Shown here: positions 1 to 64,000 of the stretch, piece after piece
Position numbering within the stretch: the first letter of the stretch is position 1
How the letters are laid out: each line of letters begins with the position of its first letter
Assembly (NCBI GenBank): GCA_965222065.1
Contig: OZ244933.1
Location: 1,447,680-1,511,679 of the forward strand
DNA length: 64,000 bases
Reading direction: 5' to 3'
From: Pseudomonadales bacterium
GTDB lineage: Bacteria; Pseudomonadota; Gammaproteobacteria; Pseudomonadales; GM7GCV1
Translations under genes and position numbers: made by a program
The notes under the pieces: model-generated
Databases searched by the model: none
What the model saw: the letters and a program-made list of their open reading frames with translations, nothing else
What the model was told of the DNA's origin: nothing

Positions 1-1320
<1,320 letters not shown>

Positions 1321-1369
1321 CAGATTTGAGGCATGCCTTTAACTAAAGGTGTGCCTCTCAGGAGGCAAT

Positions 1370-2251
1370 ATGCATTCTCATAAGCATTCCATAAGCTCGT
1401 CCCGGATAGGTTGGGCATTTTTTTTAAACTTGATATTTACCATTATTGAATTTATAGGCGGCTGGCTTACCAATAGTGTGTCGATTATGGCAGATGCGGT
1501 ACACGATCTCGGAGACACACTGTCCATCGGCAGTTCATGGATTTTGGATCGCGCTGGTAATAAACAGGCAGATTCTGAATATACCTATGGTTACCGCAGA
1601 CTTAGCCTTCTGGGAGCACTAATTAATGGAATAGTGCTGATTGCCGGATCAACATGGGTATTAATGGAAGCCGTTCCAAGATTATTTGATCCTGTACTTC
1701 CACATGTTGATGGCATGATTGGATTGGCAATACTCGGGGCATCAATAAACGGAATTGCCGCGTACAAGCTTAGTCATGGAAACACGTTAAATGAGAAGGT
1801 CTTGAACTGGCACCTTCTTGAAGATGTCCTTGGCTGGGTGGCCGTTCTCGTCGTAGCTATCACGATGAAATTCGTAGAGTGGCCTGTGCTTGACCCTGTC
1901 TTATCAATTGGTTTCACCTTATTCATTCTGGTCAATGTGACACGCAATCTTCGAGCAACCGCAAGAATGTTTTTTCAGGCCTCCCCAGACTCTAAATTGA
2001 TCCAGGAAATTCGTGAAAAATTACTAGGTGTAGACGATATAGAGGCGATACATCATTTGCATTTATGGTCACTGGATGGAGAGCGCCATGTTCTTACTAC
2101 CCACGCAACAGTGAGTAAATCAGTAAATGAAGTAAACTATGTTCAGCTTAAAGAAGCGCTACGCTCTGCTTTGGAACATTTCAATATCGAACACACCACT
2201 ATTGAAATCGAATCACCGGAAGAGATGTGTCGTGATGAGCCAATGGATTAG
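1370..2251 (+). CDS. czcD: Cation diffusion facilitator (CDF) family Co/Zn/Cd efflux transporter
   Basis: His-rich N-terminus (MHSHKHS), CDF signature region (SVSIMADAVHDLGD) and six predicted TM segments. AGGAGG sits 6 nt before the ATG at 1370, which is in frame with the listed ORF beginning at 1349. Confidence 0.8.
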   Translation: MHSHKHSISSSRIGWAFFLNLIFTIIEFIGGWLTNSVSIMADAVHDLGDTLSIGSSWILDRAGNKQADSEYTYGYRRLSLLGALINGIVLIAGSTWVLMEAVPRLFDPVLPHVDGMIGLAILGASINGIAAYKLSHGNTLNEKVLNWHLLEDVLGWVAVLVVAITMKFVEWPVLDPVLSIGFTLFILVNVTRNLRATARMFFQASPDSKLIQEIREKLLGVDDIEAIHHLHLWSLDGERHVLTTHATVSKSVNEVNYVQLKEALRSALEHFNIEHTTIEIESPEEMCRDEPMD

Positions 2252-2444
2252 CTACAACCAAATAACTAGCCAAAGCTAAAATTTATTTTAGCGGGGGCAT
2301 ATTTGGGGGCATAAATATAAATAGAATTTTAAATATCTATTTATATCAATAGGTTGAATAGCCTATTTGAGTGACCCCGCCCCATAAACTGTTATAATTG
2401 AATTTGTTCCTCCAACTCACTACCCTGTAGGGAGAAGGGAAAGA

Positions 2445-2777
2445 TCAAATTTTAGGATCCCAAGATTTAGGCTTACGCACCATATTGGCAAAACGGATTT
2501 TTAGCTCAGCTTCCGATAGATCGAAACCGCGCCGTTTTTCATCATCGGTAAAAGATTCCTTCCTCTTATCTGAAAATTTGGGGGTCACTGAAATTTCTTT
2601 CTTGGAAGTCATGGAAGAGTTTCTGATTTCATATTGAATACATAATACTCCTTCCTTGCCCCCCTTCAAGGAAGCCCCTGGCTCTCCCATACATGCAATC
2701 AAAGGCACCCTAGACACAAAAAAACCCGCAGATATCTCGGCGGGGCTTTTGGGCTTGCAGGATAGGTGGTCCATCAA
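2445..2777 (-). CDS. Hypothetical small protein (110 aa), downstream of the recombinase pair. Doubtful.
   Basis: ORF only. Its 5' end overlaps the predicted intrinsic terminator of the upstream operon (2718..2750). No recognisable motif. Confidence 0.2.
   Translation of the reverse strand: MMDHLSCKPKSPAEISAGFFVSRVPLIACMGEPGASLKGGKEGVLCIQYEIRNSSMTSKKEISVTPKFSDKRKESFTDDEKRRGFDLSEAELKIRFANMVRKPKSWDPKI
2718..2750 (-). terminator. Rho-independent terminator for the recombinase operon
   Basis: Read on the minus strand: GC-rich hairpin (CCCGC/GCGGG arms with a palindromic AGATATCT loop region) immediately followed by a run of 7 T (plus-strand A-run 2718-2724). Lies ~130 bp downstream of the stop at 2880. 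Confidence 0.6.
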
Positions 2778-2879
2778 GCAGATATGTGTCTAGCAACAAG
2801 CTAAATCTATAAACATAACCTGCTTATGTCAAATCTCGTTCACACGCCAAAAAACCAAAATTCTTAGGCGCGCTGAACT

Positions 2880-5800
2880 CTACTTTGCAACTTCATACAA
2901 AGGGGAAAGGCCGACGATCAAAAGCATCCACACGGCAAACCGCAACCCAGGTGAACCAGAACGCCTTTTTTTATCAATCAGCCGAACATTCAACTGACCA
3001 TGTACATTTCTGGAATATTTCTTTGTCTCTTGTGCCACCTCAATATCACTTTTGATGTAAGCGCTTAAATTTTTACGCCAGTATTTCTGTTGTTGCTGTT
3101 CAGTTTTTTTATCACCTAAAAACAGCCTCACTTTGATGTCCCAGCGATTAAAGCCAAGGTCAAAGAGTAATTTCAAAAACTCTTTCGCCTGAAAGGCATG
3201 GGAAAACTCAAACCACTCATTTCGTTTATATACCCTATCTATATAGAGAGAAATAAACGCGTCTCTTTTATCAGGATCTACCCGACCGAGAATGGCTGCA
3301 ACCCTGCGAGCATAGCGCTGGTCATCTTTTTTTCCTGGCATTCTTGGGACACATTTATAACCCCCATAGGTGTGATTAAAATTCTCTTGCCGAAATACCC
3401 TCGAGAACTTGGGGTCGGATACCAACTGCTCGCAGCGAGCCAAGTATTTCGTCAAACTGGCTTCATCAACGCCAGTTAATTGGTAAATTAGATCCGGGTG
3501 AGAATTCAAACCAACTCTCATATTCATGGCGCTCCAGACATCAAAAATATCAGGCTCTGCCGGAGTAATCCCAAGGTCCATTCCCTGCCGGTATAAATGC
3601 TCCATGGTCACCGGCCTGAGCTTACGCACCACCGGAAAACTTTGTGCCAAAGTGCGCCCCAAAAGCTCCGTACCTGACTTTTTTCGGTGATAGGCAGTCG
3701 AGGTTGAAATCAAACCCATTTTGGCAAGATCAACAGGGTCATACAGCTTCGACTGATAAATAAGCGCTGCCAAGAACCAATCCAGGCAATGGATGTAGTG
3801 CTCTAAAGACACATCGGGGCCAGAGTGGCCTATCATTTGGGAGACCAGATAATAATGCCGGCGGGTTGGCCCTGCGTTCTCATAGATCAATTGAGCGAAC
3901 TGCTTTGACTCCGACAAAAACTTTTTCGTCTCAGGAAGATGATCAAAGAATCTTAGACTGACGTCGTGATCCGCAATCATAAGCCTGGCTATCATCCAGG
4001 TGGCGGCAGAATGCCTGAGATGATGAAACCGAATATTGACCCGCTGAGTGACTTCACGCATGACTCGATGTAGCGGCTTAATAATTTCATCTTCTCTAAA
4101 ATCCTGCTTCCCAAATGCCGGCAGAGCAAACAGGTAGCCGTCATCGTCCTCACTTGATGAATTTTTTAGCTCCTGCTCCCTACTGTTTATCCAGTCACGC
4201 AACCCATCAAGTTCAGACTTAGGCAGCAGGGCATAAAGCGGTACATTGCGCTGGGAGTTACCCGTTTTAAGCGTACGAATTTTATTTTCACGAACGATGG
4301 CAAAAAGGTCACGCCCCCCGATGAGATCCTCAACTCGGAGGAACAAGACTTCTTTTCTGCGCATACCCGTTCGAAAACCAAGGATAAATACCAGCTTCAT
4401 GATTTTGATCAGTTCTTCACTTTGATTTTTAGCGAGCATCGTCTCCAAAGTTCCTAAAATAGCCTGATACTCATCCTCACAGATAATTTCGGCATCCACT
4501 GGTACAAGTTCATTTTGAAATTCAGACAACTCCTTTAAGCCGTAATCGCTCGTCATTCCTTTGCTTACCAAAAACTGCAAAAAGCTGTGCAAGAATCTAA
4601 GGTAATGGTTTCGAGTCATTCGACTTTTGGCTATTTCGGTCACACTACGAAAAATGGCCATCCAGTCCTCTGGTGAAAAATCATCACAATTCTGGTCAGA
4701 AACAAACTCCACTAATGCCGGGGCAACGGCATAGAGCATTTGCTGAAGGCTATTTGGCCTGGCATTGGCGCCAAGCCCATGCTTTCGATCAATAAGAAAT
4801 ATCTGCCATTGGGCAAGCAGTCGAACAATATGTGGCCGATCATAGGGCGCTTCTTTTTTAGATTTTGCGCCCGGGATTTTTGTACTTAGCCAATTTTCCA
4901 GCCTGGCTCGCAACTCCGCCTTTTCAGGTAATTTCGAGTAGCACCCATAAAGACTTTTTAGCGCAAGTCCCCCAAGATTAACGCCCTCTTCTTCATCAAA
5001 ATCCTCATATGAGTTTTTTAATTTCTCATCCAACGCCTCTTCCTGCACAGACTCTTCTTGCTGTACACCAAGCAAATATCGCCAGCATGGCTCCGTCAAA
5101 GAATGATTAATCGTTTTGCGGCTTGCGTAGTATGAGAACATTGAAGGAATTCGCAGATCCATCTCTGCTAACTGAGCAGCAACAAGCGCCGTAAAGTTTT
5201 TAAGCGATTTATCCAGCTCTACACCACGTGCAGTAATACTCGCCTTCATCAACCCAAATAGAACACGGGTAAGTGATGCGGAGTCAAAAACCCTGGTTAA
5301 ACAACCATCAATCTCTTTACCAAAAAATCCATTTTTTGCCTCTGAAAATTTCTGGATACTGGCCAATGTCATTGGATCAATAAGTATGCGTCTAAATTCT
5401 TGATCAGGTTTCCCTCTCCATGACAAATCCGTTGATATCCATACCACCGAATCATTGGCATAGATCTCATCGGTGATAATCGCACGCAATAGGGCTCGCA
5501 GCCCCCCAGAGCTGCAAACCCCCGAATAACAAAGCGCATTCAACAGCACGTCACCAACAATTTGCTTGGCGGTCGTTTGCCCAGGAGGCTCAATCATTAG
5601 CTTACGCACCCTGAAAAGGCTGTTCACTTTTGGCATATCCAGAGGAGTGCCATGCGGCGAAGGCTGAGGAAAATGCATGAGATATCCAGGATCAGACGCA
5701 AAACGCCAAAGATCCTTATCCTCCCCCTGCCGAACAACAAAAGTCAGAATGTTTATTAGCTCAACACTATCCTCTGTATCCTTTGCCGCATGCTTTATAA

Positions 5801-6026
5801 GGTCTTTAATCAAATTCCAGTCAGGATTTTTCACCAACCTGTTGGAAGGATTTTTGTCGGTCAGCTTTCTGAGCACATTGTTACTTTTAAAGTCTGCAGC
5901 CAGAACAATTGCCTTTAATCGCTCAAACCGCTCTCTGTGATGCTCTCGAAGTCCGGTATTCGGCCAATCCCAGATAGGGTTTAACTCCTTTTTGGGCTTA
6001 TTCTGATCCTCGGAGACATCCATCAT
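2880..6026 (-). CDS. Giant tyrosine recombinase (~1048 aa, or 1061 aa from the alternative start at 6065). A phage-integrase-type catalytic core is embedded between long N- and C-terminal extensions.
   Basis: The translation contains the canonical tyrosine-recombinase motif series. Box I Arg: LGFRTGMRRKEVLFLRVEDL (R565). Beta-hairpin Lys: ENKIRTLKTGNSQRNVPL. Box II: FHHLRHSAATWMIARL (H681/R684). Terminal motif: MIGHSGPDVSLEHYIH (H747, Y757). A core-binding-like region precedes them (RNHYLRFLHSFLQFLVSKG). The ATG at 6026 overlaps the upstream gene's TGA stop (ATGA) with AGGA 7 nt upstream. An alternative in-frame start lies at 6065. Confidence 0.85.
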   Translation of the reverse strand: MMDVSEDQNKPKKELNPIWDWPNTGLREHHRERFERLKAIVLAADFKSNNVLRKLTDKNPSNRLVKNPDWNLIKDLIKHAAKDTEDSVELINILTFVVRQGEDKDLWRFASDPGYLMHFPQPSPHGTPLDMPKVNSLFRVRKLMIEPPGQTTAKQIVGDVLLNALCYSGVCSSGGLRALLRAIITDEIYANDSVVWISTDLSWRGKPDQEFRRILIDPMTLASIQKFSEAKNGFFGKEIDGCLTRVFDSASLTRVLFGLMKASITARGVELDKSLKNFTALVAAQLAEMDLRIPSMFSYYASRKTINHSLTEPCWRYLLGVQQEESVQEEALDEKLKNSYEDFDEEEGVNLGGLALKSLYGCYSKLPEKAELRARLENWLSTKIPGAKSKKEAPYDRPHIVRLLAQWQIFLIDRKHGLGANARPNSLQQMLYAVAPALVEFVSDQNCDDFSPEDWMAIFRSVTEIAKSRMTRNHYLRFLHSFLQFLVSKGMTSDYGLKELSEFQNELVPVDAEIICEDEYQAILGTLETMLAKNQSEELIKIMKLVFILGFRTGMRRKEVLFLRVEDLIGGRDLFAIVRENKIRTLKTGNSQRNVPLYALLPKSELDGLRDWINSREQELKNSSSEDDDGYLFALPAFGKQDFREDEIIKPLHRVMREVTQRVNIRFHHLRHSAATWMIARLMIADHDVSLRFFDHLPETKKFLSESKQFAQLIYENAGPTRRHYYLVSQMIGHSGPDVSLEHYIHCLDWFLAALIYQSKLYDPVDLAKMGLISTSTAYHRKKSGTELLGRTLAQSFPVVRKLRPVTMEHLYRQGMDLGITPAEPDIFDVWSAMNMRVGLNSHPDLIYQLTGVDEASLTKYLARCEQLVSDPKFSRVFRQENFNHTYGGYKCVPRMPGKKDDQRYARRVAAILGRVDPDKRDAFISLYIDRVYKRNEWFEFSHAFQAKEFLKLLFDLGFNRWDIKVRLFLGDKKTEQQQQKYWRKNLSAYIKSDIEVAQETKKYSRNVHGQLNVRLIDKKRRSGSPGLRFAVWMLLIVGLSPLYEVAK

Positions 6027-8698
6027 CTTGTCCTGAATGGGCAATCTATAGGCCTCCACCCACACTCAAGGGAAAGTTCCTCTATTGCCTGAGTGATCGT
6101 TCTTCGATAGTCAAGAATAGGGAAACTCGAGTACTGCCCCCAAGGCTGCTGCCCCATTGACCAGTGCGACATGAATGCATTCACATATTCTGCTGGAACG
6201 CCTTTCATGCGTAACTCTGTTCTTAAAAATCGACGATTCGAATTGATTGCAAAATCGAAAAAGCCGGCGACTTGCTGCTCGGTCCGACTGGGAAAACTGG
6301 GGATTAAAACCAGTCCTATATTCGGGTCTCTATCCAAATAAAAGGGCTGACCGCTTTGCAGAATCCTCCTCTCTGCCCTGGTCATCCGCAACTCATCTAA
6401 AAAGCCAATCTCCTTAATCCTTGATCGATGAATATCCCAGTTCTCAAGTTGCCTCTTGAGCCCTTCATTAAGAGGGATATGTCGGGTATTAAAAAAGGAT
6501 TTTGGTTTCTTAACTATAACCTCTACTTGTCCATCAATACCGCTACCCTTTACCAACCCATCCTTGTCCGACAGAGCAAAAAAATCTCCTTGCCCATCCA
6601 TCCACTCGGCTCGCGGCAGTGGTTGATTCAACGCTCTGTAAGACGTTGTATAGGCGCTATACAAAACTGTGTAAGCAACAAAGTAATTATGCCGCTCAAT
6701 CCTATCTCTGATCTTTAAAGACTGATCCGGAGCTAATTCCGTGCTTTTAATTTTCTCCTGCAACGTCAAAACCATTTGACTAACAGCCTGAACTGTTGGG
6801 CACTGCTTTACCCCAACGGCCCCGGACATATTGTTTATCTTTACCTTTTTAACTTTTTTAGCCTTTACAGGCACAGGCCAATTCTCGTAGACACGCTCTA
6901 TCACTTTCTGAACAGTTGTTTCATAGGCACTTGCCAGATAGGCGACATCAGGACAATAGTAATGAAGCTGGTTGAATGCGTTAGGTAGTTTTCTACCGCA
7001 TATTAACGCCGCATCTGCAGAGTCACTGCCCTGCTTCAGGAGTTCATTTACCAAAAACCGACTTAGGTACGTACTTGATTTGGATATGAGTTTTCCATGA
7101 TTTTCTTTTATATCTTCCAAAGTATCTTCATAGCACTGTTTGTAGTCTTGCCTGTTCCAGCTTCCAAAAGGGTGCTGCATTTCAATTCGCTCACAGGTCT
7201 TCCTTAATTTCCGAAAATATTCTGAGAACCCAAAATAGTCAGGAAGGCGCATATATCCCGCCGCAGTACGCTCTTGATTTGGCAAAGCTGTTCGGTCCGC
7301 ATGGGAATCAGGTATCTGAACTGGAAAGCGCCAATAACTCACACCACCTTTTCTCAACAGCTGGATTACACCTTCCGATATGGAATCTTTTTGAGATTCA
7401 ACTATGCTCATGGCCTCTTCAGAAGTCCTCCCTAACCAAACCTGCATCATGGCAATCACTGCAAATTGAGCTGGCTTTAAAGAACGCTCTAAATTATCAA
7501 CTTCCTCTTCAGAAACATTATCTATGCTAGACCGCTGCTCTAAGGAATCAATTATCCGTTCTGTCTGTTTGATTGATTCTCTGAAACGGCGCCCTAAGGA
7601 CTCCATTAACAGAGCAATCTCCGGAATGATGAATTGATTAAAGGTAAACGGGAGCTCCTGATTGGCCATGAGCAAGTGCTTAAGTTGATATTTTGAACGC
7701 CACCCGCCTGCACGTTGCTCTTTTGAACTTGGGGTATCCAGTCCGACTTTATCAGCTTGTGTTTCGTAAGGGCTAACATCATCCGTGTCCGCCACTTCAA
7801 CTTCTTCCTCTTCTATCTCTACAGTAAAGACCTCATCATCCTCTTGGTCTATCTGCATGTCCCGTAAACGTGGCCCGCTGCCTACCAGGTTAAATGAATA
7901 TATCTGCCGCGTGACTCCCAAACCAAAATTATTTTTCTTTCCTCCCCCTCCACCTCCGGTGCGTTTACTACGCAATCCCCGCATTCTTAAAAGCGAATTT
8001 AAAATCTTTGCAAGATTATCCACATTTAACCTTTTAAATTGGACTAACTGCCATACGGTTAAAGTATTAAGATTCGTTATTTTATGAATGAAATCCGTCG
8101 GCGAATCCGACAAGATTTTAAGCTCTATACCTCGCCCGCCAGATGTATCGCTAAGAGTTCTCATTCCTCGATACATTTTACCCAAGAAATTTTTTTCTTT
8201 TACCGTCTTGTTTAGGCCATCCCAATCTTTGTAGGCACAAAGAAGATGCATTTGCAGAAAACGGAAGTTTTCGACAGCCCATTCCCAATCACCTACGTCG
8301 TGCATCACACATAACACAGTGTATAAAGGGTGCTCCCCCTGATAGTTATATGAGGGTATTTGATCTTCTCCCTTTTCGGTTCTTCCCTTAAAAGCTTGAG
8401 ACCACCAGTCTGGATCTATCCCTTCTGAATTTTTTTGTGACGTATCAGGGTTTGGGATACATGCACAAGCCTTGGCAACAGGGATAAATCTGGAAAGCCA
8501 CTTATATTCAGGCCAAGAATTCTTTTTAATCAGTTCCAGGCACTGTAAAAAGTTTTCTGAGACATCCACGATGGCCCCCAGCTTTGGAGGGGCATCGATA
8601 ATTTTCAAATACTCATGATAAATAGATTCGCTGACATCCTCCTTTATAAGCCCATATAGTTTTGGAATATCATCAGGAGTTTTTTTTGGCCTTGGCAT
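6023..8698 (-). CDS. Giant protein (891 aa) with a C-terminal tyrosine-recombinase-like domain and an internal Gly6/acidic low-complexity linker. First gene of the two-gene operon.
   Basis: C-terminal ~200 aa carry integrase-like motifs. Box I-like: TTSYRALNQPLPRAEWMD. Lys hairpin: VIVKKPKSFFNTRHIPLNEGLKRQLENW. Terminal motif: FMSHWSMGQQPWGQYSSF (H845...Y856, the canonical H-to-Y spacing of 11). Box II is degenerate. Contains RTGGGGGGKK and EDDEVFTVEIEEEEVEVADTDD linker segments. Confidence 0.75.
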   Translation of the reverse strand: MPRPKKTPDDIPKLYGLIKEDVSESIYHEYLKIIDAPPKLGAIVDVSENFLQCLELIKKNSWPEYKWLSRFIPVAKACACIPNPDTSQKNSEGIDPDWWSQAFKGRTEKGEDQIPSYNYQGEHPLYTVLCVMHDVGDWEWAVENFRFLQMHLLCAYKDWDGLNKTVKEKNFLGKMYRGMRTLSDTSGGRGIELKILSDSPTDFIHKITNLNTLTVWQLVQFKRLNVDNLAKILNSLLRMRGLRSKRTGGGGGGKKNNFGLGVTRQIYSFNLVGSGPRLRDMQIDQEDDEVFTVEIEEEEVEVADTDDVSPYETQADKVGLDTPSSKEQRAGGWRSKYQLKHLLMANQELPFTFNQFIIPEIALLMESLGRRFRESIKQTERIIDSLEQRSSIDNVSEEEVDNLERSLKPAQFAVIAMMQVWLGRTSEEAMSIVESQKDSISEGVIQLLRKGGVSYWRFPVQIPDSHADRTALPNQERTAAGYMRLPDYFGFSEYFRKLRKTCERIEMQHPFGSWNRQDYKQCYEDTLEDIKENHGKLISKSSTYLSRFLVNELLKQGSDSADAALICGRKLPNAFNQLHYYCPDVAYLASAYETTVQKVIERVYENWPVPVKAKKVKKVKINNMSGAVGVKQCPTVQAVSQMVLTLQEKIKSTELAPDQSLKIRDRIERHNYFVAYTVLYSAYTTSYRALNQPLPRAEWMDGQGDFFALSDKDGLVKGSGIDGQVEVIVKKPKSFFNTRHIPLNEGLKRQLENWDIHRSRIKEIGFLDELRMTRAERRILQSGQPFYLDRDPNIGLVLIPSFPSRTEQQVAGFFDFAINSNRRFLRTELRMKGVPAEYVNAFMSHWSMGQQPWGQYSSFPILDYRRTITQAIEELSLECGWRPIDCPFRTR

Positions 8699-9011
8699 GA
8701 AAAAATTTCCCTATATTTGCTTCAAGAACATCATTAACGATAGAATAATATCGAATTATAATAATATATTATTTTCCAATTGAGCCCAAAATTTTATATC
8801 TTAGATTGTTTTAAATGATTTAAATATTTTTAAAATAATCTGAAAAATCCCTTTATTTATAGGTTTTAAAGGCGATTTATATCAATTAATATAAATTAAA
8901 ATTAAACATGGTGTAATGTTCATAATGGGGGTCGGTGGTTCAAGAATTCCCTTTTAGATTCAACAGGATATAGTTCCTTCCCCCACTTTTTAAATCCTGT
9001 ACAAGCTATAG

Positions 9012-9692
9012 CTAAAAAAGCCCGTAAGCGAGATATGCTTCCTTGGGATCCATTCCTTGTAATATGGCTTTACGAACCAAATTTTCAGTGTTCATAACCT
9101 CCTCTACACGCTCCACTGTAGATTGGGCCTCTTCGGATGGAATAATTACCACCCCGTCCAGGTCGCCAAAAACGTAATCCCCGTTACTGATATCCACATC
9201 CCCAATTTTTATGTCTTCACCAAAACTGTCAGGGACCCAAGTGCCAACAACATCTCTTGGCGATTTATATCTGGCAAAAACCGGAAAACCCAGATTCAGG
9301 ATAAATTCAGAATCCCTGGTACCTCCGTCAACGACGTATCCATTCACACCTTTAAAATGCAGCGTTTCCGCAGAAAGCTCGCCCATATGAGCGATCGTGT
9401 GATCGTTAGGCTGACAAACGACAACACTCCCGGCGGGGGCCCTGGATAAAAAATCCGTCCAGCGAAGCAAGGTTTCATGGGGATCCAGATCCGGATCAAG
9501 ATGGCCACGAACAGTAAACGCTTCGCCTGCCATTTTTTTTGACGGGTCCAAAGGCGCTATCCCTGGAGGCAGGACACACCTGGTTATGCCTTTTTCACGC
9601 AGCGCGTCGTATACGGCGCCAGAATAACAATTCATTAAACGCCTGGTTATATCGCTGGTCATTAGCCTCCCTAATACTCGGAAATTCTCCAA
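9012..9692 (-). CDS. RraA family protein (ribonuclease E inhibitor RraA / demethylmenaquinone methyltransferase-like fold)
   Basis: 226-aa ORF with RraA-like composition (GD..V.D..GVVIIP, GTRDS). First gene after the AT-rich island border. Confidence 0.6.
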   Translation of the reverse strand: MENFRVLGRLMTSDITRRLMNCYSGAVYDALREKGITRCVLPPGIAPLDPSKKMAGEAFTVRGHLDPDLDPHETLLRWTDFLSRAPAGSVVVCQPNDHTIAHMGELSAETLHFKGVNGYVVDGGTRDSEFILNLGFPVFARYKSPRDVVGTWVPDSFGEDIKIGDVDISNGDYVFGDLDGVVIIPSEEAQSTVERVEEVMNTENLVRKAILQGMDPKEAYLAYGLF

Positions 9693-9752
9693 AACGATAC
9701 CGGCAATACGGCCAGTATGATTTTGGTTACATCGCTTTAAAAATTTTGCTGA

Positions 9753-10931
9753 TTATCTGCACCGGGCATTTTCCGGATTCGCGACCCAGACAATGGCATC
9801 TTTAAACAAGGCTGAATAATCCGGGTTCGCGTAAACTTCAGGCAAGTGACCTATTGCGGTGTATAGCGCACGACCATCACCCACACAATTCGACCAGATA
9901 ATGGGGTGATCCTTACCCATCGCCAATCTCGGGGGCACTACCTCATAAGTAGATTCGTCCAAATTGGCTATCACATTGACACCATTGGAACGCGGGCTCG
10001 ATTCGAAGGAATACCATTCTTCCCGCAATGTCCAGCCTGGCATTTGCTGCTGGCCTATTCCACCTGCGGTAGGCTCAATGGCAACATATGCTTCCTGAAA
10101 CTGCTGCTCTCCTACGGGGTGACCTATTGCGCGGGCATCACCCAGCAATACTTCCTTGTACCAGGGCCAAATATCAAACCAGTAATTTCCAGCAGCGTGG
10201 ATTCCCAGGTAACCACCGCCCCCGGTAATATAATCCCTGTAAGCCTCACGCTGACTTAGTGTAAGTGCATCACCAAAGTTGTTATTCCAGATAACCAGGT
10301 CAAACTGGTCAAGTGTTTCGGGATTAAAAACAGCGGCGGAGTTTGTCACCACGACTCCCCAACCAAGCTGGCTAGCAATATTTCGGATTGCCTCGGTAGC
10401 GGCAGCGACGACAGACCCATGATGAAAACCAACCACCTTGTTAAATACCAGGATTCGGTGTTCCGTTTCAGGAATAGTCAGCTCAGGCAACTCAATATCA
10501 TAGTTGGCACAGCGTGCCTTGCGATCCATGTCAGTGATATTGAGCAAAGCAAGTGCACGATTGATCTCTTCTTGCTGAGACTCTGAAATCTCATGACTGC
10601 GGGCCACCATACGCACGGACCGGGTCAAGCTGTAGGTCGACCTTATCTCGGCAGTTGGTGGCTCAATGCGCTTGTCGTCGTCGGGCAAACTATCCAGAAA
10701 TCCCGGCAAATGTTCATTAACTACCTCTTTGGCATTTTGACTTACCAGAACATGAAAAAAAGGGGAATCAAGAGAAAACGGTGTATCTCTTAAGGGGCAA
10801 TCTGCTATTTGGGTTTCTTCAGCATGCAGGTTTTGAATAAGGCCTGTAAATACCAATAGGCAGGCTGTCAGTAAAAACCTGACAGGACAAGATTCAAAAG
10901 CATATGGAATATTTTTATTATTGGATTTCAA
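9753..10931 (-). CDS. Secreted ThuA-like (trehalose-utilisation, class I glutamine-amidotransferase-like) domain protein
   Basis: N-terminal signal peptide. Motifs GGGGYLGIHAAGN and DHPIIWSNCVGDGRALYTAIGH match the ThuA domain. Paralogous to the ORF at 15318..16196. Confidence 0.6.
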   Translation of the reverse strand: MKSNNKNIPYAFESCPVRFLLTACLLVFTGLIQNLHAEETQIADCPLRDTPFSLDSPFFHVLVSQNAKEVVNEHLPGFLDSLPDDDKRIEPPTAEIRSTYSLTRSVRMVARSHEISESQQEEINRALALLNITDMDRKARCANYDIELPELTIPETEHRILVFNKVVGFHHGSVVAAATEAIRNIASQLGWGVVVTNSAAVFNPETLDQFDLVIWNNNFGDALTLSQREAYRDYITGGGGYLGIHAAGNYWFDIWPWYKEVLLGDARAIGHPVGEQQFQEAYVAIEPTAGGIGQQQMPGWTLREEWYSFESSPRSNGVNVIANLDESTYEVVPPRLAMGKDHPIIWSNCVGDGRALYTAIGHLPEVYANPDYSALFKDAIVWVANPENARCR

Positions 10932-11055
10932 TGTTTCCCCCAGGCTCAGTCTCTAATGACATAAGCTATTATGTTTATACTGTTGCAGCTTAATATAGTT
11001 TCAATGAAAAACCACAACTAAGCCATCTCTCTTAAACCAATAAATAAACAGCAAA

Positions 11056-11823
11056 ATGACGAACCTTCCCAGGACACCCAGCTTTGCACTTAAGGGTCAG
11101 CGCGCACTGGTCACAGGCGCGAGCCGCGGAATTGGCCTGGCCTCAGCTGCTGCCCTGGCACAGGCTGGGGCGGAAGTTACGCTGGTTGCTCGTAGTGAAA
11201 ATGAAATTCAGCAGGCCGCTGAAGCGATTAATACTTCGGGCGGAATTGCCCATTTTGAGTCTCTGGATGTGTCCAGTCTGGACAGCGTCAGTGAGTTTTT
11301 TGCCGGGCGCCCTGCGTTCGATATCCTGGTAAACAATGCGGGTACCAATCGCCCCAAACCATTAATTGAAGTCACTGAAGATGACTACGAAGCCGTGCTG
11401 GATCTCAACCTGAAAAGTGCCATCTTTGTCAGCCAGGCATGCGCCAGGCAAATGCTTCATGAACAGGTAAGCGGCTCGATCATCCACATCAGTTCCCAAC
11501 TAGGGCATGTGGGCAGCCCGAACCGTTCCCTGTATTGTGCCTCCAAGTGGGGACTGGAGGGCTTTAGCAAGGCACTGGCGCTGGAGCTGGCGCCACACGG
11601 CATTCGCAGCAATACGATCTGTCCCACCTATATCGAAACACCCCTGACCCAGCCCTACTTTGAAGACAAGGCATTTCTCGAAAGTGTGTTGAAAAACATT
11701 AAACTTGGCCGACTGGGCCAGGTGGAAGACCTGATGGGCCCTGTAGTATTTCTCGCCTCCGAGGCATCTGCCCTGATGACTGGCAGCAGTATGATGCTCG
11801 ATGGCGGCTGGACGGCCGAATAA
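11056..11823 (+). CDS. SDR family short-chain dehydrogenase/reductase
   Basis: TGASRGIG Rossmann motif, NNAG motif, and the catalytic S...Y..K (SSQ...YCASK). Confidence 0.85.
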   Translation: MTNLPRTPSFALKGQRALVTGASRGIGLASAAALAQAGAEVTLVARSENEIQQAAEAINTSGGIAHFESLDVSSLDSVSEFFAGRPAFDILVNNAGTNRPKPLIEVTEDDYEAVLDLNLKSAIFVSQACARQMLHEQVSGSIIHISSQLGHVGSPNRSLYCASKWGLEGFSKALALELAPHGIRSNTICPTYIETPLTQPYFEDKAFLESVLKNIKLGRLGQVEDLMGPVVFLASEASALMTGSSMMLDGGWTAE

Positions 11824-11845
11824 TCCTAAACCGGAACAAATGTAG

Positions 11846-13069
11846 ATGAACGACTATTTCAATAGAAAGTTACCCGACGTCGAGTCCCTCAGACAGCATG
11901 CCAAAAAACGCATTCCCAAATTTGCGTTCGAATATCTGGAAAATGGCTGTAACGAAGAAGTCGGGCTCGATCGAAATCGCACCGCGATTCAGTCTGTTCA
12001 GCTACGCAGCCGTTTGCTTCAACCTTCTACCAAAAGCGACCCCGCTACAGAGATTTTTGGTCATACCTACAGTGCACCTTTTGGTATTGCCCCGATTGGT
12101 TTGCAGGGCCTGGTCTGGCCAAAGGCACCGGAAATCCTGGCGCGTGCCGCAAAAGATTTAAATGTCCCCTACATTCTTAGCACGGTTTCATCAGCCGGAC
12201 TGGAGCAGATCGCGGAAATTTCCGAAGGGCACGCCTGGTACCAGCTTTACAACCCGACCGACCCGGAAATCCGGCAGGACCTGCTGCAAAGAGTCCAGTC
12301 GGCCGGATATAAAGTGCTTGTGGTGACCGTGGACGTACCGACGTTTGGTTTTCGCCCAAGGGATATGAAAAACGGCCTGTCCATGCCGCCTAAAATGACA
12401 CTAAAGAATGTCCTGCAAATGGCCTCATGCCCCCAATGGCTCTGGGAAACAGCAAAAGCCGGCAAACCGGAAATGCAAACCTTGAAACCCTACATGTCGC
12501 CAGACATGCCGGTCCATGAACTTATGGATTTTATGAACAAGACCGTGATGGGGCCCGTCGACATCGAAGGACTGAAGCCGCTTCGTGATTTCTGGCAAGG
12601 ACCACTGGTCATCAAGGGATTGATCAATGAAGAAGATGTAAAAGACGCCATCCGCCTGGGTGCAGATGCCGTCGTGATCTCCAATCACGGCGCACGTCAG
12701 TTGGATAATGGTGAAGCAGCGGTAGAACCCCTGAAACGCATTTCCAGAAAATACAATAAAGACCTGAAAATCTTTATGGATGGGGGGCTGAGGACAGGTT
12801 CAAACATTGCCGCTGCACTCGCCTGCGGTGCCGATTTCACCTTCCTTGGTCGCCCCTTTGTATACGGAGTGGGCGCCCTGGGCGACAAGGGTGGCGTGCA
12901 TACCATTAACAGTCTGCGTATCCAGCTGGAACAGGTGATGAACCAGCTGGGCTGTGCGTCTGTAAAAGATCTGCCGAACTTCCTGGTGGAAGAGCCCAAC
13001 ACGCATGACGAGCTGTGGAATTCATACCGGCAACTGTCAGAAACACTGACCAGTCATTTTCGACTTTGA
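11846..13069 (+). CDS. FMN-dependent alpha-hydroxy-acid dehydrogenase (L-lactate dehydrogenase / glycolate oxidase family)
   Basis: SNHGARQLD motif and the overall TIM-barrel FMN-dehydrogenase pattern. Confidence 0.8.
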   Translation: MNDYFNRKLPDVESLRQHAKKRIPKFAFEYLENGCNEEVGLDRNRTAIQSVQLRSRLLQPSTKSDPATEIFGHTYSAPFGIAPIGLQGLVWPKAPEILARAAKDLNVPYILSTVSSAGLEQIAEISEGHAWYQLYNPTDPEIRQDLLQRVQSAGYKVLVVTVDVPTFGFRPRDMKNGLSMPPKMTLKNVLQMASCPQWLWETAKAGKPEMQTLKPYMSPDMPVHELMDFMNKTVMGPVDIEGLKPLRDFWQGPLVIKGLINEEDVKDAIRLGADAVVISNHGARQLDNGEAAVEPLKRISRKYNKDLKIFMDGGLRTGSNIAAALACGADFTFLGRPFVYGVGALGDKGGVHTINSLRIQLEQVMNQLGCASVKDLPNFLVEEPNTHDELWNSYRQLSETLTSHFRL

Positions 13070-13086
13070 CTCCGGTCTAAAAAGTC

Positions 13087-14856
13087 TTAGTCCACCGTAA
13101 TATCGCGGCTTGCGGGCATGCGGATGTCATCCACCATGTTGCCGATTTCACGAGGCGTCGGCGCGGTAAATCGGGCAACCGTGGTGGCCACCGCAAAGTT
13201 CACCAGCATGCCAATGGCGCCAATGCCCTCTGGTGAGATCCCCAGGAACCAGTGCTCACTGGCATTGAGCTCTGGCGCAATAAACTTGTAGAACACAATA
13301 TAGCCAAAGGCCACCAGAAAACCGGAGACCATGCCGGCAATCGCACCCTCACGGTTCATCCACTTAAAGAAGATGCCCATAAAGATCGCCGGGAACAGGC
13401 TGGCCGCCGCCAACCCAAAGGCAAAGGCCACCACCTGGGCAACAAACCCCGGCGGATTGATCCCAAAGTAACCGGCAATCAAGATCGCCACGGTGGCCGC
13501 CATGCGCGCATACGTCAGCTCTTGTTTGTCGGTAATCGACGGCATCAGGGTCTTCTTCATCAGATCATGAGAGACCGCGGTGGAAATCACTAGCAACAAC
13601 CCGGCGGCTGTCGATAGCGCCGCAGCGACCGCACCGGCCGCTACCAGGGCAATCACCCATTTGGGCAACTGGGCAATCTCGGGATTGGCCAACACGATAG
13701 TATCCCGGTCGACATAGACTTCATTGGCATTGGCGGTCATCTCGTTGGTAATGACCCGTTCCCCCTGCAGACCCCGCTCTTCCGTAAACTCGGGCAGCCC
13801 CTCAAAGGGCGCACCGGGGGCATACTGGATTGTCCCGTCGTCGTTCTTGTCATTCCAGGCATACAAGCCCACATTTTCCCAGGTCTTGAACCAGGCGGGC
13901 ACATCGCTGTAGGGCGTCTCATGAATGGTGTCGATAAAGTTGATGCGGGCAAAGGCCGCCACGCTGGGAGCGGTCGTATACAGCAGGGCAATAAATAACA
14001 AGGCATAGCCTGCCGATTTGCGCGCATCCGAAACTCTGGGCACGGTAAAAAAGCGCACAATCACATGCGGAAGGCCGGCCGTACCGACCATCAGGGCCAT
14101 GGTAATGGCCAGTACATCAATGGTCGCTCTCTGGCCCTGGGTATAGGCCGCAAAACCCAGATCCATCAGAGTACTATCCAGCTTCTCCAATACCGTCATG
14201 CCACTACCATCTGTGACGGTAGACCCTAGGCCCAATTGGGGGATGGGGTTACCGGTGATCAATATGGAGATGAACACCGCCGGGACAAAATAGGCAAACA
14301 TCAGCACACAGTATTGGGCCACCTGGGTATAGGTAATACCTTTCATGCCGCCCATCACGGCATAGAAAAACACGATGCCCATGCCGATGATGACACCGGT
14401 ATTAATGTCCACCTCCAAAAAGCGGGAGAACACAATACCCACACCGCGCATCTGCCCGGCAATGTAAGTGAAAGAGATAAAGATCAGGCAGACCACAGCG
14501 ACCAGCCTGGCGGTTCGGGAATAGTAACGTTCACCAATAAAGTCCGGCACGGTGAACTGCCCAAATTTCCTCAGGTAGGGGGCCAGCAACAGGGCCAGCA
14601 ACACAAAGCCCCCGGTCCAGCCCATCAGATAGACCGACCCGTCATACCCCAGAAAAGCGATGAGTCCGGCCATGGAGATAAACGAGGCCGCACTCATCCA
14701 GTCAGCTGCGGTGGCCATGCCGTTTAAAACGGGCGGAACACCACCCCCGGCAACATAAAACTCACTGGTGGAACCGGCACGGGACCAGATGGCAATACCG
14801 ATATACAGGGCAAAGGACAGCCCGACAAACAGATAACTCAGCGTTTGTGCATCCAT
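13087..14856 (-). CDS. Sodium:solute symporter family transporter (ActP-like cation/acetate symporter)
   Basis: 589 aa, ~13 TM helices, SSS-family composition. Preceded by a DUF4212-type small membrane protein, the arrangement seen for actP/yjcH-like pairs. Confidence 0.8.
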   Translation of the reverse strand: MDAQTLSYLFVGLSFALYIGIAIWSRAGSTSEFYVAGGGVPPVLNGMATAADWMSAASFISMAGLIAFLGYDGSVYLMGWTGGFVLLALLLAPYLRKFGQFTVPDFIGERYYSRTARLVAVVCLIFISFTYIAGQMRGVGIVFSRFLEVDINTGVIIGMGIVFFYAVMGGMKGITYTQVAQYCVLMFAYFVPAVFISILITGNPIPQLGLGSTVTDGSGMTVLEKLDSTLMDLGFAAYTQGQRATIDVLAITMALMVGTAGLPHVIVRFFTVPRVSDARKSAGYALLFIALLYTTAPSVAAFARINFIDTIHETPYSDVPAWFKTWENVGLYAWNDKNDDGTIQYAPGAPFEGLPEFTEERGLQGERVITNEMTANANEVYVDRDTIVLANPEIAQLPKWVIALVAAGAVAAALSTAAGLLLVISTAVSHDLMKKTLMPSITDKQELTYARMAATVAILIAGYFGINPPGFVAQVVAFAFGLAAASLFPAIFMGIFFKWMNREGAIAGMVSGFLVAFGYIVFYKFIAPELNASEHWFLGISPEGIGAIGMLVNFAVATTVARFTAPTPREIGNMVDDIRMPASRDITVD

Positions 14857-14858
14857 GC

Positions 14859-15206
14859 TTATTCCTCTTCGTCATCATCGACGTGGAAACGATCTTCCAG
14901 CCGTCCCATCAGATGGGAATAAACAAAAATGAGTATGACAAAGCAAATAATGGAGCCCTGCTGGGCAAACCAGAATCCCAGCGGGAAGCCGAAGAACGTA
15001 ATCTGGTTGAGCACATCGACAAACAATATGCTGCAACCAAAGGACACCAGCGCCCAAATGCTTAAAAGGATAGCCAGCAAGCGGAGATTGGCCTTCCAGT
15101 AGGCATCAATAATTTCATGATCTATGGCAGGCTGTTCGCGCTCGCCGTGTTTGGGCAGGTTGCCTCCCTCGTGGTGGTACCTGTGCTCGTTCTTGTTAGT
15201 TTCCAC
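14859..15206 (-). CDS. DUF4212 small membrane protein, the solute-symporter accessory subunit (YjcH-like)
   Basis: 115-aa protein with two TM helices and an acidic C-terminus. Sits immediately upstream of, and presumably co-transcribed with, the SSS transporter. Confidence 0.65.
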   Translation of the reverse strand: METNKNEHRYHHEGGNLPKHGEREQPAIDHEIIDAYWKANLRLLAILLSIWALVSFGCSILFVDVLNQITFFGFPLGFWFAQQGSIICFVILIFVYSHLMGRLEDRFHVDDDEEE

Positions 15207-15317
15207 GGATTCCCCTCCAGAATATTGACGGGCATTAATGGCTTTTATTTTTTATCCAGTCTGCATATAAACCCAAAGCAAAGGCTGACACAAATTCAGA
15301 CCGACTCCATTTGAAAT

Positions 15318-16196
15318 TTATTCCGACTCTTCTGCCACACAAAATGGGTTGCGACCCATTGCGCTCTCTATGCCACCAAGAATGTGGGCCAGATAATGTT
15401 CGTTTCTAAAAATCTCCTCACTGTGCCCAAGGGTCGTCAGCCAGGCCCGCCCACCATCATAGTAGTGGCACCAACTGACCGGGTGCGGCCCTTCATAGGT
15501 TCCCGGATGCCCAAAAAAACCTTTCGTGCTGTCTCTTGTCGAATCATCGACTTCCAGTAGCAGACGGACATTACCTGTCTCAAGCGGGTTGGGGTGAACG
15601 TTGTACCACTCATCTTCCAGCACAAATCGGGATGGCAGTTCTTGTGTCGAAGTATCGTTGCTGTTTGACACTACCGCTGTTCCTTCCATAAAGGGAGCAT
15701 GATCATAGAGCTGCGTGTTGCCCAAAAGGCCCCGAAACCATTCCCAGTTGAATTGGGTGCCAAACACGTTATGGATACCCACAAATCCACCGCCGCCTTG
15801 CATGTATAGCCGCAAGGCACGTTTCTCGGCACTGTTCATCACGTCGCGCTGGGTATTAAAGAAAATTACAGCATTAAATGTATTCAGTTGTCCGGGGTTG
15901 GAAAGTAGCGTTTCATCAGTGGCCACCTTAATGGCATGTTCATTGAGAAGGGCAATCAACTGTTCTGTGGCGTAGGGCGTGTTCTCGTGGGGTGAGCCAT
16001 CCTCACCAATGCGGCTGAAAAGCAGCACCTTGTAACCTTCCTCCGCCGGGTTTCTCATACCCCAATCGCTATAGCAGCCGGGCTGCGTGCCACTGCATGG
16101 TTCAGAGCTTGTGTGCTGCGCCTGTCCTGTAATTGCCATACACATCAGGAAAACCAGTAGCGACAGGGTTTTTAAAATTGCCGTTAAATATCTCAT
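15318..16196 (-). CDS. Secreted ThuA-like domain protein, paralog of the 9753..10931 gene
   Basis: Signal peptide. Motifs GGGGFVGIHN and HPVSWCHYYDGGRAWLTTLGH parallel those of the other ThuA-like ORF. Confidence 0.6.
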   Translation of the reverse strand: MRYLTAILKTLSLLVFLMCMAITGQAQHTSSEPCSGTQPGCYSDWGMRNPAEEGYKVLLFSRIGEDGSPHENTPYATEQLIALLNEHAIKVATDETLLSNPGQLNTFNAVIFFNTQRDVMNSAEKRALRLYMQGGGGFVGIHNVFGTQFNWEWFRGLLGNTQLYDHAPFMEGTAVVSNSNDTSTQELPSRFVLEDEWYNVHPNPLETGNVRLLLEVDDSTRDSTKGFFGHPGTYEGPHPVSWCHYYDGGRAWLTTLGHSEEIFRNEHYLAHILGGIESAMGRNPFCVAEESE

Positions 16197-16345
16197 GTTG
16201 CTGATTGTCCAAAGCTCAAACGATCAAAATACCCCGCCATTTCCTGCTGGAAAATTCACTTTTCGGTCAGGGCGCAAGTACAGTACTCTACCACCGGATC
16301 CGGATAAACATCCGGACTTCTCTCCGGGGGACAGAGGAAAAAATA

Positions 16346-17899
16346 ATGCCAGGTCCAAACCCAATTCGCCGACGCAGCTTTCTTAAACTTTCCGGTTCCG
16401 GTCTTCTTGCTCCTGCCGGCATCGCTGCACCTTCCATCAGTATGGCCGCCGATCGACCACAAGCAAATATGGGCTGTAGTAGCGGAGACGTCACCAGTTC
16501 GGGCGCCATCATCTGGACACGGACGGACCGGCCTTCCCAGCTAAAGGTGGCTGTATCCGAAGATCCGGACTTCCGAAATAACCAGCAGTTTTACGGAGGG
16601 TTTGGTCTCTCCGAAAATGATTTTAATACCAAGGCAGCGATCAATGGGCTAAAGCCTGACACCCAATATTTTTACCGCCTGGAGTGCGAGAGCCTTGAAT
16701 CTCCGGGATTATTCGGTGAACCGGTTTATGGCAGCTTTCGCAGTGCCGCCAGCTCTCCGCAAAAAGCCATCCGATTCTGCTGGTCGGGCGATACCGCCGG
16801 CCAGGGCTGGGGAATTGATCGCAACCGTGGCGGCATGAAAATTTACCAGGCTATGCTCAGCCAACAACCGGATTTTTTCGTTCATAGCGGCGACCAGATT
16901 TATGCCGATGGCCCCATGAATGAAACGGTCACACTCGACGATGGATCCCTCTGGAGAAACGAACTTATCGAAGCCAAAACCCGTGTTGCCGAATCCACCC
17001 AAGACTTTCGCGAAAACTATTACTACAACTTTCTGGATGACCATGTAAAACGCTTTCATGCCCAGGTACCGGTTTACAATCAATGGGATGATCATGAAGT
17101 CGTGAATAACTGGTATCCGGGTGAATTACTGACAGACGACAGGTACTCCGTAAAAAGTGCATCCCTGTTGGCTGTCCGCTCCCGCAGGGCCATGTTCGAA
17201 TGCAACCCTATTGCCAACAACCGCCATCATCCCGAGCGTATTTATCGAAAAGTCTCTCACGGGCCCTTTCTCGAATTATTCTTCCTTGATTTGCGATCCT
17301 ATCGCGGGCCGAATTCACGCAATCGGCAAGCGCAAAAAAGTGCCGAAACGGCTTTTATGGGGGATCCACAATTGCAGTGGTTAAAGCAGGCGCTGACGGA
17401 GTCCACCGCCACCTGGAAAATCATCTGCTCGGACATGCCCATCGGGCTCATCGTGCCGGACGGACCAGAAAACTTTGAAAATGGCGCCAACGGAGATGGT
17501 CCACCCCTGGGACGCGAGCAGGAAATTGCCGATTTGCTGGGCTACATACACCAGCAAGAAATTGCCAATGTCCACTTTATTACAGCCGATGTTCATTACT
17601 GCGCTTCCCATTACTACTCGCCGGAAAAGGCCGTGTTTAAAAATTTCACCCCTTTCTGGGAATTTGTCAGTGGACCAATGCATGCCGGTACGTTTGGCCC
17701 TGGCCAACTGGATAACACCTTTGGACCTGATGAAGTATTTCGGGGTATCCCGGAGGGCATGGCGCCCAATCGACCGCCGTCAGAGGGGTTTCAGTTTTAT
17801 GGCCTGGTGGATATTAACCCGGATGACCAGTCGATGACCGTCACGCACCTAAACGCCGAAAACGAGGTTCTTTGGCAGAAAACTTTACTTCCAAAGTGA
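16346..17899 (+). CDS. phoD: Alkaline phosphatase/phosphodiesterase, PhoD family, with a Tat signal
   Basis: Twin-arginine motif RRRSFLKLSG after the ATG at 16346 (GAGGAAAAAATA then ATG). PhoD-like metallophosphatase motifs (GDQIYAD, NQWDDHEV). The upstream in-frame extension from 16205 lacks an RBS and would bury the Tat signal. Confidence 0.75.
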   Translation: MPGPNPIRRRSFLKLSGSGLLAPAGIAAPSISMAADRPQANMGCSSGDVTSSGAIIWTRTDRPSQLKVAVSEDPDFRNNQQFYGGFGLSENDFNTKAAINGLKPDTQYFYRLECESLESPGLFGEPVYGSFRSAASSPQKAIRFCWSGDTAGQGWGIDRNRGGMKIYQAMLSQQPDFFVHSGDQIYADGPMNETVTLDDGSLWRNELIEAKTRVAESTQDFRENYYYNFLDDHVKRFHAQVPVYNQWDDHEVVNNWYPGELLTDDRYSVKSASLLAVRSRRAMFECNPIANNRHHPERIYRKVSHGPFLELFFLDLRSYRGPNSRNRQAQKSAETAFMGDPQLQWLKQALTESTATWKIICSDMPIGLIVPDGPENFENGANGDGPPLGREQEIADLLGYIHQQEIANVHFITADVHYCASHYYSPEKAVFKNFTPFWEFVSGPMHAGTFGPGQLDNTFGPDEVFRGIPEGMAPNRPPSEGFQFYGLVDINPDDQSMTVTHLNAENEVLWQKTLLPK

Positions 17900-17928
17900 T
17901 AGCATCCGGCTGATTTACTTGGATCAAA

Positions 17929-19083
17929 TTGCTGAAAACGACAATTATGAAAAGAACAATGCACTTCTTTGTCACCACTTTTGCTTTTTATCTTATTACA
18001 GGCTTCTTGCTGTCTGCCCAAGCGGAACCAGCTAAATTAAACTTGGGTGCCTGCTCGGCTGAAGGGTCGGTTTTTCAGGCTGACACAGAATGGCTTCAGG
18101 TGCCTCAGGGACAGGTACTTGGCCAGGTTACGGCCGTAGCGGTGGATGACTCGGATCATGTGTGGGTTTTGCATCGTCCCGGCTCGGTAACCGACGCCAA
18201 CTCGGCGCTAGTTCTGCCGCCCGTCTTGGAGTTTGATGATGGCGGGCATTTTGTGCAGGCTTTTGGCGGCCCCGACGATCAATACCAGTGGCCGGACAGG
18301 GAACATAGCCTGGCGGTATCGGCGTCGGGTCAAATCTGGGTGAGCGGAAGCGCGTATCGGGATCTGGAGCCCGGACGCGGCGACCACATGCTGCTTGTCT
18401 TTGATAGCAACGGCCAGTTTCTCCGCCAGATCGGCCAGCGGGGCGCCAGCGAGGGCAACCTCGACAGGGAAAACCTGAATGCCCCGGGTGATATCTTCAT
18501 TGATGATGAAGCCCGCGAAGCCTATATTGCGGACGGTTACGGGAATCAGCGTGCCATTGTTTTTAGCACCGAAGATGGCCGTTTTCTACGCATGTGGGGC
18601 GCTTATGGAACAGACGAGTTTCCGACATCAATGCAAGACCTCCCCGAAAGCGATCCCCAGGCTGACAGCTTCCATAACGTTCATGGGGTGGAGATCGCAA
18701 ATGATGGGAAGGTCTACATCTCCGACCGAATGAACCAGCGCATCCAGGTGTTTTCTGCCGACGGGACCTTTCTCGATCAAACATTGGTAAACCCTGGGTA
18801 CCCCTCGCCTTTGACCGCCTCAGGCATCACGTTCTCGACGGACGATGCCCAGAAATATATGTTCGTCGTCGACTGGGGTAATCATACGATTGAGGTATTC
18901 GATCGCCACTCGCTTGAGCATATTGCTCGAATTGGCAACGCGGGTACCCAGCCGGGCGAATTCCTGGGTCCGCACCTGATTGATACGGACAGTCGGGGCA
19001 ATCTTTATATTGCCGAAGTCCAGGGCGCGCGCCTGCAGCGACTTGCACCCTGCAACACAGACAACGGGGCGGTTATTTGGTAA
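17929..19083 (+). CDS. Secreted NHL-repeat / six-bladed beta-propeller protein
   Basis: Signal peptide. Repeated blade motifs (GVAVDDSDHVWVLHR, GDIFIDDEAREAYIADGY, VEIANDGKVYISDRMNQRIQVF, GNLYIAEVQGARLQR). Confidence 0.6.
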   Translation: MLKTTIMKRTMHFFVTTFAFYLITGFLLSAQAEPAKLNLGACSAEGSVFQADTEWLQVPQGQVLGQVTAVAVDDSDHVWVLHRPGSVTDANSALVLPPVLEFDDGGHFVQAFGGPDDQYQWPDREHSLAVSASGQIWVSGSAYRDLEPGRGDHMLLVFDSNGQFLRQIGQRGASEGNLDRENLNAPGDIFIDDEAREAYIADGYGNQRAIVFSTEDGRFLRMWGAYGTDEFPTSMQDLPESDPQADSFHNVHGVEIANDGKVYISDRMNQRIQVFSADGTFLDQTLVNPGYPSPLTASGITFSTDDAQKYMFVVDWGNHTIEVFDRHSLEHIARIGNAGTQPGEFLGPHLIDTDSRGNLYIAEVQGARLQRLAPCNTDNGAVIW

Positions 19084-19087
19084 TTCC

Positions 19088-19507
19088 CTAGACCGTGATC
19101 GAATCGTGTACGACGACTTTTTCCCAGAGGTGTGAGCAGTTTTCTACAAACTCCAGGTGAATCGGGTGAGCCTGATAGGCGCTTTGAGCCTCCAGATCAT
19201 CAAAAAACATAAGCTCGGACACCTGGAAACTGTTGTCGACCACATCGCGATTTTCCGTGGACGCCGGCAGACCGATTTGCAACGAATTTACTGAAGGAAT
19301 CTGCTCCAGGGTTTTCAGTCCCTCAATCAGGGTTTGCCTGTCCTCATCGGAACCAGGTCGTTTCAGCCAGAAAAAAACCGCATGAATCAGTTGCTGTGGC
19401 TGATTAGGCTGACTTGATTTTGCCATTACTCTTCCTCCGGATACGGATGCAGCCGCACCGGCCGCTGTTGTTGCCACGAACTGCCTTCTGGTCAACTTAC
19501 CCATCAA
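19088..19507 (-). CDS. Dabb-family (stress-responsive dimeric alpha+beta barrel) protein with a Tat signal
   Basis: RRQFVATTAAGAAAS Tat-like N-terminus followed by a ~100-aa Dabb-like domain. Confidence 0.5.
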   Translation of the reverse strand: MMGKLTRRQFVATTAAGAAASVSGGRVMAKSSQPNQPQQLIHAVFFWLKRPGSDEDRQTLIEGLKTLEQIPSVNSLQIGLPASTENRDVVDNSFQVSELMFFDDLEAQSAYQAHPIHLEFVENCSHLWEKVVVHDSITV

Positions 19508-19569
19508 ATATTCCTCACGTTTACCTTTAAAAAGAAGCCAGCGAATTACTGCGCCGGGCTCACCTGTGC

Positions 19570-20679
19570 CTAGAGCTGCCGATAATGCCGGGTGGCCGAT
19601 ACCTGACGCAGTCCTTCAGCGGCCTGTTCCGGCGTAATGTCCCGCTGGGGTTCCGCCATCATTTCATAACCCACCATAAATTTCCTGACCGTCGCTGAAC
19701 GCAGCAATGGAGGATACAGGTGGGCATGAAGCTGCCAGTGCCCCATATCTTCTGTCTCACTTACCACCCCTGGCGCCTGATGCCAGCCCATGGAATAGGG
19801 AAAGCTGGTTTCAAACAGATTATCGTAGCGAGTTAGAAACCGTTTGAGGATGTCTGCCAGCGACTGCTTTTCCTCGTCCCTGAGTTCGCCCATGTGTCGG
19901 ATGTGGCGGCGCGGCATCAGCAACATCTCAAATGGCCACATGGCCCAGTATGGTACCAGCGCCACCCAATGGGGATTTGAATCGACAATGCGCTCGCCGT
20001 TTTCAAGCTCTGCCTGCAGGTAATCCAGCAGCAGGACTGACCCATGTGACGCCAAATAGGTTTGTTGACTGGCATCGACCCTGGCAGGTTCTGAAGGCAA
20101 ATGCTGGCTGGCCCATATCTGCCCGTGCGGGTGGGGATTGGAACAGCCCATTGCCGCTCCCTTGTTCTCAAAAATCTGTACCCACCGATATTGTCTGGCC
20201 AATTCGGAATATTGATCACTCCAGAGACTGACCACCGCCGCGATTTGCTCAACCGGCATTTCCGGCAAGGTTAAATCGTGCCGAGGAGAAAAACAGATCA
20301 CCCTGCATTCGCCATACACAGGCTGTGCCTGTAATAAACCAGGGTCAGGCTTTGCCCGAAATAAGCCAGAGTCAGGCTGTGACTGCGACAAACCTGGACC
20401 CAACAAATCACTTGTCTGCTCGTCCTGTTTTACCAGGGCCGCAAAGTCGTTTTCAAATACATAGGTGGAGTCGTAGGCCGGGTTGGTTTCCCCGTTGGCG
20501 CGGGGATTTTCAGGGCAAAGGTAACACTGCGGATCGTATTCAGGGCGTTGTGTGTAATCGGCGTCTTCGCTTTGTCCCTGCCAGGGCCGTTTGGTTCGGT
20601 GTGGCGAAACCAGCACCCATTGTTCCAGCAAGGGGTTATAGCGTCGGTGCGGTTGATCCTGGAAATTAAACCCGGACAT
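19570..20679 (-). CDS. galT: Galactose-1-phosphate uridylyltransferase
   Basis: HPHGQIWA active-site motif (HxHxQ) and zinc-binding Cys/His residues. Start overlaps the galK stop. Confidence 0.9.
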
Positions 20680-21887
20680 CAGGCTTTTCCTGAAAAGACT
20701 TCAAGCACACCATCGACAATATCCACCGGATAAAACGCGGCGTCATAGCCTATAGCAGATCGATAAGCGGGACCGACTGCGGCGATAAATTGTTCGACGC
20801 AATCGTCTCGCAACAACGCCAGACCACAACCACCAAAGCCCCCACCCATCATACGTGCGCCCAAAACGCCCGCCTGCTGCTGGGCCAGGTCCACAAGAGT
20901 GTCCATCTCTACTCCCGTTACCTCATAGTCGTATCTCAACGACTGATGCGATTCATTTAACAGCTGGCCAAACCCTTCAAGGTCGTTATTCTTAAGTGCC
21001 CCGGACGCCTTGAGCACACGATGGTTTTCAGTGATCACATGGCGGGCCCGACGCTGGAGCAGCTCATCGTCAAGCATATCGAGTACTTGATCCAATTGCG
21101 TACTGTCCAGATCGCACAGGGAAGTAATGTTGAGCGCATCGCCAACCAGCGACAACGCGGTTTCGGTCTCCAGTCTTCGCTGGTTATAGGCGGATTCCGT
21201 CAGGTTTCTGTCTTTGCAGGAGTTCATAATCAGCAATGAATATTCTCCAAGAGCAACCGGCACATAATCCACATCCAGGGTTTCACAATCCAGGCACATG
21301 GCCATGTCTTTCTTCCCCAGGGCAACCGATGCCTGATCCATCACGCCACAATTCATACCGACAAAATCATTTTCCGCTCGCTGCGCCAGCCAGCTAATTG
21401 CCTGACGGCGGGCAAAGTCGTCCTGGATGTTTTCACTGTCCATAAAGGTTTCTATCAAATAGGCAATGCCTACTTCCAGTGATGCCGATGACGATAATCC
21501 ACCACCGGGAATATCTCCTGCCAGGGCAATATCCAGTGCAGGCAATGAATGCCCGGACGCCTGGTACTCGAAAAAAACCCCTTTAATGTAATTACCCCAA
21601 TGATTACCCGATGTGCGCTCGATGGGTTGATCTATGGAAAATTCAATTTTTTCTTCCTGGTTAAGGGAATACACACGAATCCGGTCCAATTCATTTCGAC
21701 CCGCGATAAAAAATGTCCCGAACTGAATCGCTGCCGGCAGAACCTTCCCACCACAATAATCGATGTGATCACCAATCAGGTTGATTCGGGCCGGGGAAAA
21801 AAATCGACGTGCACTTTCCGCGGAAATTGCACTGCCCCAGTGCTCAAACAATGCATGCTCTATTTTCCTGAAAAGGGACATATTCAT
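20679..21887 (-). CDS. galK: Galactokinase
   Basis: GHMP-kinase motifs [13 protein letters not shown] and GGGFGGC. Galactokinase signature NLIGDHIDY at the N-terminus. Confidence 0.9.
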
Positions 21888-22037
21888 TCTTACGACAGAT
21901 TTTTTTACAGTTTTTTGACCAACTACCCTTGTGAATTTATCGGCTAAGTAGCGTTTTATCCAGTCTGTGGATCAACTAATTCTGCGGGTGACAAAAAAGG
22001 GGAGCCGTTGGCTCCCCACGCTGCAATTAACTACAAA

Positions 22038-23621
22038 TCACCAAAAAACGGTATAAAGCAGGATAAGTATGGCAACGACCACAGAGGAACCAATGAGGTA
22101 ACCCGTCGTGGTGGTGAAATCAACCTCGCGCAGTTCGATGGCACCTTCCTGTACCCGGTCTTTTTCCAGCATTCCCAGCGCCACAATAATGAAGCAGCAG
22201 GCAAAGAACACATAGAGCACCCGATCCATAAAGGGTACTTCCGGCATAAACAGTTTCATCAGGATAGAGAATACAAATGAGCCTAATGCCGCCAAAAGGG
22301 CACCGTTTCCGGTGGCACCCTTCCAGCAGACGCCGAGGATAAAGATCGCACAAATACCAGGCGTAAAGAACCCGGTGAACTCCTGGATGTACTGGAAGGC
22401 CTGCGGGAAATTACCCAACAGCGGCTTGGCCACCAAAACAGCGATAATCAAGGCTGACAAGCTGGCAATACGGCCAATCTTTACTAGGTCATGTTCACTT
22501 TCGACGCCTGGATGGAGAGGGCGATAGATATCGAGCGTAAAAATGGTGGAGATCGAGTTCATCATGGAACCCAGCGAAGAAACAATGGCAGCAATCAGGG
22601 CAGCAAAGATCAAACCGCGAATACCCACAGGCGTCAACGCCATAAGGCTGGGATAGGCTGCATCCGGACGTGCCACGCTAAGTCCCGAGGTGGGGTCTTG
22701 GGCCAGCACATAGGCGGCGATACCGGGAACCACAATAATCAGTGGCATCAATAATTTCAAAAAGGCCGCAAAGACGATCCCCTTCTGGGCTTCCTTGACA
22801 CTCTTGGCAGCGAGCGCGCGCTGGATAATGTATTGGTTAAAGCCCCAATAGGACAGGTTCATCATCCACATACCACCAATCAACACACCAATGCCCGGCA
22901 AGTTCATATACTCAGGGTTGTCTTTTGACAGGATCATGTCGAACTTTCCGGGTGCCTGATCAATCAACACACCGAAACCGGCAATTGCACCGCCCCCATC
23001 GGAAACCTCGTTCAGTGCCAGCCAGGCGATTAACAATCCGCCCAGGACCAAAAGAATGATCTGGATGATGTCCGTCAGGGCAACCGCCTTAAGGCCACCG
23101 TAAATGGAGTAGGCCACGGCAAATGCCGCCAGCCCCACCATACCGTAGACCACCGGAAAGCCTGTGAGAGTGGCAATCGCCGTGGCGCCCAGCCATAAGA
23201 CAGCGGTCAGGTTCACAAAGGTGTAAAGCCCCAGCCAGAATACGCTCATGACGTACTTCACCCGCTTGTCGAACCTCTGCTGGAGGAACTGGGGCATGGT
23301 GTAAATTTCATGCTTGAGGAACACCGGCAAAAAGAAATAGCCGACGATCAACAATGTTGCTGCCGCCATCCATTCATAGGAGGCAATGGCCAGGCCGACC
23401 ACATAGCCGGAGCCTGACATGCCGATAATCTGCTCGGCAGAAATATTGGCAGCAATTAACGAAGCGCCAACCGCCCACCAGGGCAGTGCTTTACCTGCAA
23501 GAAAGAAGTCTCTGGAATTTTTTTCATGGCCAGCCTTTTCCCTGGAGACCAACGTAGCGATAGAGATGAGTGCAATCACATAAACGACAACAATCACCAG
23601 GTCGATGGTGCTAAGAGTCAA
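22038..23621 (-). CDS. sglT: Sodium/sugar (glucose/galactose) cotransporter, SSS family
   Basis: 527 aa, ~14 TM helices, SSS signature. Heads the galK-galT operon. Confidence 0.8.
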   Translation of the reverse strand: MTLSTIDLVIVVVYVIALISIATLVSREKAGHEKNSRDFFLAGKALPWWAVGASLIAANISAEQIIGMSGSGYVVGLAIASYEWMAAATLLIVGYFFLPVFLKHEIYTMPQFLQQRFDKRVKYVMSVFWLGLYTFVNLTAVLWLGATAIATLTGFPVVYGMVGLAAFAVAYSIYGGLKAVALTDIIQIILLVLGGLLIAWLALNEVSDGGGAIAGFGVLIDQAPGKFDMILSKDNPEYMNLPGIGVLIGGMWMMNLSYWGFNQYIIQRALAAKSVKEAQKGIVFAAFLKLLMPLIIVVPGIAAYVLAQDPTSGLSVARPDAAYPSLMALTPVGIRGLIFAALIAAIVSSLGSMMNSISTIFTLDIYRPLHPGVESEHDLVKIGRIASLSALIIAVLVAKPLLGNFPQAFQYIQEFTGFFTPGICAIFILGVCWKGATGNGALLAALGSFVFSILMKLFMPEVPFMDRVLYVFFACCFIIVALGMLEKDRVQEGAIELREVDFTTTTGYLIGSSVVVAILILLYTVFW

Positions 23622-23743
23622 TTTTGTATCCCCCCGAGCCGATTTTTATTTTGTCTGCAACTGTGAATGTCCGGGAACAGACAGGTTTTGAATATTTTCT
23701 ACAGTTGCGCCTGCATTTGAACGCAGTTTCCGGCATTAGACAA

Positions 23744-23786
23744 GCAGCTTCCTTAAAAGAAAGGAAGCTGCCTGGCTAATTTTTTC
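23744..23786 (+). terminator. Perfect 11-bp inverted repeat (GCAGCTTCCTT/AAGGAAGCTGC) followed by a T-run. Terminator-like, or a protein-binding palindrome.
   Basis: Seen directly in the intergenic DNA between sglT (start 23621) and the aldehyde dehydrogenase (stop 23882). The T6 run follows 8 nt after the stem on the plus strand. Confidence 0.35.
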
Positions 23787-23881
23787 GAAGGTGGCCAATT
23801 CCCTGGCACTTTATATATCGATTGGTTTATCGATTCACTTGTCCTGTTGTTTTTGAGTTAACTCATCGAGAGCCAAACTGA

Positions 23882-25462
23882 TTAGCCCAGAACAACTTCA
23901 CCATCGACCAATCGGCATATCTTCTGGGAGTTTTCATCGTCCAGGGCCGCAGGCAGATAGTTGCCGGGCATGTTCTGGTAACACACGGGACGCATATAGC
24001 GATCGATCGCTGCTGTACCTACGGAGGTACTGCGACCGTCAGCCGTGGCAGGATAAGGTCCACCGTGTACCATCGCATGACAAACTTCTACACCGGTACC
24101 AAAGCCGTTCCAGATGATTCGACCTACTTTCAGTTCCAGTGCATCGATCAAGTCCTGAACCAGCCCGGAATCTTCTGAATCGGTAGCGTGAATTGCTCCC
24201 GTAAGCTGTCCACGCAGACTATCAAGGGCAGACAGCAACTCCTCGGCGGTTTCACAGCGAACAACCAGAGAGCAGGAACCAAACACCTCTTCCCGCAGCT
24301 CTTCATTAGCGACAAAGTCCTTGGCACTGACTTCAAACAGTGCAGCTCGACACTGACAACCATCCGCTTCCTGACCCACACTGATCTGGCTCAGTTCAGA
24401 CATGGATGACAGACGCTCAACGCCTTTCTCATAGGCTTCATGAATAGTGGGCGAAAGCATGGTCTGGGGCGCCGCTTCACTGATAGCCTTTCTGGCAGAG
24501 GCAACAAAGTTGTCATAGCCTTCACCGGCCATGCCGAATATCAGACCAGGGCTGGTACAGAACTGGCCCGCGCCCATCATCATGGAAGCAACCAGATTAG
24601 TACCGATCTCCTCACCACGAGTTGCCAGGGCATCAGGCAGAAGGAAAACGGGGTTAATGCTGCTCATTTCTGCATAAACAGGGATCGGCTCAGGGCGAGC
24701 TGCCGCCAGTTTCATCAGGGCAGTACCGCCGCTCTCTGAACCAGTGAAACCAACTGCCTTGATGGCAGGATGGCTAACCAGGGCAGAGCCGACTTCGCGT
24801 CCGGAACCAAAGATCAGTGAAAAAACACCTTCGTCCAGACCGTGATCGGCAACGGCTTTTTGCAGTGCACGGCCTACCAGCTCGGAAGTACCTGGGTGGG
24901 AAGAGTGCGCCTTAACGATCACCGGGCAACCAGCGGCCAGGGCAGAAGCTGTGTCACCACCTGCCACAGAAAAGGCCAGGGGGAAATTACTGGCACCAAA
25001 AACCGCGACGGGACCCAGGGGAATGTAACGCATGCGGTGGTCAAGACGTGGCATGGGCTTACGATCCGGCATGGCCGTATCAATGCGTGCACCCTGGTAA
25101 TGGCCGTCACGTATAAGTTGGGCGAAAAGCTTAAGCTGGCCAACGGTTCGACCGCGCTCACCAACAACACGAGCCTCCGGAAGACCACTCTCAGCCATGA
25201 CACGCTCTACCAGTTCGTCGCCCAGCTCCATGATGTTATCGGCACAACTGTCGATAAACGCGGCCCGCGCCTCGTTGTCCAGTTTGCGAAAGCTGGCAAA
25301 CGCCTTTGCCGCTTTTTCGCAGGCTTCATTGACGTCTGCCTGAGTACCGCCACCAAAAGCGGGCTCCATTTTTTCGCCAGTTGCGGGATTAATCGCATGA
25401 ATCTGTGTCGAGGTTCCCATCACCTCTTTGGCGCCCAAAAGCATATGGCCTGAAATAGTCAT
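23882..25462 (-). CDS. NADP-dependent aldehyde dehydrogenase (alpha-ketoglutarate semialdehyde / 2,5-dioxovalerate dehydrogenase-like)
   Basis: ALDH-superfamily catalytic Cys context (GQFCTSPG) and Glu context (AEMSSINP). Length and sequence pattern match KGSADH-type enzymes. Confidence 0.75.
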   Translation of the reverse strand: MTISGHMLLGAKEVMGTSTQIHAINPATGEKMEPAFGGGTQADVNEACEKAAKAFASFRKLDNEARAAFIDSCADNIMELGDELVERVMAESGLPEARVVGERGRTVGQLKLFAQLIRDGHYQGARIDTAMPDRKPMPRLDHRMRYIPLGPVAVFGASNFPLAFSVAGGDTASALAAGCPVIVKAHSSHPGTSELVGRALQKAVADHGLDEGVFSLIFGSGREVGSALVSHPAIKAVGFTGSESGGTALMKLAAARPEPIPVYAEMSSINPVFLLPDALATRGEEIGTNLVASMMMGAGQFCTSPGLIFGMAGEGYDNFVASARKAISEAAPQTMLSPTIHEAYEKGVERLSSMSELSQISVGQEADGCQCRAALFEVSAKDFVANEELREEVFGSCSLVVRCETAEELLSALDSLRGQLTGAIHATDSEDSGLVQDLIDALELKVGRIIWNGFGTGVEVCHAMVHGGPYPATADGRSTSVGTAAIDRYMRPVCYQNMPGNYLPAALDDENSQKICRLVDGEVVLG

Positions 25463-25649
25463 AATTTCGCGTACTCCTAAAATTGTTTACCTCAAACCCG
25501 GGATATGAGTTTGAGTGATTATGGTTATAGTATTCAAGAATTCCGCATTTTATCAGCTATAGAGAAGTCGTGCCTCCGACCTGGGGAATATCTTGGTTTT
25601 TTTGTGCAGGCACCACCAGAAAGGCACTTCCAGATTGTGCGACAGGAAG

Positions 25650-25684
25650 AAAATAAAAACCCCCATTCGCCAGAATGGGAGTTT
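25650..25684 (-). terminator. Bidirectional rho-independent terminator downstream of ppc
   Basis: A-run, then CCCCCATTC-gcca-GAATGGG hairpin, then TTTT. On the minus strand the hairpin is followed by GGTTTTTATTTT. Confidence 0.65.
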
Positions 25685-25715
25685 TACCTGGACAAGGGAT
25701 TTTCCGGAATCGATG

Positions 25716-28346
25716 TTAGCCGGTATTGCGCAGGCCCGCCGAGATCCCGGCAATTGTCACCATAATGGCTTGTTGCAAATCGGCGTCTTCTTTTTTGCGG
25801 TTACGCTGGAGAAGCTCGGCCTGCAACAGGTTCAGGGGGTCCACATAGGTATTGCGGAAATCAATCGATGCTCTTTGCAGGGGTGTATCCTCCATGGGGC
25901 TTTCCTCGTTACGAATACTCAGCACCGTGGATATATCTTTTTCCAGCTGAGTCCGCAGTTGGGTTCCCAGGGAATGCTTGTCCTGATCCACCAGAACAGA
26001 ATCATAATAATTGGAAATATCGATATCGGCCTTGACATAAACCATTTCCAGCATAGAGATACGTGTCGCAAAGAAAGGCCAGTCTTCGCACATTTGCTCG
26101 AGTATGGTCTTGCCTTCAGAGTCAATCACCTGTTGCAAGGCATCGCCCGCTCCCAGCCAGGCAGGCAGCATCAAACGGTTCTGACTCCATGCAAATATCC
26201 AGGGAATTGCTCGCAGGCTTTCAATACCGCCGCCGGTTTTGCGTCGGGCCGGACGTGATCCCAAAGGCAAGTTACCAAGCTCTATTTCCGGGGTAGCCTG
26301 ACGGAAGTAGGCAACAAAGTCCGGATTTTCCCTAACCACGGAGCGATAGGCTGCACAGGACAAGTCGGAAAGTTTGTCCATGACCTTTCGCCACTCCGGT
26401 CTGGGCACCGGCGGCTTATCCAGATTGGCTTGCATAATCGCTGTGGTATAAAGCGCCAGGCTTTTGGTGGCAATCGAGGTCAGCCCGAGCTTGGTTCGAA
26501 TCATCTCGCCCTGCTCGGTTACCCTCAGACCATTAGTCAGTGAACCCGGAGGCTGGGACAGCAAGGCTGCCTTGGCGGGTGCGCCGCCACGACCAATAGT
26601 ACCGCCACGACCATGAAACAGCTGCAAGGCAACCCCGGCCTCCTCGCAGACACGCAGCAATTCTTCCTGAGCACGATACTGGGCCCAGCCAGCGGCCATA
26701 ACGCCAGCATCCTTGGCGGAGTCGGAATAACCAATCATGACCGTCTGGCGGTTTGAACATTCGTTTCGATACCAGTCCATCGCCATCAGTGAGCTCATCA
26801 CACTGCTGGCATTATTGAGGTCTTCCAGTGTTTCAAACAGCGGTGCAACGGGCAATAGATCCTTGCACCCGCATTCGCGCATCAAGAGCTTTACCAGCAA
26901 CACATCGGATGCTGTCCGGGCCATGGAGATGACATAGACCCCGAAGGCATCCCGCGGATGACGACTAATTTCGCGGCAGGTGTCGAGGACTTCCTGGACA
27001 TTATCGGAAGGCTTCCAGTCGGACGGAATCAAGGGACGCTTGCTTTGCAGTTCGGAAAGAATAAATTCCTGTCGTTGTTCCTCATCCCAACTGGCGTAGT
27101 CACCCATTCCCAGATACTGGGTCAGTTCGGAAATCGCCTCAGTATGACGGTCACTTTCCTGGCGAATATCAAACCGCACAAGGTGCACGCCAAATGCGCG
27201 AACACGTCGCAAAACATCAAGTATTTTGCTCTCGGCGATATTCACCATGCCGCTATCCCAGAGCGAATCAAAGCAGGCTTTTAACGGCTCCCAAAGCTGA
27301 TCAACAGATTGCAGCGGGTTATCTTTTTCCTCAGCACGTCCCTGAAGCTCAGCCTCCAGGCTGGTTTTCGCGTCACGCAGCAACGTCCGGAGCTTTCTCA
27401 ACAGGAACCGGTAAGGCTCACGTGCACCCTCGGCCATTTCAGCCAATTCCGGTGTGCAGCGAAACATGGAGAGCTCATCAATCAATTCCTGAATATCACG
27501 CAAGTACAAATCAATCGCCGTCCAGCGACTTAAGAGCAGCACCTGCCGTGTGACCTTGGCCGTCACATTGGGGTTGCCATCCCGGTCACCGCCCATCCAG
27601 AAAGTAAAACTGATCGGGGAAAACTCCAGAGGCAAATACTCGCCAGTTGCAGCCATACTGGTGTTGTGTAACCGGCGCATGAACGCAGGCACGGCTTGCC
27701 AAAGTGAATTTTCTATTACGGAAAAACCCCAGCGGGCCTCGTCGACCGGCGTAGGCCGATGTTCACGAAAATCCCCGGTATTCCATATTTGCGCAATCAG
27801 TTCCGCCAAACGTCGATGCAAAACGGTGACTTCACGATTCGTCAGCCCTTGCAGCTCGAGCTGCGACAACACCTGGTCAATTTCTGCGTGTTTGTTGATC
27901 AGGCTTCGACGGGTAATTTCTGTAGGGTGAGCGGTAAGTACCAACTCAATATTTAGCTGCGAAAGCGCGCTATTGATACGCTCGGTGCTATAACCGGTTT
28001 CCGTCAACTGTCGAAACATATCTTCAAGCGTCTGGGTGGCCGACAGATCCTCGTCCATCTCGCGGGAAATAGCATGGTGCTGGTCAACAATGTTTGACAG
28101 ATTCAGGAAATGGCTAAAAGCGCGGGCCACAGGCAGCAACTCATCATTCGATAAGGAAACCAGATAGTCTGCCAGTCTCTTATAACCTTCCTGCCCTTCG
28201 GAACGGGCTGACTTGGACAATTGCCGGATGGTCTCAATCTTGTCGATAACCTGTGTTCCCTCAACATCGGCAATACACTCGCCCAGCATGGAGCCAAGCA
28301 GTTTTACATTGGCACTGATCGAAAGCGGTACATTTTTATCTGACAT
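25716..28346 (-). CDS. ppc: Phosphoenolpyruvate carboxylase
   Basis: PEPC signatures VMIGYSDSAKDAG and FHGRGGTIGRGG, and the C-terminal ...AGLRNTG. Start chosen at MSDKNVPLS (ATG 28346), which has a GGGG Shine-Dalgarno. Confidence 0.9.
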   Translation of the reverse strand: MSDKNVPLSISANVKLLGSMLGECIADVEGTQVIDKIETIRQLSKSARSEGQEGYKRLADYLVSLSNDELLPVARAFSHFLNLSNIVDQHHAISREMDEDLSATQTLEDMFRQLTETGYSTERINSALSQLNIELVLTAHPTEITRRSLINKHAEIDQVLSQLELQGLTNREVTVLHRRLAELIAQIWNTGDFREHRPTPVDEARWGFSVIENSLWQAVPAFMRRLHNTSMAATGEYLPLEFSPISFTFWMGGDRDGNPNVTAKVTRQVLLLSRWTAIDLYLRDIQELIDELSMFRCTPELAEMAEGAREPYRFLLRKLRTLLRDAKTSLEAELQGRAEEKDNPLQSVDQLWEPLKACFDSLWDSGMVNIAESKILDVLRRVRAFGVHLVRFDIRQESDRHTEAISELTQYLGMGDYASWDEEQRQEFILSELQSKRPLIPSDWKPSDNVQEVLDTCREISRHPRDAFGVYVISMARTASDVLLVKLLMRECGCKDLLPVAPLFETLEDLNNASSVMSSLMAMDWYRNECSNRQTVMIGYSDSAKDAGVMAAGWAQYRAQEELLRVCEEAGVALQLFHGRGGTIGRGGAPAKAALLSQPPGSLTNGLRVTEQGEMIRTKLGLTSIATKSLALYTTAIMQANLDKPPVPRPEWRKVMDKLSDLSCAAYRSVVRENPDFVAYFRQATPEIELGNLPLGSRPARRKTGGGIESLRAIPWIFAWSQNRLMLPAWLGAGDALQQVIDSEGKTILEQMCEDWPFFATRISMLEMVYVKADIDISNYYDSVLVDQDKHSLGTQLRTQLEKDISTVLSIRNEESPMEDTPLQRASIDFRNTYVDPLNLLQAELLQRNRKKEDADLQQAIMVTIAGISAGLRNTG

Positions 28347-28456
28347 AGGTATAGCCCCTTGTGTAGTCCGAAGTATATTTAGACGCTGATTATTGTGCAA
28401 AGCACTAGAACAGTTTGGTGCTTCAGCCGAAAAGCGGCTGACGTGTATTTACATCG

Positions 28457-29425
28457 CTAAAAATGCGATTGAACGTAATAGCTGGCACCTATCAGGCCAG
28501 GGTTTTTATGGGTAATCAACCAGGTAGGCACCGGCTTTAAAAGCTCGCTGTGACGCCCCTTGGCTTCAAAGCCCTGACGAAATTTGCTGGCAAGCAATTC
28601 ATCGGGGTAACGCTGAACGATACCGCCACCGATAAACACTCCGTCAAACGCGCCCAGGGAAAGCATTAAATCCCCGGCCGTTTGGCCCAAAATCTCAAAA
28701 AAGAGCTCCATGGTCCGCTGGCAAAATTCATCCTCGCGAGCCTGGGCCTGACTGGCAATTTCCGACGCAGTAAGTTGTTGTGGCTCAACTCCTTCCAGAG
28801 TACAGATAGCCAGGTAAATATTCTGAATACCAGGTCCTGAAAGCAGCCGCTCTGCTGACACCCTGGAATATTTTCGAAAAAGGACTTCCAGGACTGACGC
28901 CTGGAAAGAGTTTTCCGGGGCAAAACCGATGTGACCACCTTCACCCATCAGGGGGAAACGTTCACTGTGACGAACCACAAGTCCGGCAACGCCCAGACCG
29001 CTTCCTGGGCCCAGGACACCCAGTGTACTGTCCTTGCCACTGGGAAGTTCATGGCTTGCACCAACGCTGATCAAGTCATCTCCGCCCAGTGTCGGCAGGG
29101 AATAGGCGATGGCCTCAAAATCATTGAGGATATGTACTTTATCAAAACCCAGTTGCTGTTTTAGATCAGAGCCATCCAGATGCCAGTGATTATTGGTCAG
29201 TTTTACCCTTTGGTTAACCACAGCTCCGGCAACAGCCAGGCAAACGCCATCCAGACGATCAATCCCCATTTCCCAAAGGTACATCTTGATTGCATCGTAG
29301 GAAGTCTCATAGTCGGCACAGGCCAGAGTTCGCAGCTGCTCAAACCGGCCTTCGACTTCCCCGGCGAGCGCCAATCGAGCGTTGGTACCGCCAATATCGG
29401 CAATAAGAATGTTTTTTTCAGACAT
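28457..29425 (-). CDS. glk: Glucokinase
   Basis: ROK/glucokinase N-terminal motif LIADIGGTNARLAL. Start at MSEKNILIAD (ATG 29425). Confidence 0.85.
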   Translation of the reverse strand: MSEKNILIADIGGTNARLALAGEVEGRFEQLRTLACADYETSYDAIKMYLWEMGIDRLDGVCLAVAGAVVNQRVKLTNNHWHLDGSDLKQQLGFDKVHILNDFEAIAYSLPTLGGDDLISVGASHELPSGKDSTLGVLGPGSGLGVAGLVVRHSERFPLMGEGGHIGFAPENSFQASVLEVLFRKYSRVSAERLLSGPGIQNIYLAICTLEGVEPQQLTASEIASQAQAREDEFCQRTMELFFEILGQTAGDLMLSLGAFDGVFIGGGIVQRYPDELLASKFRQGFEAKGRHSELLKPVPTWLITHKNPGLIGASYYVQSHF

Positions 29426-29677
29426 GTTGTGAACAGAGAAAACAGTATGGGCAAATAATGTTATGGTCGTATTATAAAATTTTCTTGCAATTAAATGCAC
29501 GTAATGTAACTAAATTACAATTTGTCCCTTAAAAAACCTGTGACGAACTTATCAGGCTTTGCTATTAAATTCATTTAACCCCTGTTTTAAATCGAACCAG
29601 ACCACATATATAGAGGTCCAACGCTCCAAATTTTGACTAAAATAGAGTAACTCCAGCCCTATTGGCAGGCAGACAGA

Positions 29678-30517
29678 TTGATGGAAAAGAAAACATTAAC
29701 CGGCTTCCCGCTTAAGCGAATATCCCTGGCCGTACTGGCCGGGGTTTCTTTTGCCCATTTGCAAGCCTGGTCCAACGACTTTGAGGAACTCTCTGATTGC
29801 CAGCAGGTTAAGAAGGAAAGTGACGACTCAATCCTGTCCCGGGCACTCGGGGATGAGCTGGAAATATTGAGCTGGAACATCCAAAAAACCAGCAACCAAA
29901 ACTGGCAACAGGATCTTGCCAGGCTGGGCGATAGCGCTCACCTGATCCTTTTCCAGGAAGCTGTGCACAAAGCGGATTTCTCGCAGGCAATCCCGGTCGA
30001 AACACACAATGAATTTGCCCCCGGCTACCGCCGTGGTGACCTGCAGACAGGTGTAATGACTGTCAGTGCCAGCAGTCCGACGGCGGCGTGCGACCTGAGC
30101 ATAAACGAACCCTGGTTGCGCACGCCCAAGGCGACAAGCATTGCCCAGTACCGTCTGGAAAATCGTGAAGAGCATCTGCTGGTTGTTAACCTTCACGCTG
30201 TTAATTTTTCACTTGGCATGAAGTCATACCAAAGCCAGCTCTCCGCACTGGATGAATATCTTGAAAGTCATCCCGGACCCATTATCCTGGCCGGCGACTT
30301 GAACACCTGGAGCAAAAAACGCCTGGCTTTTGTCAACGAATTCACCGGACGGCATGGCCTGAATCCGGTTGTGTTTGAACCCGACCACCGAAGCAAGGTG
30401 TTTGGCAAAGCGCTTGACCATGTCTATGTCCGGGGCATGGAAGCCCATTTTGCTGAAGCCATCCAGGTAGACAGTTCGGATCACAACCCGTTGCGGGTCA
30501 AATTGCGCCTGCTATAA
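29678..30517 (+). CDS. Endonuclease/exonuclease/phosphatase (EEP) family protein, secreted
   Basis: Signal peptide. EEP motifs (LSWNIQ, LILFQE, AGDLNTW, SDHNPLRV). Confidence 0.7.
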   Translation: MMEKKTLTGFPLKRISLAVLAGVSFAHLQAWSNDFEELSDCQQVKKESDDSILSRALGDELEILSWNIQKTSNQNWQQDLARLGDSAHLILFQEAVHKADFSQAIPVETHNEFAPGYRRGDLQTGVMTVSASSPTAACDLSINEPWLRTPKATSIAQYRLENREEHLLVVNLHAVNFSLGMKSYQSQLSALDEYLESHPGPIILAGDLNTWSKKRLAFVNEFTGRHGLNPVVFEPDHRSKVFGKALDHVYVRGMEAHFAEAIQVDSSDHNPLRVKLRLL

Positions 30518-30587
30518 GTATGATCTGGAAATTGCTACCCTCCGTAAGCACTAACTACTTATTTAGAGATAGTCAGGCCAAGGATAT

Positions 30588-31379
30588 ATGAGCAAACTAC
30601 AGTCCATTATGTCAGGCGTTATTCTTGCGGGAGTAATTGCTGCCATCGCAATTTCCTGGGCAGTGCGATCCAGTCTGACATTGCCACCTGTTTTATCCAC
30701 GCCGCGTCCGGACTTTGATTCTTTTACGAATGTGCAAGAAAAGAAGCAGGCTTTCTTTGACTATCTACTGCCAAGTGTTCGCGAAGCAAATGACTATGTC
30801 CTGAAAGATCGTGAGCGCGTTATTCGCTGGCAAACGGCCTATGAAACCCGGGGAAATCTTTCAGGCCGGGATCTTTCCCAGCTGAATACACTTGCGGCCC
30901 AATACGAAATAGATACCGAGCTCGGTATCGAGGAAAAACTCGAACTTTTATCACTCAGGGTAGACATGATTCCAGCTTCTCTCGCCCTGGCACAGGCCGC
31001 CAAGGAGTCCGGCTGGGGAACCTCCCGATTCTCCAAGGATGCCAACAATTATTTTGGCGAGTGGTGTTTTAGTGAAGGCTGTGGTCTCGTACCCAGTCGC
31101 CGCGCTGAAGGCGCGACCCATGAAGTTCGCGCCTTTGACGACGTGGAGGACTCCATCGCTGCCTACATCCACAATCTAAACACTCACCCTCCTTATCGAT
31201 CCTTGCGTGAAATTCGCGCGGAAATGCGCGACCAGGGCAAAATTACCGGCATGTCCCTGGCTGAAGGACTATCCCGCTATTCAGAGCGTGGCCCGGTATA
31301 CATTGGCGAAGTCCAGAGTATTATTCGGGTCAATGACCTCCAGCCCCTGGATCGCTCCCTGGAAACTTCGCCAGAATAA
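30588..31379 (+). CDS. Glucosaminidase-domain protein (Bax/FlgJ-like N-acetylglucosaminidase)
   Basis: N-terminal TM anchor. Motif LALAQAAKESGWGTSRFSKDANNYFG is typical of the mannosyl-glycoprotein endo-beta-N-acetylglucosaminidase domain. Confidence 0.65.
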   Translation: MSKLQSIMSGVILAGVIAAIAISWAVRSSLTLPPVLSTPRPDFDSFTNVQEKKQAFFDYLLPSVREANDYVLKDRERVIRWQTAYETRGNLSGRDLSQLNTLAAQYEIDTELGIEEKLELLSLRVDMIPASLALAQAAKESGWGTSRFSKDANNYFGEWCFSEGCGLVPSRRAEGATHEVRAFDDVEDSIAAYIHNLNTHPPYRSLREIRAEMRDQGKITGMSLAEGLSRYSERGPVYIGEVQSIIRVNDLQPLDRSLETSPE

Positions 31380-31481
31380 CTGCCTGACAGCCCAAATCCG
31401 AACCCGATTACAGGGTTTGTGACCGATCACACTTCCATCTTGCCAATCGGCTGCTAATATCCTGCTATCTGAACAACACAG

Positions 31482-32510
31482 GTGGCAGTCATGGCGATTT
31501 GGGAAGGTGTTAAACGACAACTGCGCTCGGTTATTGAGTGGGAACAGCCCAGCGATGAACAGCTTTTTTACCGCTGGACGGACACGGGCGACGAAATCAA
31601 GAATGCCTCCAAACTGATTGTCGGCCCGGGGCAAGGATGCGTCTTTGTTTATGAGGGCGTTGTTCAGGCCATGCATGTCGAACCCGGCATGGTAGATCTG
31701 GAAACTGACAACGTTCCATTCTGGACCACAGTCAAAAAATTTATGCAGGCCTTTGAGAGCGAACACAAGGTTGGCATGTACTTCTTCCGCACTGCCAAAG
31801 TGCTGGACCAGAAGTGGGGAACCACCTCTCCCATCAAATACGTGGACTCAGTCTACCAGTTTCCCGTCGGTCTCAAGGCCTATGGCAGCTACAGCTACCG
31901 GATCAACAACCCCCTGGAATTCTTTGTCAATGTAATTGCCGGCCAGCATGACTACAGCACCAGCGACTTCCGTTCCGTTATGTCCGACCGGATTTTGCAC
32001 CCCTTAAGTGACTATCTGGCGGAGATGAAACACAGCTACAACGAAATCGATGCCTTTCGCGATGAAATCGCTGAAGGCATGCGCCAGCGCCTTGACCAGG
32101 AGTTCGACAAACTGGGCTTTACCATTACGGACTTCCGTATTGAAGGTACCGCTTTTGACGACAACACCCTTGACCGCATCAACCGTATCGCAGACGTCAC
32201 CGCTGAATCCGCTGCCGCCAAGGCTGCCGGTATGGACTATGCCGGGCTTCAGCATCTGGAAGCATTGCGGGAAGCCGCCCGTAATGAAGGCGGAGCCGCG
32301 GGCGCAGGGGTTGGTATTGGAGCCGGCATTGGGCTTGGCCAGGCCATGACAGAAAAAATGACCCAGCAAATGCAGGATGCCGAGGTAATCAGCAAAGAAG
32401 AAAAGCCGCTAATCAACAAGCTCAACAAACTCAAGGAAATGCGCGACTCTGATCTGATTACCGAAGAAGAGTATGCCGCCAAAAAAGCCGATATCCTGGA
32501 CCAACTCTAA
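31482..32510 (+). CDS. SPFH/band-7 domain protein with a C-terminal SHOCT domain
   Basis: SPFH-like core, Gly/Ala-rich linker, and a terminal DLITEEEYAAKKADIL motif that matches SHOCT. Confidence 0.6.
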   Translation: MAVMAIWEGVKRQLRSVIEWEQPSDEQLFYRWTDTGDEIKNASKLIVGPGQGCVFVYEGVVQAMHVEPGMVDLETDNVPFWTTVKKFMQAFESEHKVGMYFFRTAKVLDQKWGTTSPIKYVDSVYQFPVGLKAYGSYSYRINNPLEFFVNVIAGQHDYSTSDFRSVMSDRILHPLSDYLAEMKHSYNEIDAFRDEIAEGMRQRLDQEFDKLGFTITDFRIEGTAFDDNTLDRINRIADVTAESAAAKAAGMDYAGLQHLEALREAARNEGGAAGAGVGIGAGIGLGQAMTEKMTQQMQDAEVISKEEKPLINKLNKLKEMRDSDLITEEEYAAKKADILDQL

Positions 32511-32575
32511 CAACCTAATCCGGGGTCAGAGTAAAAATTTACCCTGACCCCAATTTTCGACAGGTAGTCTCCCAG

Positions 32576-33253
32576 ATGTCTGAATGCCGATTTTGTAGCG
32601 CACCCGTCGATCGCCGAACCGGCTTTTGCCGATACTGCGATAGTCGCCTTGAACTGGATCTGCATGGGAACCTGGCTGGCCGACTTTATGAGCCTGACTC
32701 CGAACGCACTTGTCCGGACTGCCAAATCTCCCTGGACACCATCGACCTGAAAATTGATAAAAAATTCCTGGTGGAAAAATGCCGGGAATGCCACGGCCTG
32801 TTTTTTGATCCCGGCGAACTGGAAATGGTGCTGGCCAAATCCGTGTCCAATGTCTATCACGTCGACCGCCAGAAACTGAATGATCTGCAAAGTCATAGCT
32901 ATCAGTCTCGCCCAAAAGAATTCAAATACCGAAAGTGCCCGGCCTGCCAGGTGGTCATGAATCGCGTCGCTTTTGGTTATCGTTCAGGTGTTATCGTCGA
33001 CCATTGCAACAAGCATGGCTTCTGGCTGGACGAAGGCGAACTTCGGCAATTACAGGAATGGAAAAAAGCCGGCGGTGAAATGGAACAAAAGAACAGGGGT
33101 AAAGGCTATGGCCACGAAGCCAGGGCCCCATTACCAGAGGACACCCCTCGTCCGAAAAAAACAGCCAATATCAGTTTTACCACCACCTCAAACCGGCGCG
33201 CTGATTTCGATGCAGGCGATGTATTTGATTTATTGACCGGTATATTTAACTAA
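32576..33253 (+). CDS. Zinc-ribbon domain protein (TFIIB-type zinc-ribbon family), function unknown
   Basis: Four CxxC pairs (CRFC, CRYC, CPDC, CREC, CPAC). Repeated G(L/F)(F/W)(F/L)D.GEL motifs. Confidence 0.6.
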   Translation: MSECRFCSAPVDRRTGFCRYCDSRLELDLHGNLAGRLYEPDSERTCPDCQISLDTIDLKIDKKFLVEKCRECHGLFFDPGELEMVLAKSVSNVYHVDRQKLNDLQSHSYQSRPKEFKYRKCPACQVVMNRVAFGYRSGVIVDHCNKHGFWLDEGELRQLQEWKKAGGEMEQKNRGKGYGHEARAPLPEDTPRPKKTANISFTTTSNRRADFDAGDVFDLLTGIFN

Positions 33254-33336
33254 CCGGACCAAACAGTCAGCACAAACATTTGAATGCCTGTCATGCTTGC
33301 GCCACTATAGATAGCAAATATCTATTGGAGCATGTC

Positions 33337-33747
33337 ATGCAAGTCGAACTGAAAGGTTCCTGCCTTTGCGGCAATCATAGCTATCAAGTCACCGGTGAGA
33401 TGGCCGGTTTTTACCATTGTCACTGTAGCCGATGCCGGAAAATGACCGGTACAGGTCATGCCTCAAATATCATTGTTCAACCTGGTGAGCTGGAGCTGTT
33501 TGGCGATCCAGATGAAATTGGTGTCTTCAAGGTGCCCGATGCCGAGCGCTTTGCCAGTCGCTTTTGCAAAAATTGTGGCGGCCCCATTCCCCGGGTTGCC
33601 AAGCACATGCAAAGAGTCGTGGTTCCCGCGGGCACACTGGATCAGGAAATTGATTTCAAGCCCGAGTGCAGAATTTTTTGGGACTCGCGAGCTGACTGGT
33701 CATGCAGTCACGAAGAGCTGCCAAACTTTTCTCAATACCCCGAGTAA
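33337..33747 (+). CDS. GFA-family protein (glutathione-dependent formaldehyde-activating enzyme / CENP-V-like)
   Basis: CLCG...HCHCSRCRK zinc-binding Cys pattern of the GFA family. Start placed at MQVELKGSCLCG. Confidence 0.7.
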   Translation: MQVELKGSCLCGNHSYQVTGEMAGFYHCHCSRCRKMTGTGHASNIIVQPGELELFGDPDEIGVFKVPDAERFASRFCKNCGGPIPRVAKHMQRVVVPAGTLDQEIDFKPECRIFWDSRADWSCSHEELPNFSQYPE

Positions 33748-33791
33748 TTACACTTATCGTCGCTCTTTGGTCATTATTAAGCTCGAAATTA

Positions 33792-33836
33792 TGTAATTTT
33801 ACACCTTTTTTTTATTAATTATGTAACAATATTACG
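33792..33836. promoter_or_regulatory. Two HexR-type operator-like palindromes upstream of zwf
   Basis: TGTAATTTTACA (33792-33803) and TGTAACAATATTACG (33822-33836) resemble the published HexR consensus TGTAATTAAATTACA. A hexR gene is encoded at the end of the same cluster. Confidence 0.5.
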
Positions 33837-33910
33837 TTTACTGTCCTGCCTGCGATAACAGGTAACGCGCGCTTCCCGCAAAGGAAAATAGTCAGGAAGG
33901 TCTATTTGAT

Positions 33911-35362
33911 ATGGCAAAAAAATCTGAATTGTTGATTATTGGCGGCGATGGCGATCTTGCTATCCGCAAGCTTTATCCGGCACTTTTCTCTCTGGAACAG
34001 GCGGGTGAGCTGTCCCGGGATTTTTCCATTATCGGCATGGCCCGCAAACCCAAGCCACGTGAGGAAGTACTTAAACTAATCAAAAGCCGCCTTGAGACAT
34101 CCGGCCGTTTTTACGAAGAAGACTGGCAGCGTTTCGCCAACCGCATAGATCTCCGCCAGGGAGACGCCAGCAGTGCGGACTCCCTGTCTGAATACGCCGG
34201 GACGATTGATCTGGAAACAACCCAGCTCACGGCCTACTTCGCTATTCCACCCAGTATTTTTGAGTCGGTATGCAACGCCATGGACAAGGCGGGCCTGGTG
34301 GTTCCAGATACTCGTGTTGTGGTGGAAAAACCGCTGGGAACCGATAAGGCTTCCTTCTGTGAAATCCATGATTCGCTGGCCAAGATTTTTGCCGAATCAC
34401 AAGTGTATCGAATTGATCACTACCTCGGGAAAGAATCCGTACAAAATCTTCTCGCCTTGCGTTTTGCCAATATCTTTTTTGGCTCGCTGTGGAACGGATC
34501 CTATATTGAAAACGTGCAAATCACCATCGCCGAAACCGTTGGTGTCGAAGATCGTCATGAATTTTATGAGGAGACCGGCGCACTCAGGGATATGGTGCAA
34601 AACCACATGATGCAGTTACTTTGCCTGGTCGCCCTGGAACCGCCTGCCAATAAATCTGCTGAGATGATTCGTGGCGAAAAACTCAAGGTTTTAAAGTCAC
34701 TCAAGCCTATCGATTTACAGGACATTAACGCCAAGACCATTCGCGGCCAATACGCATCCGGAAGCATAGATAACGAACTGGTCCCGGGATACCAACAGGA
34801 AATTGGTCAGGAAAAAGGCTCCAATGTAGAAACCTATGTGGCCATCAAGGCAGAAATTGATAACTGGCGCTGGGCCAATGTGCCTTTCTATCTTCGAACA
34901 GGCAAACGCATGAGTTCACGCTGTGCGGAAATCATCATTCAGTTCCGCAACCCCAAACACAATATTTTTCCGGCACAAACCATGGGTATGGCTGGCAACC
35001 AGCTACGCATCCGGTTACAGCCCGATGAAGGTATCGAGTTGCATTTTCTCAATAAAGGCCCTGGCGTGGGAGAAACACCCATGGAAGAGGTGTCCCTCAG
35101 CCTGGATGCCCCATATTCATTCAAACAGCACAGTTTTGACGCTTATGCCCGCTTGCTGCTGGAAGTCCTTAGGGGCGACCAAACCCTGTTTGTCAGCGCT
35201 GAAGAAGTCATTGCTTCCTGGGAGTGGATTGACCAGATACGTAAACACTGGGATGCCGCCAAGTCGAGAGCCTACCCCTATGCCGCCGGCACCATGGGTC
35301 CGTCCCAGTCGGTTGTCATGATGGCCCGTGATAATCGCGAGTGGATCGACCTGAGCCGTTAA
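33911..35362 (+). CDS. zwf: Glucose-6-phosphate 1-dehydrogenase
   Basis: G6PD signature RIDHYLGKE and N-terminal LLIIGGDGDLAIRKLYPALF. Confidence 0.9.
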   Translation: MAKKSELLIIGGDGDLAIRKLYPALFSLEQAGELSRDFSIIGMARKPKPREEVLKLIKSRLETSGRFYEEDWQRFANRIDLRQGDASSADSLSEYAGTIDLETTQLTAYFAIPPSIFESVCNAMDKAGLVVPDTRVVVEKPLGTDKASFCEIHDSLAKIFAESQVYRIDHYLGKESVQNLLALRFANIFFGSLWNGSYIENVQITIAETVGVEDRHEFYEETGALRDMVQNHMMQLLCLVALEPPANKSAEMIRGEKLKVLKSLKPIDLQDINAKTIRGQYASGSIDNELVPGYQQEIGQEKGSNVETYVAIKAEIDNWRWANVPFYLRTGKRMSSRCAEIIIQFRNPKHNIFPAQTMGMAGNQLRIRLQPDEGIELHFLNKGPGVGETPMEEVSLSLDAPYSFKQHSFDAYARLLLEVLRGDQTLFVSAEEVIASWEWIDQIRKHWDAAKSRAYPYAAGTMGPSQSVVMMARDNREWIDLSR

Positions 35363-35381
35363 ACCGACTAATCGAGATCGA

Positions 35382-36095
35382 ATGGATACAGTAAACCTGC
35401 ATGACCCCCAACAATTGGCCGAAGCGCTCGGCGACCGTATTACCCGACTTTTGGCAGATGCCATCAAAGCCAGGGGCAAAGCCACGTTGGTTGTTTCAGG
35501 TGGCTCAACGCCCAAACCACTTTTTCAATATCTCTCACGCCAGCCAATAAACTGGAGCAACGTCACTGTCACCCTGGCCGATGAGCGCTGTGTTCCGGCT
35601 GAGTCCGAACAAAGTAATGCCCGCCTGGTTCGTGAGAACCTTCTGCAGTATCAGGCAAGTGCCGCCAAATTTGTGGCACTGCATAATGACAGCGTTGCAC
35701 CTGATGTCTCGGCGGCACAGGCAGATTCAAGCATGGGCAACCTGCCCAAATTTGATTGCGTGATCCTCGGCATGGGCAATGATGGTCATACGGCGTCAAT
35801 ATTCCCTGAAGCCAGCGGTCGCGATCAGGCACTGGATCTCAATAACAAAGCAAATGCCATGCTGATTGACCCTGTTACTGTTACGCCACTGCGAATTACC
35901 CAGACAGCACGTCGCTTGCTGGATACCCGGTGGATGGTTTTACACATTACCGGCGAAGAAAAAGCACGATTGCTGGATCAAATAGCAAACGCCCCTGATC
36001 CAGGGAAATGGCCGATCTCTTTCTTCCTTTGTCAGACCGAAATACCATTTTCAGTCTACAAAAACAACTCTAGTGAGCAGGAGTCCGCACCATGA
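35382..36095 (+). CDS. pgl: 6-phosphogluconolactonase
   Basis: 237-aa DevB/Pgl-type protein with the GLG.DGHTAS motif, located between zwf and edd. Confidence 0.85.
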
Positions 36096-37942
36096 ATCCG
36101 GTCGTTGAAGCAGTCACCAATGAATTAATCGAGCGCAGTTCGATCACCCGCCAAAACTACATTGAGCGAATGCGTCACTCCATGGAACACACGCCACCCA
36201 AGCGCAAACTTTCTTGCGGCAACCTGGCACATGCGTTTGCAGCCAACACCGATTCTGAAAAAACCACGATTGCAGACCAGGTCTATTCTCCCAGTATCGC
36301 CAGCGACCGACTGAACAGCACCAATCTGGGCATTATTAATGCCTATAACGATATGCTGTCCGCTCATCAGCCACTCAAGGACTACCCGGACCAGATCAAG
36401 GCCGCAGCAAGGGCACTTGGCTCGACAGCACAGGTAGCCGCTGGTGTTCCCGCAATGTGCGATGGCGTCACACAGGGGCATGAAGGGATGGAACTGAGTT
36501 TGTTCAGCCGCGATGTTATTGCACTGGCAACGGCTATTGGTCTTTCACACAACATGTTTGACGGCAATTTTTTTCTGGGGGTATGCGACAAAATTGTTCC
36601 CGGCATGATGATGGGCGCCCTGGAATTTGGTCACCTGCCGGCGGTATTTGTTCCCGCAGGACCAATGCCATCGGGTATGTCCAATGATGAAAAGGCCAAA
36701 CAGCGGCAACTCTTTGCCGAAGGGAAAATTGACCGTCGCCAGATGCTGGAGGTCGAATCCGCCTGCTATCACAGTCCGGGCACCTGTACCTTTTATGGCA
36801 CAGCAAATTCCAACCAGATGCTGATGGAGATGCTGGGCGTCCAGTTGGCCGGCGCATCCTTTGTGCAACCTGGAACTGAACTGCGTGCAGCCCTGACCAA
36901 AGCAGCTGTAGAAAAGCTGATTCGGGCAACAGAGCCCAACGGTAATTATCGGCCCCTGTATGAGGTGGTCACCGAGAAATCCGTAATAAATGCCCTGGTG
37001 GGACTGTTGGCCACGGGAGGATCAACCAATCACAGCCTGCATCTGGTAGCGATCGCCAGATGTGCCGGAATCATGTTGGACTGGTCGGATGTTGATCGCC
37101 TGTCCAAGGTAATTCCCTTGCTGGCAAAGGTGTATCCAAACGGCTCTGCCGATGTAAACCACTTCCAGCAGGCTGGCGGCATGGCCTTTCTTGTCCATGA
37201 ATTACGACGGGCCGGACTTTTAAATGAAGATGTCGTCAATATCATGGGGTCCGACCTCTCTGCCTATGAGCTCGCTCCTGAACTAAAAGGCGATGAGGTC
37301 ATCTGGCAGAACCGGGTGACATCGAGCACGGACACCAGCGTACTTGCCAGCATTGAAAAACCATTTGCCAGTAACGGCGGGCTGTCTCTTCTCAATGGCA
37401 ATCTTGGCAAATCCATTATCAAGGTATCCGCCGTCAAGGAAGAGCATCGACAGATTGAAGCCCCGGCAGCGGTCTTTGAATCGCAAAATGAATTTATCGA
37501 TGCCTTTAATCGCGGTGAGCTGTTTCGTGACATGGTTGCTGTCGTCCGCTTTCAGGGCCCCGCCGCAAACGGGATGCCTGAACTGCACAAGCTCACGCCG
37601 CTGCTCGGCATTTGCCAGGATCGCGGCTTTAAAGTTGCACTGGTAACCGATGGCCGCATGTCCGGTGCGTCAGGCAAAGTGCCAGCTGCCATTCATGTGT
37701 CACCGGAAGGCCTTAAAGGTGGCATAATTTCCAAGGTGCGCGACGGCGATATCATCAAACTTGATGCGAACGCCGGGACACTTGAGCTATTAGTCAGCGA
37801 AGAGGAATTACAACACCGGATGACCGAGAGCTACACCCCGGAAATGCAAACCATTGGCCGCGGTTTATTCGAAAACTTTCGCGCCGCTGTCGATATCGCT
37901 GAACGCGGTGCAGCGACTGTTAATCCAAATCACTGTCCATAA
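36092..37942 (+). CDS. edd: Phosphogluconate dehydratase (Entner-Doudoroff)
   Basis: ILVD/EDD family motifs (CDGVTQG, CDKIVPG). 616 aa, overlaps the pgl stop, followed by eda. Confidence 0.9.
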
Positions 37943-37957
37943 TTCACGGAACGTTAA

Positions 37958-38578
37958 ATGTCTGAACTCATTACCACTCTAAAAAGCTACAAAGTTCTTC
38001 CTGTCGTTACACCACCTGCCCCGGAGCAATGTGTGCAACTGGCCCAGGCTCTCGCCGCAGGCGGAATCAAGGCGATTGAAATAACACTGCGCAATGAGAC
38101 CGCCATGGAGGCACTCAAGGCCGTGAAGGAATCAGATGTTCAAATTGATGTTGGCGTTGGCACACTGACCAGCGCCAGGCAGGTCGAAGCCGTTGCAGAA
38201 CTTGGCCTGGATTTTGGCATTTCTCCCGGTGTCACGCCGGCCGTTTTACAAGCCGCGGTAGACACCGGCTTGCGCCTGATTCCCGGGGTGACCAGCCCAT
38301 CGGAAATGATGCTGGGTATGGAGTATGGCCTTGAGACATTCAAATTATTTCCAGCGGGCGCTATCGGTGGATACAACCTGCTAAAGGCCCTTTCCGGCCC
38401 CTTCCCTAACATCAGTTTCTGTCCAACAGGCGGCATCAACCTGGAAAATGCCCGTCAATATCTGGACCTGCCAAATGTTGTCTGTATCGGTGGCTCCTGG
38501 ATGGTACCGAATGAACTGGTTCGCAAAAGTGATTGGGAATCCATTACCAAACTCTGTGCGGAAGCGATCAACGTTTAA
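37958..38578 (+). CDS. eda: 2-dehydro-3-deoxy-phosphogluconate (KDPG) aldolase
   Basis: 206-aa KDPG/KHG aldolase pattern (LPVVT, GIKAIEITLR, FKLFPA, CPTGGI). Confidence 0.9.
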   Translation: MSELITTLKSYKVLPVVTPPAPEQCVQLAQALAAGGIKAIEITLRNETAMEALKAVKESDVQIDVGVGTLTSARQVEAVAELGLDFGISPGVTPAVLQAAVDTGLRLIPGVTSPSEMMLGMEYGLETFKLFPAGAIGGYNLLKALSGPFPNISFCPTGGINLENARQYLDLPNVVCIGGSWMVPNELVRKSDWESITKLCAEAINV

Positions 38579-38667
38579 ACTGCAAGATCAATTTTTTGAA
38601 AGTCCGACAGAAAAATGTAATAAAATGTCAAATTTGCTTTCAAAAGTATTTAAGACAGTAATCTGAC

Positions 38668-39558
38668 ATGATCGACAAACCTCGCCTGCTGACACTGATG
38701 AGAAGCAGCGACATCAAGCTGAGTAAATCGGACCGAAAACTGGCCTCTATCATTCAAAGAGACCCACACCGCGTCATTCATCAATCCATTGCCAGCCTGG
38801 CAGAACAGGCAGAAGTGAGCGAGCCGACGGTCAGCCGCTTTTGTCTTAAGCTGGGCTGTAACGGATACCCGCAGTTCAAATTACGCCTTGCCCAGGAGAT
38901 TTCTGCCGGGGATGACCTCTATGTAGACAACATGGATCGTGAAGACTCAACCGTCACTGTGATGAAGAAGATTATGGACAATATTCTTGCCAGTGTTCAG
39001 GCTATTTCCAAGTCAACCAGCCCCCAGTCAGTGGACCACGCCGCCAAGCAAATAGCCAACTGCAGCACGGTTTATTTTTTTGGCATGGGGGCATCCGGCC
39101 CCGTGGCTCTTGATGCCCAACACAAGTTCTTTCGTTTTGGCATGTCGGTTGTGGCGCATACGGATTCCATCAACATGCGCATGGTTTGCTCCATGCTCAG
39201 ACCGGATGATGTGGCAGTATTTATCTCCTACTCGGGCCAGACCACGGCTCTGGTGGAAGCGTCTGTGATTGCCCGCGAATCCGGCGCGCCTATTATCGGC
39301 CTTACGCGCAATGGTACCCCTTTGGCGTCGCACTGTGATGTGGTATTGAATGCCGTAACGGCGGAGGATATAGACCTCTTTACCCCGATGACCTCGCGCA
39401 TCATCCATCTCGCCATTATCGACATACTTGCCACCACCGTTGCCCTTAAAATGGGTAAACGGGTGGAAAAGCTCATTCAGTCAATACAGGGAAATCTCAG
39501 GGCAACACGCCTGGATGGCGGCAACGATTTTTCCTCTTCAGAAAAAAAAGGTGTCTAG
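38668..39558 (+). CDS. hexR: RpiR/MurR-family transcriptional regulator HexR
   Basis: N-terminal HTH (SIASLAEQAEVSEPTVSRFCLKLGCNGYPQFK) plus a SIS domain. Follows the ED operon. Confidence 0.8.
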   Translation: MIDKPRLLTLMRSSDIKLSKSDRKLASIIQRDPHRVIHQSIASLAEQAEVSEPTVSRFCLKLGCNGYPQFKLRLAQEISAGDDLYVDNMDREDSTVTVMKKIMDNILASVQAISKSTSPQSVDHAAKQIANCSTVYFFGMGASGPVALDAQHKFFRFGMSVVAHTDSINMRMVCSMLRPDDVAVFISYSGQTTALVEASVIARESGAPIIGLTRNGTPLASHCDVVLNAVTAEDIDLFTPMTSRIIHLAIIDILATTVALKMGKRVEKLIQSIQGNLRATRLDGGNDFSSSEKKGV

Positions 39559-39574
39559 CCATTTTGCAGACCTA

Positions 39575-39588
39575 TTGACCTGTATCAA
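39575..39588. promoter_or_regulatory. Putative FNR/ANR box TTGACCTGTATCAA
   Basis: Matches the FNR consensus TTGAT-N4-ATCAA at 9 of 10 positions. Lies 57 bp upstream of a small ORF and ~245 bp upstream of uspA. An fnr gene is encoded 2 kb downstream. Confidence 0.45.
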
Positions 39589-39644
39589 GGCCAGGATTTC
39601 TGTAAACGAACATACTTTCTCCATCAACCAATGGAGGTTATGTG

Positions 39645-39749
39645 ATGATTGTAGAAGACCGCACTGCCCTGATGAATGTTGGCAAAGTTGTGATGGCAGG
39701 CGTTGCCATTATGTTAACCCTGATCGCCGTTTCCGTCGTTATTGGCTAA
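39645..39749 (+). CDS. Small hydrophobic peptide (34 aa, single TM) upstream of uspA
   Basis: ATG at 39645 preceded by GGAGGTTATGTG. Translation MIVEDRTALMNVGKVVMAGVAIMLTLIAVSVVIG. Below the size cutoff of the ORF track. Confidence 0.4.
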   Translation: MIVEDRTALMNVGKVVMAGVAIMLTLIAVSVVIG

Positions 39750-39832
39750 TATAGACTTGTGGTTTCCAGCAACAGGTTGGAAGCTATGTTTTGGGCGAGT
39801 ACACTCGGGGCAAGACACCCAGGGAGGTCGTT

Positions 39833-40264
39833 ATGTATCAGAATATATTTGTCGCTGTTGATGGCTCTGAAGATTCAGAAAAAGCACTGTTAACCGCTGC
39901 CGAAATGGCCACACATTTCAAATCAACGCTTCACCTGGTGTTTGCCATTCAGTATCAGCACTATGCCATGGGGCTTGGCTCTGAAGTTGCCTTTACCTTG
40001 CCCCAGGAAGAATTGGAAGCATTTGCCAAGGAGCTTCTCACAGGCAGCAAGGAGAAGGCAGAAAAGGCCGGCTGTAAACAGATTGAAACCCACCAGGTAA
40101 TGGGTGAGGCCGGGCAGGCTGTCACTGAGCTCGCCCAGGAAAAAGGGGCCGACCTGATTGTTGTTGGCAGTAAAGGCCACAGCGATATCGCCGGTTTTTT
40201 ACTTGGTAGCGTATCGCACAAAATTTGTCACCTGGCGCACTGTCCCTGCCTGGTGGTTAGATAA
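39833..40264 (+). CDS. uspA: Universal stress protein (UspA family)
   Basis: Usp fold motifs IFVAVDGSEDS and GADLIVVGSKGHSDIAGFLLGSVS. AGGGAGG Shine-Dalgarno before the ATG at 39833. Confidence 0.85.
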   Translation: MYQNIFVAVDGSEDSEKALLTAAEMATHFKSTLHLVFAIQYQHYAMGLGSEVAFTLPQEELEAFAKELLTGSKEKAEKAGCKQIETHQVMGEAGQAVTELAQEKGADLIVVGSKGHSDIAGFLLGSVSHKICHLAHCPCLVVR

Positions 40265-40278
40265 GTATTTGTGCCGGT

Positions 40279-40662
40279 CTAGTCTTCCAGACTAAGCCAG
40301 TCCATCGCTTCTTCGACCGTCTCAAAACTTTTTATCTCTCCTGAGACGAACCAGGAGGCGATCCTGGCCATTGTCTCCTGCCAGGTGAGATCGCCATATA
40401 GCGCAATCCTCTTGAATTGCTGTCCGTGTTTTAATCCCAGCTTTAGATCATCCCAGGCCGCTCTTAATTCCCAGCCGTCAAAATCCCTCAGATCTACCAG
40501 CATTTTTACATTCGGGTCATCCACAGCAGCAAGCGCGGAATCCAGGATGGGAGTAAAAACCTGATAATCCTCATGCGTTAGCTTGCCAACTACTTTAAGG
40601 CCGATAAATATCTCGGTGCCTACGCGTTCAACACCAATTGATATTCCATGACGCTTTTTCAT
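40279..40662 (-). CDS. SpoIIAA-like/STAS-fold protein (DUF3478-type)
   Basis: 127-aa protein with a KMLVDLRDFDGWELRAAWDD.KLGLKHGQQFKRIALYGD pattern recalled from the DUF3478/STAS family. Confidence 0.45.
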   Translation of the reverse strand: MKKRHGISIGVERVGTEIFIGLKVVGKLTHEDYQVFTPILDSALAAVDDPNVKMLVDLRDFDGWELRAAWDDLKLGLKHGQQFKRIALYGDLTWQETMARIASWFVSGEIKSFETVEEAMDWLSLED

Positions 40663-40758
40663 TCACCACTCCCGGGTTATGAGAAACAAAGTGCCAGTCA
40701 TGTTATCAATGCGATTTGATTTTCTATTTGACAGGGATCAACTTTTGTCCATTATTAG

Positions 40759-41031
40759 TTGAAATATCCACTTTTTGAGGTCATTGCAATGAACATTGAC
40801 ACCCTGACATCTGTGCTGGGCTGGATCACCCTGCTTAACATTGGTCTTTTACTTGTTTGGTGGCTCTTGCTCCTTTTTGCCAAAGAGTGGATTTTTAATA
40901 TGCATCGGCACTGGTTCTCATTGACCAACTCACAGTTCAGCGAGATTCATTATCAGCTATATGGACAATACAAGCTGGCAACCCTTCTGCTATTTATTAC
41001 CCCCTACCTTTCCCTAAAAATAGTGGCCTGA
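40759..41031 (+). CDS. Small membrane protein, function unknown
   Basis: Two predicted TM helices. The alternative start MNIDTL at 40789 is possible. Confidence 0.4.
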   Translation: MKYPLFEVIAMNIDTLTSVLGWITLLNIGLLLVWWLLLLFAKEWIFNMHRHWFSLTNSQFSEIHYQLYGQYKLATLLLFITPYLSLKIVA

Positions 41032-41083
41032 ACCAGCTAATTTTTTCTATCCGGTGTGGTCTAAGCGTGTGGAGGGTACCTAA

Positions 41084-41575
41084 ATGAAGCAAAAAAACGC
41101 TCTTTTTGCCCTGTTTATCATGTTTAGCTGCACATCACTGGATCTGACGGCCGAGGATGTTTTTCGATCCAATTATGGCGAATACTATTATCTGGAAAGT
41201 GGCCTGGTCATCAGTCAGCATGTTATCGAGCCGACGTTTAGCTCCTTTTCAGACTGGCATGGTGTGGCAGACCTCAACAAACGCAACAGTTACCGGCTGA
41301 GGGAAAAACAAACCCGGTATCTGGATGTCCAGTTTTTAAGCTGTGGCATTGACCCATTTAGCCCCCGGCCCAGTATCGACCATGCTCGTAATATGGTAAG
41401 AGACTGCCTGAGGGCTCATGTCTGGGAAAATGATGATATTCCGGATTGGGCAAAATATGTGGGCACAGCCCTCGCCCTGGGGGCAGCCTCAGAAAGCGGA
41501 GCACTGGACAACGAAATCAGTGTCAATATTGATCTGACAACGCTCAATCAATTATTCAACACACAAAACCAATAA
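41084..41575 (+). CDS. Secreted/lipoprotein-like hypothetical protein
   Basis: Signal peptide with a Cys (LFIMFSCTS). No recognisable domain. Confidence 0.4.
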   Translation: MKQKNALFALFIMFSCTSLDLTAEDVFRSNYGEYYYLESGLVISQHVIEPTFSSFSDWHGVADLNKRNSYRLREKQTRYLDVQFLSCGIDPFSPRPSIDHARNMVRDCLRAHVWENDDIPDWAKYVGTALALGAASESGALDNEISVNIDLTTLNQLFNTQNQ

Positions 41576-41663
41576 AATCGCTTTTAGGTCGCTCCGGCGC
41601 CAGAACAACATTATCAAGAGCAAGGAAACTTCCTATAATGACCCAGCCATAGGGAGCCGAAAT

Positions 41664-42422
41664 ATGGAAAACAAATTCGCCTCGGATAAAATCGCTGACA
41701 ACATGTCTTGCCATCATGGCAATCGCGGATCGTGCAGTACCTGCCGGCTCGCCGAACTCTGCATCCCTATTGCATTAAAAATCGAAGACATCAACAAACT
41801 GGAAAGTATTGTTAATCGAGGTCGTCCCATCCAGAAAGGCGATCATATCTACCGGGAAGACGAGCCATTCAAATTTATTTATGCGGTTCGAATGGGCAGT
41901 GTTAAAACCTACCTGGTAACCAATGACGGGCGCGAACAGGTCACAGGTTTTTACATGGCAGGAGAGGTCTTCGGCATGGACGGCGTCGCCACCGGTTTTC
42001 ATGAAACCTCGGCAATTGCCCTGGATACCTCAGCCATTTGCGCTATCCCGTTCGAACGACTGGAGGAGTTGGGCAGCCTGATTCCTTCCCTGCAGCGACA
42101 TATGTTTAAACTTCTGGGCCAGGAAATCGCAGAAGACCAAAAACTCATTACATTGCTAAGCAAGAATTCCGCCGATGAGCGGATAGCCGCCCTGTTTCTG
42201 AGCCTGTCGCAACGATGCCGAACCATAGGCCTTTCAGCAGACAACATTATTTTGCCCATGTCTCGAAGTGATATTGCCAACTACCTCGGACTGACGGTGG
42301 AAACCGTCAGTCGGGTACTTTCCAGAATGCAGAAAAATGGCGTGATCCAGATCGACAACAAGGAACTGCACATACTGGATATGGATGCCTTGCGCTCTAT
42401 CACCAACTCCTCAGACTGCTAA
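41664..42422 (+). CDS. fnr: Fumarate/nitrate reduction regulator, Crp/Fnr family, with an N-terminal Fe-S Cys cluster
   Basis: N-terminal Cys cluster (CHHGNRGSCSTC...C), a cNMP-binding-like domain, and a C-terminal HTH (RSDIANYLGLTVETVSRVLSRM) carrying the E--SR recognition motif. Confidence 0.85.
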   Translation: MENKFASDKIADNMSCHHGNRGSCSTCRLAELCIPIALKIEDINKLESIVNRGRPIQKGDHIYREDEPFKFIYAVRMGSVKTYLVTNDGREQVTGFYMAGEVFGMDGVATGFHETSAIALDTSAICAIPFERLEELGSLIPSLQRHMFKLLGQEIAEDQKLITLLSKNSADERIAALFLSLSQRCRTIGLSADNIILPMSRSDIANYLGLTVETVSRVLSRMQKNGVIQIDNKELHILDMDALRSITNSSDC

Positions 42423-42449
42423 TACAAACAGCCTAAAAGTAAGTGCTTA

Positions 42450-43307
42450 CTATCCGGCGAGTGTTCCACGTTGATAGTCCTGTATTGCCTGATTAATTTC
42501 TGCATGAGTATTCATCACAAACGGCCCGTGCTGAACAATAGGCTCTCTTAACGGGATGCCGCCAAATACGAGCAACCGACTGCGTTGCTTTCCAGCATGA
42601 AAGGTGGCCATGCTTCCCTGGTCCTCCAGGACTACCAGTGAAGGCGAGGCAATATCATTTACCTGGCCATCGTAGACATAGAACAACAGCCTTATTCCAT
42701 CCGGTACAGCCAACTCCAGTGTGGAGTCTGACGGCATATCTATATCCAGATATATGGGCCTAGTGCTTAGTCCCTGAATTGGTCCATCAAGTACCTGACC
42801 CTCAACTTCTACCTGTCCTGCAATGGATGTCACCTGAACACCTTCGGAGGTCGTGATTTTTGGGGTATCGGCATGACGGATGTCCCGATAGGCAGCCGGT
42901 TTCATTTTTTCTGCCGCTGGGAGATTCAGCCAGAGCTGAAATCCATGGAACAAACCATCTTGTTGCTCCGGCATTTCCGAATGCACAACCCCTCGACCCG
43001 CAGTCATCCATTGCAGGTCTCCAGGGCCGATCACACCCTCATTACCCATATGATCACGATGCCTTACCAAGCCATCTTTCATATAAGTGAGCGTTTCAAA
43101 ACCGCGGTGCGGGTGAGGCGGAAAGCCACCAATGTAATCCTTGCTATCGTCCGAGCGAAGCTCATCAACCATCAGGAATGGATCCATGTCCTCGTTATAC
43201 TGGCGTCCAGCCACACGAAATATTTTGACACCATCTCCATCCTGGGTCGGCATTGCCGGAATCCAGCGTTTAATCTTTCGAGCCTGTCTCATATTTACTC
43301 TCCTCAC
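42450..43307 (-). CDS. Pirin family protein
   Basis: Cupin motifs HPHRGFETLTYM and bicupin organisation. The ATG overlaps the azoR stop. Confidence 0.8.
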   Translation of the reverse strand: MRRVNMRQARKIKRWIPAMPTQDGDGVKIFRVAGRQYNEDMDPFLMVDELRSDDSKDYIGGFPPHPHRGFETLTYMKDGLVRHRDHMGNEGVIGPGDLQWMTAGRGVVHSEMPEQQDGLFHGFQLWLNLPAAEKMKPAAYRDIRHADTPKITTSEGVQVTSIAGQVEVEGQVLDGPIQGLSTRPIYLDIDMPSDSTLELAVPDGIRLLFYVYDGQVNDIASPSLVVLEDQGSMATFHAGKQRSRLLVFGGIPLREPIVQHGPFVMNTHAEINQAIQDYQRGTLAG

Positions 43308-43903
43308 GCTGCCAACAGCTGATTAATTTGCTCATGAGCACTTTGTATTAGCTTGTCGGAATCGTTTGCAGATCCGTCAGCATGCACCAGATAAGTCTGC
43401 TCAATACCAATAAAGTTCATAATGTGCGTTAAGTAGCCACTGGCAAAATCAATATCACTACCTATGGGTGTCCCACCCGATGCGACAACCAAATAAGCCT
43501 TGTTGATATCAAGGAGTCCCACCGGACCCTTCTCAGTATATTTAAACGTAATACCTGCACGACACACCTGATCAATCCAGGCTTTTAATCTTGCCGGAAC
43601 ACTAAAGTTATATATGGGTGTGGCAATCAGGATTTCATCCGCCCAAACCAATTCCTCGATCAATTCATCTGATCGTTCCAGCAACGTTTTTTGCGTTTCA
43701 TCCAGTGCCTCTGAAGGAGTGAACATGGCTCCAATCAGATCGTTATCAATGAGTGGAAGATCTGTTTCTTCCAGATCACGAATCCGGACATCATAATCAT
43801 CTTTTTCCTTGAGCCTGCTGACAAAAAAGTCGCTGGCTTGGCGGGTAATTGAGCCCGTTTTGCGACCACTGGATTTAATGACCAATAATTTTTTTGCGCT
43901 CAT
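43304..43903 (-). CDS. azoR: FMN-dependent NADH-azoreductase
   Basis: MSAKKLLVIKSS N-terminus and a flavodoxin-like fold pattern typical of AzoR/AcpD. Start at ATG 43903. Confidence 0.75.
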   Translation of the reverse strand: MSAKKLLVIKSSGRKTGSITRQASDFFVSRLKEKDDYDVRIRDLEETDLPLIDNDLIGAMFTPSEALDETQKTLLERSDELIEELVWADEILIATPIYNFSVPARLKAWIDQVCRAGITFKYTEKGPVGLLDINKAYLVVASGGTPIGSDIDFASGYLTHIMNFIGIEQTYLVHADGSANDSDKLIQSAHEQINQLLAA

Positions 43904-44011
43904 AATAAAAATCTCTTTCAACCATTTGAAAATTAGTTGCATTGTATTTATTGATTATCAGTCGATAAATATCTATATTTTGCTTAATATATTCAAAATA
44001 TTTGATTATTT

Positions 44012-44932
44012 ATGAGCAATGCGAGCCTAAGCCTGGAAGCACTTGAAATCATCGACGCCATAGACCGACGAGGCAGCTTTGCAGCGGCGGCCGAAGAGCT
44101 TGGCAAAGTCCCCTCGGCGCTTTCCTATACGATCAGCAAACTGGAAGAAAAACTGGAAATCACCCTGTTTTCCCGACAGGGAAGAAAGTCGGTTATGACC
44201 CCGGCAGGGAAAACGTTACTGGTTGAAGGCCGAAAGCTGCTAGCCGCCAGTCAACAGCTGGAAATGGAAGCCCGACGCATTGCGACGGGCTGGGAAACCC
44301 GTATTCGTATTGCCATAGATGCCATTCAGGACTTCGCACTACCAATGCGCGCCATACGACAATTCACTGAAGAACATCCCTCCATGGAAATCAGCCTCAG
44401 CGAGGAAGTACTGGGAGGAACCTGGGAGTCTCTAATATGCGACCGCGTCGATCTGGTTATTGGTGCATCTGCCCCGGTACCAAAGTCACAAGGCATCAGG
44501 ACCGAACCATACAAACGCAACCAGGCAGTCATTGCTGTTGCATCCACTCATCCACTGGCCCGGTTTTGGGGCAAAGTCTCACGCACCGAGCTAACCCGAT
44601 ACCGGCAAGTCATTATTCATGACAGCTCTCTAATTGAAGTTCCACGATCATCCGTGCTGTTTAATAAAAACCGGCGCTTTTACGTGGGCAATATGGCCCA
44701 GAAAATCGAAGTACAGCGCCAGGGCATTGGCTTTGGTTTTCTTCCTTATGAGGCCATCAAGCCCTATCTGGCTTCCGGCGAGATGAAAATAATTGAAGTA
44801 GAGGGAACGTCGAGCACACTTGACTCACTTATTGCCTGGAAAACGACCAACCAGGGCAAGGGGCTCAAACGTTTGCGCGAGCTACTGCTGTCTCCTGAGC
44901 CCGCCAACCCTCAAGCGTCCTTTTCCTACTAA
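44012..44932 (+). CDS. LysR family transcriptional regulator
   Basis: N-terminal HTH (FAAAAEELGKVPSALSYTISKLEE) plus a LysR substrate-binding domain. Divergent from azoR/pirin. Confidence 0.85.
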   Translation: MSNASLSLEALEIIDAIDRRGSFAAAAEELGKVPSALSYTISKLEEKLEITLFSRQGRKSVMTPAGKTLLVEGRKLLAASQQLEMEARRIATGWETRIRIAIDAIQDFALPMRAIRQFTEEHPSMEISLSEEVLGGTWESLICDRVDLVIGASAPVPKSQGIRTEPYKRNQAVIAVASTHPLARFWGKVSRTELTRYRQVIIHDSSLIEVPRSSVLFNKNRRFYVGNMAQKIEVQRQGIGFGFLPYEAIKPYLASGEMKIIEVEGTSSTLDSLIAWKTTNQGKGLKRLRELLLSPEPANPQASFSY

Positions 44933-47900
44933 ACCGGAAAGCTTCGCTTTTATAACCCCCGGCAGAACCAGCATGGTAGGGGTAAAAATCAGGGTCAGTA
45001 TGGTTGAGAACGCCAAGCCATTGACAATCGTAGCCGCCATGGCTGACCAGAAAGAAGCGACCGGACCACCTATTACGACACTACGGTTAATCAGGTCAAC
45101 ACTGGTCCCATTAGCCAAAGGCATCAGGCCAATCACGGTGGTCAGCGTTGTCAGCACCACGGGCCTGAACCGTCGCTTGGCGGATTCCAGCGCCAACTCA
45201 TAAGTACTTTTATCAGGAAAGCTGTCGCGAAGCCGGTTGAATGTATCTATCAATACAATATTGTTATTTACCACAATACCTGCCAAAGCAACCAGACCCA
45301 CGCCGGTCAACAAAATACTGAATGGCTGCTGTGTCAGCATATTTCCCAACATAACGCCTGCGGTAGACATCACCACCGCCGAAATAATCAATCCTGCCTG
45401 ATAGAAGCTATTAAATTGCGCAACCAGAATAATAAGCATCAGAAACATCGCCAGACTGAAGGCCGAAGATAAAAATTGTGCCGACTCATCGGTTTCCTCG
45501 CTGGCTCCCCGAAAGCGATAGTTAACCTGATCGTCGAGCCCTTCGCTAACCATCCAGTCATCGATTTCAGCAACCATGTCACTGGCAAGAACGCCTTCTA
45601 CAGTATAGGCCGACACGCTCACAACCTCCGCAGAATCAACACGCTCAATCACATCCACCCTTGGCTGCGCCTCCATGGTAACGAAGGAAGAAACCGGTAC
45701 CGTCCCCTCGGGGGTCGCGACACGCAGACGACGCAATGCATCAAGGCTGCGAAAGTTTTCCGGGAAACGCAGGCGTATTTCGACTTCTTCATCGGCATCA
45801 TCCGGCCTGTATTCACCCAAATAAAGGCCATCGGTGACCATTTGGACAACCTGGCCAATCTGCATCACGCTGACGCCCTGCATGGCAGCGGCGGCCTTAT
45901 CGACAATGAACTGCCATTCAATCCCCGGCAGGGACAGGGTATCTTCGACATCAATAAGACCTGGCATACTATCGAGTCTGGCGCGCACCTGTCCGGCAAC
46001 CCTGTGCAGTAACTCACGGTTTTCGGAAGAAAGTTCTATCTGGACATCCTTACCCACCGGCGGCCCGTTTTCGATTTTATTCACCTGGACAATAATCCCG
46101 GGAATATCATTTGTGTGTGCCCGCACCTTGTCCAATGCTTCCGTACTGGTTAGCTCGCGATCACGGGAATGCAGCAATTCCAGCAGGACACCTGCAATTT
46201 CGTCCCGCGGCCTGGCTCCACCGGATGCAAAACCGTTGGTGCTTACATAGTAGGATTTCACCTCCGGGATCACTGCCAGCCTTTCCTCTACGGCTTTTAC
46301 CATCTCTATTCTTTCGGCCACGGTCAGATTACCCTGGGCACGAATCGACATGGTGGTAAAGGAATCCTCACTTTCGGCGGCACCGAAAACTGTACCCACA
46401 CCGAACTTTCCGTAGGCCACAAAGATCGCCACCAGCATAACGACGATTGCGGAAGCTGTTCTGCCTGGCCTGCCCAGACAACCTTTAAGCATTTTCAGGT
46501 AGGCGTTACGAAGTCCCTGGAACTCTACACCGGCTTCTTCCCCATTTTCCTGGTTGATTTTCTTGTTAGGTTTCGAAGTCAGCAGGCGCACACCAAGTAT
46601 GGGAACGACCAGCAATGAAAATACCAGGGACCAGATCAACACTGAAAACACAGTCACCGGCAGGATCGCCATAAAGTCGCCAACCACACCGGGCCAAAAC
46701 ATAAGCGGCAGGAAAGCCGCCAGGGTCGTAAGGGTAGACGCGATAATGGGAATCGCCATCCGGCGAGCCGCCCCCACATAGGCGTCAAAGGTACTGGCTC
46801 CTTCGGCCAGCTTGCGGCTGGCATATTCGGCAACCACCAGTGCACCATCGATCAGCATCCCCAATGACAATAACAGGCCAAAAATAACCATAAAGTTGAA
46901 TGAATAGCCCATCAGGTAAACCACGATGCCGGAACCCAACAGGGAAAACGGTATACCAAAGCCCACCAGCATTCCGGAGCGAAAGCCCAGCGACGCCACC
47001 ACAATAACCATGACCAGCGCCATGGCGGAAACCACGTTCCCAGACAGCTCTTCCACCGTCTCCTTGATACCGGTGGAGGTATCAAACACATACTCCACTT
47101 CAACATGCTGGGGAATCCTGTCGGCATTCTGCTCTACCAAATCCCTGACTTCCTGAACGGTATCTATGGTGTTGGCCTTGAGACGCTTGGTAATCTCAAT
47201 AGCAATTGTCTGCTTGCCATTCACCCGACTAAAGCCGGTGGCATCCCTGAATGTTCGTCGCACATCCGCAATTTGTTCGAGTGTCACAACGCCATCCGAC
47301 GTCGAGCGAACGGGCAGCTTTTTCAGGTCATCAATGGTTTCAACCAGACTGGGTATCTTGACCCCAAAATTGCCGCTACCCGCATCCAGGTCGCCAGCGG
47401 GTATCAACAAATTATTGGCGCGAACCAAATTGGCAATTTCCGTCGCCGTAATTCCGTAAAATTCCAGCTTGACCGGATCCATATAGATTTCGGCAACTTC
47501 TTCACGCGCCCCCTTGATCTCCGCCTGTAGAACATCTGGCAGGCCTCTGAGATCCTCCCTAAATGTGCGAGCCAGCTCAAAGAGTTCACGCTCATCGGCA
47601 ACATCACTGAGAAATGACACTACAACCACCAGATTGCCCTGTGCCGCGATCTCCCTGACGACCGGCTCATCCGTATTGTCCGGGAATTCCGCCTTGGCCC
47701 GATCAACCGCGGCGCGCGTATTCAACACGGCGACATCGATATCCACATCGGTATCAAACTCGGTGATAACGTAGGCCACGCTTTCCCGGGTTGTGGAGCG
47801 TATCTCGACAATGCCATCCACTGATCGCATCTCTTGCTCAATCGGTTTGGCCAGCAAGCGGGCCGCATCCTCTGGCGAAATACCCGGATGCACCACGGTT

Positions 47901-48040
47901 GTTACCACCACGGGAACAATAACGTTGGGAAAGGTCTCAATCGTCATGAATGAGCGGGCCATGATGCCCGACAACAATATAAAGACAATTAGGGAATAAC
48001 TGGCTTTGTGCTGACGAATAGCCAGATCGACCAGTTTCAT
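44882..48040 (-). CDS. RND multidrug efflux transporter permease (AcrB/HAE1 family)
   Basis: 1052 aa, 12 TM helices, two large periplasmic loops. Coupled to the upstream MFP gene (start/stop overlap at 48040). Confidence 0.85.
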   Translation of the reverse strand: MKLVDLAIRQHKASYSLIVFILLSGIMARSFMTIETFPNVIVPVVVTTVVHPGISPEDAARLLAKPIEQEMRSVDGIVEIRSTTRESVAYVITEFDTDVDIDVAVLNTRAAVDRAKAEFPDNTDEPVVREIAAQGNLVVVVSFLSDVADERELFELARTFREDLRGLPDVLQAEIKGAREEVAEIYMDPVKLEFYGITATEIANLVRANNLLIPAGDLDAGSGNFGVKIPSLVETIDDLKKLPVRSTSDGVVTLEQIADVRRTFRDATGFSRVNGKQTIAIEITKRLKANTIDTVQEVRDLVEQNADRIPQHVEVEYVFDTSTGIKETVEELSGNVVSAMALVMVIVVASLGFRSGMLVGFGIPFSLLGSGIVVYLMGYSFNFMVIFGLLLSLGMLIDGALVVAEYASRKLAEGASTFDAYVGAARRMAIPIIASTLTTLAAFLPLMFWPGVVGDFMAILPVTVFSVLIWSLVFSLLVVPILGVRLLTSKPNKKINQENGEEAGVEFQGLRNAYLKMLKGCLGRPGRTASAIVVMLVAIFVAYGKFGVGTVFGAAESEDSFTTMSIRAQGNLTVAERIEMVKAVEERLAVIPEVKSYYVSTNGFASGGARPRDEIAGVLLELLHSRDRELTSTEALDKVRAHTNDIPGIIVQVNKIENGPPVGKDVQIELSSENRELLHRVAGQVRARLDSMPGLIDVEDTLSLPGIEWQFIVDKAAAAMQGVSVMQIGQVVQMVTDGLYLGEYRPDDADEEVEIRLRFPENFRSLDALRRLRVATPEGTVPVSSFVTMEAQPRVDVIERVDSAEVVSVSAYTVEGVLASDMVAEIDDWMVSEGLDDQVNYRFRGASEETDESAQFLSSAFSLAMFLMLIILVAQFNSFYQAGLIISAVVMSTAGVMLGNMLTQQPFSILLTGVGLVALAGIVVNNNIVLIDTFNRLRDSFPDKSTYELALESAKRRFRPVVLTTLTTVIGLMPLANGTSVDLINRSVVIGGPVASFWSAMAATIVNGLAFSTILTLIFTPTMLVLPGVIKAKLSGLVGKGRLRVGGLRRQQ

Positions 48041-49119
48041 CAGAGGCTTCCTGTTTCAGTCCCGGACCTGAGGCTTATTTCCACCTGCTGCCCGGCGCCG
48101 ACGTACTCATGACCCGTAACGATTAAGCGAACTCTTTCGGGCAAACCGGTGACCCACACCCTGCCTGGCTCGTCCGAAATAATCCTGATTTCGTAAATCT
48201 CAACCTGGTTATTCTGGTCGACGGCTTTCAGGAACAGTCCACCCGCGGCATTTAATGACATTGCCGAAGCAGGTATGGCATGTGCCATCTGCTCTTTGCC
48301 ATAAACCTTCACGGTTCCAGTCAGGTCTGACAAAAGCTCAGTCTCAGGATTCTCCAACACTGCCTCAACACGAAACGCCCTGCTGCTGCCCTCCGCTTTG
48401 GAAGACCGATAGAAAAAACGACCCGAAATAACGCTGCCGTCGTCCTGCTGGAAATCAATCATGGTCTCCGGATCAAGCTGCTGTACTTCCTGCTCGCTTA
48501 CCTGGAAAACCACCTTTAACGGATCCAGTTGCAACAGTTGGGCAAAGGCTTCCCCGCGCTGGATAAAATCGCCTTCTTCGGCATATCTCCGGTTAAACAC
48601 CCCGGCAAACGGGGCGCGGATGACCGAACGCTGGAGCTCCAGCTGGGCAGCCTCAAGCGAAGCGCGGGCCGACTCCAGTTCCGCTTCGGACCGGGCAACA
48701 TCAGCACTGGACAACAAATTATTTGCCCTGAGCTCCTGCGCTGCATCATATTCAATTTCACGCTGCTGAAGTAATGCCCGTGCCTGGCGCACGCGAAGTT
48801 CTCTTTCTTCGGGATTAATTTGCGCCAGCTCCTCACCCTGTGCCACATGAGTGCCCTCTTTTGCCGGTGTGGCAATAATGGCCCCGGATGTTTCAGCAGA
48901 CACATCGACAGACCTGAAAGGCGCCGTATACGCGTTAAATTCCATAACCGGGCGATGTGGCACAGCCTGAATATCCTCAACCTCAACCAGTGCCGTGTCG
49001 AGCTGCTGGTTGGCGGCATCTTCCGCACTTTCTGTATTGCCTTTAAAGAGGACACCCGAAATCAACCAGGCCAATATAAGGACCAGCACGATGAGTGCAT
49101 TGCGGACGTTTTTGCTCAC
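48040..49119 (-). CDS. RND efflux periplasmic adaptor (membrane fusion protein)
   Basis: N-terminal TM anchor, coiled-coil hairpin (LESARASLEAAQLELQRS), and beta-barrel domains. Confidence 0.8.
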   Translation of the reverse strand: MSKNVRNALIVLVLILAWLISGVLFKGNTESAEDAANQQLDTALVEVEDIQAVPHRPVMEFNAYTAPFRSVDVSAETSGAIIATPAKEGTHVAQGEELAQINPEERELRVRQARALLQQREIEYDAAQELRANNLLSSADVARSEAELESARASLEAAQLELQRSVIRAPFAGVFNRRYAEEGDFIQRGEAFAQLLQLDPLKVVFQVSEQEVQQLDPETMIDFQQDDGSVISGRFFYRSSKAEGSSRAFRVEAVLENPETELLSDLTGTVKVYGKEQMAHAIPASAMSLNAAGGLFLKAVDQNNQVEIYEIRIISDEPGRVWVTGLPERVRLIVTGHEYVGAGQQVEISLRSGTETGSL

Positions 49120-49349
49120 TTGAATCCCTTTTGCGAAAGAAGCGACACCTGGTTAGCTGGAAATGGCCACCACGACGTTTATGTCAAGGCCGCAGGCATG
49201 TTAACGCAAAGGGCGAAAGCGTTGTACACGAAACAAAGGAATTTATTATACAAACAGGGCGGTTTATTTAATGGAACAGGCAGAAGCCTGAAGCAGCTCA
49301 AACTTCCCTACTCAAACCACCCGAAGGTCACAAGAGCAGGGAAGGGTCG

Positions 49350-50660
49350 TTACTGAATTCCTGAAACAATCGAGATCATGACACCGGCGGCCACCGCGGA
49401 GCCAATCACACCGGCAACATTGGGCCCCATTGCGTGCATGAGCAGGAAGTTCTGTGGATTGGATTCCAGACCCACCCGGTTGGATACCCGGGCCGCCATA
49501 GGCACCGCCGATACACCGGCAGAGCCAATCAGCGGGTTGATCTTGGCCTGGCTTAATGCATTCATCAACTTGGCCATCAACACACCCATGGCAGTACCGA
49601 TACCGAAAGCGACAATACCCAGTGCCAGGATGATCAGCGTACTGGGGTCCAGGAACTTGTCGGCTACCAGTTTGGAACCGACCGACAGGCCCAGAAAGAT
49701 TGTGGTGATGTTGATCAGGGCGTTTTGGGCCGTGTCGCTAAGACGGGCCACTACCCCACATTCCTTCATCAGGTTACCAAAACAGAACATGCCCAGAAGC
49801 GGTGCTGCATCTGGCAAAAAGATCGCCACCAACAGCAACAGAATCTGTGGAAAGATGATTTTTTCCCGTTGTGATACCTGGCGCAGTTGCTTCATCTCAA
49901 TCTTGCGCTCGGCTTCTGTGGTCAATGCACGCATGATCGGAGGCTGGATCAGGGGCACCAATGCCATGTAGGAATAGGCGGCCACAGCAATAGCTCCGAG
50001 CAAATCCGGCGCCAGAACCGACGCCACGTATATGGCAGTCGGACCATCTGCGCCACCAATAATCCCGATGGCGGCCGCATCCGCGATACTGAAATCCACC
50101 CACCCCAGCTGGGAAATCGCCACCGCCCCGAGCACTGTCGAAAAAATACCGAATTGGGCTGCGGCGCCAAGAAACAGGGTTTTTGGGTTGGCCAGCAGGG
50201 GACCAAAATCAGTCATCGCGCCAACACCCATAAAAATGATCAGCGGGGCTGCACCACTGCCAATGGCGACCTCATAAAAATTCGACAGCATCCCGCCGCT
50301 GTAACCCATGTCAGACGCCATTTGTGCCACTGTTGCATGGATTGACGCCGGTGCCGAGGAGAGGGCCATTTTAACAGTATAAAGGTCGGCCGTTTCAGAT
50401 AACCCCAAGAGGTTAGCCAGGGCGGCAATGGTCTGGGGATCGCCCGCATTGAGCATTCGTTCGGTCGCTGTCAATGCCAGGTCAGCTCCCGGAATATTGG
50501 CAAGAATCCCGCCAAAACCAATAGGCACCAACAGCAGGGGTTCAAACTGCTTCCGGATGGCTAGAAACAGCAATGACAGGCCAATCAGTATCATGACCGC
50601 CTGCCCTAACTCTAAATGGTACAGCCCGGAGGATTGCCAGAGTACGTTGAGTTGTTCCAT
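49350..50660 (-). CDS. oadB: Na+-translocating oxaloacetate decarboxylase beta subunit
   Basis: 436-aa polytopic membrane protein of the Na+-transporting decarboxylase beta family. Follows oadA. Confidence 0.8.
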
Positions 50661-50671
50661 GGACTCTGCTC

Positions 50672-52471
50672 CTAGGCAATATGTAGCAGTGTATCGCCAA
50701 CAGCGACTTTGTCGCCCTGGTCTACATCAACACTGGAAATGGTTCCTGATCGGGACGCACTGACATTGGTTTCCATCTTCATTGCCTCAAGCACAATCAG
50801 GGTATCCCCTTCCTCGACTTGCTGGCCCGGTTTCACAAGAATTTTGAAAATATTTCCCGCCAGGGGCGAACCTACAGGCTCGCCGCCTTCCGGCACAGAA
50901 TCAGAGGAAGCATCGGCTTCTGAAGCACCCGCCGAATCACCCTTGTTTACCGGCACCATGCCAGTGACATCACCACCAGGAGACACACTTACGGTATAAC
51001 TTACGCCCTCAACCTTGACGGTATAGACTTCATCGCCGCTATCGGTGGTTGGCACAGTACTTTCCTTACCTGTCGGTGCCGGTTCAAAGGCATCCGGATT
51101 CCCGCGGTTTTCAAGAAATTTCAGCCCTATTTGCGGAAACAGTGCATAAGTCAGCACATCGTCAATCTGGCGTTCGCCGTCCTCCAGATTGATGTTTTTT
51201 TCGCCCGCAAGATCAACCAGCTCCGACTTCAGTCGATCAATTTCCGGCTCCAGCAGGTCGGCTGGCCGGCAGGTGATCGGCTCAGCGCCTTCCAGGACTC
51301 TCTCCTGTAATTCCTTGTTCATCGGTGCAGGCGTTGCCCCGTATTCACCCTTGAGGATGCCGGAGGTTTCCTTGGAAATACTTTTGTATCGCTCGCCGGC
51401 GAGTACATTGAGCACGGCCTGCGTTCCCACAATTTGCGAGGTGGGTGTAACCAGCGGGATTAACCCGAGGTCTTCCCGCACCCGGGGAATCTCTTCCAGT
51501 ACCGCATCAAACTTGTCTTCCGCCCCCTGGTCACGTAACTGGTTTTCCATATTGGTCAGCATGCCACCGGGCACCTGTGCAACCAGGATGCGTGAGTCGA
51601 TACCTTTCAGGGACCCTTCAAACTTCGCGTATTTTTTGCGCACTTCACGGAAATAGGCCGCGATCTCCTGAAGCAGGTTTAAATCCAGCCCGGTCGCCCG
51701 GTCAGTCTCTTCCAGTATCGCCACCAGGGCTTCGGTGGGAGAATGGCCATAGGTCATGGACATGGAAGAAATGGACGTGTCGATATTATCGATACCCGCT
51801 TCCACACACTTCAACGCCGTGGCAGTCGACATACCTGTAGTGGCATGACATTGCATATGTACCGGCAGATCACATTCTGCCTTCAGACGACTCACCAGCT
51901 CATGCCCGGTATAGGGCTTCAGCAGGCCGGCCATGTCCTTGATACAAATCGAGTCAGCGCCCATGTCCTCAATCTGCTTGGCCATGGAGACCCACAAGTC
52001 CATGTTGTGAACGGGGCTGATGGTATAGGACAGCGTGCCCTGTGCGTGTTTGCCGCTGTTCTTGACTGCCTTGAGTGCCCGCTCAATGTTGCGCATGTCA
52101 TTCATGGCATCAAACACACGAAACACATCAACACCATTTACCGCGCAGCGCTCGACAAATTTATCGACCACATCATCGGCATAGTGCCGATAGCCCAGTA
52201 AATTCTGCCCACGCAGCAACATTTGCATGGGCGTTTTCGGCATCGCTCTCTTTAGTTCCCGTATACGCTCCCAGGGATCCTCGCCCAGATAGCGGATACA
52301 GGCATCAAATGTGGCGCCCCCCCAGGTTTCAAGCGACCAGTAACCTACCTGGTCAAGTTTTTCTGCAATAGGCAGCATGTCGTCAATGCGCATACGTGTG
52401 GCAAATAGCGATTGATGGCCATCGCGCAAAACCACATCCGTAATCCCAAGGGGAGCCTTGTTCTCACTCAT
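50672..52471 (-). CDS. oadA: Oxaloacetate decarboxylase alpha subunit (carboxyltransferase plus biotin carboxyl-carrier domain)
   Basis: TIM-barrel carboxyltransferase motifs ([15 protein letters not shown]), Pro/Ala-rich linker, and a C-terminal biotinyl motif EAMKMET. Confidence 0.9.
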
Positions 52472-52485
52472 AGCAATACCGTGAA

Positions 52486-52722
52486 TTATTTGGATTTTCT
52501 GTGTTCGGCTACCGCGGCCTCAATCACCGCGATAATTCGGGAGTTCTCTTTTCGGGAATCTTTACGTGGAGCGGTTGCCGGGGCAAGGGTCTCCGGGTAA
52601 AAACGCATGATCAACAATGACATGAGATTAGTACAGACGACCAGCGCGGTAAGAAATACAAAAACGGTTCCCATGCCGAAAAGCATGAGATTTAAGCCAT
52701 CTGCCATTTGTAGATTCCTCAA
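52486..52722 (-). CDS. oadG: Oxaloacetate decarboxylase gamma subunit
   Basis: 78-aa single-TM protein immediately upstream of oadA. Confidence 0.7.
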
Positions 52723-52903
52723 TCAACGTGAATAATGGAATATATAACGCTAAATTAGCGCTCGCTGCAAAAAAACTTGCAGAAAAGTTGAAATTATAAA
52801 ATAAAGTATATTGTATACAGTTTATAATATAAACGACGAACGCAATACGTCTACTCTGAACAGCACTAGTTCATGGTAAAAGACGACATAAACAGCCGCA
52901 ATG

Positions 52904-52931
52904 GCTCGCATAAGGCGAGCTTTTGTTTTTT
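52904..52931 (+). terminator. Orphan intrinsic terminator-like hairpin in the pntA leader
   Basis: GCTCGC-ataag-GCGAGC directly followed by TTTTGTTTTTT on the plus strand, ~110 nt upstream of the pntA ATG. No plus-strand gene lies upstream. Confidence 0.5.
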
Positions 52932-53038
52932 CTTTGCTGATTTACACATGCACTAAGATTATTAGCGAGCTGACAAAGCCGGCTCGCCCAACTCCACACG
53001 CAAAAAGGGGTTCGCCCCAAATTAAGGAGAGTCAACCT

Positions 53039-54604
53039 ATGCGTATAGGTATTCCAAAAGAAGTACACGCCAATGAGCGCCGAGTGGCAACCACGCCCGA
53101 TGTTGTCGGCGAACTGCAAAAGCTGGGCTTTGAGGTTTCTGTCGAGGCTGGTGCCGGAGAGGCCGCCAAGTTTACCGACTCGGCCTATGAAGCGTCCGGA
53201 GCCCGGGTTATTTCTGATCCCCGGGAGATCTGGAGTTCGAGTGACATCATTCTAAAAGTGCGTGCGCCTGGCGAGCATCCGGAACTGGGAGTAAATGAAA
53301 CCGAGCTGCTAAAGGAAGGCCAGACCCTGGTCAGTTTTATGGCACCTGCGCAAAATTCGGAACTGCTGCAGACGCTTGCCGACAAAAAGGTTAATGCGCT
53401 GGCCATTGAAAGTATTCCGAGGATATCGCGTGCCCAGAAGATGGATGGACTTTCGTCCATGGCCAATATTGCCGGGTACCGTGCAGTGGTTGAGGCGGCC
53501 CAGCATTTCGGCCGGTTTTTTACTGGCCAGATCACTGCCGCAGGCAAGATACCTCCCGCCAAAATCCTGGTCATTGGCGCCGGGGTGGCAGGTCTTTCAG
53601 CCATTGGGGCAGCAGCTTCCATGGGGGCAATCGTTCGGGCATTTGATACACGCCCTGAGGTGAAAGACCAGGTTGAAAGCCTGGGTGGCGAGTTCCTGAT
53701 GCTGGATTTCGATGACGAGGATGGCAGCGGCGAAGGTGGCTATGCCAAGGTAATGAGCGACGAGTTTATCGCTGCCGAAATGGCGCTGTTCGCCGAGCAG
53801 GCCAAGGAAATTGACATTGTGATTACGACGGCCCTTATACCCGGCAAGCCCGCACCGGAGCTGTGGACAGAAGACATGGTCAAGTCCATGAAAGAGGGGA
53901 GTGTTATCGTTGATTTGGCTGCCGAGATGGGCGGCAATTGCAAGCTGACGGAAGCCAATAAAGTAGTGGTCAAGCACGGTGTCACACTGATCGGCTATAC
54001 CGATCTTCCCAGCCGACTGCCCACCCAGTCCAGTCAGCTTTATGCCACTAACCTGCGACATCTGTTATCCGATATGTGTCCCGATAAGGACGGCACTATC
54101 CATATCGATATGGAGGATGAGGTGATTCGCGGAGCCACTTGCGTTAAGGATGGCAAGGTCACCTGGCCGCCACCCGCACCCAAAACCAGTTCAGCCCCGA
54201 AAGCACCAGCACAGCCAAAACAGGAGCCCGAAACTCCGGCAGAACCCGAGGCACCCAAAAACAAATGGGTGGGCAACCTGGCCGCGTTTTTAATCGCCGG
54301 CGCTGCCCTGCTTGGGTTGGGTTCCGTTGCCCCGGCATCCTTTATGGCGCATTTCACTGTGTTTGTCCTGGCCTGTTTTGTGGGCTACATGGTGATCTGG
54401 AACGTGAAGCCATCCCTGCACACGCCCTTGATGAGCGTAACCAATGCCATCAGTAGCATCATTATCATCGGGGCACTGATCCAGATCAGTTCACCTGACC
54501 GGGGAATGCTTTACCTGGCGGCCATCGCTGTACTTATTACCAGCATCAATATCTTCGGCGGCTTCGCCGTGACACGGCGCATGTTGGCCATGTTCCAGAA
54601 ATAA
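53039..54604 (+). CDS. pntA: NAD(P) transhydrogenase alpha subunit
   Basis: MRIGIPKE start with an AAGGAGAG Shine-Dalgarno. Alanine-dehydrogenase-like dI domain, NAD-binding GAGVAG, Ala/Pro-rich linker, and 4 C-terminal TM helices. The upstream extension to 52901 is rejected because it would include the terminator hairpin. Confidence 0.9.
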
Positions 54605-54619
54605 GGGGAAATAAGAATT

Positions 54620-56020
54620 ATGTTATCTCAAGGTGTATTAACTGCCTCTTATGTTGGGGCATCCATTCTGTTCATCCTGGCGCTGGGTGGCCTCAGCTCC
54701 CAGGAAACCGCCAAGCGCGGAAACATCTATGGCATGGCGGGCATGGGTCTGGCCCTGGCAGCTACTGTACTTGGTGTAGTCACTGCAAATTACGCCATCC
54801 TGATCGGGGCCATGGCGATTGGTGCAGTGATTGGCCTGGTGTTGGCCGCTCGCGTACAGATGACCCAAATGCCGGAGCTGGTGGCCATTCTTCACAGCCT
54901 GGTTGGTCTGGCGGCTGTCCTGGTTGGCTTTGCGACCTTTATGGATCACAGCCACGGTTATACAGGTGTGGAAAAAACCATCCACGATGTGGAAATCTAT
55001 GTCGGCATCCTGATTGGCGCGCTGACATTTTCCGGTTCCGTCATCGCCTACCTGAAACTCAGCGCCAAAATTGGTGGCAAGCCACTGCTGTTGCCTGCTC
55101 GTCACTGGTTAAACCTGGCCCTGCTGATTGCTGCCATTTATTTCGGAGTTGAGTTTGTCGAGCAATCTTCTGCCAATCAGGGCATGACTGCACTATTGAT
55201 TGTGACCGTGATCGCCTTGCTGTTTGGCATTCATATGGTGATGGCCATCGGTGGTGCCGACATGCCCGTGGTGGTCTCCATGCTCAACAGCTACTCTGGC
55301 TGGGCAGCGGCAGCTACCGGATTTATGCTCAGTAATGACTTGCTGATTGTTGTCGGGGCCCTGGTGGGAAGTTCGGGGGCAATCCTGAGCTACATCATGT
55401 GCCGGGCCATGAACCGCAGGTTTATCGCCGTGATTGCCGGAGGCTTTGGCAACCCCAAATCTTCCGGAACTTCTTCGGGCGCTGAAGGGGAGGCCGGGGA
55501 TATCAATCCTATTGAAACAGAGGAGCTTGTGGCGCTTCTTGAGGACGCCAAAGAAGTCATGATCCTTCCCGGGTATGGTATGGCGGTGGCACAGGCACAG
55601 CACTCCGTCTGTGAACTCACCAAGAAGCTCAAGGCCAAGGGCGTGAATGTGCGCTTTGGTATCCACCCGGTCGCCGGGCGCATGCCGGGGCACATGAATG
55701 TATTGCTTGCCGAGGCCAAGGTACCTTACGACATTGTGTTTGAGATGGAGGAAATCAACGACGACTTCCCGGACGTGGATGTGTCCATCGTGATTGGCGC
55801 CAACGATATTGTGAATCCGGCCGCACAGGAGGTACCTGATAGTCCGATTGCAGGTATGCCTGTCCTGGAGCCATGGAACGGCAAGACCACCATCGTGTTG
55901 AAGCGCTCCATGGCCACGGGCTATGCCGGGGTCGACAACCCCTTGTTCTACAAGGACAACACCCGGATGTTGTTTGGTGATGCCAAGGCCAGTATCGACG
56001 CCCTGGTGAGCTCACTCTAG
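54620..56020 (+). CDS. pntB: NAD(P) transhydrogenase beta subunit
   Basis: N-terminal TM domain plus a C-terminal NADP(H)-binding dIII domain ([21 protein letters not shown]). Confidence 0.9.
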
Positions 56021-56030
56021 CGACTCATCG

Positions 56031-56070
56031 AAAAAAACGCCCGGAAACACATAGTGTGGCCGGGCGTTTT
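56031..56070. terminator. Bidirectional rho-independent terminator between convergent pntB and the lipoprotein gene
   Basis: A7, then CGCCCGG...CCGGGCG hairpin, then TTTT. Confidence 0.65.
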
Positions 56071-56086
56071 AGCTATTAGACTTATG

Positions 56087-56629
56087 CTAAAAAAGAAATG
56101 GGGTTTCCTCAATATCCGGGAAATATCTCTGCATGGAAATATCCTGCCTCCCGACCTGTCCGGCTTTGAGTAACTGCAGGTCACGCTCGACGGCATCCAT
56201 ATACGCCAGAACCTCATCCCGTTCCAGTGCTTCCAGCAACGCCTCTCCCCAGACGGCAACCATATTGGTAAAAATATAACGATCCGGTTTTTCCTTGGCC
56301 CACTCCGGCGCAATACTGAGACCAATACCGGCAATACGCTGACGCACAAGTGGCCGCTGGTTCGCTGGCATTTGTGAGGTGAGATCATCGGACATCTGTA
56401 GCCAGCCATTGTTATAAACAACCCAGCCCTGATAAAAACGTTTGACCCAGACCAGGTACTCTTCCAGGGACTGTAATTGCTGATTTGCCGGATCACTTTC
56501 GTAAGCTTCCAGAAAAATGTCTATGGGCGGCAAATCCTCAGACCACTCCATTTGCATTTTGTAGTAGCTGGCACAACCTGCCAAAGAGATGAGCAATACG
56601 GCAACGATAATTTTGTAAAAATGCTTCAT
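56087..56629 (-). CDS. Lipoprotein, function unknown
   Basis: Lipobox LISLAGC after MKHFYKIIVAVL. No known domain. Confidence 0.5.
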   Translation of the reverse strand: MKHFYKIIVAVLLISLAGCASYYKMQMEWSEDLPPIDIFLEAYESDPANQQLQSLEEYLVWVKRFYQGWVVYNNGWLQMSDDLTSQMPANQRPLVRQRIAGIGLSIAPEWAKEKPDRYIFTNMVAVWGEALLEALERDEVLAYMDAVERDLQLLKAGQVGRQDISMQRYFPDIEETPFLF

Positions 56630-56781
56630 GGAAAGTATAAAAACTGGCACTGGCAATATAGGGGAATAGGCATGATCAGGGCGATCTATTTATCGATCTT
56701 ACTCGCCAAGTGTGAAACTATGGCGAAAATTTATACGCGGTATACTGTAAATGAACCAATGCCCGCAAGATACAAGAGCTT

Positions 56782-58056
56782 ATGTCGCATAAAAACCTGA
56801 CCCAGAAAGTCCTGATTGCTCTGGCACTGGGTATTATCACCGGTCTGATCCTCAATATTTCCGGACTTGTTCAGTCCAGTTCTTTCGTCAGTGACTACCT
56901 TGTATCCGGCCTGTTTCATACAGTCGGCACAATGTTCGTCAATGCACTGAAAATGCTGGTCGTGCCCCTGGTACTTTTTTCTATCATTCCGGGAATCCTG
57001 GGCATCGGCGATATTCATCTGCTCGGCCGGGTAGGCATCAAGGCGTTGATACTTTACCTGTCGACGACCGCCATCGCCATTGCGACGGCACTGCTGGCCG
57101 CTTCCACGTTCTCCATTGGTGAAGGCATGTCACTAAATACCAGCAGCGATTTTGCCGGTAACAGTGCACCGCCTGTTTCGGAAGTACTGATAAACATCAT
57201 CCCCAGTAATCCCATTGCCGCCATGGCCAATGGCGACATGCTGGCAATTATATTTTTCGCCATCATCTTTGGTATCAGCTTGCTGGCAGTTGCCAGGGAG
57301 TCGCCAGAAACCGTAAAGCTGATGGAACAGTTAAATGAAGTGATGATGAAAATGGTTGGCCTGGTGATGCATTTTGCTCCTTATGCAGTGTTTTGCCTGA
57401 TCGCACGAGCCATTTCCGAGCTTGGACTGGACTTGCTGAAAGAGCTTATCGGTTATGCCCTGGTATTGGTTGGCGTGCTGCTTTTCCATGCCCTGGTTAG
57501 CTACAGTCTGATTCTTAAAGTATTTACCGGTCTGAGCCCCGCAATTTTTCTCAGGAAATTGAGAGCCGCGCAGACCTTTGCCTTCAGCACGGCAAGTTCC
57601 GCAGCAACCATTCCGGTAACCTTGCGTACCGTTGAGCAACGGCTTGGCGTTAATAATTCCATTGCCTCCTTCACGGTACCTCTGGGAGCAACCATCAACA
57701 TGGACGGCACGGCAATGATGCAAGGCGTGGCAACGGTGTTTATTGCCAATGTATATGGCATAGACCTCAGCGCAATGGACTATCTGATGGTTATTATGAT
57801 GGCCGTGCTCGCCTCGATTGGCACCGCAGCTGTTCCCAGTGTTGGCCTGGTCATGCTTACCATGGTCTTTAATGAAGTGAATCTGCCCGTTGAGGGAATT
57901 GGACTGGTTCTTGGCATCGACCGGATACTGGACATGTTACGGACCGCCGTGAACGTGACAGGTGACGCCACCGTCAGTACCGTGGTTGCCAAAAGCGAAA
58001 ACAGGTTTGATCCGGACATTTACAACAACCCGGAAGCCGGGATCATTAACGACTGA
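56782..58056 (+). CDS. Dicarboxylate/amino acid:cation (Na+/H+) symporter, DAACS family
   Basis: 424 aa with characteristic DAACS re-entrant loop motifs (SSAATIPV, NMDGTA). Confidence 0.8.
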   Translation: MSHKNLTQKVLIALALGIITGLILNISGLVQSSSFVSDYLVSGLFHTVGTMFVNALKMLVVPLVLFSIIPGILGIGDIHLLGRVGIKALILYLSTTAIAIATALLAASTFSIGEGMSLNTSSDFAGNSAPPVSEVLINIIPSNPIAAMANGDMLAIIFFAIIFGISLLAVARESPETVKLMEQLNEVMMKMVGLVMHFAPYAVFCLIARAISELGLDLLKELIGYALVLVGVLLFHALVSYSLILKVFTGLSPAIFLRKLRAAQTFAFSTASSAATIPVTLRTVEQRLGVNNSIASFTVPLGATINMDGTAMMQGVATVFIANVYGIDLSAMDYLMVIMMAVLASIGTAAVPSVGLVMLTMVFNEVNLPVEGIGLVLGIDRILDMLRTAVNVTGDATVSTVVAKSENRFDPDIYNNPEAGIIND

Positions 58057-58061
58057 TACGG

Positions 58062-59012
58062 TTAGCAGGGCGCGCTTTCCAGATGGGCCACGAGCTTTTC
58101 CGCCAACGGGCCCGACAACTCTTCCGGAAAATCATGCGCCCAGCCTTCGATAAGTTCAAAACGGGCACCTTCAATCTGGTTGGCAATATCCTGCCCACTG
58201 GTATAGGGAACCAGCGGGTCACTGTCTCCGTGTAACACAAGCGTCGGGGCACAAACTTTCCTTAGACGCGAGGAAATATTGCCCGTGCGCAAAGAGGCCG
58301 CCAGCTGGCGAGACAACCCCTGAGAATCTGGCGACCTCCGTTCCCGCTCGGCAATCCAGCTCTCAAGGTCCTCCTCGGTTTTAGGGTAGGCAGGACTCGT
58401 GAGCAGTCGCATTAATTCCATTTTTTGTCGATGGCCGGACTTGCTGAATATATAGGCCGGATTAGTGACCAGTTGTAATACCCGCCAGTCTGGTGGAGGC
58501 AGCCAGGGATTGCCCGTTGTGGAGCTCAGGCAACAAAGAGAACAGACACGCTCTGGATGCCCAGCGGCCAGGATCTGGGCAATAATCCCGCCCTGGGAGG
58601 AGCCCACCAAATGGGCGCGATCAATATTCAACGCATCCATAAGCCCCAGGGTGTCTTCAGCCATGTCATCCAAATCATAGGGCGCCGGAACCCTTGCACC
58701 CCAGAACATGCTCAAGCCATAAGCTGCCAGACTGGGTGGTGAAAGGTGATCCAGGTGAGAAGATAGCCCAATATCGCGATTATCAAATCGAATAACGCGA
58801 TAACCGGCGTCAGCAATCTTTTCGCAGAAGGAGACAGGCCAGTCGATCAACTGGCAATAAAGCCCCATGATGAGAATTACCGCCGGTGACTCCTCGCGGC
58901 CAAATTCATCGTATGCTATGCGAATACCGTTGGTTGAAAGACTGGGCACAATACGGAGATACCTGAAAATGGAGGATTTATCAGCCTGGACGGCAAAAAA
59001 GGGAATAGACAA
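58062..59012 (-). CDS. Alpha/beta hydrolase fold protein
   Basis: GSSQGG nucleophile elbow (GxSxG) and a C-terminal His context (GWAHDFP). Confidence 0.7.
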   Translation of the reverse strand: MSIPFFAVQADKSSIFRYLRIVPSLSTNGIRIAYDEFGREESPAVILIMGLYCQLIDWPVSFCEKIADAGYRVIRFDNRDIGLSSHLDHLSPPSLAAYGLSMFWGARVPAPYDLDDMAEDTLGLMDALNIDRAHLVGSSQGGIIAQILAAGHPERVCSLCCLSSTTGNPWLPPPDWRVLQLVTNPAYIFSKSGHRQKMELMRLLTSPAYPKTEEDLESWIAERERRSPDSQGLSRQLAASLRTGNISSRLRKVCAPTLVLHGDSDPLVPYTSGQDIANQIEGARFELIEGWAHDFPEELSGPLAEKLVAHLESAPC

Positions 59013-59035
59013 CAGAACGCCTGATACCAGGCACT

Positions 59036-60199
59036 TTATCCCGCCCCCTGTAAGGAGTCATTCAATTCCATTGCAGGCAGTGAAGCACTTGCGCGGGTAA
59101 CTGTCTGTAAAACACCCTCATCAAACCGGTGCTCAGCAATACCCACATTGAGAATAACCTGAAACGAACCACGCTCTGTGTCGATGACATTTTGTCGCAA
59201 CAATACTTGCAGGCGGTTCATCAGTGTTTTTGCCTGCTCTGCCGTTTTACCATACATAAAGACAAGAAATTCACCGCCCTTGTTTCTGGCAAGCAGATCC
59301 TGACGCCCCAAAATCCGCATGACCATCAGTGCTACATGACCTAGTGCCAAATCACCACTCTTACCACCGTAGGTATCGTTAATCTCAGAAAAATTATCAA
59401 TCCCAAGTATGGCTATCGTACTGGGTTGCTGATTTGCCAGTGAACTTTCCAGCAATGGCTCAACGGAATCAAAAAATGTTCGACGACTGAGCACCCCCGC
59501 CTGGTTTTGCCGATGTGCCGCATTACCAAGACGGTCGATCAGTCGCTGGTTGGTCAACAGGATCAACGCCATCATGCAAGCGAACGTGGTAATGACGGCA
59601 CCAAACATCACTACCGTATCAAATCCCATATCAATGGGGCGCGAAATATCAAGAAAACTCATTACGGCGCGAACCCCCCATGTCAGCGCCGCGCCAGAAA
59701 ATCCCGCACTGGCAAACCAGGTAGCAATCCCGGAAACACCATGACGGAGTATTTCGTACAACACCATTAGTGAAAGCACACTAATCAGCGAGGATATCCA
59801 GGCAACTCCCCATGCCGCAGGCATGTTCAGGGGGTGGCCAGCAAGCAACAGTATGAAAAAGCCTAGCCAGGCTCCAAACAGCAACTTTTTAGCGGGCAGG
59901 CTTCTTCCCATAAAGCGTAAAATGCCACGCCAGAGCACCAACCAGGCCAGGCCGTTTATTGAGGTTCCCAGATCCCGAAGGAAGCTAAAGAAATTTAGCG
60001 GCACCATGTCTGCCGGATCACTTAAATTTAGGCGTGCGATAACTGCCATGGAGCAGCCCACCAATGTCATGCTAAGCGCGATAGCCCAATCCCTGACCGC
60101 CAGCTCGTGCCGATTTAAATGCCAGTTGATCCACATGGCCATTGCGCTCATGGCGAAACTAAAAATCAACAAAATGTAAAGAACGTTGTACACGCTCAT
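59036..60199 (-). CDS. Membrane sensor with a C-terminal GGDEF-like domain whose active-site motif is degenerate (GGEF)
   Basis: ~6 N-terminal TM helices, then a GGDEF domain: I-site-like RQD, DNFSEINDTYG, and then RNKGGEFLVF where canonical enzymes have GG(D/E)EF. The one-residue shortening was verified on the nucleotide sequence at 59267..59278. Confidence 0.7.
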   Translation of the reverse strand: MSVYNVLYILLIFSFAMSAMAMWINWHLNRHELAVRDWAIALSMTLVGCSMAVIARLNLSDPADMVPLNFFSFLRDLGTSINGLAWLVLWRGILRFMGRSLPAKKLLFGAWLGFFILLLAGHPLNMPAAWGVAWISSLISVLSLMVLYEILRHGVSGIATWFASAGFSGAALTWGVRAVMSFLDISRPIDMGFDTVVMFGAVITTFACMMALILLTNQRLIDRLGNAAHRQNQAGVLSRRTFFDSVEPLLESSLANQQPSTIAILGIDNFSEINDTYGGKSGDLALGHVALMVMRILGRQDLLARNKGGEFLVFMYGKTAEQAKTLMNRLQVLLRQNVIDTERGSFQVILNVGIAEHRFDEGVLQTVTRASASLPAMELNDSLQGAG

Positions 60200-60334
60200 G
60201 CTTTATCCCTGTCTTAAACGCCTGAAGCCAACCAGATGTTCCTGCTAATATTGTTGTGCTTTAGTACAGCATACAAACATGCAGGCTTGAACTATACATC
60301 TACGTAAAATAATGAACGGGCTCACCGGAAACCC

Positions 60335-61072
60335 TTGATGCAACTAATCGACTCTCTCTTACAACACCGCTCCATTAGAAAATTTACCAGCGAAGCGATC
60401 GAAGAGCATTTGCTGGAACGTATTTTACGTGCGGGACAGTCTGCGGCCACCTCAAGCTTCGTCCAAGCTTATAGTCTTATTCGAATCACGGATAGCCAAC
60501 TTCGTGGAAAGCTAGCCGAATTAAGCGGCAATCAATCTTACGTTGCAGAATGTGCCGAGTTCTTTGTCTGTTGCGCTGATCTGGCAAGAAACCGGGACAT
60601 TTGCTTACAGGCCGGTCAAACGGCTGAACCCGGTTATATGGAGCAGTTCATTATCGCCACCGTCGACACAGCACTTATGGCGCAAAATATGGTCGTTGCA
60701 GCTGAGTCCATAGGGCTGGGAATATGCTTTATTGGCGGCATCCGCAACAATCCACAGCAAGTTTCTGACCTGTTGGGCCTACCCGAATTTACCTATCCGG
60801 TTTTTGGACTTTGCCTGGGCTATCCCGCCCATAACCCGGAAACAAAGCCACGTTTGCCCCGGTCTTTATGGGTCATGGAAAACCACTACAAACCAGTTGA
60901 AACCGGCTCTGATCTGGAAGACTACGATCAGGCAGTGAGTGAATACTACAAAACCAGGACCGGCAACAGAAAAAATACAAGCTGGACCGAGGAAATGCTG
61001 GGATTCCTGAAAAAGGAATCCCGGCCACATATGCTTCAGTTTTTACAATCGAGAGGGCTGGCCAGGCGGTAA
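60335..61072 (+). CDS. nfsA: Oxygen-insensitive NADPH nitroreductase
   Basis: N-terminal HRSIRKF motif and overall NfsA/FRP family pattern, 245 aa. Confidence 0.8.
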   Translation: MMQLIDSLLQHRSIRKFTSEAIEEHLLERILRAGQSAATSSFVQAYSLIRITDSQLRGKLAELSGNQSYVAECAEFFVCCADLARNRDICLQAGQTAEPGYMEQFIIATVDTALMAQNMVVAAESIGLGICFIGGIRNNPQQVSDLLGLPEFTYPVFGLCLGYPAHNPETKPRLPRSLWVMENHYKPVETGSDLEDYDQAVSEYYKTRTGNRKNTSWTEEMLGFLKKESRPHMLQFLQSRGLARR

Positions 61073-61074
61073 TT

Positions 61075-62358
61075 ATGTCTGCGGACAATAATCTCAATAA
61101 ATATCTGGTCGGAGGGGCTGTTCGCGACCAGCTACTGGGCATTGCGCCAAGCGAACAGGACTGGGTCGTCACCGGAGCCTCACCTGAAGACATGCTCAAA
61201 CGGGGCTTTAAACAGGTTGGCAACGAGTTCCCTGTTTTTTTGCATCCGGACACAAAAGAAGAATATGCACTCGCACGCAGGGAAAGAAAGCAGGGGAGTG
61301 GCTACCACGGATTTGCCACGGATACCCGCTCCGTAACACTGGAAGAAGATCTTTCTCGACGCGATCTCACCATCAATGCCATGGCATTGACTGACCAAAA
61401 TGAACTCATTGATCCTTTTGACGGGCAGGACGACATTAGACAACGTGTACTTAGGCACGTTTCCCCGGCATTTGCCGAAGATCCGCTTCGGGTATTGAGA
61501 GTGGCTCGTTTTTCCGCACAGCTTTCCACTTACTGCTTCCAACTGGCCGACGAGACACGGCAGCTATTGCAATCAATGTCGTCCAGTGCCGAATTGGAAA
61601 AACTGACTCCGGAACGCGTCTGGATGGAGACCGAAAAGGCGCTAAAGACGTCGAGACCCAGGCTCTATTTTGAAGTTCTTCGGGAGATTGGCGCATTGAA
61701 GGTTATTTTTCCGGAAATCGATGCCTTGTTTGGTATCGACCAGCGGCCCAGATTTCACCCTGAAATTGACGTCGGCCTTCATTGTTTAATGAGCCTGGAT
61801 AGTATTGCGGAGCTAACCGATGATCCTGTACAGAGGTTTGCCGTGCTCTGCCACGATCTGGGCAAAGCGACGACTCCACCTTCTGTCCGACCTGGCCATG
61901 CGGGACATGAAGACCGCGGCGCCATCCTGACCGAACAACTTTGTAATCGACTGAAGGTACCAAACAAATATCGCCAACTGGCAGTCACTGTGGCGCGATT
62001 ACACCTGAAGTGCCACCAGGCGCTGAAAACACCGGCAAATGAGCTGGTTCAATTATTGTCGCAACTTGGGGCCTGGACACAAAAGTCCAGTGTAGAGGCC
62101 TTTGGTAATTGTTGTATGGCCGACGCCCGTGGGCGAACCGGCCTTGAAAGCAGGCCTTATCCGCAAAAGGAATTTTTACTTGAGTGCGAACAGGCTGGCG
62201 CGTCTATCTCAGCTTCTCAACTGGTGGATCAGGGCTACCAGGGAGAAGAACTCGGTAAGCACCTGAAAGCCATGCGAGCGAAGGCAATGGAAGAAGTGAT
62301 CGCGCGATATCAGGATATCGACGAGCTGCGTTACGCTTGCCCTGATGAAAAAAGCTAG
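61075..62358 (+). CDS. cca: Multifunctional CCA-adding enzyme (tRNA nucleotidyltransferase with an HD phosphohydrolase domain)
   Basis: GGAVRD nucleotidyltransferase head motif and an HD domain (LHDLGK). Confidence 0.9.
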
Positions 62359-63428
62359 CCTGGCAGCACAGCTTCCAACTCATCCATTGGAAACTCTGAG
62401 GTGACTATCGCCTCTCCGAGCGCCTTAAGTAATACCAGTCGCAAACGACCGTCGAGTACTTTTTTATCCAGCCCCATGAGGTGAAGAAAATCTTTCCCTT
62501 TCATTTGCTCGGGAGGATCGGTAGGTAATCCGGCGGCGGCAATAATACGCCTGGCGCGCAAAAAATCCTGCTCGGTTATATTGCCCATTCGCATGGACAG
62601 CTCGGCAGCCATAACCATTCCAGCAGCCACCGCTTCACCATGAAGCCAGTCTTTATACTGTTGATAGGCCTCTATCGCGTGACCAAAGGTATGTCCGAGA
62701 TTGAGAATCGCCCGGACACCTTGCTCGGTTTCATCCGCCGCGACGACTCGTGCCTTGGTTTCGCAAGAGATGGCTATTGCCCTGGCAATCAGGTCTGCTT
62801 CACGCTGCATAAGCGCGGACATGTTTTGTTCCAGCCAGTCCAAAAATTTGGCATCAGCAATCAAGCCGTATTTGATCACTTCTGCCATCCCGGCCGCGTA
62901 CTCCCTGTCTGGCAGAGATTTCAGGATATCCGTATCTATAATGACCGCTCGAGGTTGGCAGAACGCGCCGATCATGTTTTTGCCGGCGGCATGGTTTACC
63001 CCTGTTTTACCACCGACCGAGGAATCTACCTGGGCCAGCAGAGTGGTCGGCAGTTGTACAAAATTTACACCGCGCTGGTAACAGGCCGCCGCAAAACCGG
63101 TCATATCACCTACAACCCCGCCACCTAATGCAACAAGAGTGGTCGTTCGGTTGTGACGAAGCTCCGTCAGACGATCAAATATTTTATTCAGGGTTTCAAG
63201 GTTTTTGAAACGCTCACCATCCGGCAATATCAGGCTGTCGGCATGGATACTGTTTTTTGAAAAATTATCGAGAACCGGCTGCAAATACATGGGTGCAATG
63301 GTCTCGTTGGTAACGACGAGCACCTGTGACCCCACCAGAAACTCCGAGAGATCCTGAGATCCCAGCAGGCCCGAACCAATTCGGATTGGATAGCTTCGAT
63401 CTCCAAGCTCTACGGTAATTTCGATCAA
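62355..63428 (-). CDS. aroB: 3-dehydroquinate synthase
   Basis: 357 aa. NAD-binding [14 protein letters not shown] and metal-binding HTFGHAIE motifs. The 59-bp gap to aroK fits the classic aroK-aroB operon. Confidence 0.9.
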
Positions 63429-63486
63429 AATATATTTCCCTGGTGACAGCTCTGTTTTGGGGAGCGCATTCTAGCGTTTGGCGAGA

Positions 63487-64000
63487 TTATATTTCCAGCA
63501 GTCGGTCCGCAAGTTTCCTTGCTAGCTCTTGCGGACTGTTATTTTCACTTCCCTGAAAAGTGAGGTCCGCAAGTTCCCGATAAAGTGGATCACGCTGACG
63601 AAATATATTTTCGTAAGCAGTCCGCGGATCATCAACTTGCAATAGGGGCCTGGATTTATCCCGGGCCACGCGCTGGAACAGCACGTCCACGGGTGCCGTC
63701 AAATAAACGACCTTGCCTGCTTTTTGTAAAAGAGCGTGGTTTTCCGGCATGACCACGACGCCCCCGCCCGTGGCGATAACCGAATTGACCATCCGGGACA
63801 CTTCTTCAAGCACGGATGTCTCTCGCTTGCGGAATCCCTCTTCCCCTTCAATATCGAAAATCCAGGGGATGTTTGTACCGCAGCGCTCTTCTATCAGGTG
63901 ATCTGTATCAACAAACTGTTTGCCCAGAGCACTTGCCAGTGCTCGGCCAACCGCAGTTTTCCCCGAGCCCATAGGCCCAATCAGGACAACATTGTCACCC
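63487..64000 (-). CDS. aroK: Shikimate kinase I. Partial: the N-terminus extends beyond the window end.
   Basis: Walker A motif GPMGSGKT sits at the window edge and the reading frame continues past 64000. Shikimate kinase pattern throughout. Confidence 0.85.
   Translation of the reverse strand, partial: GDNVVLIGPMGSGKTAVGRALASALGKQFVDTDHLIEERCGTNIPWIFDIEGEEGFRKRETSVLEEVSRMVNSVIATGGGVVVMPENHALLQKAGKVVYLTAPVDVLFQRVARDKSRPLLQVDDPRTAYENIFRQRDPLYRELADLTFQGSENNSPQELARKLADRLLEI

Follow-up and report, generated by a model that had tools for sequence, protein, structure and literature searches.

Genomic islands disseminate genes for resistance, metal tolerance, and virulence, and the mobility mechanism of many of them is obscure. 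In a 64,000-nt stretch of a Pseudomonadales genome (the whole of which is referred to here as the window), two very large neighboring genes, designated P1 and P2, are found in AT-rich DNA next to metal-efflux genes; existing annotation calls one of them "hypothetical" and the other plainly "integrase". The question raised by this locus is what kind of proteins the two genes encode and what such a pair does in an island. The best explanation, to which we assign a probability of about one half, is that P1 and P2 constitute a conserved, coupled two-protein DNA recombination module of low-GC genomic islands in Proteobacteria. We infer that it functions as an undescribed heteromeric recombination module of the same kind as those of SEs (strand-biased circularizing integrative elements), GInt islands, and Tn554. 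Since the pair is recurrent and yet undescribed, it is probably new machinery by which genomic islands are moved or rearranged.

Reading of the open reading frames in the window placed both genes on the minus strand with a short overlap (Table 1), which agrees with the first-pass annotation of this DNA, where a two-gene, co-directional, translationally coupled operon of unusually large proteins had been described. At its longest, the P2 ORF covers 2880..6065 and encodes 1061 aa from a GTG codon; homologues and public gene calls point to an ATG at 6026 or 6023 (1048 or 1047 aa), and a start at 6026 gives the ATGA overlap with P1. Overlaps of 4 nt or 1 nt between the two genes were found in at least 16 other loci. 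The GC content of the segment 2281-8912 is 0.432 and that of positions 1-2280 is 0.448, compared to 0.518 for positions 8913-20000, and an RND (ACR_tran) transporter gene (52-1320) and a CDF cation-efflux transporter gene (1349-2251) lie nearby, so that the earlier description of an AT-rich accessory island beside metal-efflux genes holds. A GC-rich hairpin followed by a T run downstream of P2 is likely the terminator of the operon; it is absent from the output of a simple terminator scan because its loop exceeds the length allowed by the scan. It is uncertain whether the small ORF in the same region is a real gene, as called in related contigs: it has no family match and is not kept across the P1–P2 family, and no conserved small ORF resembling Srap, GinD, or TnpC was found 3′ of P2 in other loci.

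Table 1. Features of the P1–P2 locus, with positions numbered from the first nucleotide of the window.
Feature	Position	Strand	Description
Strain-specific cargo	1..2280	+	C-terminal part of RND pump, and CDF cation-efflux gene
AT-rich site, inner boundary of module	2311..2350		Perfect 11-nt inverted repeat ATATAAATAGA-N10-TCTATTTATAT (2315-2346); 12-mer ATTTATATCAAT (2339-2350)
Small ORF	2445..2690	-	81 aa in the gene calls of related contigs L002 and L003; 3′ of P2
GC-rich hairpin, then T run	2718..2747	-	130 nt past P2 stop; read from sequence
P2 gene	2880..6026	-	1048 aa (public gene calls: 1047); large tyrosine recombinase
P2 catalytic domain	3777..4478	-	Residues ~517-750; R556, K587, H668, R671, H734, Y744
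ATGA stop/start overlap	6023..6026	-	P1 stop codon with P2 start codon; translational coupling
P1 gene	6023..8698	-	891 aa, ATG start; predicted diverged tyrosine-recombinase-fold protein
P1 catalytic-domain-like region	6059..6793	-	Residues ~636-880; R688, K712, R822/R826, H845/W846, Y856
AT-rich leader 5′ of P1	8699..8918		Second exact ATTTATATCAAT (8875-8886), imperfect palindrome with 8885-8896
tRNA 3′-half remnant	8919..8944	+	Anticodon loop to T arm, last 25 nt deleted; by comparison with L043

Judged by its sequence, P2 is a real, catalytically complete tyrosine recombinase with an R-K-H-R-H-Y active site. The phage-integrase model PF00589 matched P2 (1048 aa) at residues 517-680 (E 1.5e-11; score 44.8 bits, cut-off 27.1) and exceeded its cut-off in all 24 P2 family members, and seven residues (R556, K587, H668, R671, H672, H734, and Y744) do not vary among 24 homologues that share 17-54% identity. 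In NCBIfam, the best alignments of P2 were to Xer models and began at about residue 440; the scores for TIGR02224 and TIGR02225 (35.9 and 34.5 bits, with cut-offs of 335 and 330) missed the equivalog level. A P2 profile also matched the archaeal XerC-like protein 4a8e among PDB sequences (E 1.6e-7). Based on the positions of the PF00589 match and the Xer alignments, approximately 440 N-terminal and 290 C-terminal residues lack an assignment, close to the non-catalytic parts of about 540 and 300 residues that had been proposed before. These two parts had no match in the profile search of PDB sequences or in Pfam searches with 24 homologues, in which the integrase domain was the sole match.

P1 is a different case. 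An AlphaFold2 model built on an alignment of 60 sequences (pLDDT 80.8, pTM 0.79) predicts helical domains in the N-terminal part, a disordered linker that is acidic and rich in Gly (residues ~248-292), and a C-terminal part that resembles a recombinase and whose catalytic domain has the fold of the tyrosine recombinase superfamily. According to this model, P1 is a very diverged tyrosine-recombinase-fold protein, as the earlier proposal of such a fold in both proteins had anticipated. R688, K712, R822, and H845 are kept in all 60 sequences, and R826 and W846 in 57 of them. The nucleophile position (Y856, after the H-W motif) is variable, with Tyr in 35, Phe in 18, and His in 5 of the 60 sequences (58, 38, and 13 of 112, respectively, in a larger sample), and Y864, the next candidate nucleophile, is kept in just 35 of 60; the copy in the window has Tyr at both positions. 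No match to P1 was found in Pfam, NCBIfam, PHROGs, or PADLOC, nor did the 60-sequence profile match any PDB sequence. Thus, the suggestion that each protein carries a phage-integrase-type core was borne out by Pfam for P2, whereas no Pfam or NCBIfam recombinase model recognized P1. Because P1 is invisible to such models and its nucleophilic tyrosine is not conserved in the family, "recombinase-fold partner" is a more suitable designation than "second recombinase". Direct comparison of the P1 and P2 profiles by hhalign was not significant (E 0.1-0.2). The Arg-I and Lys motifs of the two proteins are in register in the weak alignment obtained (E 0.11). For approximately 60% of each protein, neither a fold nor a function is assigned, which leaves room for another activity.

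Clustered at 50% identity, the P1 family forms 916 or more clusters, chiefly from marine and acidophilic Proteobacteria, and hundreds of bacterial lineages contain the P1–P2 pair. Among the complete genomes with the pair are those of Vreelandella aquamarina (NZ_CP085232), Halomonas sp. H2 (NZ_CP189760), and Acidithiobacillus montserratensis (NZ_CP127526). These sequence surveys indicate that the pair is a widespread conserved module rather than a peculiarity of the source genome. When the context of homologues was checked, as had been recommended, P2 directly followed P1 in approximately 35 of 40 loci, which are essentially all of those with enough contig, and the P1 stop and the P2 start overlap or abut across loci. 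One protein of 1923 aa, P0100, is a fusion of P1 and P2, which could be an artefact of gene calling or of a frameshift. Word-indexed protein searches returned just same-species copies and one relative with 51-54% identity, and a rerun with the 60-sequence alignment gave nothing further. Near-identical DNA was absent from E. coli genomes and plasmids, and relatives of P1 and of full-length P2 were absent from phage, plasmid, and IMG/VR collections. Similarly, a tblastn search with P1 against 72,556 plasmids (including the SE-bearing pSC138) and a first metagenome scan with P1 gave no match. Look-ups of the exact P2 and CDF protein sequences returned no record.

The module appears to adjoin an island edge, marked by the tRNA remnant listed in Table 1. 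The aligned contig L043 retains the whole tRNA 3′ half, ending ...GGTTCAAGTCCACCCGTAGCTACCA, and at the remnant GC content steps from 0.43 to 0.52 beside a core RraA-like gene. ARAGORN reported no complete tRNA at this position, and Rfam found no known RNA within the window, its tRNA model giving the tRNA fragments no score. Lying beside a decayed tRNA fragment, the P1–P2 copy in the window may be a fossil. On the other side, the cargo varies between strains that are 99% identical: L002 and L003 have AraC and TonB-receptor genes at the position of the RND and CDF genes, and homology with L003 stops at 2281, 30 nt beyond the AT-rich site at the inner boundary. The regions 2311-2350 and 8864-8906 are candidate AT-rich terminal repeats; no terminal-repeat pair conserved across loci was established. 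Sequences closely related to the RraA-like flank yielded no clean empty site; they lack P1–P2, and other DNA occupies the position.

In most loci, an ordinary P4-like integrase gene lies within a few kb of the pair (adjacent in 26 loci), and in Acidithiobacillus the gene order is tRNA-Arg, integrase, TraI_2/HD gene, P1, P2. Therefore, P1–P2 need not be the sole integration machinery of these islands; the ordinary integrase could do all the integration work in most loci, which leaves no obvious need for the pair. Neither the operon nor the flank of the pair covered by the window contains a third recombinase-fold gene, the other island end being outside the window.

Several known systems resemble the pair in part. 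SEs carry the operon intA-tfp-intB-srap, and their hallmarks are recombination between attL and attR that yields a circle with strand bias, and motifs C and C′ at the termini (Idola et al. 2023, PMC10214605). As in P1–P2, a Tfp protein (562-822 aa; catalytic status uncertain) is encoded directly upstream of a large true recombinase, IntB, by overlapping genes; the hosts are Gammaproteobacteria, many of them marine, the elements have low GC, and the recombinase operon at one end is followed by variable cargo that may include efflux genes. However, Tfp and IntB of pSC138 show no detectable sequence similarity to the pair (hhalign E 0.2-0.4) and are smaller (616 and 663 aa, compared to 891 and 1048 aa for P1 and P2). 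The four-gene order is also missing: intA is absent from the P1–P2 operon and from the region upstream of P1 (in the window and in most loci), and no srap-like gene is conserved. Tfp is reported to lack the RHRY residues (PMC10214605), whereas in P1 the R, K, R, and H residues are retained and only Y varies, and the recombinase fold is central in Tfp but C-terminal in P1. GInt islands, defined by ginABCD (Bardaji et al. 2017, PMC5385486), likewise have a multi-protein module with a recombinase-like protein whose active site is incomplete (GinC), encoded by an operon at the island end beside an att site, with strain-variable cargo straight after it and AT-rich ends; P1–P2 abuts a tRNA fragment at a putative island edge and has strain-variable cargo, one island end being in the window. 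The P1–P2 operon has two recombinase-fold genes; a GInt, in contrast, encodes three integrase-like proteins together with GinD, all of ordinary length (401, 437, 543, and 132 aa in E. coli Sakai), and InterPro integrase models recognize each of the three integrase-like ones. Comparison of the P1 and P2 profiles with GinB and GinC of E. coli Sakai (ECs_3510 and ECs_3511), representing one GInt, gave hhalign E values of 0.1-0.6.

Tn554 (tnpA/tnpB/tnpC), found in Firmicutes, has two adjacent tyrosine recombinases, one ordinary and one larger (~360 and ~630 aa), which are jointly needed for site-specific transposition without a DDE enzyme. The presence of two adjacent tyrosine-recombinase-type genes is shared with P1–P2, but its small TnpC has no conserved counterpart there. 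Both Tn554 recombinases are much smaller than P1 and P2. By description, both carry the RHRY motif (PMC10214605), whereas the P1 family has no conserved Y. RIT elements are set apart by gene content, with three adjacent tyrosine-recombinase genes of ordinary size as opposed to two encoding 891 and 1048 aa. The absence of a match to known modules, claimed at first reading, was thus upheld for GInt and SE by profile comparison (Sakai ginABCD and pSC138) and for Tn554 and RIT by gene content. XerC/XerD would be comparable in that two different recombinase-fold subunits share one site, although P2 scores approximately ten times under the Xer family cut-offs (36 vs 335 bits). Xer proteins are also only ~300 aa long, both are catalytic, and they are encoded by chromosomal housekeeping genes that are not adjacent.

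Both SE and GInt require a recombinase-fold protein without catalytic residues plus true recombinases (PMC10214605, PMC5385486). In the mechanism that we propose for the P1–P2 module, P2, a large tyrosine recombinase whose R-K-H-R-H-Y active site is complete, would be the enzyme, and P1 would retain a phosphate-binding Arg-Lys-Arg-His pocket with no selection on its own nucleophilic tyrosine. The two would most likely form a hetero-oligomer on island DNA, comparable to XerC/XerD, SE Tfp/IntB, and GInt GinC/GinB, and this complex would catalyze strand exchange at specific sites, thereby moving the island or rearranging and exchanging its cargo. Gene order and the single fusion protein suggest a physical interaction between P1 and P2; the DNA substrate, reaction, and biological role given here are putative. 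A more specific version, which we regard as rather unlikely, is an obligate heteromeric recombinase in which the P1 pocket usually lacks a nucleophile, P2 supplies the tyrosine in trans, and the extra domains select targets; this would be a widespread unrecognized class distinct from SE, GInt, Tn554, and RIT. By analogy with the shared active site of Flp, a pocket that need not have its own tyrosine is how a subunit fed its nucleophile by a partner would be expected to look, but Flp is a homotetramer of identical subunits, unlike P1–P2. To our knowledge, just two families of multi-protein tyrosine-recombinase modules with a recombinase-fold partner, SE and GInt, have been partly worked out, both recently. 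P1–P2 would be a third and very large one, with no detectable sequence similarity to the tested SE and GInt proteins, and the conserved P1 pocket minus its nucleophile poses a concrete question about the division of labor in heteromeric tyrosine recombinases. Recognition of the pair may also improve island delimitation; here it marks the putative end of an island with RND and CDF metal-efflux genes.

Other explanations compete with such a recombination module. The 6.6-kb segment 2281-8912 (P1, P2, and the small ORF) might in itself amount to a minimal, autonomous mobile element of the Tn554/SE type, bounded by ATTTATATCAAT; it would then lie nested within the end of an older island that had integrated at a tRNA, and P1 and P2 would move it without an ordinary integrase. 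The 12-mer has just two occurrences in 64 kb, both in one orientation: one is 33 nt from the tRNA fragment and the other ~60 nt from the 2281 breakpoint. Both are located within or next to an inverted repeat in the style of recombinase core sites. In addition, exactly this segment is common to strains with different adjacent cargo, the L001 pair (54% identical) has other downstream genes, the pair is absent from close relatives of the RraA-like flank, and the smallest known SE is 6.35 kb without cargo (PMC10214605, supplement 8). Nevertheless, both copies of the 12-mer lie in intergenic DNA of ~25% GC, where an AT-only 12-nt match is far likelier than whole-window shuffles imply, and the inverted repeat is not kept in L003 (3 changes). 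No empty site was recovered, L043 representing a different island end there, and in other taxa the pair occurs among conserved genes (c3/c8, c4, c5, and the integrase) rather than alone. We therefore consider this possibility improbable, to much the same degree as the obligate heteromer.

It is slightly less probable still that P1–P2 is defensive or competitive island cargo and not mobility machinery, acting by DNA targeting against phages or rival elements or by island maintenance or exclusion. Such a role would fit the integrase-proximal positions of the pair, where defence genes often cluster, the large unassigned share of both proteins, the ordinary integrase already present in most loci, and the Fic-motif gene at the equivalent island end of L043. 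However, a defence-associated system, which had been suggested at the outset, found no support in PADLOC, whose sole match was CARF_TM (E 8e-4) over 163 residues of P2 and is not meaningful; no nuclease, ATPase, or sensor domain is present in 24 P2 and 7 P1 homologues, the phage and plasmid collections hold no homologues, and a recombinase active site that is both complete and invariant suggests that DNA is broken and rejoined, not destroyed. The least probable alternative is that P1–P2 is what remains of a recombinase, domesticated or in decay, and is now just a DNA-binding regulator of island genes, a route exemplified by the recombinase-fold repressors MrpR (SPbeta) and SroF (phi3T). Although P1 has no conserved nucleophile and the att-like tRNA fragment beside the window copy has decayed, the active site of P2 is invariant across highly diverged homologues (17-24% identity), which would be unexpected for a pure DNA binder, the pocket residues of P1 are likewise invariant, and the family is large, with members that are full-length and intact.

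In the window, the reverse-strand genes P1 and P2 (first and second of the pair) were described in the first-pass annotation as co-directional, coupled large open reading frames in AT-rich DNA beside metal-efflux genes. This description is correct, as judged from the positions of the reading frames, the overlap between them, the GC contrast and the efflux neighbours. In related contigs and public gene calls, P2 begins with the ATG at 6026 or 6023 and encodes 1048 or 1047 aa, so that ATGA contains both the stop codon of P1 and the start codon of P2. GC content amounts to 0.432 within 2281-8912 and 0.448 within 1-2280, compared with 0.518 in the next 11 kb.

Coordinates of features at the P1-P2 locus
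Feature	Position	Strand	Remark
RND pump gene	52-1320		ACR_tran match, E 1.7e-131
CDF cation-efflux protein gene	1349-2251		family match
P2 ORF, longest frame	2880..6065	-	long ORF in window
P1 ORF	6023..8698	-	891 aa
tRNA 3'-half remnant	8919-8944	+	reads TTCATAATGGGGGTCGGTGGTTCAAG; between P1 and core RraA-like gene

The phage-integrase core previously proposed for P2 was recovered by HMM search, in which PF00589 of Pfam matches residues 517-680 at 44.8 bits against a cut-off of 27.1. PHROG integrase families also match, NCBIfam Xer models align from residue ~440 with scores a tenth of their cut-offs, and a P2 profile search against PDB sequences retrieves Xer and integrase catalytic domains only. 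In an alignment of 24 homologues (17-54% identity), none of which contains any Pfam family other than PF00589, residues R556, K587, H668, R671, H672, H734 and Y744 are invariant. On the basis of the PF00589 match, the invariant canonical residues and the PDB profile matches, P2 is a catalytically complete tyrosine recombinase, with ~440 N-terminal and ~290 C-terminal residues outside the recognised domain.

P1 is a different case, since the recombinase fold earlier ascribed to it holds in structure comparison but is recognised in P1 by none of the HMM libraries searched (Pfam, NCBIfam, PADLOC and PHROGs), and a profile comparison between P1 and P2 is not significant. The comparison figures for P1 were 13.5 for an archaeal XerC-like protein, 13.2 for the S. 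aureus integrase, 9.8 for Lambda Int, 8.4 for Flp and 8.2 for Cre, and Foldseek searches against the PDB and viral models agree with a recombinase fold, with weak E-values. Modelling thus assigns P1 a tyrosine-recombinase fold that is visible from structure only. In the family alignment, R688, K712, R822 and H845 are invariant (60/60), and R826 and W846 are kept in 57/60. The expected nucleophile position (WGxY856SS), assigned by motif order and spacing, is occupied by Tyr in 35, Phe in 18 and His in 5 of 60 sequences; in a larger sample of 112 the respective counts are 58, 38 and 13. Conservation is no higher at the tyrosine that comes next, Y864, and the copy in the window has both tyrosines. 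Exhaustive HMMER searching of 1.84 billion representatives yielded 916 P1 clusters at E<=1e-3 and 414 at E<=1e-10, with members mostly of 800-900 aa. The family is therefore large; it is uncharacterised and raises a well-defined question of mechanism.

Scanning a single genome from each species revealed 37 loci, mostly in Gammaproteobacteria (Vreelandella/Halomonas, Marinobacter, Oceanospirillaceae and Solimonas) and Acidithiobacillus, the remainder coming from a small number of Betaproteobacteria and from unclassified proteobacterial genomes. Whether the homologues always occur as a pair was one of the checks proposed, and in these loci, as in three contigs from metagenomes or assemblies, P1 is directly followed by a P2 homologue wherever the contig allows. 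According to the locus coordinates, the P2 frame opens no later than the stop codon of P1, and the overlap is usually 4 nt. In addition, residues 408-815 of a 1923-aa representative protein (P0100) match P1 and residues 892-1918 match the P2 profile (E 1.3e-92), with PF00589 at 1373-1516, which makes it a natural P1-P2 fusion or possibly a read-through gene call.

In Halomonas and Marinobacter, the shared block consists of a small-protein gene (cluster c3), P1 and P2, followed on the other strand by the neighbour genes c5 and c4 and an integrase of 420-450 aa with Arm-DNA-bind_2 and PF00589 domains. This integrase marks one end of the shared element, because DNA similarity between species stops ~60 nt past its start. 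Acidithiobacillus loci run from tRNA-Arg(CCG) through a gene of 219-253 aa, an integrase and a TraI_2/HD-domain protein to P1 and then P2. These gene orders indicate that P1-P2 belongs to the core, or nearly so, of genomic islands that bear an integrase; most P1-P2 loci contain an ordinary integrase, and no conserved small gene was found downstream of P2 in the other loci compared. The TraI_2/HD-domain protein lies beside P1-P2 in Acidithiobacillus, Aquimonas and Solimonas islands, which hints that these islands may be mobilisable.

The location at an island border is borne out in the window, where the pair adjoins a tRNA fragment and strain-specific cargo starts ~600 nt after P2; with the fragment on one side and variable cargo on the other, P1-P2 occupies the extreme margin of a low-GC island, the remainder of which extends past the window start. 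The same pair is carried by L003, a contig from this species that is 99.3% identical to window 2281-18697, and homology among same-species contigs breaks abruptly at window 2281 (L003 16419; L002 5077). Left of the break, L002 and L003 have AraC, TonB-receptor, glyoxalase and lactate-dehydrogenase genes (38.8% GC), whereas the window has the CDF and RND efflux genes (44.8% GC); both cargoes are therefore foreign. ARAGORN detected no complete tRNA at the place of the fragment. A related metagenomic contig (L043), whose RraA-like protein is 90% identical, has a longer fragment at the same place (4960-5010) that ends ...GGTTCAAGTCCACCCGTAGCTACCA and comprises a tRNA 3' half with CAT anticodon loop, T arm and CCA end; the last 25 nt retained there are missing from the window and L003. 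Such a remnant typifies an island attachment site within a tRNA gene, one that looks decayed in the window; the fragment may resemble elongator tRNA-Met. Where the window has P1-P2, L043 has a Fic-motif gene (HPFLDGNGRIGR, 5283-6428), implying that the same tRNA-associated site hosts different island ends.

Multi-protein tyrosine-recombinase modules have been reported in which true recombinases require a recombinase-fold partner whose active site is incomplete, namely SE (intA-tfp-intB-srap; PMC10214605) and GInt (ginABCD; PMC5385486). One of each was compared, the E. coli Sakai GInt (401, 437, 543 and 132 aa) and the pSC138 SE (509, 616, 663 and 146 aa). P1-P2 differs from both in how many genes there are, in their sizes and in which residues are retained: RHRY is reported to be absent from Tfp (PMC10214605) and the first Arg from GinC (PMC5385486), whereas P1 retains all but a fixed Tyr. 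The suggestion that the pair fits no named system thus stands for SE and GInt, with no significant profile match of P1 or P2 to GinB, GinC, Tfp or IntB of these single examples, and for Tn554 and RIT elements by gene content only. A tblastn search of P1 in 72,556 plasmids gave no match, and a literature search of partial coverage, hence no proof of novelty, found no description of the family. P1-P2 is a real feature outside every named family that was compared, and is best placed with the multi-protein tyrosine-recombinase modules of genomic islands.

We favour, with a probability of about 0.5, the reading that P1-P2 is a heteromeric site-specific recombination module. P2 would do the chemistry, and P1, co-translated with it, would support it structurally and in DNA binding, with a pocket that may or may not join catalysis; that the two share a Flp-like active site seems improbable. 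Island DNA would be the substrate, whether for integration and excision or for rearrangement or cargo exchange at the island end. A candidate site is the 12-mer ATTTATATCAAT, which occurs exactly twice in the 64 kb, in the same orientation (2339-2350 and 8875-8886), the first copy within a perfect 11-N10-11 inverted repeat (2315-2346) and the second within an imperfect palindrome, and which brackets exactly the segment common to strains. The copies may be sites of protein action or delimit a nested 6.6-kb element, as expected of a self-contained two-gene transposon at the island end; however, the DNA around both is very AT-rich, L003 does not preserve the inverted repeat and the search for an empty site of the P1-P2 segment yielded none, so the repeats are a lead only and such a transposon is unlikely. 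A defence or competition system carried as cargo is a somewhat slimmer prospect, and a domesticated DNA-binding regulator is more doubtful still.

Several minor features accompany the pair. Short GGGGGCAT / ATGCCCCC repeats occur at the breakpoint (window 2282-2300; L003 16385-16445), direct in the window and with an additional inverted copy beyond the break in L003. An 81-aa reading frame (2445-2690, -), called in related contigs and located beyond a terminator-like hairpin (2718-2747), has a basic product without a family match and may not be a real gene, because it is not conserved at other P1-P2 loci. Immediately before P1 in Halomonas, Marinobacter and Oceanospirillaceae is a gene for a small protein of 170-250 aa (clusters c3/c8; L013 8130-8639, L004 8527-9096 and equivalents), absent from the window, which has no Pfam match, shows a ParB-N-like stretch by eye (…YICVGNFRSLELARRL…) and may be a third module component. 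In Halomonas-type loci, c5 (~101 aa) and c4 (~106 aa), neither with a family match, invariably separate P2 from the P4-like integrase (L013 14412-15007 and equivalents). The TraI_2/HD-domain protein (~310 aa) resembles a MobH relaxase fragment and adjoins the integrase and P1-P2 (L030 7321-8262; L029, L031, L033 and L036).

Within P1, residues 248-292 (~7823-7957, -) form a GGGGGG run followed by an acidic low-confidence linker, which together separate the helical domain at the N-terminus from the rest of the protein; many family members share the Gly-rich motif. An unannotated PHROG family (phrog_33072, a 1066-position profile) matches P2 493-773 (1061 numbering) over profile positions 524-811 (E 5e-8), despite which tblastn of P2 against the phage record collection gave no match. 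The extreme P2 C-terminus (residues ~1026-1040; ~2907-2951, -; PGLRFAVWMLLIVGL) is hydrophobic with a pattern A-x-RF…M…L-G conserved across the family, and this tail may be amphipathic or membrane-associating. Finally, L036 1-3315 contains a further 1104-aa reading frame that weakly matches the C-terminal region of P1 (E 4e-9) as well as the integrase region of P2 (E 5.5e-7) and may represent a second, more distant large recombinase.

What the first reader, a model, noticed from the sequence alone, without database searches (positions are those of the whole stretch)
3756..4748. Complete R-K-HxxR-H-Y catalytic motif set embedded mid-protein in the 1061-aa ORF
The translation shows four motifs in order. 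Box I is LGFRTGMRRKEVLFLRVEDL. The beta-hairpin lysine is in NKIRTLKTGNSQRNVPL. Box II is FHHLRHSAATWMIARL. The terminal motif is MIGHSGPDVSLEHYIH, whose H-to-Y spacing of 10 is canonical. A core-binding-like helix region (RNHYLRFLHSFLQFLVSKG) lies just upstream. The enzyme module occupies residues ~440-760, sandwiched between large uncharacterised domains, so it is probably an active recombinase with added regulatory or targeting domains.
Basis: seen in the sequence. Interest (0 to 1): 0.6.

Follow-up and report, generated by a model that had tools for sequence, protein, structure and literature searches.

The report
Giant two-protein tyrosine recombinase module
The motifs are real: this ~1,050-residue protein has a complete tyrosine-recombinase active site and always works beside an ~890-residue partner, forming an unnamed two-protein DNA-cutting-and-rejoining system found on genomic islands in many bacterial phyla.

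Summary
Observation confirmed. The minus-strand ORF 2880..6065 (true start probably 6026, 1048 aa) has a core-binding domain and a catalytic domain. R569, K600, H681-x-x-R684, H747 and Y757 (ORF numbering) are invariant or nearly so in more than 100 homologues at about 22% identity. They align onto the canonical residues of ordinary integrases, and a confident AlphaFold model matches only tyrosine recombinases and type IB topoisomerases.

A ~40-residue family-specific insertion splits box II from the H..Y motif. The gene is translationally coupled (ATGA overlap) to an 891-aa upstream gene, 'A'. A precedes B, on the same strand and usually overlapping, in all but one of the 67 genome loci where the DNA upstream of B could be read, and the two are fused in two proteins. 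A has a degenerate recombinase-like C-terminal domain that keeps R, K, R and H but not the nucleophilic tyrosine.

The pair lies in low-GC, island-type DNA. Two otherwise identical genomes switch alleles inside B at box II and then carry unrelated DNA downstream.

Most likely it is the recombination module of an island. It is organised like GInt or SE elements but is a member of neither. Its function is inferred, not shown. Novelty: new variant of a known kind.

The parts
2880..6026 (-). Gene B: 1048-aa giant tyrosine recombinase (the finding's ORF, with the start corrected from 6065 to 6026)
   Evidence: ORF. Homologues P0001 and P0002 start at M14. The start forms an ATGA overlap with the stop of gene A. 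Pfam PF00589 E=1.5e-11. AF2 pLDDT 85.9.
4512..4757 (-). Core-binding (SAM-like) helical domain of B, residues about 424-505 (1048 numbering)
3747..4478 (-). Catalytic domain of B, residues about 517-760
4359..4361 (-). Box I Arg codon (R556; R569 in ORF numbering)
   Evidence: Invariant in 116 of 116 homologues. Aligned to the integrase box I Arg. Codon checked.
4266..4268 (-). Beta-hairpin Lys codon (K587; K600 in ORF numbering)
   Evidence: Invariant. Lies between strands 575-578 and 593-595 of the model. Aligned to the integrase Lys.
4014..4025 (-). Box II H-x-x-R (H668..R671; H681..R684 in ORF numbering)
   Evidence: H in 111 of 116 homologues, R in 116 of 116. Aligned to HQLRHSFAT of XerA 4a8e and to the integrase profile.
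3861..3980 (-). Family-specific insertion of about 40 residues (two or three helices) between box II and the GH..Y motif
   Evidence: The Pfam match ends at profile position 142-145 of 172. Helices 698-715 in the model. Removing these columns restores a full-length profile alignment.
3795..3827 (-). GH...Y: His (H734; H747 in ORF numbering) and nucleophilic Tyr (Y744; Y757 in ORF numbering)
   Evidence: Both invariant in 116 of 116 homologues. Aligned to the GH and Tyr of conventional integrases.
6023..8698 (-). Gene A: 891-aa obligate partner with no database annotation
   Evidence: No Pfam or NCBIfam family. A homologue lies on the same strand upstream of B in all 67 genome loci where that DNA could be read, directly adjacent and usually overlapping in 66. 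Fused to B in P0046 and P0099.
6083..6736 (-). C-terminal recombinase-like domain of A: R688, K712, R739, N819-x-x-R822 and H845 are conserved, but the Tyr position (856) is variable
   Evidence: Invariant columns. Position 856 is Y in 26, F in 14, H in 5 and other residues in 7 of 52 sequences. Ten of 52 members hit PF00589. The best PDB profile hit is XerA, E=0.007. hhalign to integrases gives E 7e-4 with collinear motifs.
4024..4046 (-). Interval containing a homologous-recombination crossover between two B alleles
   Evidence: The window and L003 are identical from 18697 down to 4024. L002 and L003 are identical from 4046 down into the right flank, apart from one differing base at 3825 and three in the small-ORF region (2473, 2472, 2457).
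2445..2690 (-). Small ORF (81 aa as called in related contigs) downstream of B. Conserved only in the closest relatives, so membership of the module is doubtful.
   Evidence: Gene calls in L002 and L003. No family hit. Not recovered as a conserved neighbour.
2293..2346 (-). Right edge of the conserved module: an 11-10-11 palindrome (2315-2346), then ATGCCCCCAAATATGCCCCC (2293-2312). Beyond this the window and its relatives are unrelated.
   Evidence: Palindrome I12. The ATGCCCCC motif is unique in the window. The homology break is seen.
8699..9011 (-). AT-rich intergenic region upstream of A, holding a possible promoter or left end. It contains ATTGATATAAAT, which is repeated near the right edge.
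   Evidence: Sequence. Repeat D8, which is no better than chance matches in other loci.

Best explanation
Gene B (window 2880-6026, minus strand) encodes the catalytic subunit of a conserved two-protein tyrosine-recombinase machine. The second subunit is the product of the overlapping upstream gene A (6023-8698).

B binds DNA through a core-binding domain plus a catalytic domain. It cuts by attack of Tyr757 (ORF numbering), activated by R569, K600, H681, R684 and H747, forming a 3'-phosphotyrosyl intermediate that is then religated to a partner strand.

A carries a degenerate recombinase-like domain that keeps the phosphate-activating R, K, R and H but not the tyrosine. It most likely acts as a non-cleaving DNA-binding, synapsis or regulatory partner, as GinC does in GInt elements and Tfp does in SE elements.

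The pair is carried on horizontally transferred islands. Its most probable job is site-specific recombination that moves or rearranges the island DNA attached to it. In this window it sits at the left end of a low-GC segment. The DNA downstream of it (czc metal-efflux genes here, AraC/TonB-receptor genes in a sister genome) behaves as exchangeable cargo.

Shown: the fold, the active-site conservation, the A-B coupling and fusion, the island context and the allele/cargo swap.
Inferred: catalytic activity, the A-B complex, the role of A, and mobility as the biological purpose.
For: Active site and fold.

Obligate pairing:
- A is upstream of B on the same strand in all 67 genome loci whose upstream DNA could be read, and directly adjacent, usually with a 4-nt overlap, in 66.
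- Natural A-B fusions exist: P0046 (1969 aa) and P0099 (1755 aa).

A's recombinase-like domain without a conserved Tyr.

Foreign, island-type DNA:
- GC is 43-45% across the module, against 49-55% in most of the rest of the window.
- An Int/Xis-like/HTH module lies nearby in about 28 loci, with tRNA-Arg(CCG) next to it in 9.
- A 13.7-kb island delimited by a 15-nt repeat of the tRNA end has the operon at one terminus.
- The 5.6 kb of the island held for Stutzerimonas stutzeri TS44, which begins inside B, is 99.75% identical to its Pseudomonas ulcerans counterpart, and the identity ends about 125 nt beyond the tRNA.

Module-plus-variable-cargo pattern, as described for GInts (PMC5385486):
- Homology between related loci starts about 40 nt upstream of A and stops about 20-150 nt after B.
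- The window and L003 are identical over 14.6 kb up to box II of B, then 3-8% diverged to position 2293, then unrelated.
- In L168, host-type genes lie upstream, and AbiE plus a methylase lie immediately downstream.
Against: - No attachment sites, terminal repeats or empty site could be identified.
- In at least 25 loci the pair sits inside an island that already has its own conventional integrase and whose end is set by that integrase and the tRNA. There the pair is not needed to explain mobility.
- Neighbours rich in toxin-antitoxin, Abi, restriction-modification and reverse-transcriptase genes fit a cargo or defence role equally well.
- The allele/cargo swap can be explained by ordinary homologous recombination.
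- A's fold rests on weak sequence evidence only, because its AlphaFold model failed (pLDDT 39.6).
- No biochemical data exist.
Confidence: 0.5

Rival explanations
1. The A-B pair is island cargo with a non-mobility role. One option is an anti-phage or anti-plasmid system that traps or breaks invading DNA. Another is a maintenance function such as multimer resolution of the excised island.
For: - It is embedded among AbiEii/AbiEi, a DNA methylase, HsdM, DUF6088, HigB, an M78 peptidase and a reverse transcriptase.
- It lies next to the integrase end of islands, a typical cargo hot spot.
- The conserved block is little more than the two ORFs, like a shuffled cassette.
Against: - No PADLOC defence family matches either protein; the only hit is a marginal one for B (E 8e-4).
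- I know of no defence system that uses a full R-K-H-R-H-Y recombinase as its effector (own knowledge; the literature searches found none).
- Resolution systems normally need only a ~300-aa recombinase.
Confidence: 0.25
2. B is a recombinase-derived relaxase or nickase, like the MOB_M proteins TcpM, MobK and MpsA. It would nick an origin of transfer so that the island can hitch a ride on a conjugative element, with A as an accessory factor.
For: - MOB_M relaxases are related to tyrosine recombinases, are common in chromosomal islands and are often mis-annotated as integrases (bioRxiv 10.64898/2026.01.13.699239).
- The pair lies next to int/xis-type modules of small islands that otherwise lack an obvious relaxase.
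Against: - Eleven loci already have a TraI_2/HD relaxase-like gene beside the pair.
- B is about three times larger than I recall those relaxases being (their sizes were not checked here) and keeps the complete ligation-competent residue set and a core-binding domain.
- The window copy has no integrase or transfer genes nearby.
- The MOB_M profile was not available for a test.
Confidence: 0.1
3. An ordinary phage-type integrase whose long ORF is an artefact (a fused or decaying gene), or an inactive relic.
For: Only the central ~250 residues match any known family.
Against: - 346 cluster representatives match at E<=1e-30, and most of the best 150 are 1000-1100 aa and match over much or all of their length.
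- The N- and C-terminal regions are confidently folded.
- The catalytic residues are invariant.
- XerC/XerD equivalog scores are 36 bits against cut-offs of about 330.
Confidence: 0.03

Closest known systems
GInt elements (ginABCD; Bardaji et al. 2017, PMC5385486)
   Same: - A multi-protein tyrosine-recombinase operon sits at the 5' end of an island.
- Variable cargo begins right after the last gene.
- One subunit (GinC) has the recombinase fold but an incomplete catalytic set.
- The end is AT-rich and poorly conserved.
   Different: - GInts have four genes (three integrase-like proteins plus the small GinD). Here there are two very large proteins (about 890 and 1050 aa), sometimes fused.
- No GinD-like gene is conserved.
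- No att repeats were found.
- The host range is broader (also Acidobacteriota, Desulfuromonadales and a Saccharibacteria MAG).
Strand-biased circularizing integrative elements (SE: intA-tfp-intB-srap; PMC9345347, PMC10214605)
   Same: - IntB is an unusually long tyrosine recombinase with a long N-terminal region.
- Tfp is a recombinase-fold protein without the catalytic motif.
- The genes are translationally coupled.
- The cargo can be RND efflux pumps.
   Different: - SEs need four genes, including a normal-sized IntA and the small Srap, and are restricted to Gammaproteobacteria.
- Tfp lacks the whole RHRY set, whereas A keeps R, K, R and H.
- tblastn of B against plasmids found no SE-type hits at E<=1e-10.
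Tn554 family (tnpA, tnpB, tnpC)
   Same: Two adjacent tyrosine-recombinase genes, one of them enlarged (TnpB, 630 aa), followed by a small gene. There are no inverted repeats.
   Different: - Both TnpA and TnpB carry the full RHRY motif.
- The proteins are much smaller and the hosts are Firmicutes.
- The small downstream ORF here is not conserved in the family.
XerC/XerD, XerH, XerA, lambda Int, Cre, IntI (simple tyrosine recombinases)
   Same: The same two-domain fold and the same catalytic residues in the same order.
   Different: - Those proteins are 300-400 aa. B adds about 420 N-terminal residues, about 280 C-terminal residues and a 40-residue insertion in the catalytic domain.
- B scores 36 bits against Xer equivalog cut-offs of about 330.
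MOB_M relaxases (TcpM, MobK, MpsA)
   Same: Recombinase-derived DNA-processing enzymes on chromosomal islands that are often annotated as integrases.
   Different: They are single and, as far as I recall, much smaller proteins that act as nickases. Relatedness to B was not tested.

Membership tests
Tyrosine recombinase / phage integrase superfamily (PF00589) | Sequence match to the catalytic-domain profile above the curated threshold | tested here: met
   44.8 bits against a cut-off of 27.1, E=1.5e-11.
Tyrosine recombinase / phage integrase superfamily (PF00589) | Catalytic residues R, K, H-x-x-R, H/W and Y at homologous positions | tested here: met
   Invariant in the family and aligned to the canonical residues of conventional integrases and of XerA.
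Tyrosine recombinase / phage integrase superfamily (PF00589) | Two-domain fold (core-binding plus catalytic) | tested here: met
Tyrosine recombinase / phage integrase superfamily (PF00589) | Covalent 3'-phosphotyrosyl cleavage and strand exchange | not testable with these tools
   Needs biochemistry.
XerC/XerD chromosome-dimer resolvases | Score above the NCBIfam equivalog cut-off; ~300-aa protein | tested here: not met
   35.9 and 34.5 bits against cut-offs of 335 and 330. The protein is 1048 aa.
GInt (ginABCD) | Operon of three consecutive integrase-like genes plus a small fourth gene | tested here: not met
   Only two genes are conserved. A small upstream gene occurs in about 24 loci, but no third integrase-like gene does.
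GInt (ginABCD) | Flanking 10-11 nt imperfect direct repeats (attL/attR) and a circular intermediate | tested here: inconclusive
   The candidate repeats D8 and D20 are no better than chance. Circular intermediates are not testable here.
SE (intA-tfp-intB-srap) | Four-gene core with a tfp-srap synteny block | tested here: not met
   No intA-sized or srap-like conserved genes. Direct sequence comparison with Tfp, Srap and IntB was not possible.
Tn554 family | Two recombinases, both with the full RHRY motif, plus TnpC | tested here: not met
   The tyrosine position of A is Y in only 26 of 52 members. The small ORF is not conserved.
MOB_M relaxases | Match to the MOB_M profile; nicking at an oriT | not tested
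   Neither the profile nor the sequences were available. Known only.
Known anti-phage defence systems (PADLOC 2023) | Match to a defence-system protein model | tested here: not met
   Only a marginal CARF_TM hit for B (E 8e-4) and nothing for A.

The most novel reading that the evidence does not exclude
A and B define a previously undescribed class of giant, two-subunit (sometimes single-chain) tyrosine recombinases that mobilise or remodel genomic islands on their own. A is a pseudo-recombinase whose conserved R-K-R-H pocket is completed in trans by the tyrosine of B (a Flp-like shared active site). The unexplained N- and C-terminal domains would provide target choice.
Probability: 0.25. Interest if true: 0.8.

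Novelty: new variant of a known kind. Interest (0 to 1): 0.6.

Why it matters
Tyrosine recombinases are the main engines of island, prophage and integron mobility. Multi-subunit versions (GInt, SE, Tn554) are poorly understood.

This pair is a compact, widely distributed system. There are 346 sequence clusters at E<=1e-30, and at least 143 hits in one-genome-per-species bacterial and archaeal genomes, spread across several phyla. It is annotated only as 'site-specific integrase' plus 'hypothetical protein'.

If it drives mobility, it marks a class of islands that current tools do not recognise. Here that island carries metal-efflux genes. It would also offer a natural heteromeric recombinase with one catalytic and one degenerate subunit for mechanistic and engineering work. 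If instead it is a defence or transfer function, it would be a new use of the recombinase fold.

Tried and rejected
- **Empty site and element ends.** None of these searches gave an unoccupied site.
  - Exact-protein look-ups of CzcD (two alternative starts), B (1047 aa) and the RraA-like neighbour returned nothing or the same place.
  - A metagenome scan with the RraA-like protein gave only loci with different contexts.
- **Terminal repeats.** Direct and inverted repeats flanking A-B in 52 loci were no better than noise, except REP-like palindromes in L020 and L021.
- **Structure of A.** A profile search for usable homologues returned only two proteins. The 4-sequence model was useless (pLDDT 39.6).
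- **A versus B by hhalign.** Not significant. Paralogy of A and B is therefore unproven.
- **Pfam and PDB with the insertion deleted by hand from the single sequence.** The alignment still did not reach the H..Y motif. The profile-level deletion did reach it.
- **afdb50 fold search.** Unavailable.
- **Phage origin.** Rejected: only 2 hits in 2.9 million viral contigs.
- **A second copy, or another B-like gene, in the window.** None.
- **Literature searches for a prior description.** Found only GInt, SE, Tn554 and MOB_M as relatives in kind.
Full report
**1. The observation**

The minus-strand ORF 2880..6065 (1061 aa) is present, and its translation contains the four quoted motifs in order. The finding's coordinates 3756-4748 are ORF residues 440-770.

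The ORF starts at a GTG. Both close homologues begin at M14, and gene callers on related contigs start at M14 or M15. M14 (window 6026) forms an ATGA overlap with the stop codon of the upstream 891-aa ORF. The protein is therefore most likely 1048 aa. I give ORF numbering, with 1048 numbering in brackets.

**2. Is it a tyrosine-recombinase active site?**

Sequence matches:
- Pfam PF00589 matches residues 530-693 (E=1.5e-11, above the curated cut-off), but only to profile positions 5-142 of 172.
- PHROG integrase families match at 2e-19 and 6e-18.
- NCBIfam XerC/XerD models score only about 35 bits against cut-offs of about 330.
- The single sequence finds nothing in the PDB.

Family conservation:
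- A profile search of 1.84 billion cluster representatives found 346 proteins at E<=1e-30. Most of the best 150 are 1000-1100 aa, and many match over most of their length.
- In 116 such homologues at about 20-25% identity, R569, E572, K600, R606, R684, H685, H747 and Y757 are invariant, and H681 is present in 111 of 116.
- An 80-sequence alignment gives the same invariant set.

Alignment to known recombinases:
- The family profile aligns box I (RRxE to LRVSE) and box II (HHLRHSfA to HQLRHSFAT) to archaeal XerA 4a8e.
- Sequence alignments stop at box II because the family has a ~40-residue insertion before the GH..Y motif.
- Deleting the insertion from the single sequence did not help.
- Deleting those columns from the family alignment gave a profile-profile match to 28 conventional integrases with Prob 94.6%, E 6.5e-8 over 164 columns. 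This places R569, K600, H681/R684, H747 and Y757 on the canonical residues, with the same H-to-Y spacing of 10.

Structure:
- AlphaFold2 on the 80-sequence alignment gave pLDDT 85.9 and pTM 0.82.
- The top 50 Foldseek hits are tyrosine recombinases, the recombinase-fold regulator YopR and poxvirus topoisomerase IB.
- The N-terminal ~420 and C-terminal ~280 residues are confidently folded but match nothing specific.

**3. The partner gene**

The upstream ORF A (6023-8698, 891 aa) has no Pfam, NCBIfam, PHROG or PADLOC match.

A scan of one genome per species returned 143 B relatives, of which 80 loci were kept. Of the 67 where the DNA upstream of B was present, all have a homologue of A upstream of B on the same strand. 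In 66 it is directly adjacent and usually overlaps B's start; in L058 it lies 4.9 kb away. Two proteins, P0046 (1969 aa) and P0099 (1755 aa), are natural A-B fusions.

A's C-terminal ~220 residues carry collinear motifs: TG-x-R (R688), a Lys (K712), R739, N819-x-x-R822 and GH (H845). All are invariant or nearly so in 52 sequences.

Evidence that this is a recombinase-like domain:
- Ten of 52 members individually hit PF00589 (best E 2.4e-4).
- The A profile's best PDB hit is XerA, aligning N-x-x-R...GH to H-x-x-R...GH (E 0.007).
- hhalign against the conventional integrases gives E 7e-4 with all motifs in register.

The position equivalent to the nucleophilic tyrosine is Y in only 26 of 52 sequences (F in 14, H in 5, other residues in 7), in an ungapped region. 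A is therefore best read as a recombinase-fold protein without a conserved nucleophile.

This rests on weak sequence evidence. The AlphaFold model of A failed (pLDDT 39.6), and A-versus-B profile comparison was not significant.

**4. Context in the window**

The module lies in DNA of 43-45% GC, against 49-55% for most of the rest of the window.

Contig L003 is identical to the window from 18697 down to 4024. It is 3-8% different from 4023 to 2293 and unrelated beyond that. The window has czcD and czcA there; L003 has AraC, a TonB-dependent receptor and further genes.

Contig L002 shows the reverse pattern. It is 3-10% different from L003 to the left of 4047 and, apart from four scattered bases, identical to it to the right.

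So a crossover between two B alleles lies within 4024-4046, just 5' of the box II His codon. The 3' third of B travels with whatever lies downstream.

The homology break at 2293 follows an 11-10-11 palindrome (2315-2346) and the sequence ATGCCCCCAAATATGCCCCC. I could not show that these are recombination sites.

**5. Context elsewhere**

Hosts include Gamma- and Betaproteobacteria, Desulfuromonadales, Acidobacteriota, a Nitrospirae MAG, a Saccharibacteria MAG and a Flavobacteriaceae MAG. Only two of 2.9 million viral contigs carry the pair.

Association with conventional integration modules:
- About 28 loci have a conventional integration module within a few kb. It consists of a Cro/CI-type HTH, a 70-aa protein, a ~400-aa integrase with an arm-binding domain and a 103-aa protein, sometimes with a TraI_2/HD protein.
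- tRNA-Arg(CCG) lies beside this module in nine loci.
- In L013 a 15-nt repeat of the tRNA 3' end delimits a 13.7-kb island. The (small gene)-A-B operon sits at one terminus and the integrase module at the other.
- The 5.6 kb held for Stutzerimonas stutzeri TS44, which begins inside B, is 99.75% identical to the Pseudomonas ulcerans locus, and the identity ends about 125 nt beyond the tRNA.

Other neighbours include AbiEii/AbiEi and a methylase directly after B, as well as HsdM, DUF6088, HigB, an M78 peptidase and a reverse transcriptase.

Between related loci, homology often shrinks to the two ORFs, starting about 40 nt upstream of A and ending about 20-150 nt after B. No general flanking repeats were found, and no empty site was recovered.

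**6. Interpretation**

The chemistry is that of a tyrosine recombinase. The conserved coupling and the fusions argue for an A-B complex.

The organisation is a conserved recombinase operon with sharp boundaries, variable DNA beginning just after the last gene, and one subunit with a degenerate active site. This matches what is described for GInt and SE elements (PMC5385486; PMC10214605; PMC9345347). The allele/cargo swap in the window fits that picture. I therefore favour a recombination module that moves or remodels island DNA (confidence about 0.5).

The main counter-evidence is that many copies sit inside islands that already have their own integrase, among defence-type genes. A cargo role in defence or maintenance therefore remains a serious rival (0.25). 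A MOB_M-like relaxase role is also possible (0.1).

**7. Comparison and novelty**

[quoted passage not shown] It is not a member of Xer, GInt, SE or Tn554 as those are defined (gene number, protein sizes and catalytic motifs were tested and not met).

Database names for family members are only 'hypothetical protein' or 'site-specific integrase'. Literature searches found no description of this two-protein architecture.

I rate it a new variant of a known kind, with interest 0.6.

Noticed in passing
window 4024-4046 (inside the finding's interval): A crossover between two alleles of gene B. The window and contig L003 are identical to the left. Contigs L002 and L003 are identical, bar four scattered bases, to the right. 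The window's right part is 3-8% diverged and leads into different downstream genes.
   Followed up: yes
window 52-2251: The C-terminal part of a CzcA-type RND metal-efflux pump and a CzcD-type cation-diffusion facilitator (named from their sequence by eye, not scanned) lie directly beyond the module's right edge, in ~45% GC DNA. In the sister genome this position holds AraC, a TonB-dependent receptor, glyoxalase and FAD-lactate dehydrogenase genes.
   Followed up: partly
window 2293-2346 and 8864-8886: An 11-10-11 palindrome (ATATAAATAGA..TCTATTTATAT) and a tandem ATGCCCCC motif sit at the exact point where homology with related contigs ends. ATTGATATAAAT recurs upstream of gene A. These look like a core-type site, but statistically they are no better than chance matches in other loci.
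   Followed up: partly
P0046 (1969 aa) and P0099 (1755 aa), from the representative search: Natural single-chain fusions of the A and B proteins, in the same order as the genes.
   Followed up: yes
L013 6509-6523 and 20184-20198: A 15-nt direct repeat that includes the 3' end of tRNA-Arg(CCG) delimits a 13.7-kb island. The island contains a small gene, A, B, an ankyrin-repeat protein, an integrase module and HigB/M78. A 1343-aa reverse-transcriptase protein lies just outside it.
   Followed up: partly
L004-L083 (about 28 loci; e.g. L029 2340-11938, L027 7125-15130, L021 7035-16354): The same integration module (HTH_26, 70-aa protein, integrase, 103-aa protein, with or without TraI_2/HD) occurs next to A-B in three different relative arrangements. 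These include apparent circular permutation and inversion relative to tRNA-Arg.
   Followed up: partly
about 24 loci, e.g. L005 6356-7111, L036 2287-2826, L020 4915-5391: A small unannotated gene (about 160-250 aa, three sequence clusters) directly precedes gene A and often overlaps its start. It may be a third subunit. It is absent from the window.
   Followed up: no
L168 13187-16424: An AbiEii/AbiEi toxin-antitoxin pair and a DNA methylase start one base after the stop codon of B in a Tara Oceans contig.
   Followed up: no
gene A, window about 7400-7700 (residues ~330-440): A weak profile match (E 0.1) of the middle of A to the region of B just before and including box I. This hints at a second, more degenerate recombinase-like segment in A. 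It is the only part of the A model with moderate confidence.
   Followed up: no
L085 (Sphingobium yanoikuyae plasmid p-A-Sy, NZ_CP053022.1, 91911-95677): A distant relative of B (947 aa, annotated 'site-specific integrase') is preceded by only a 306-aa hypothetical protein and an unannotated 1.3-kb gap. This may be a decayed A gene.
   Followed up: no
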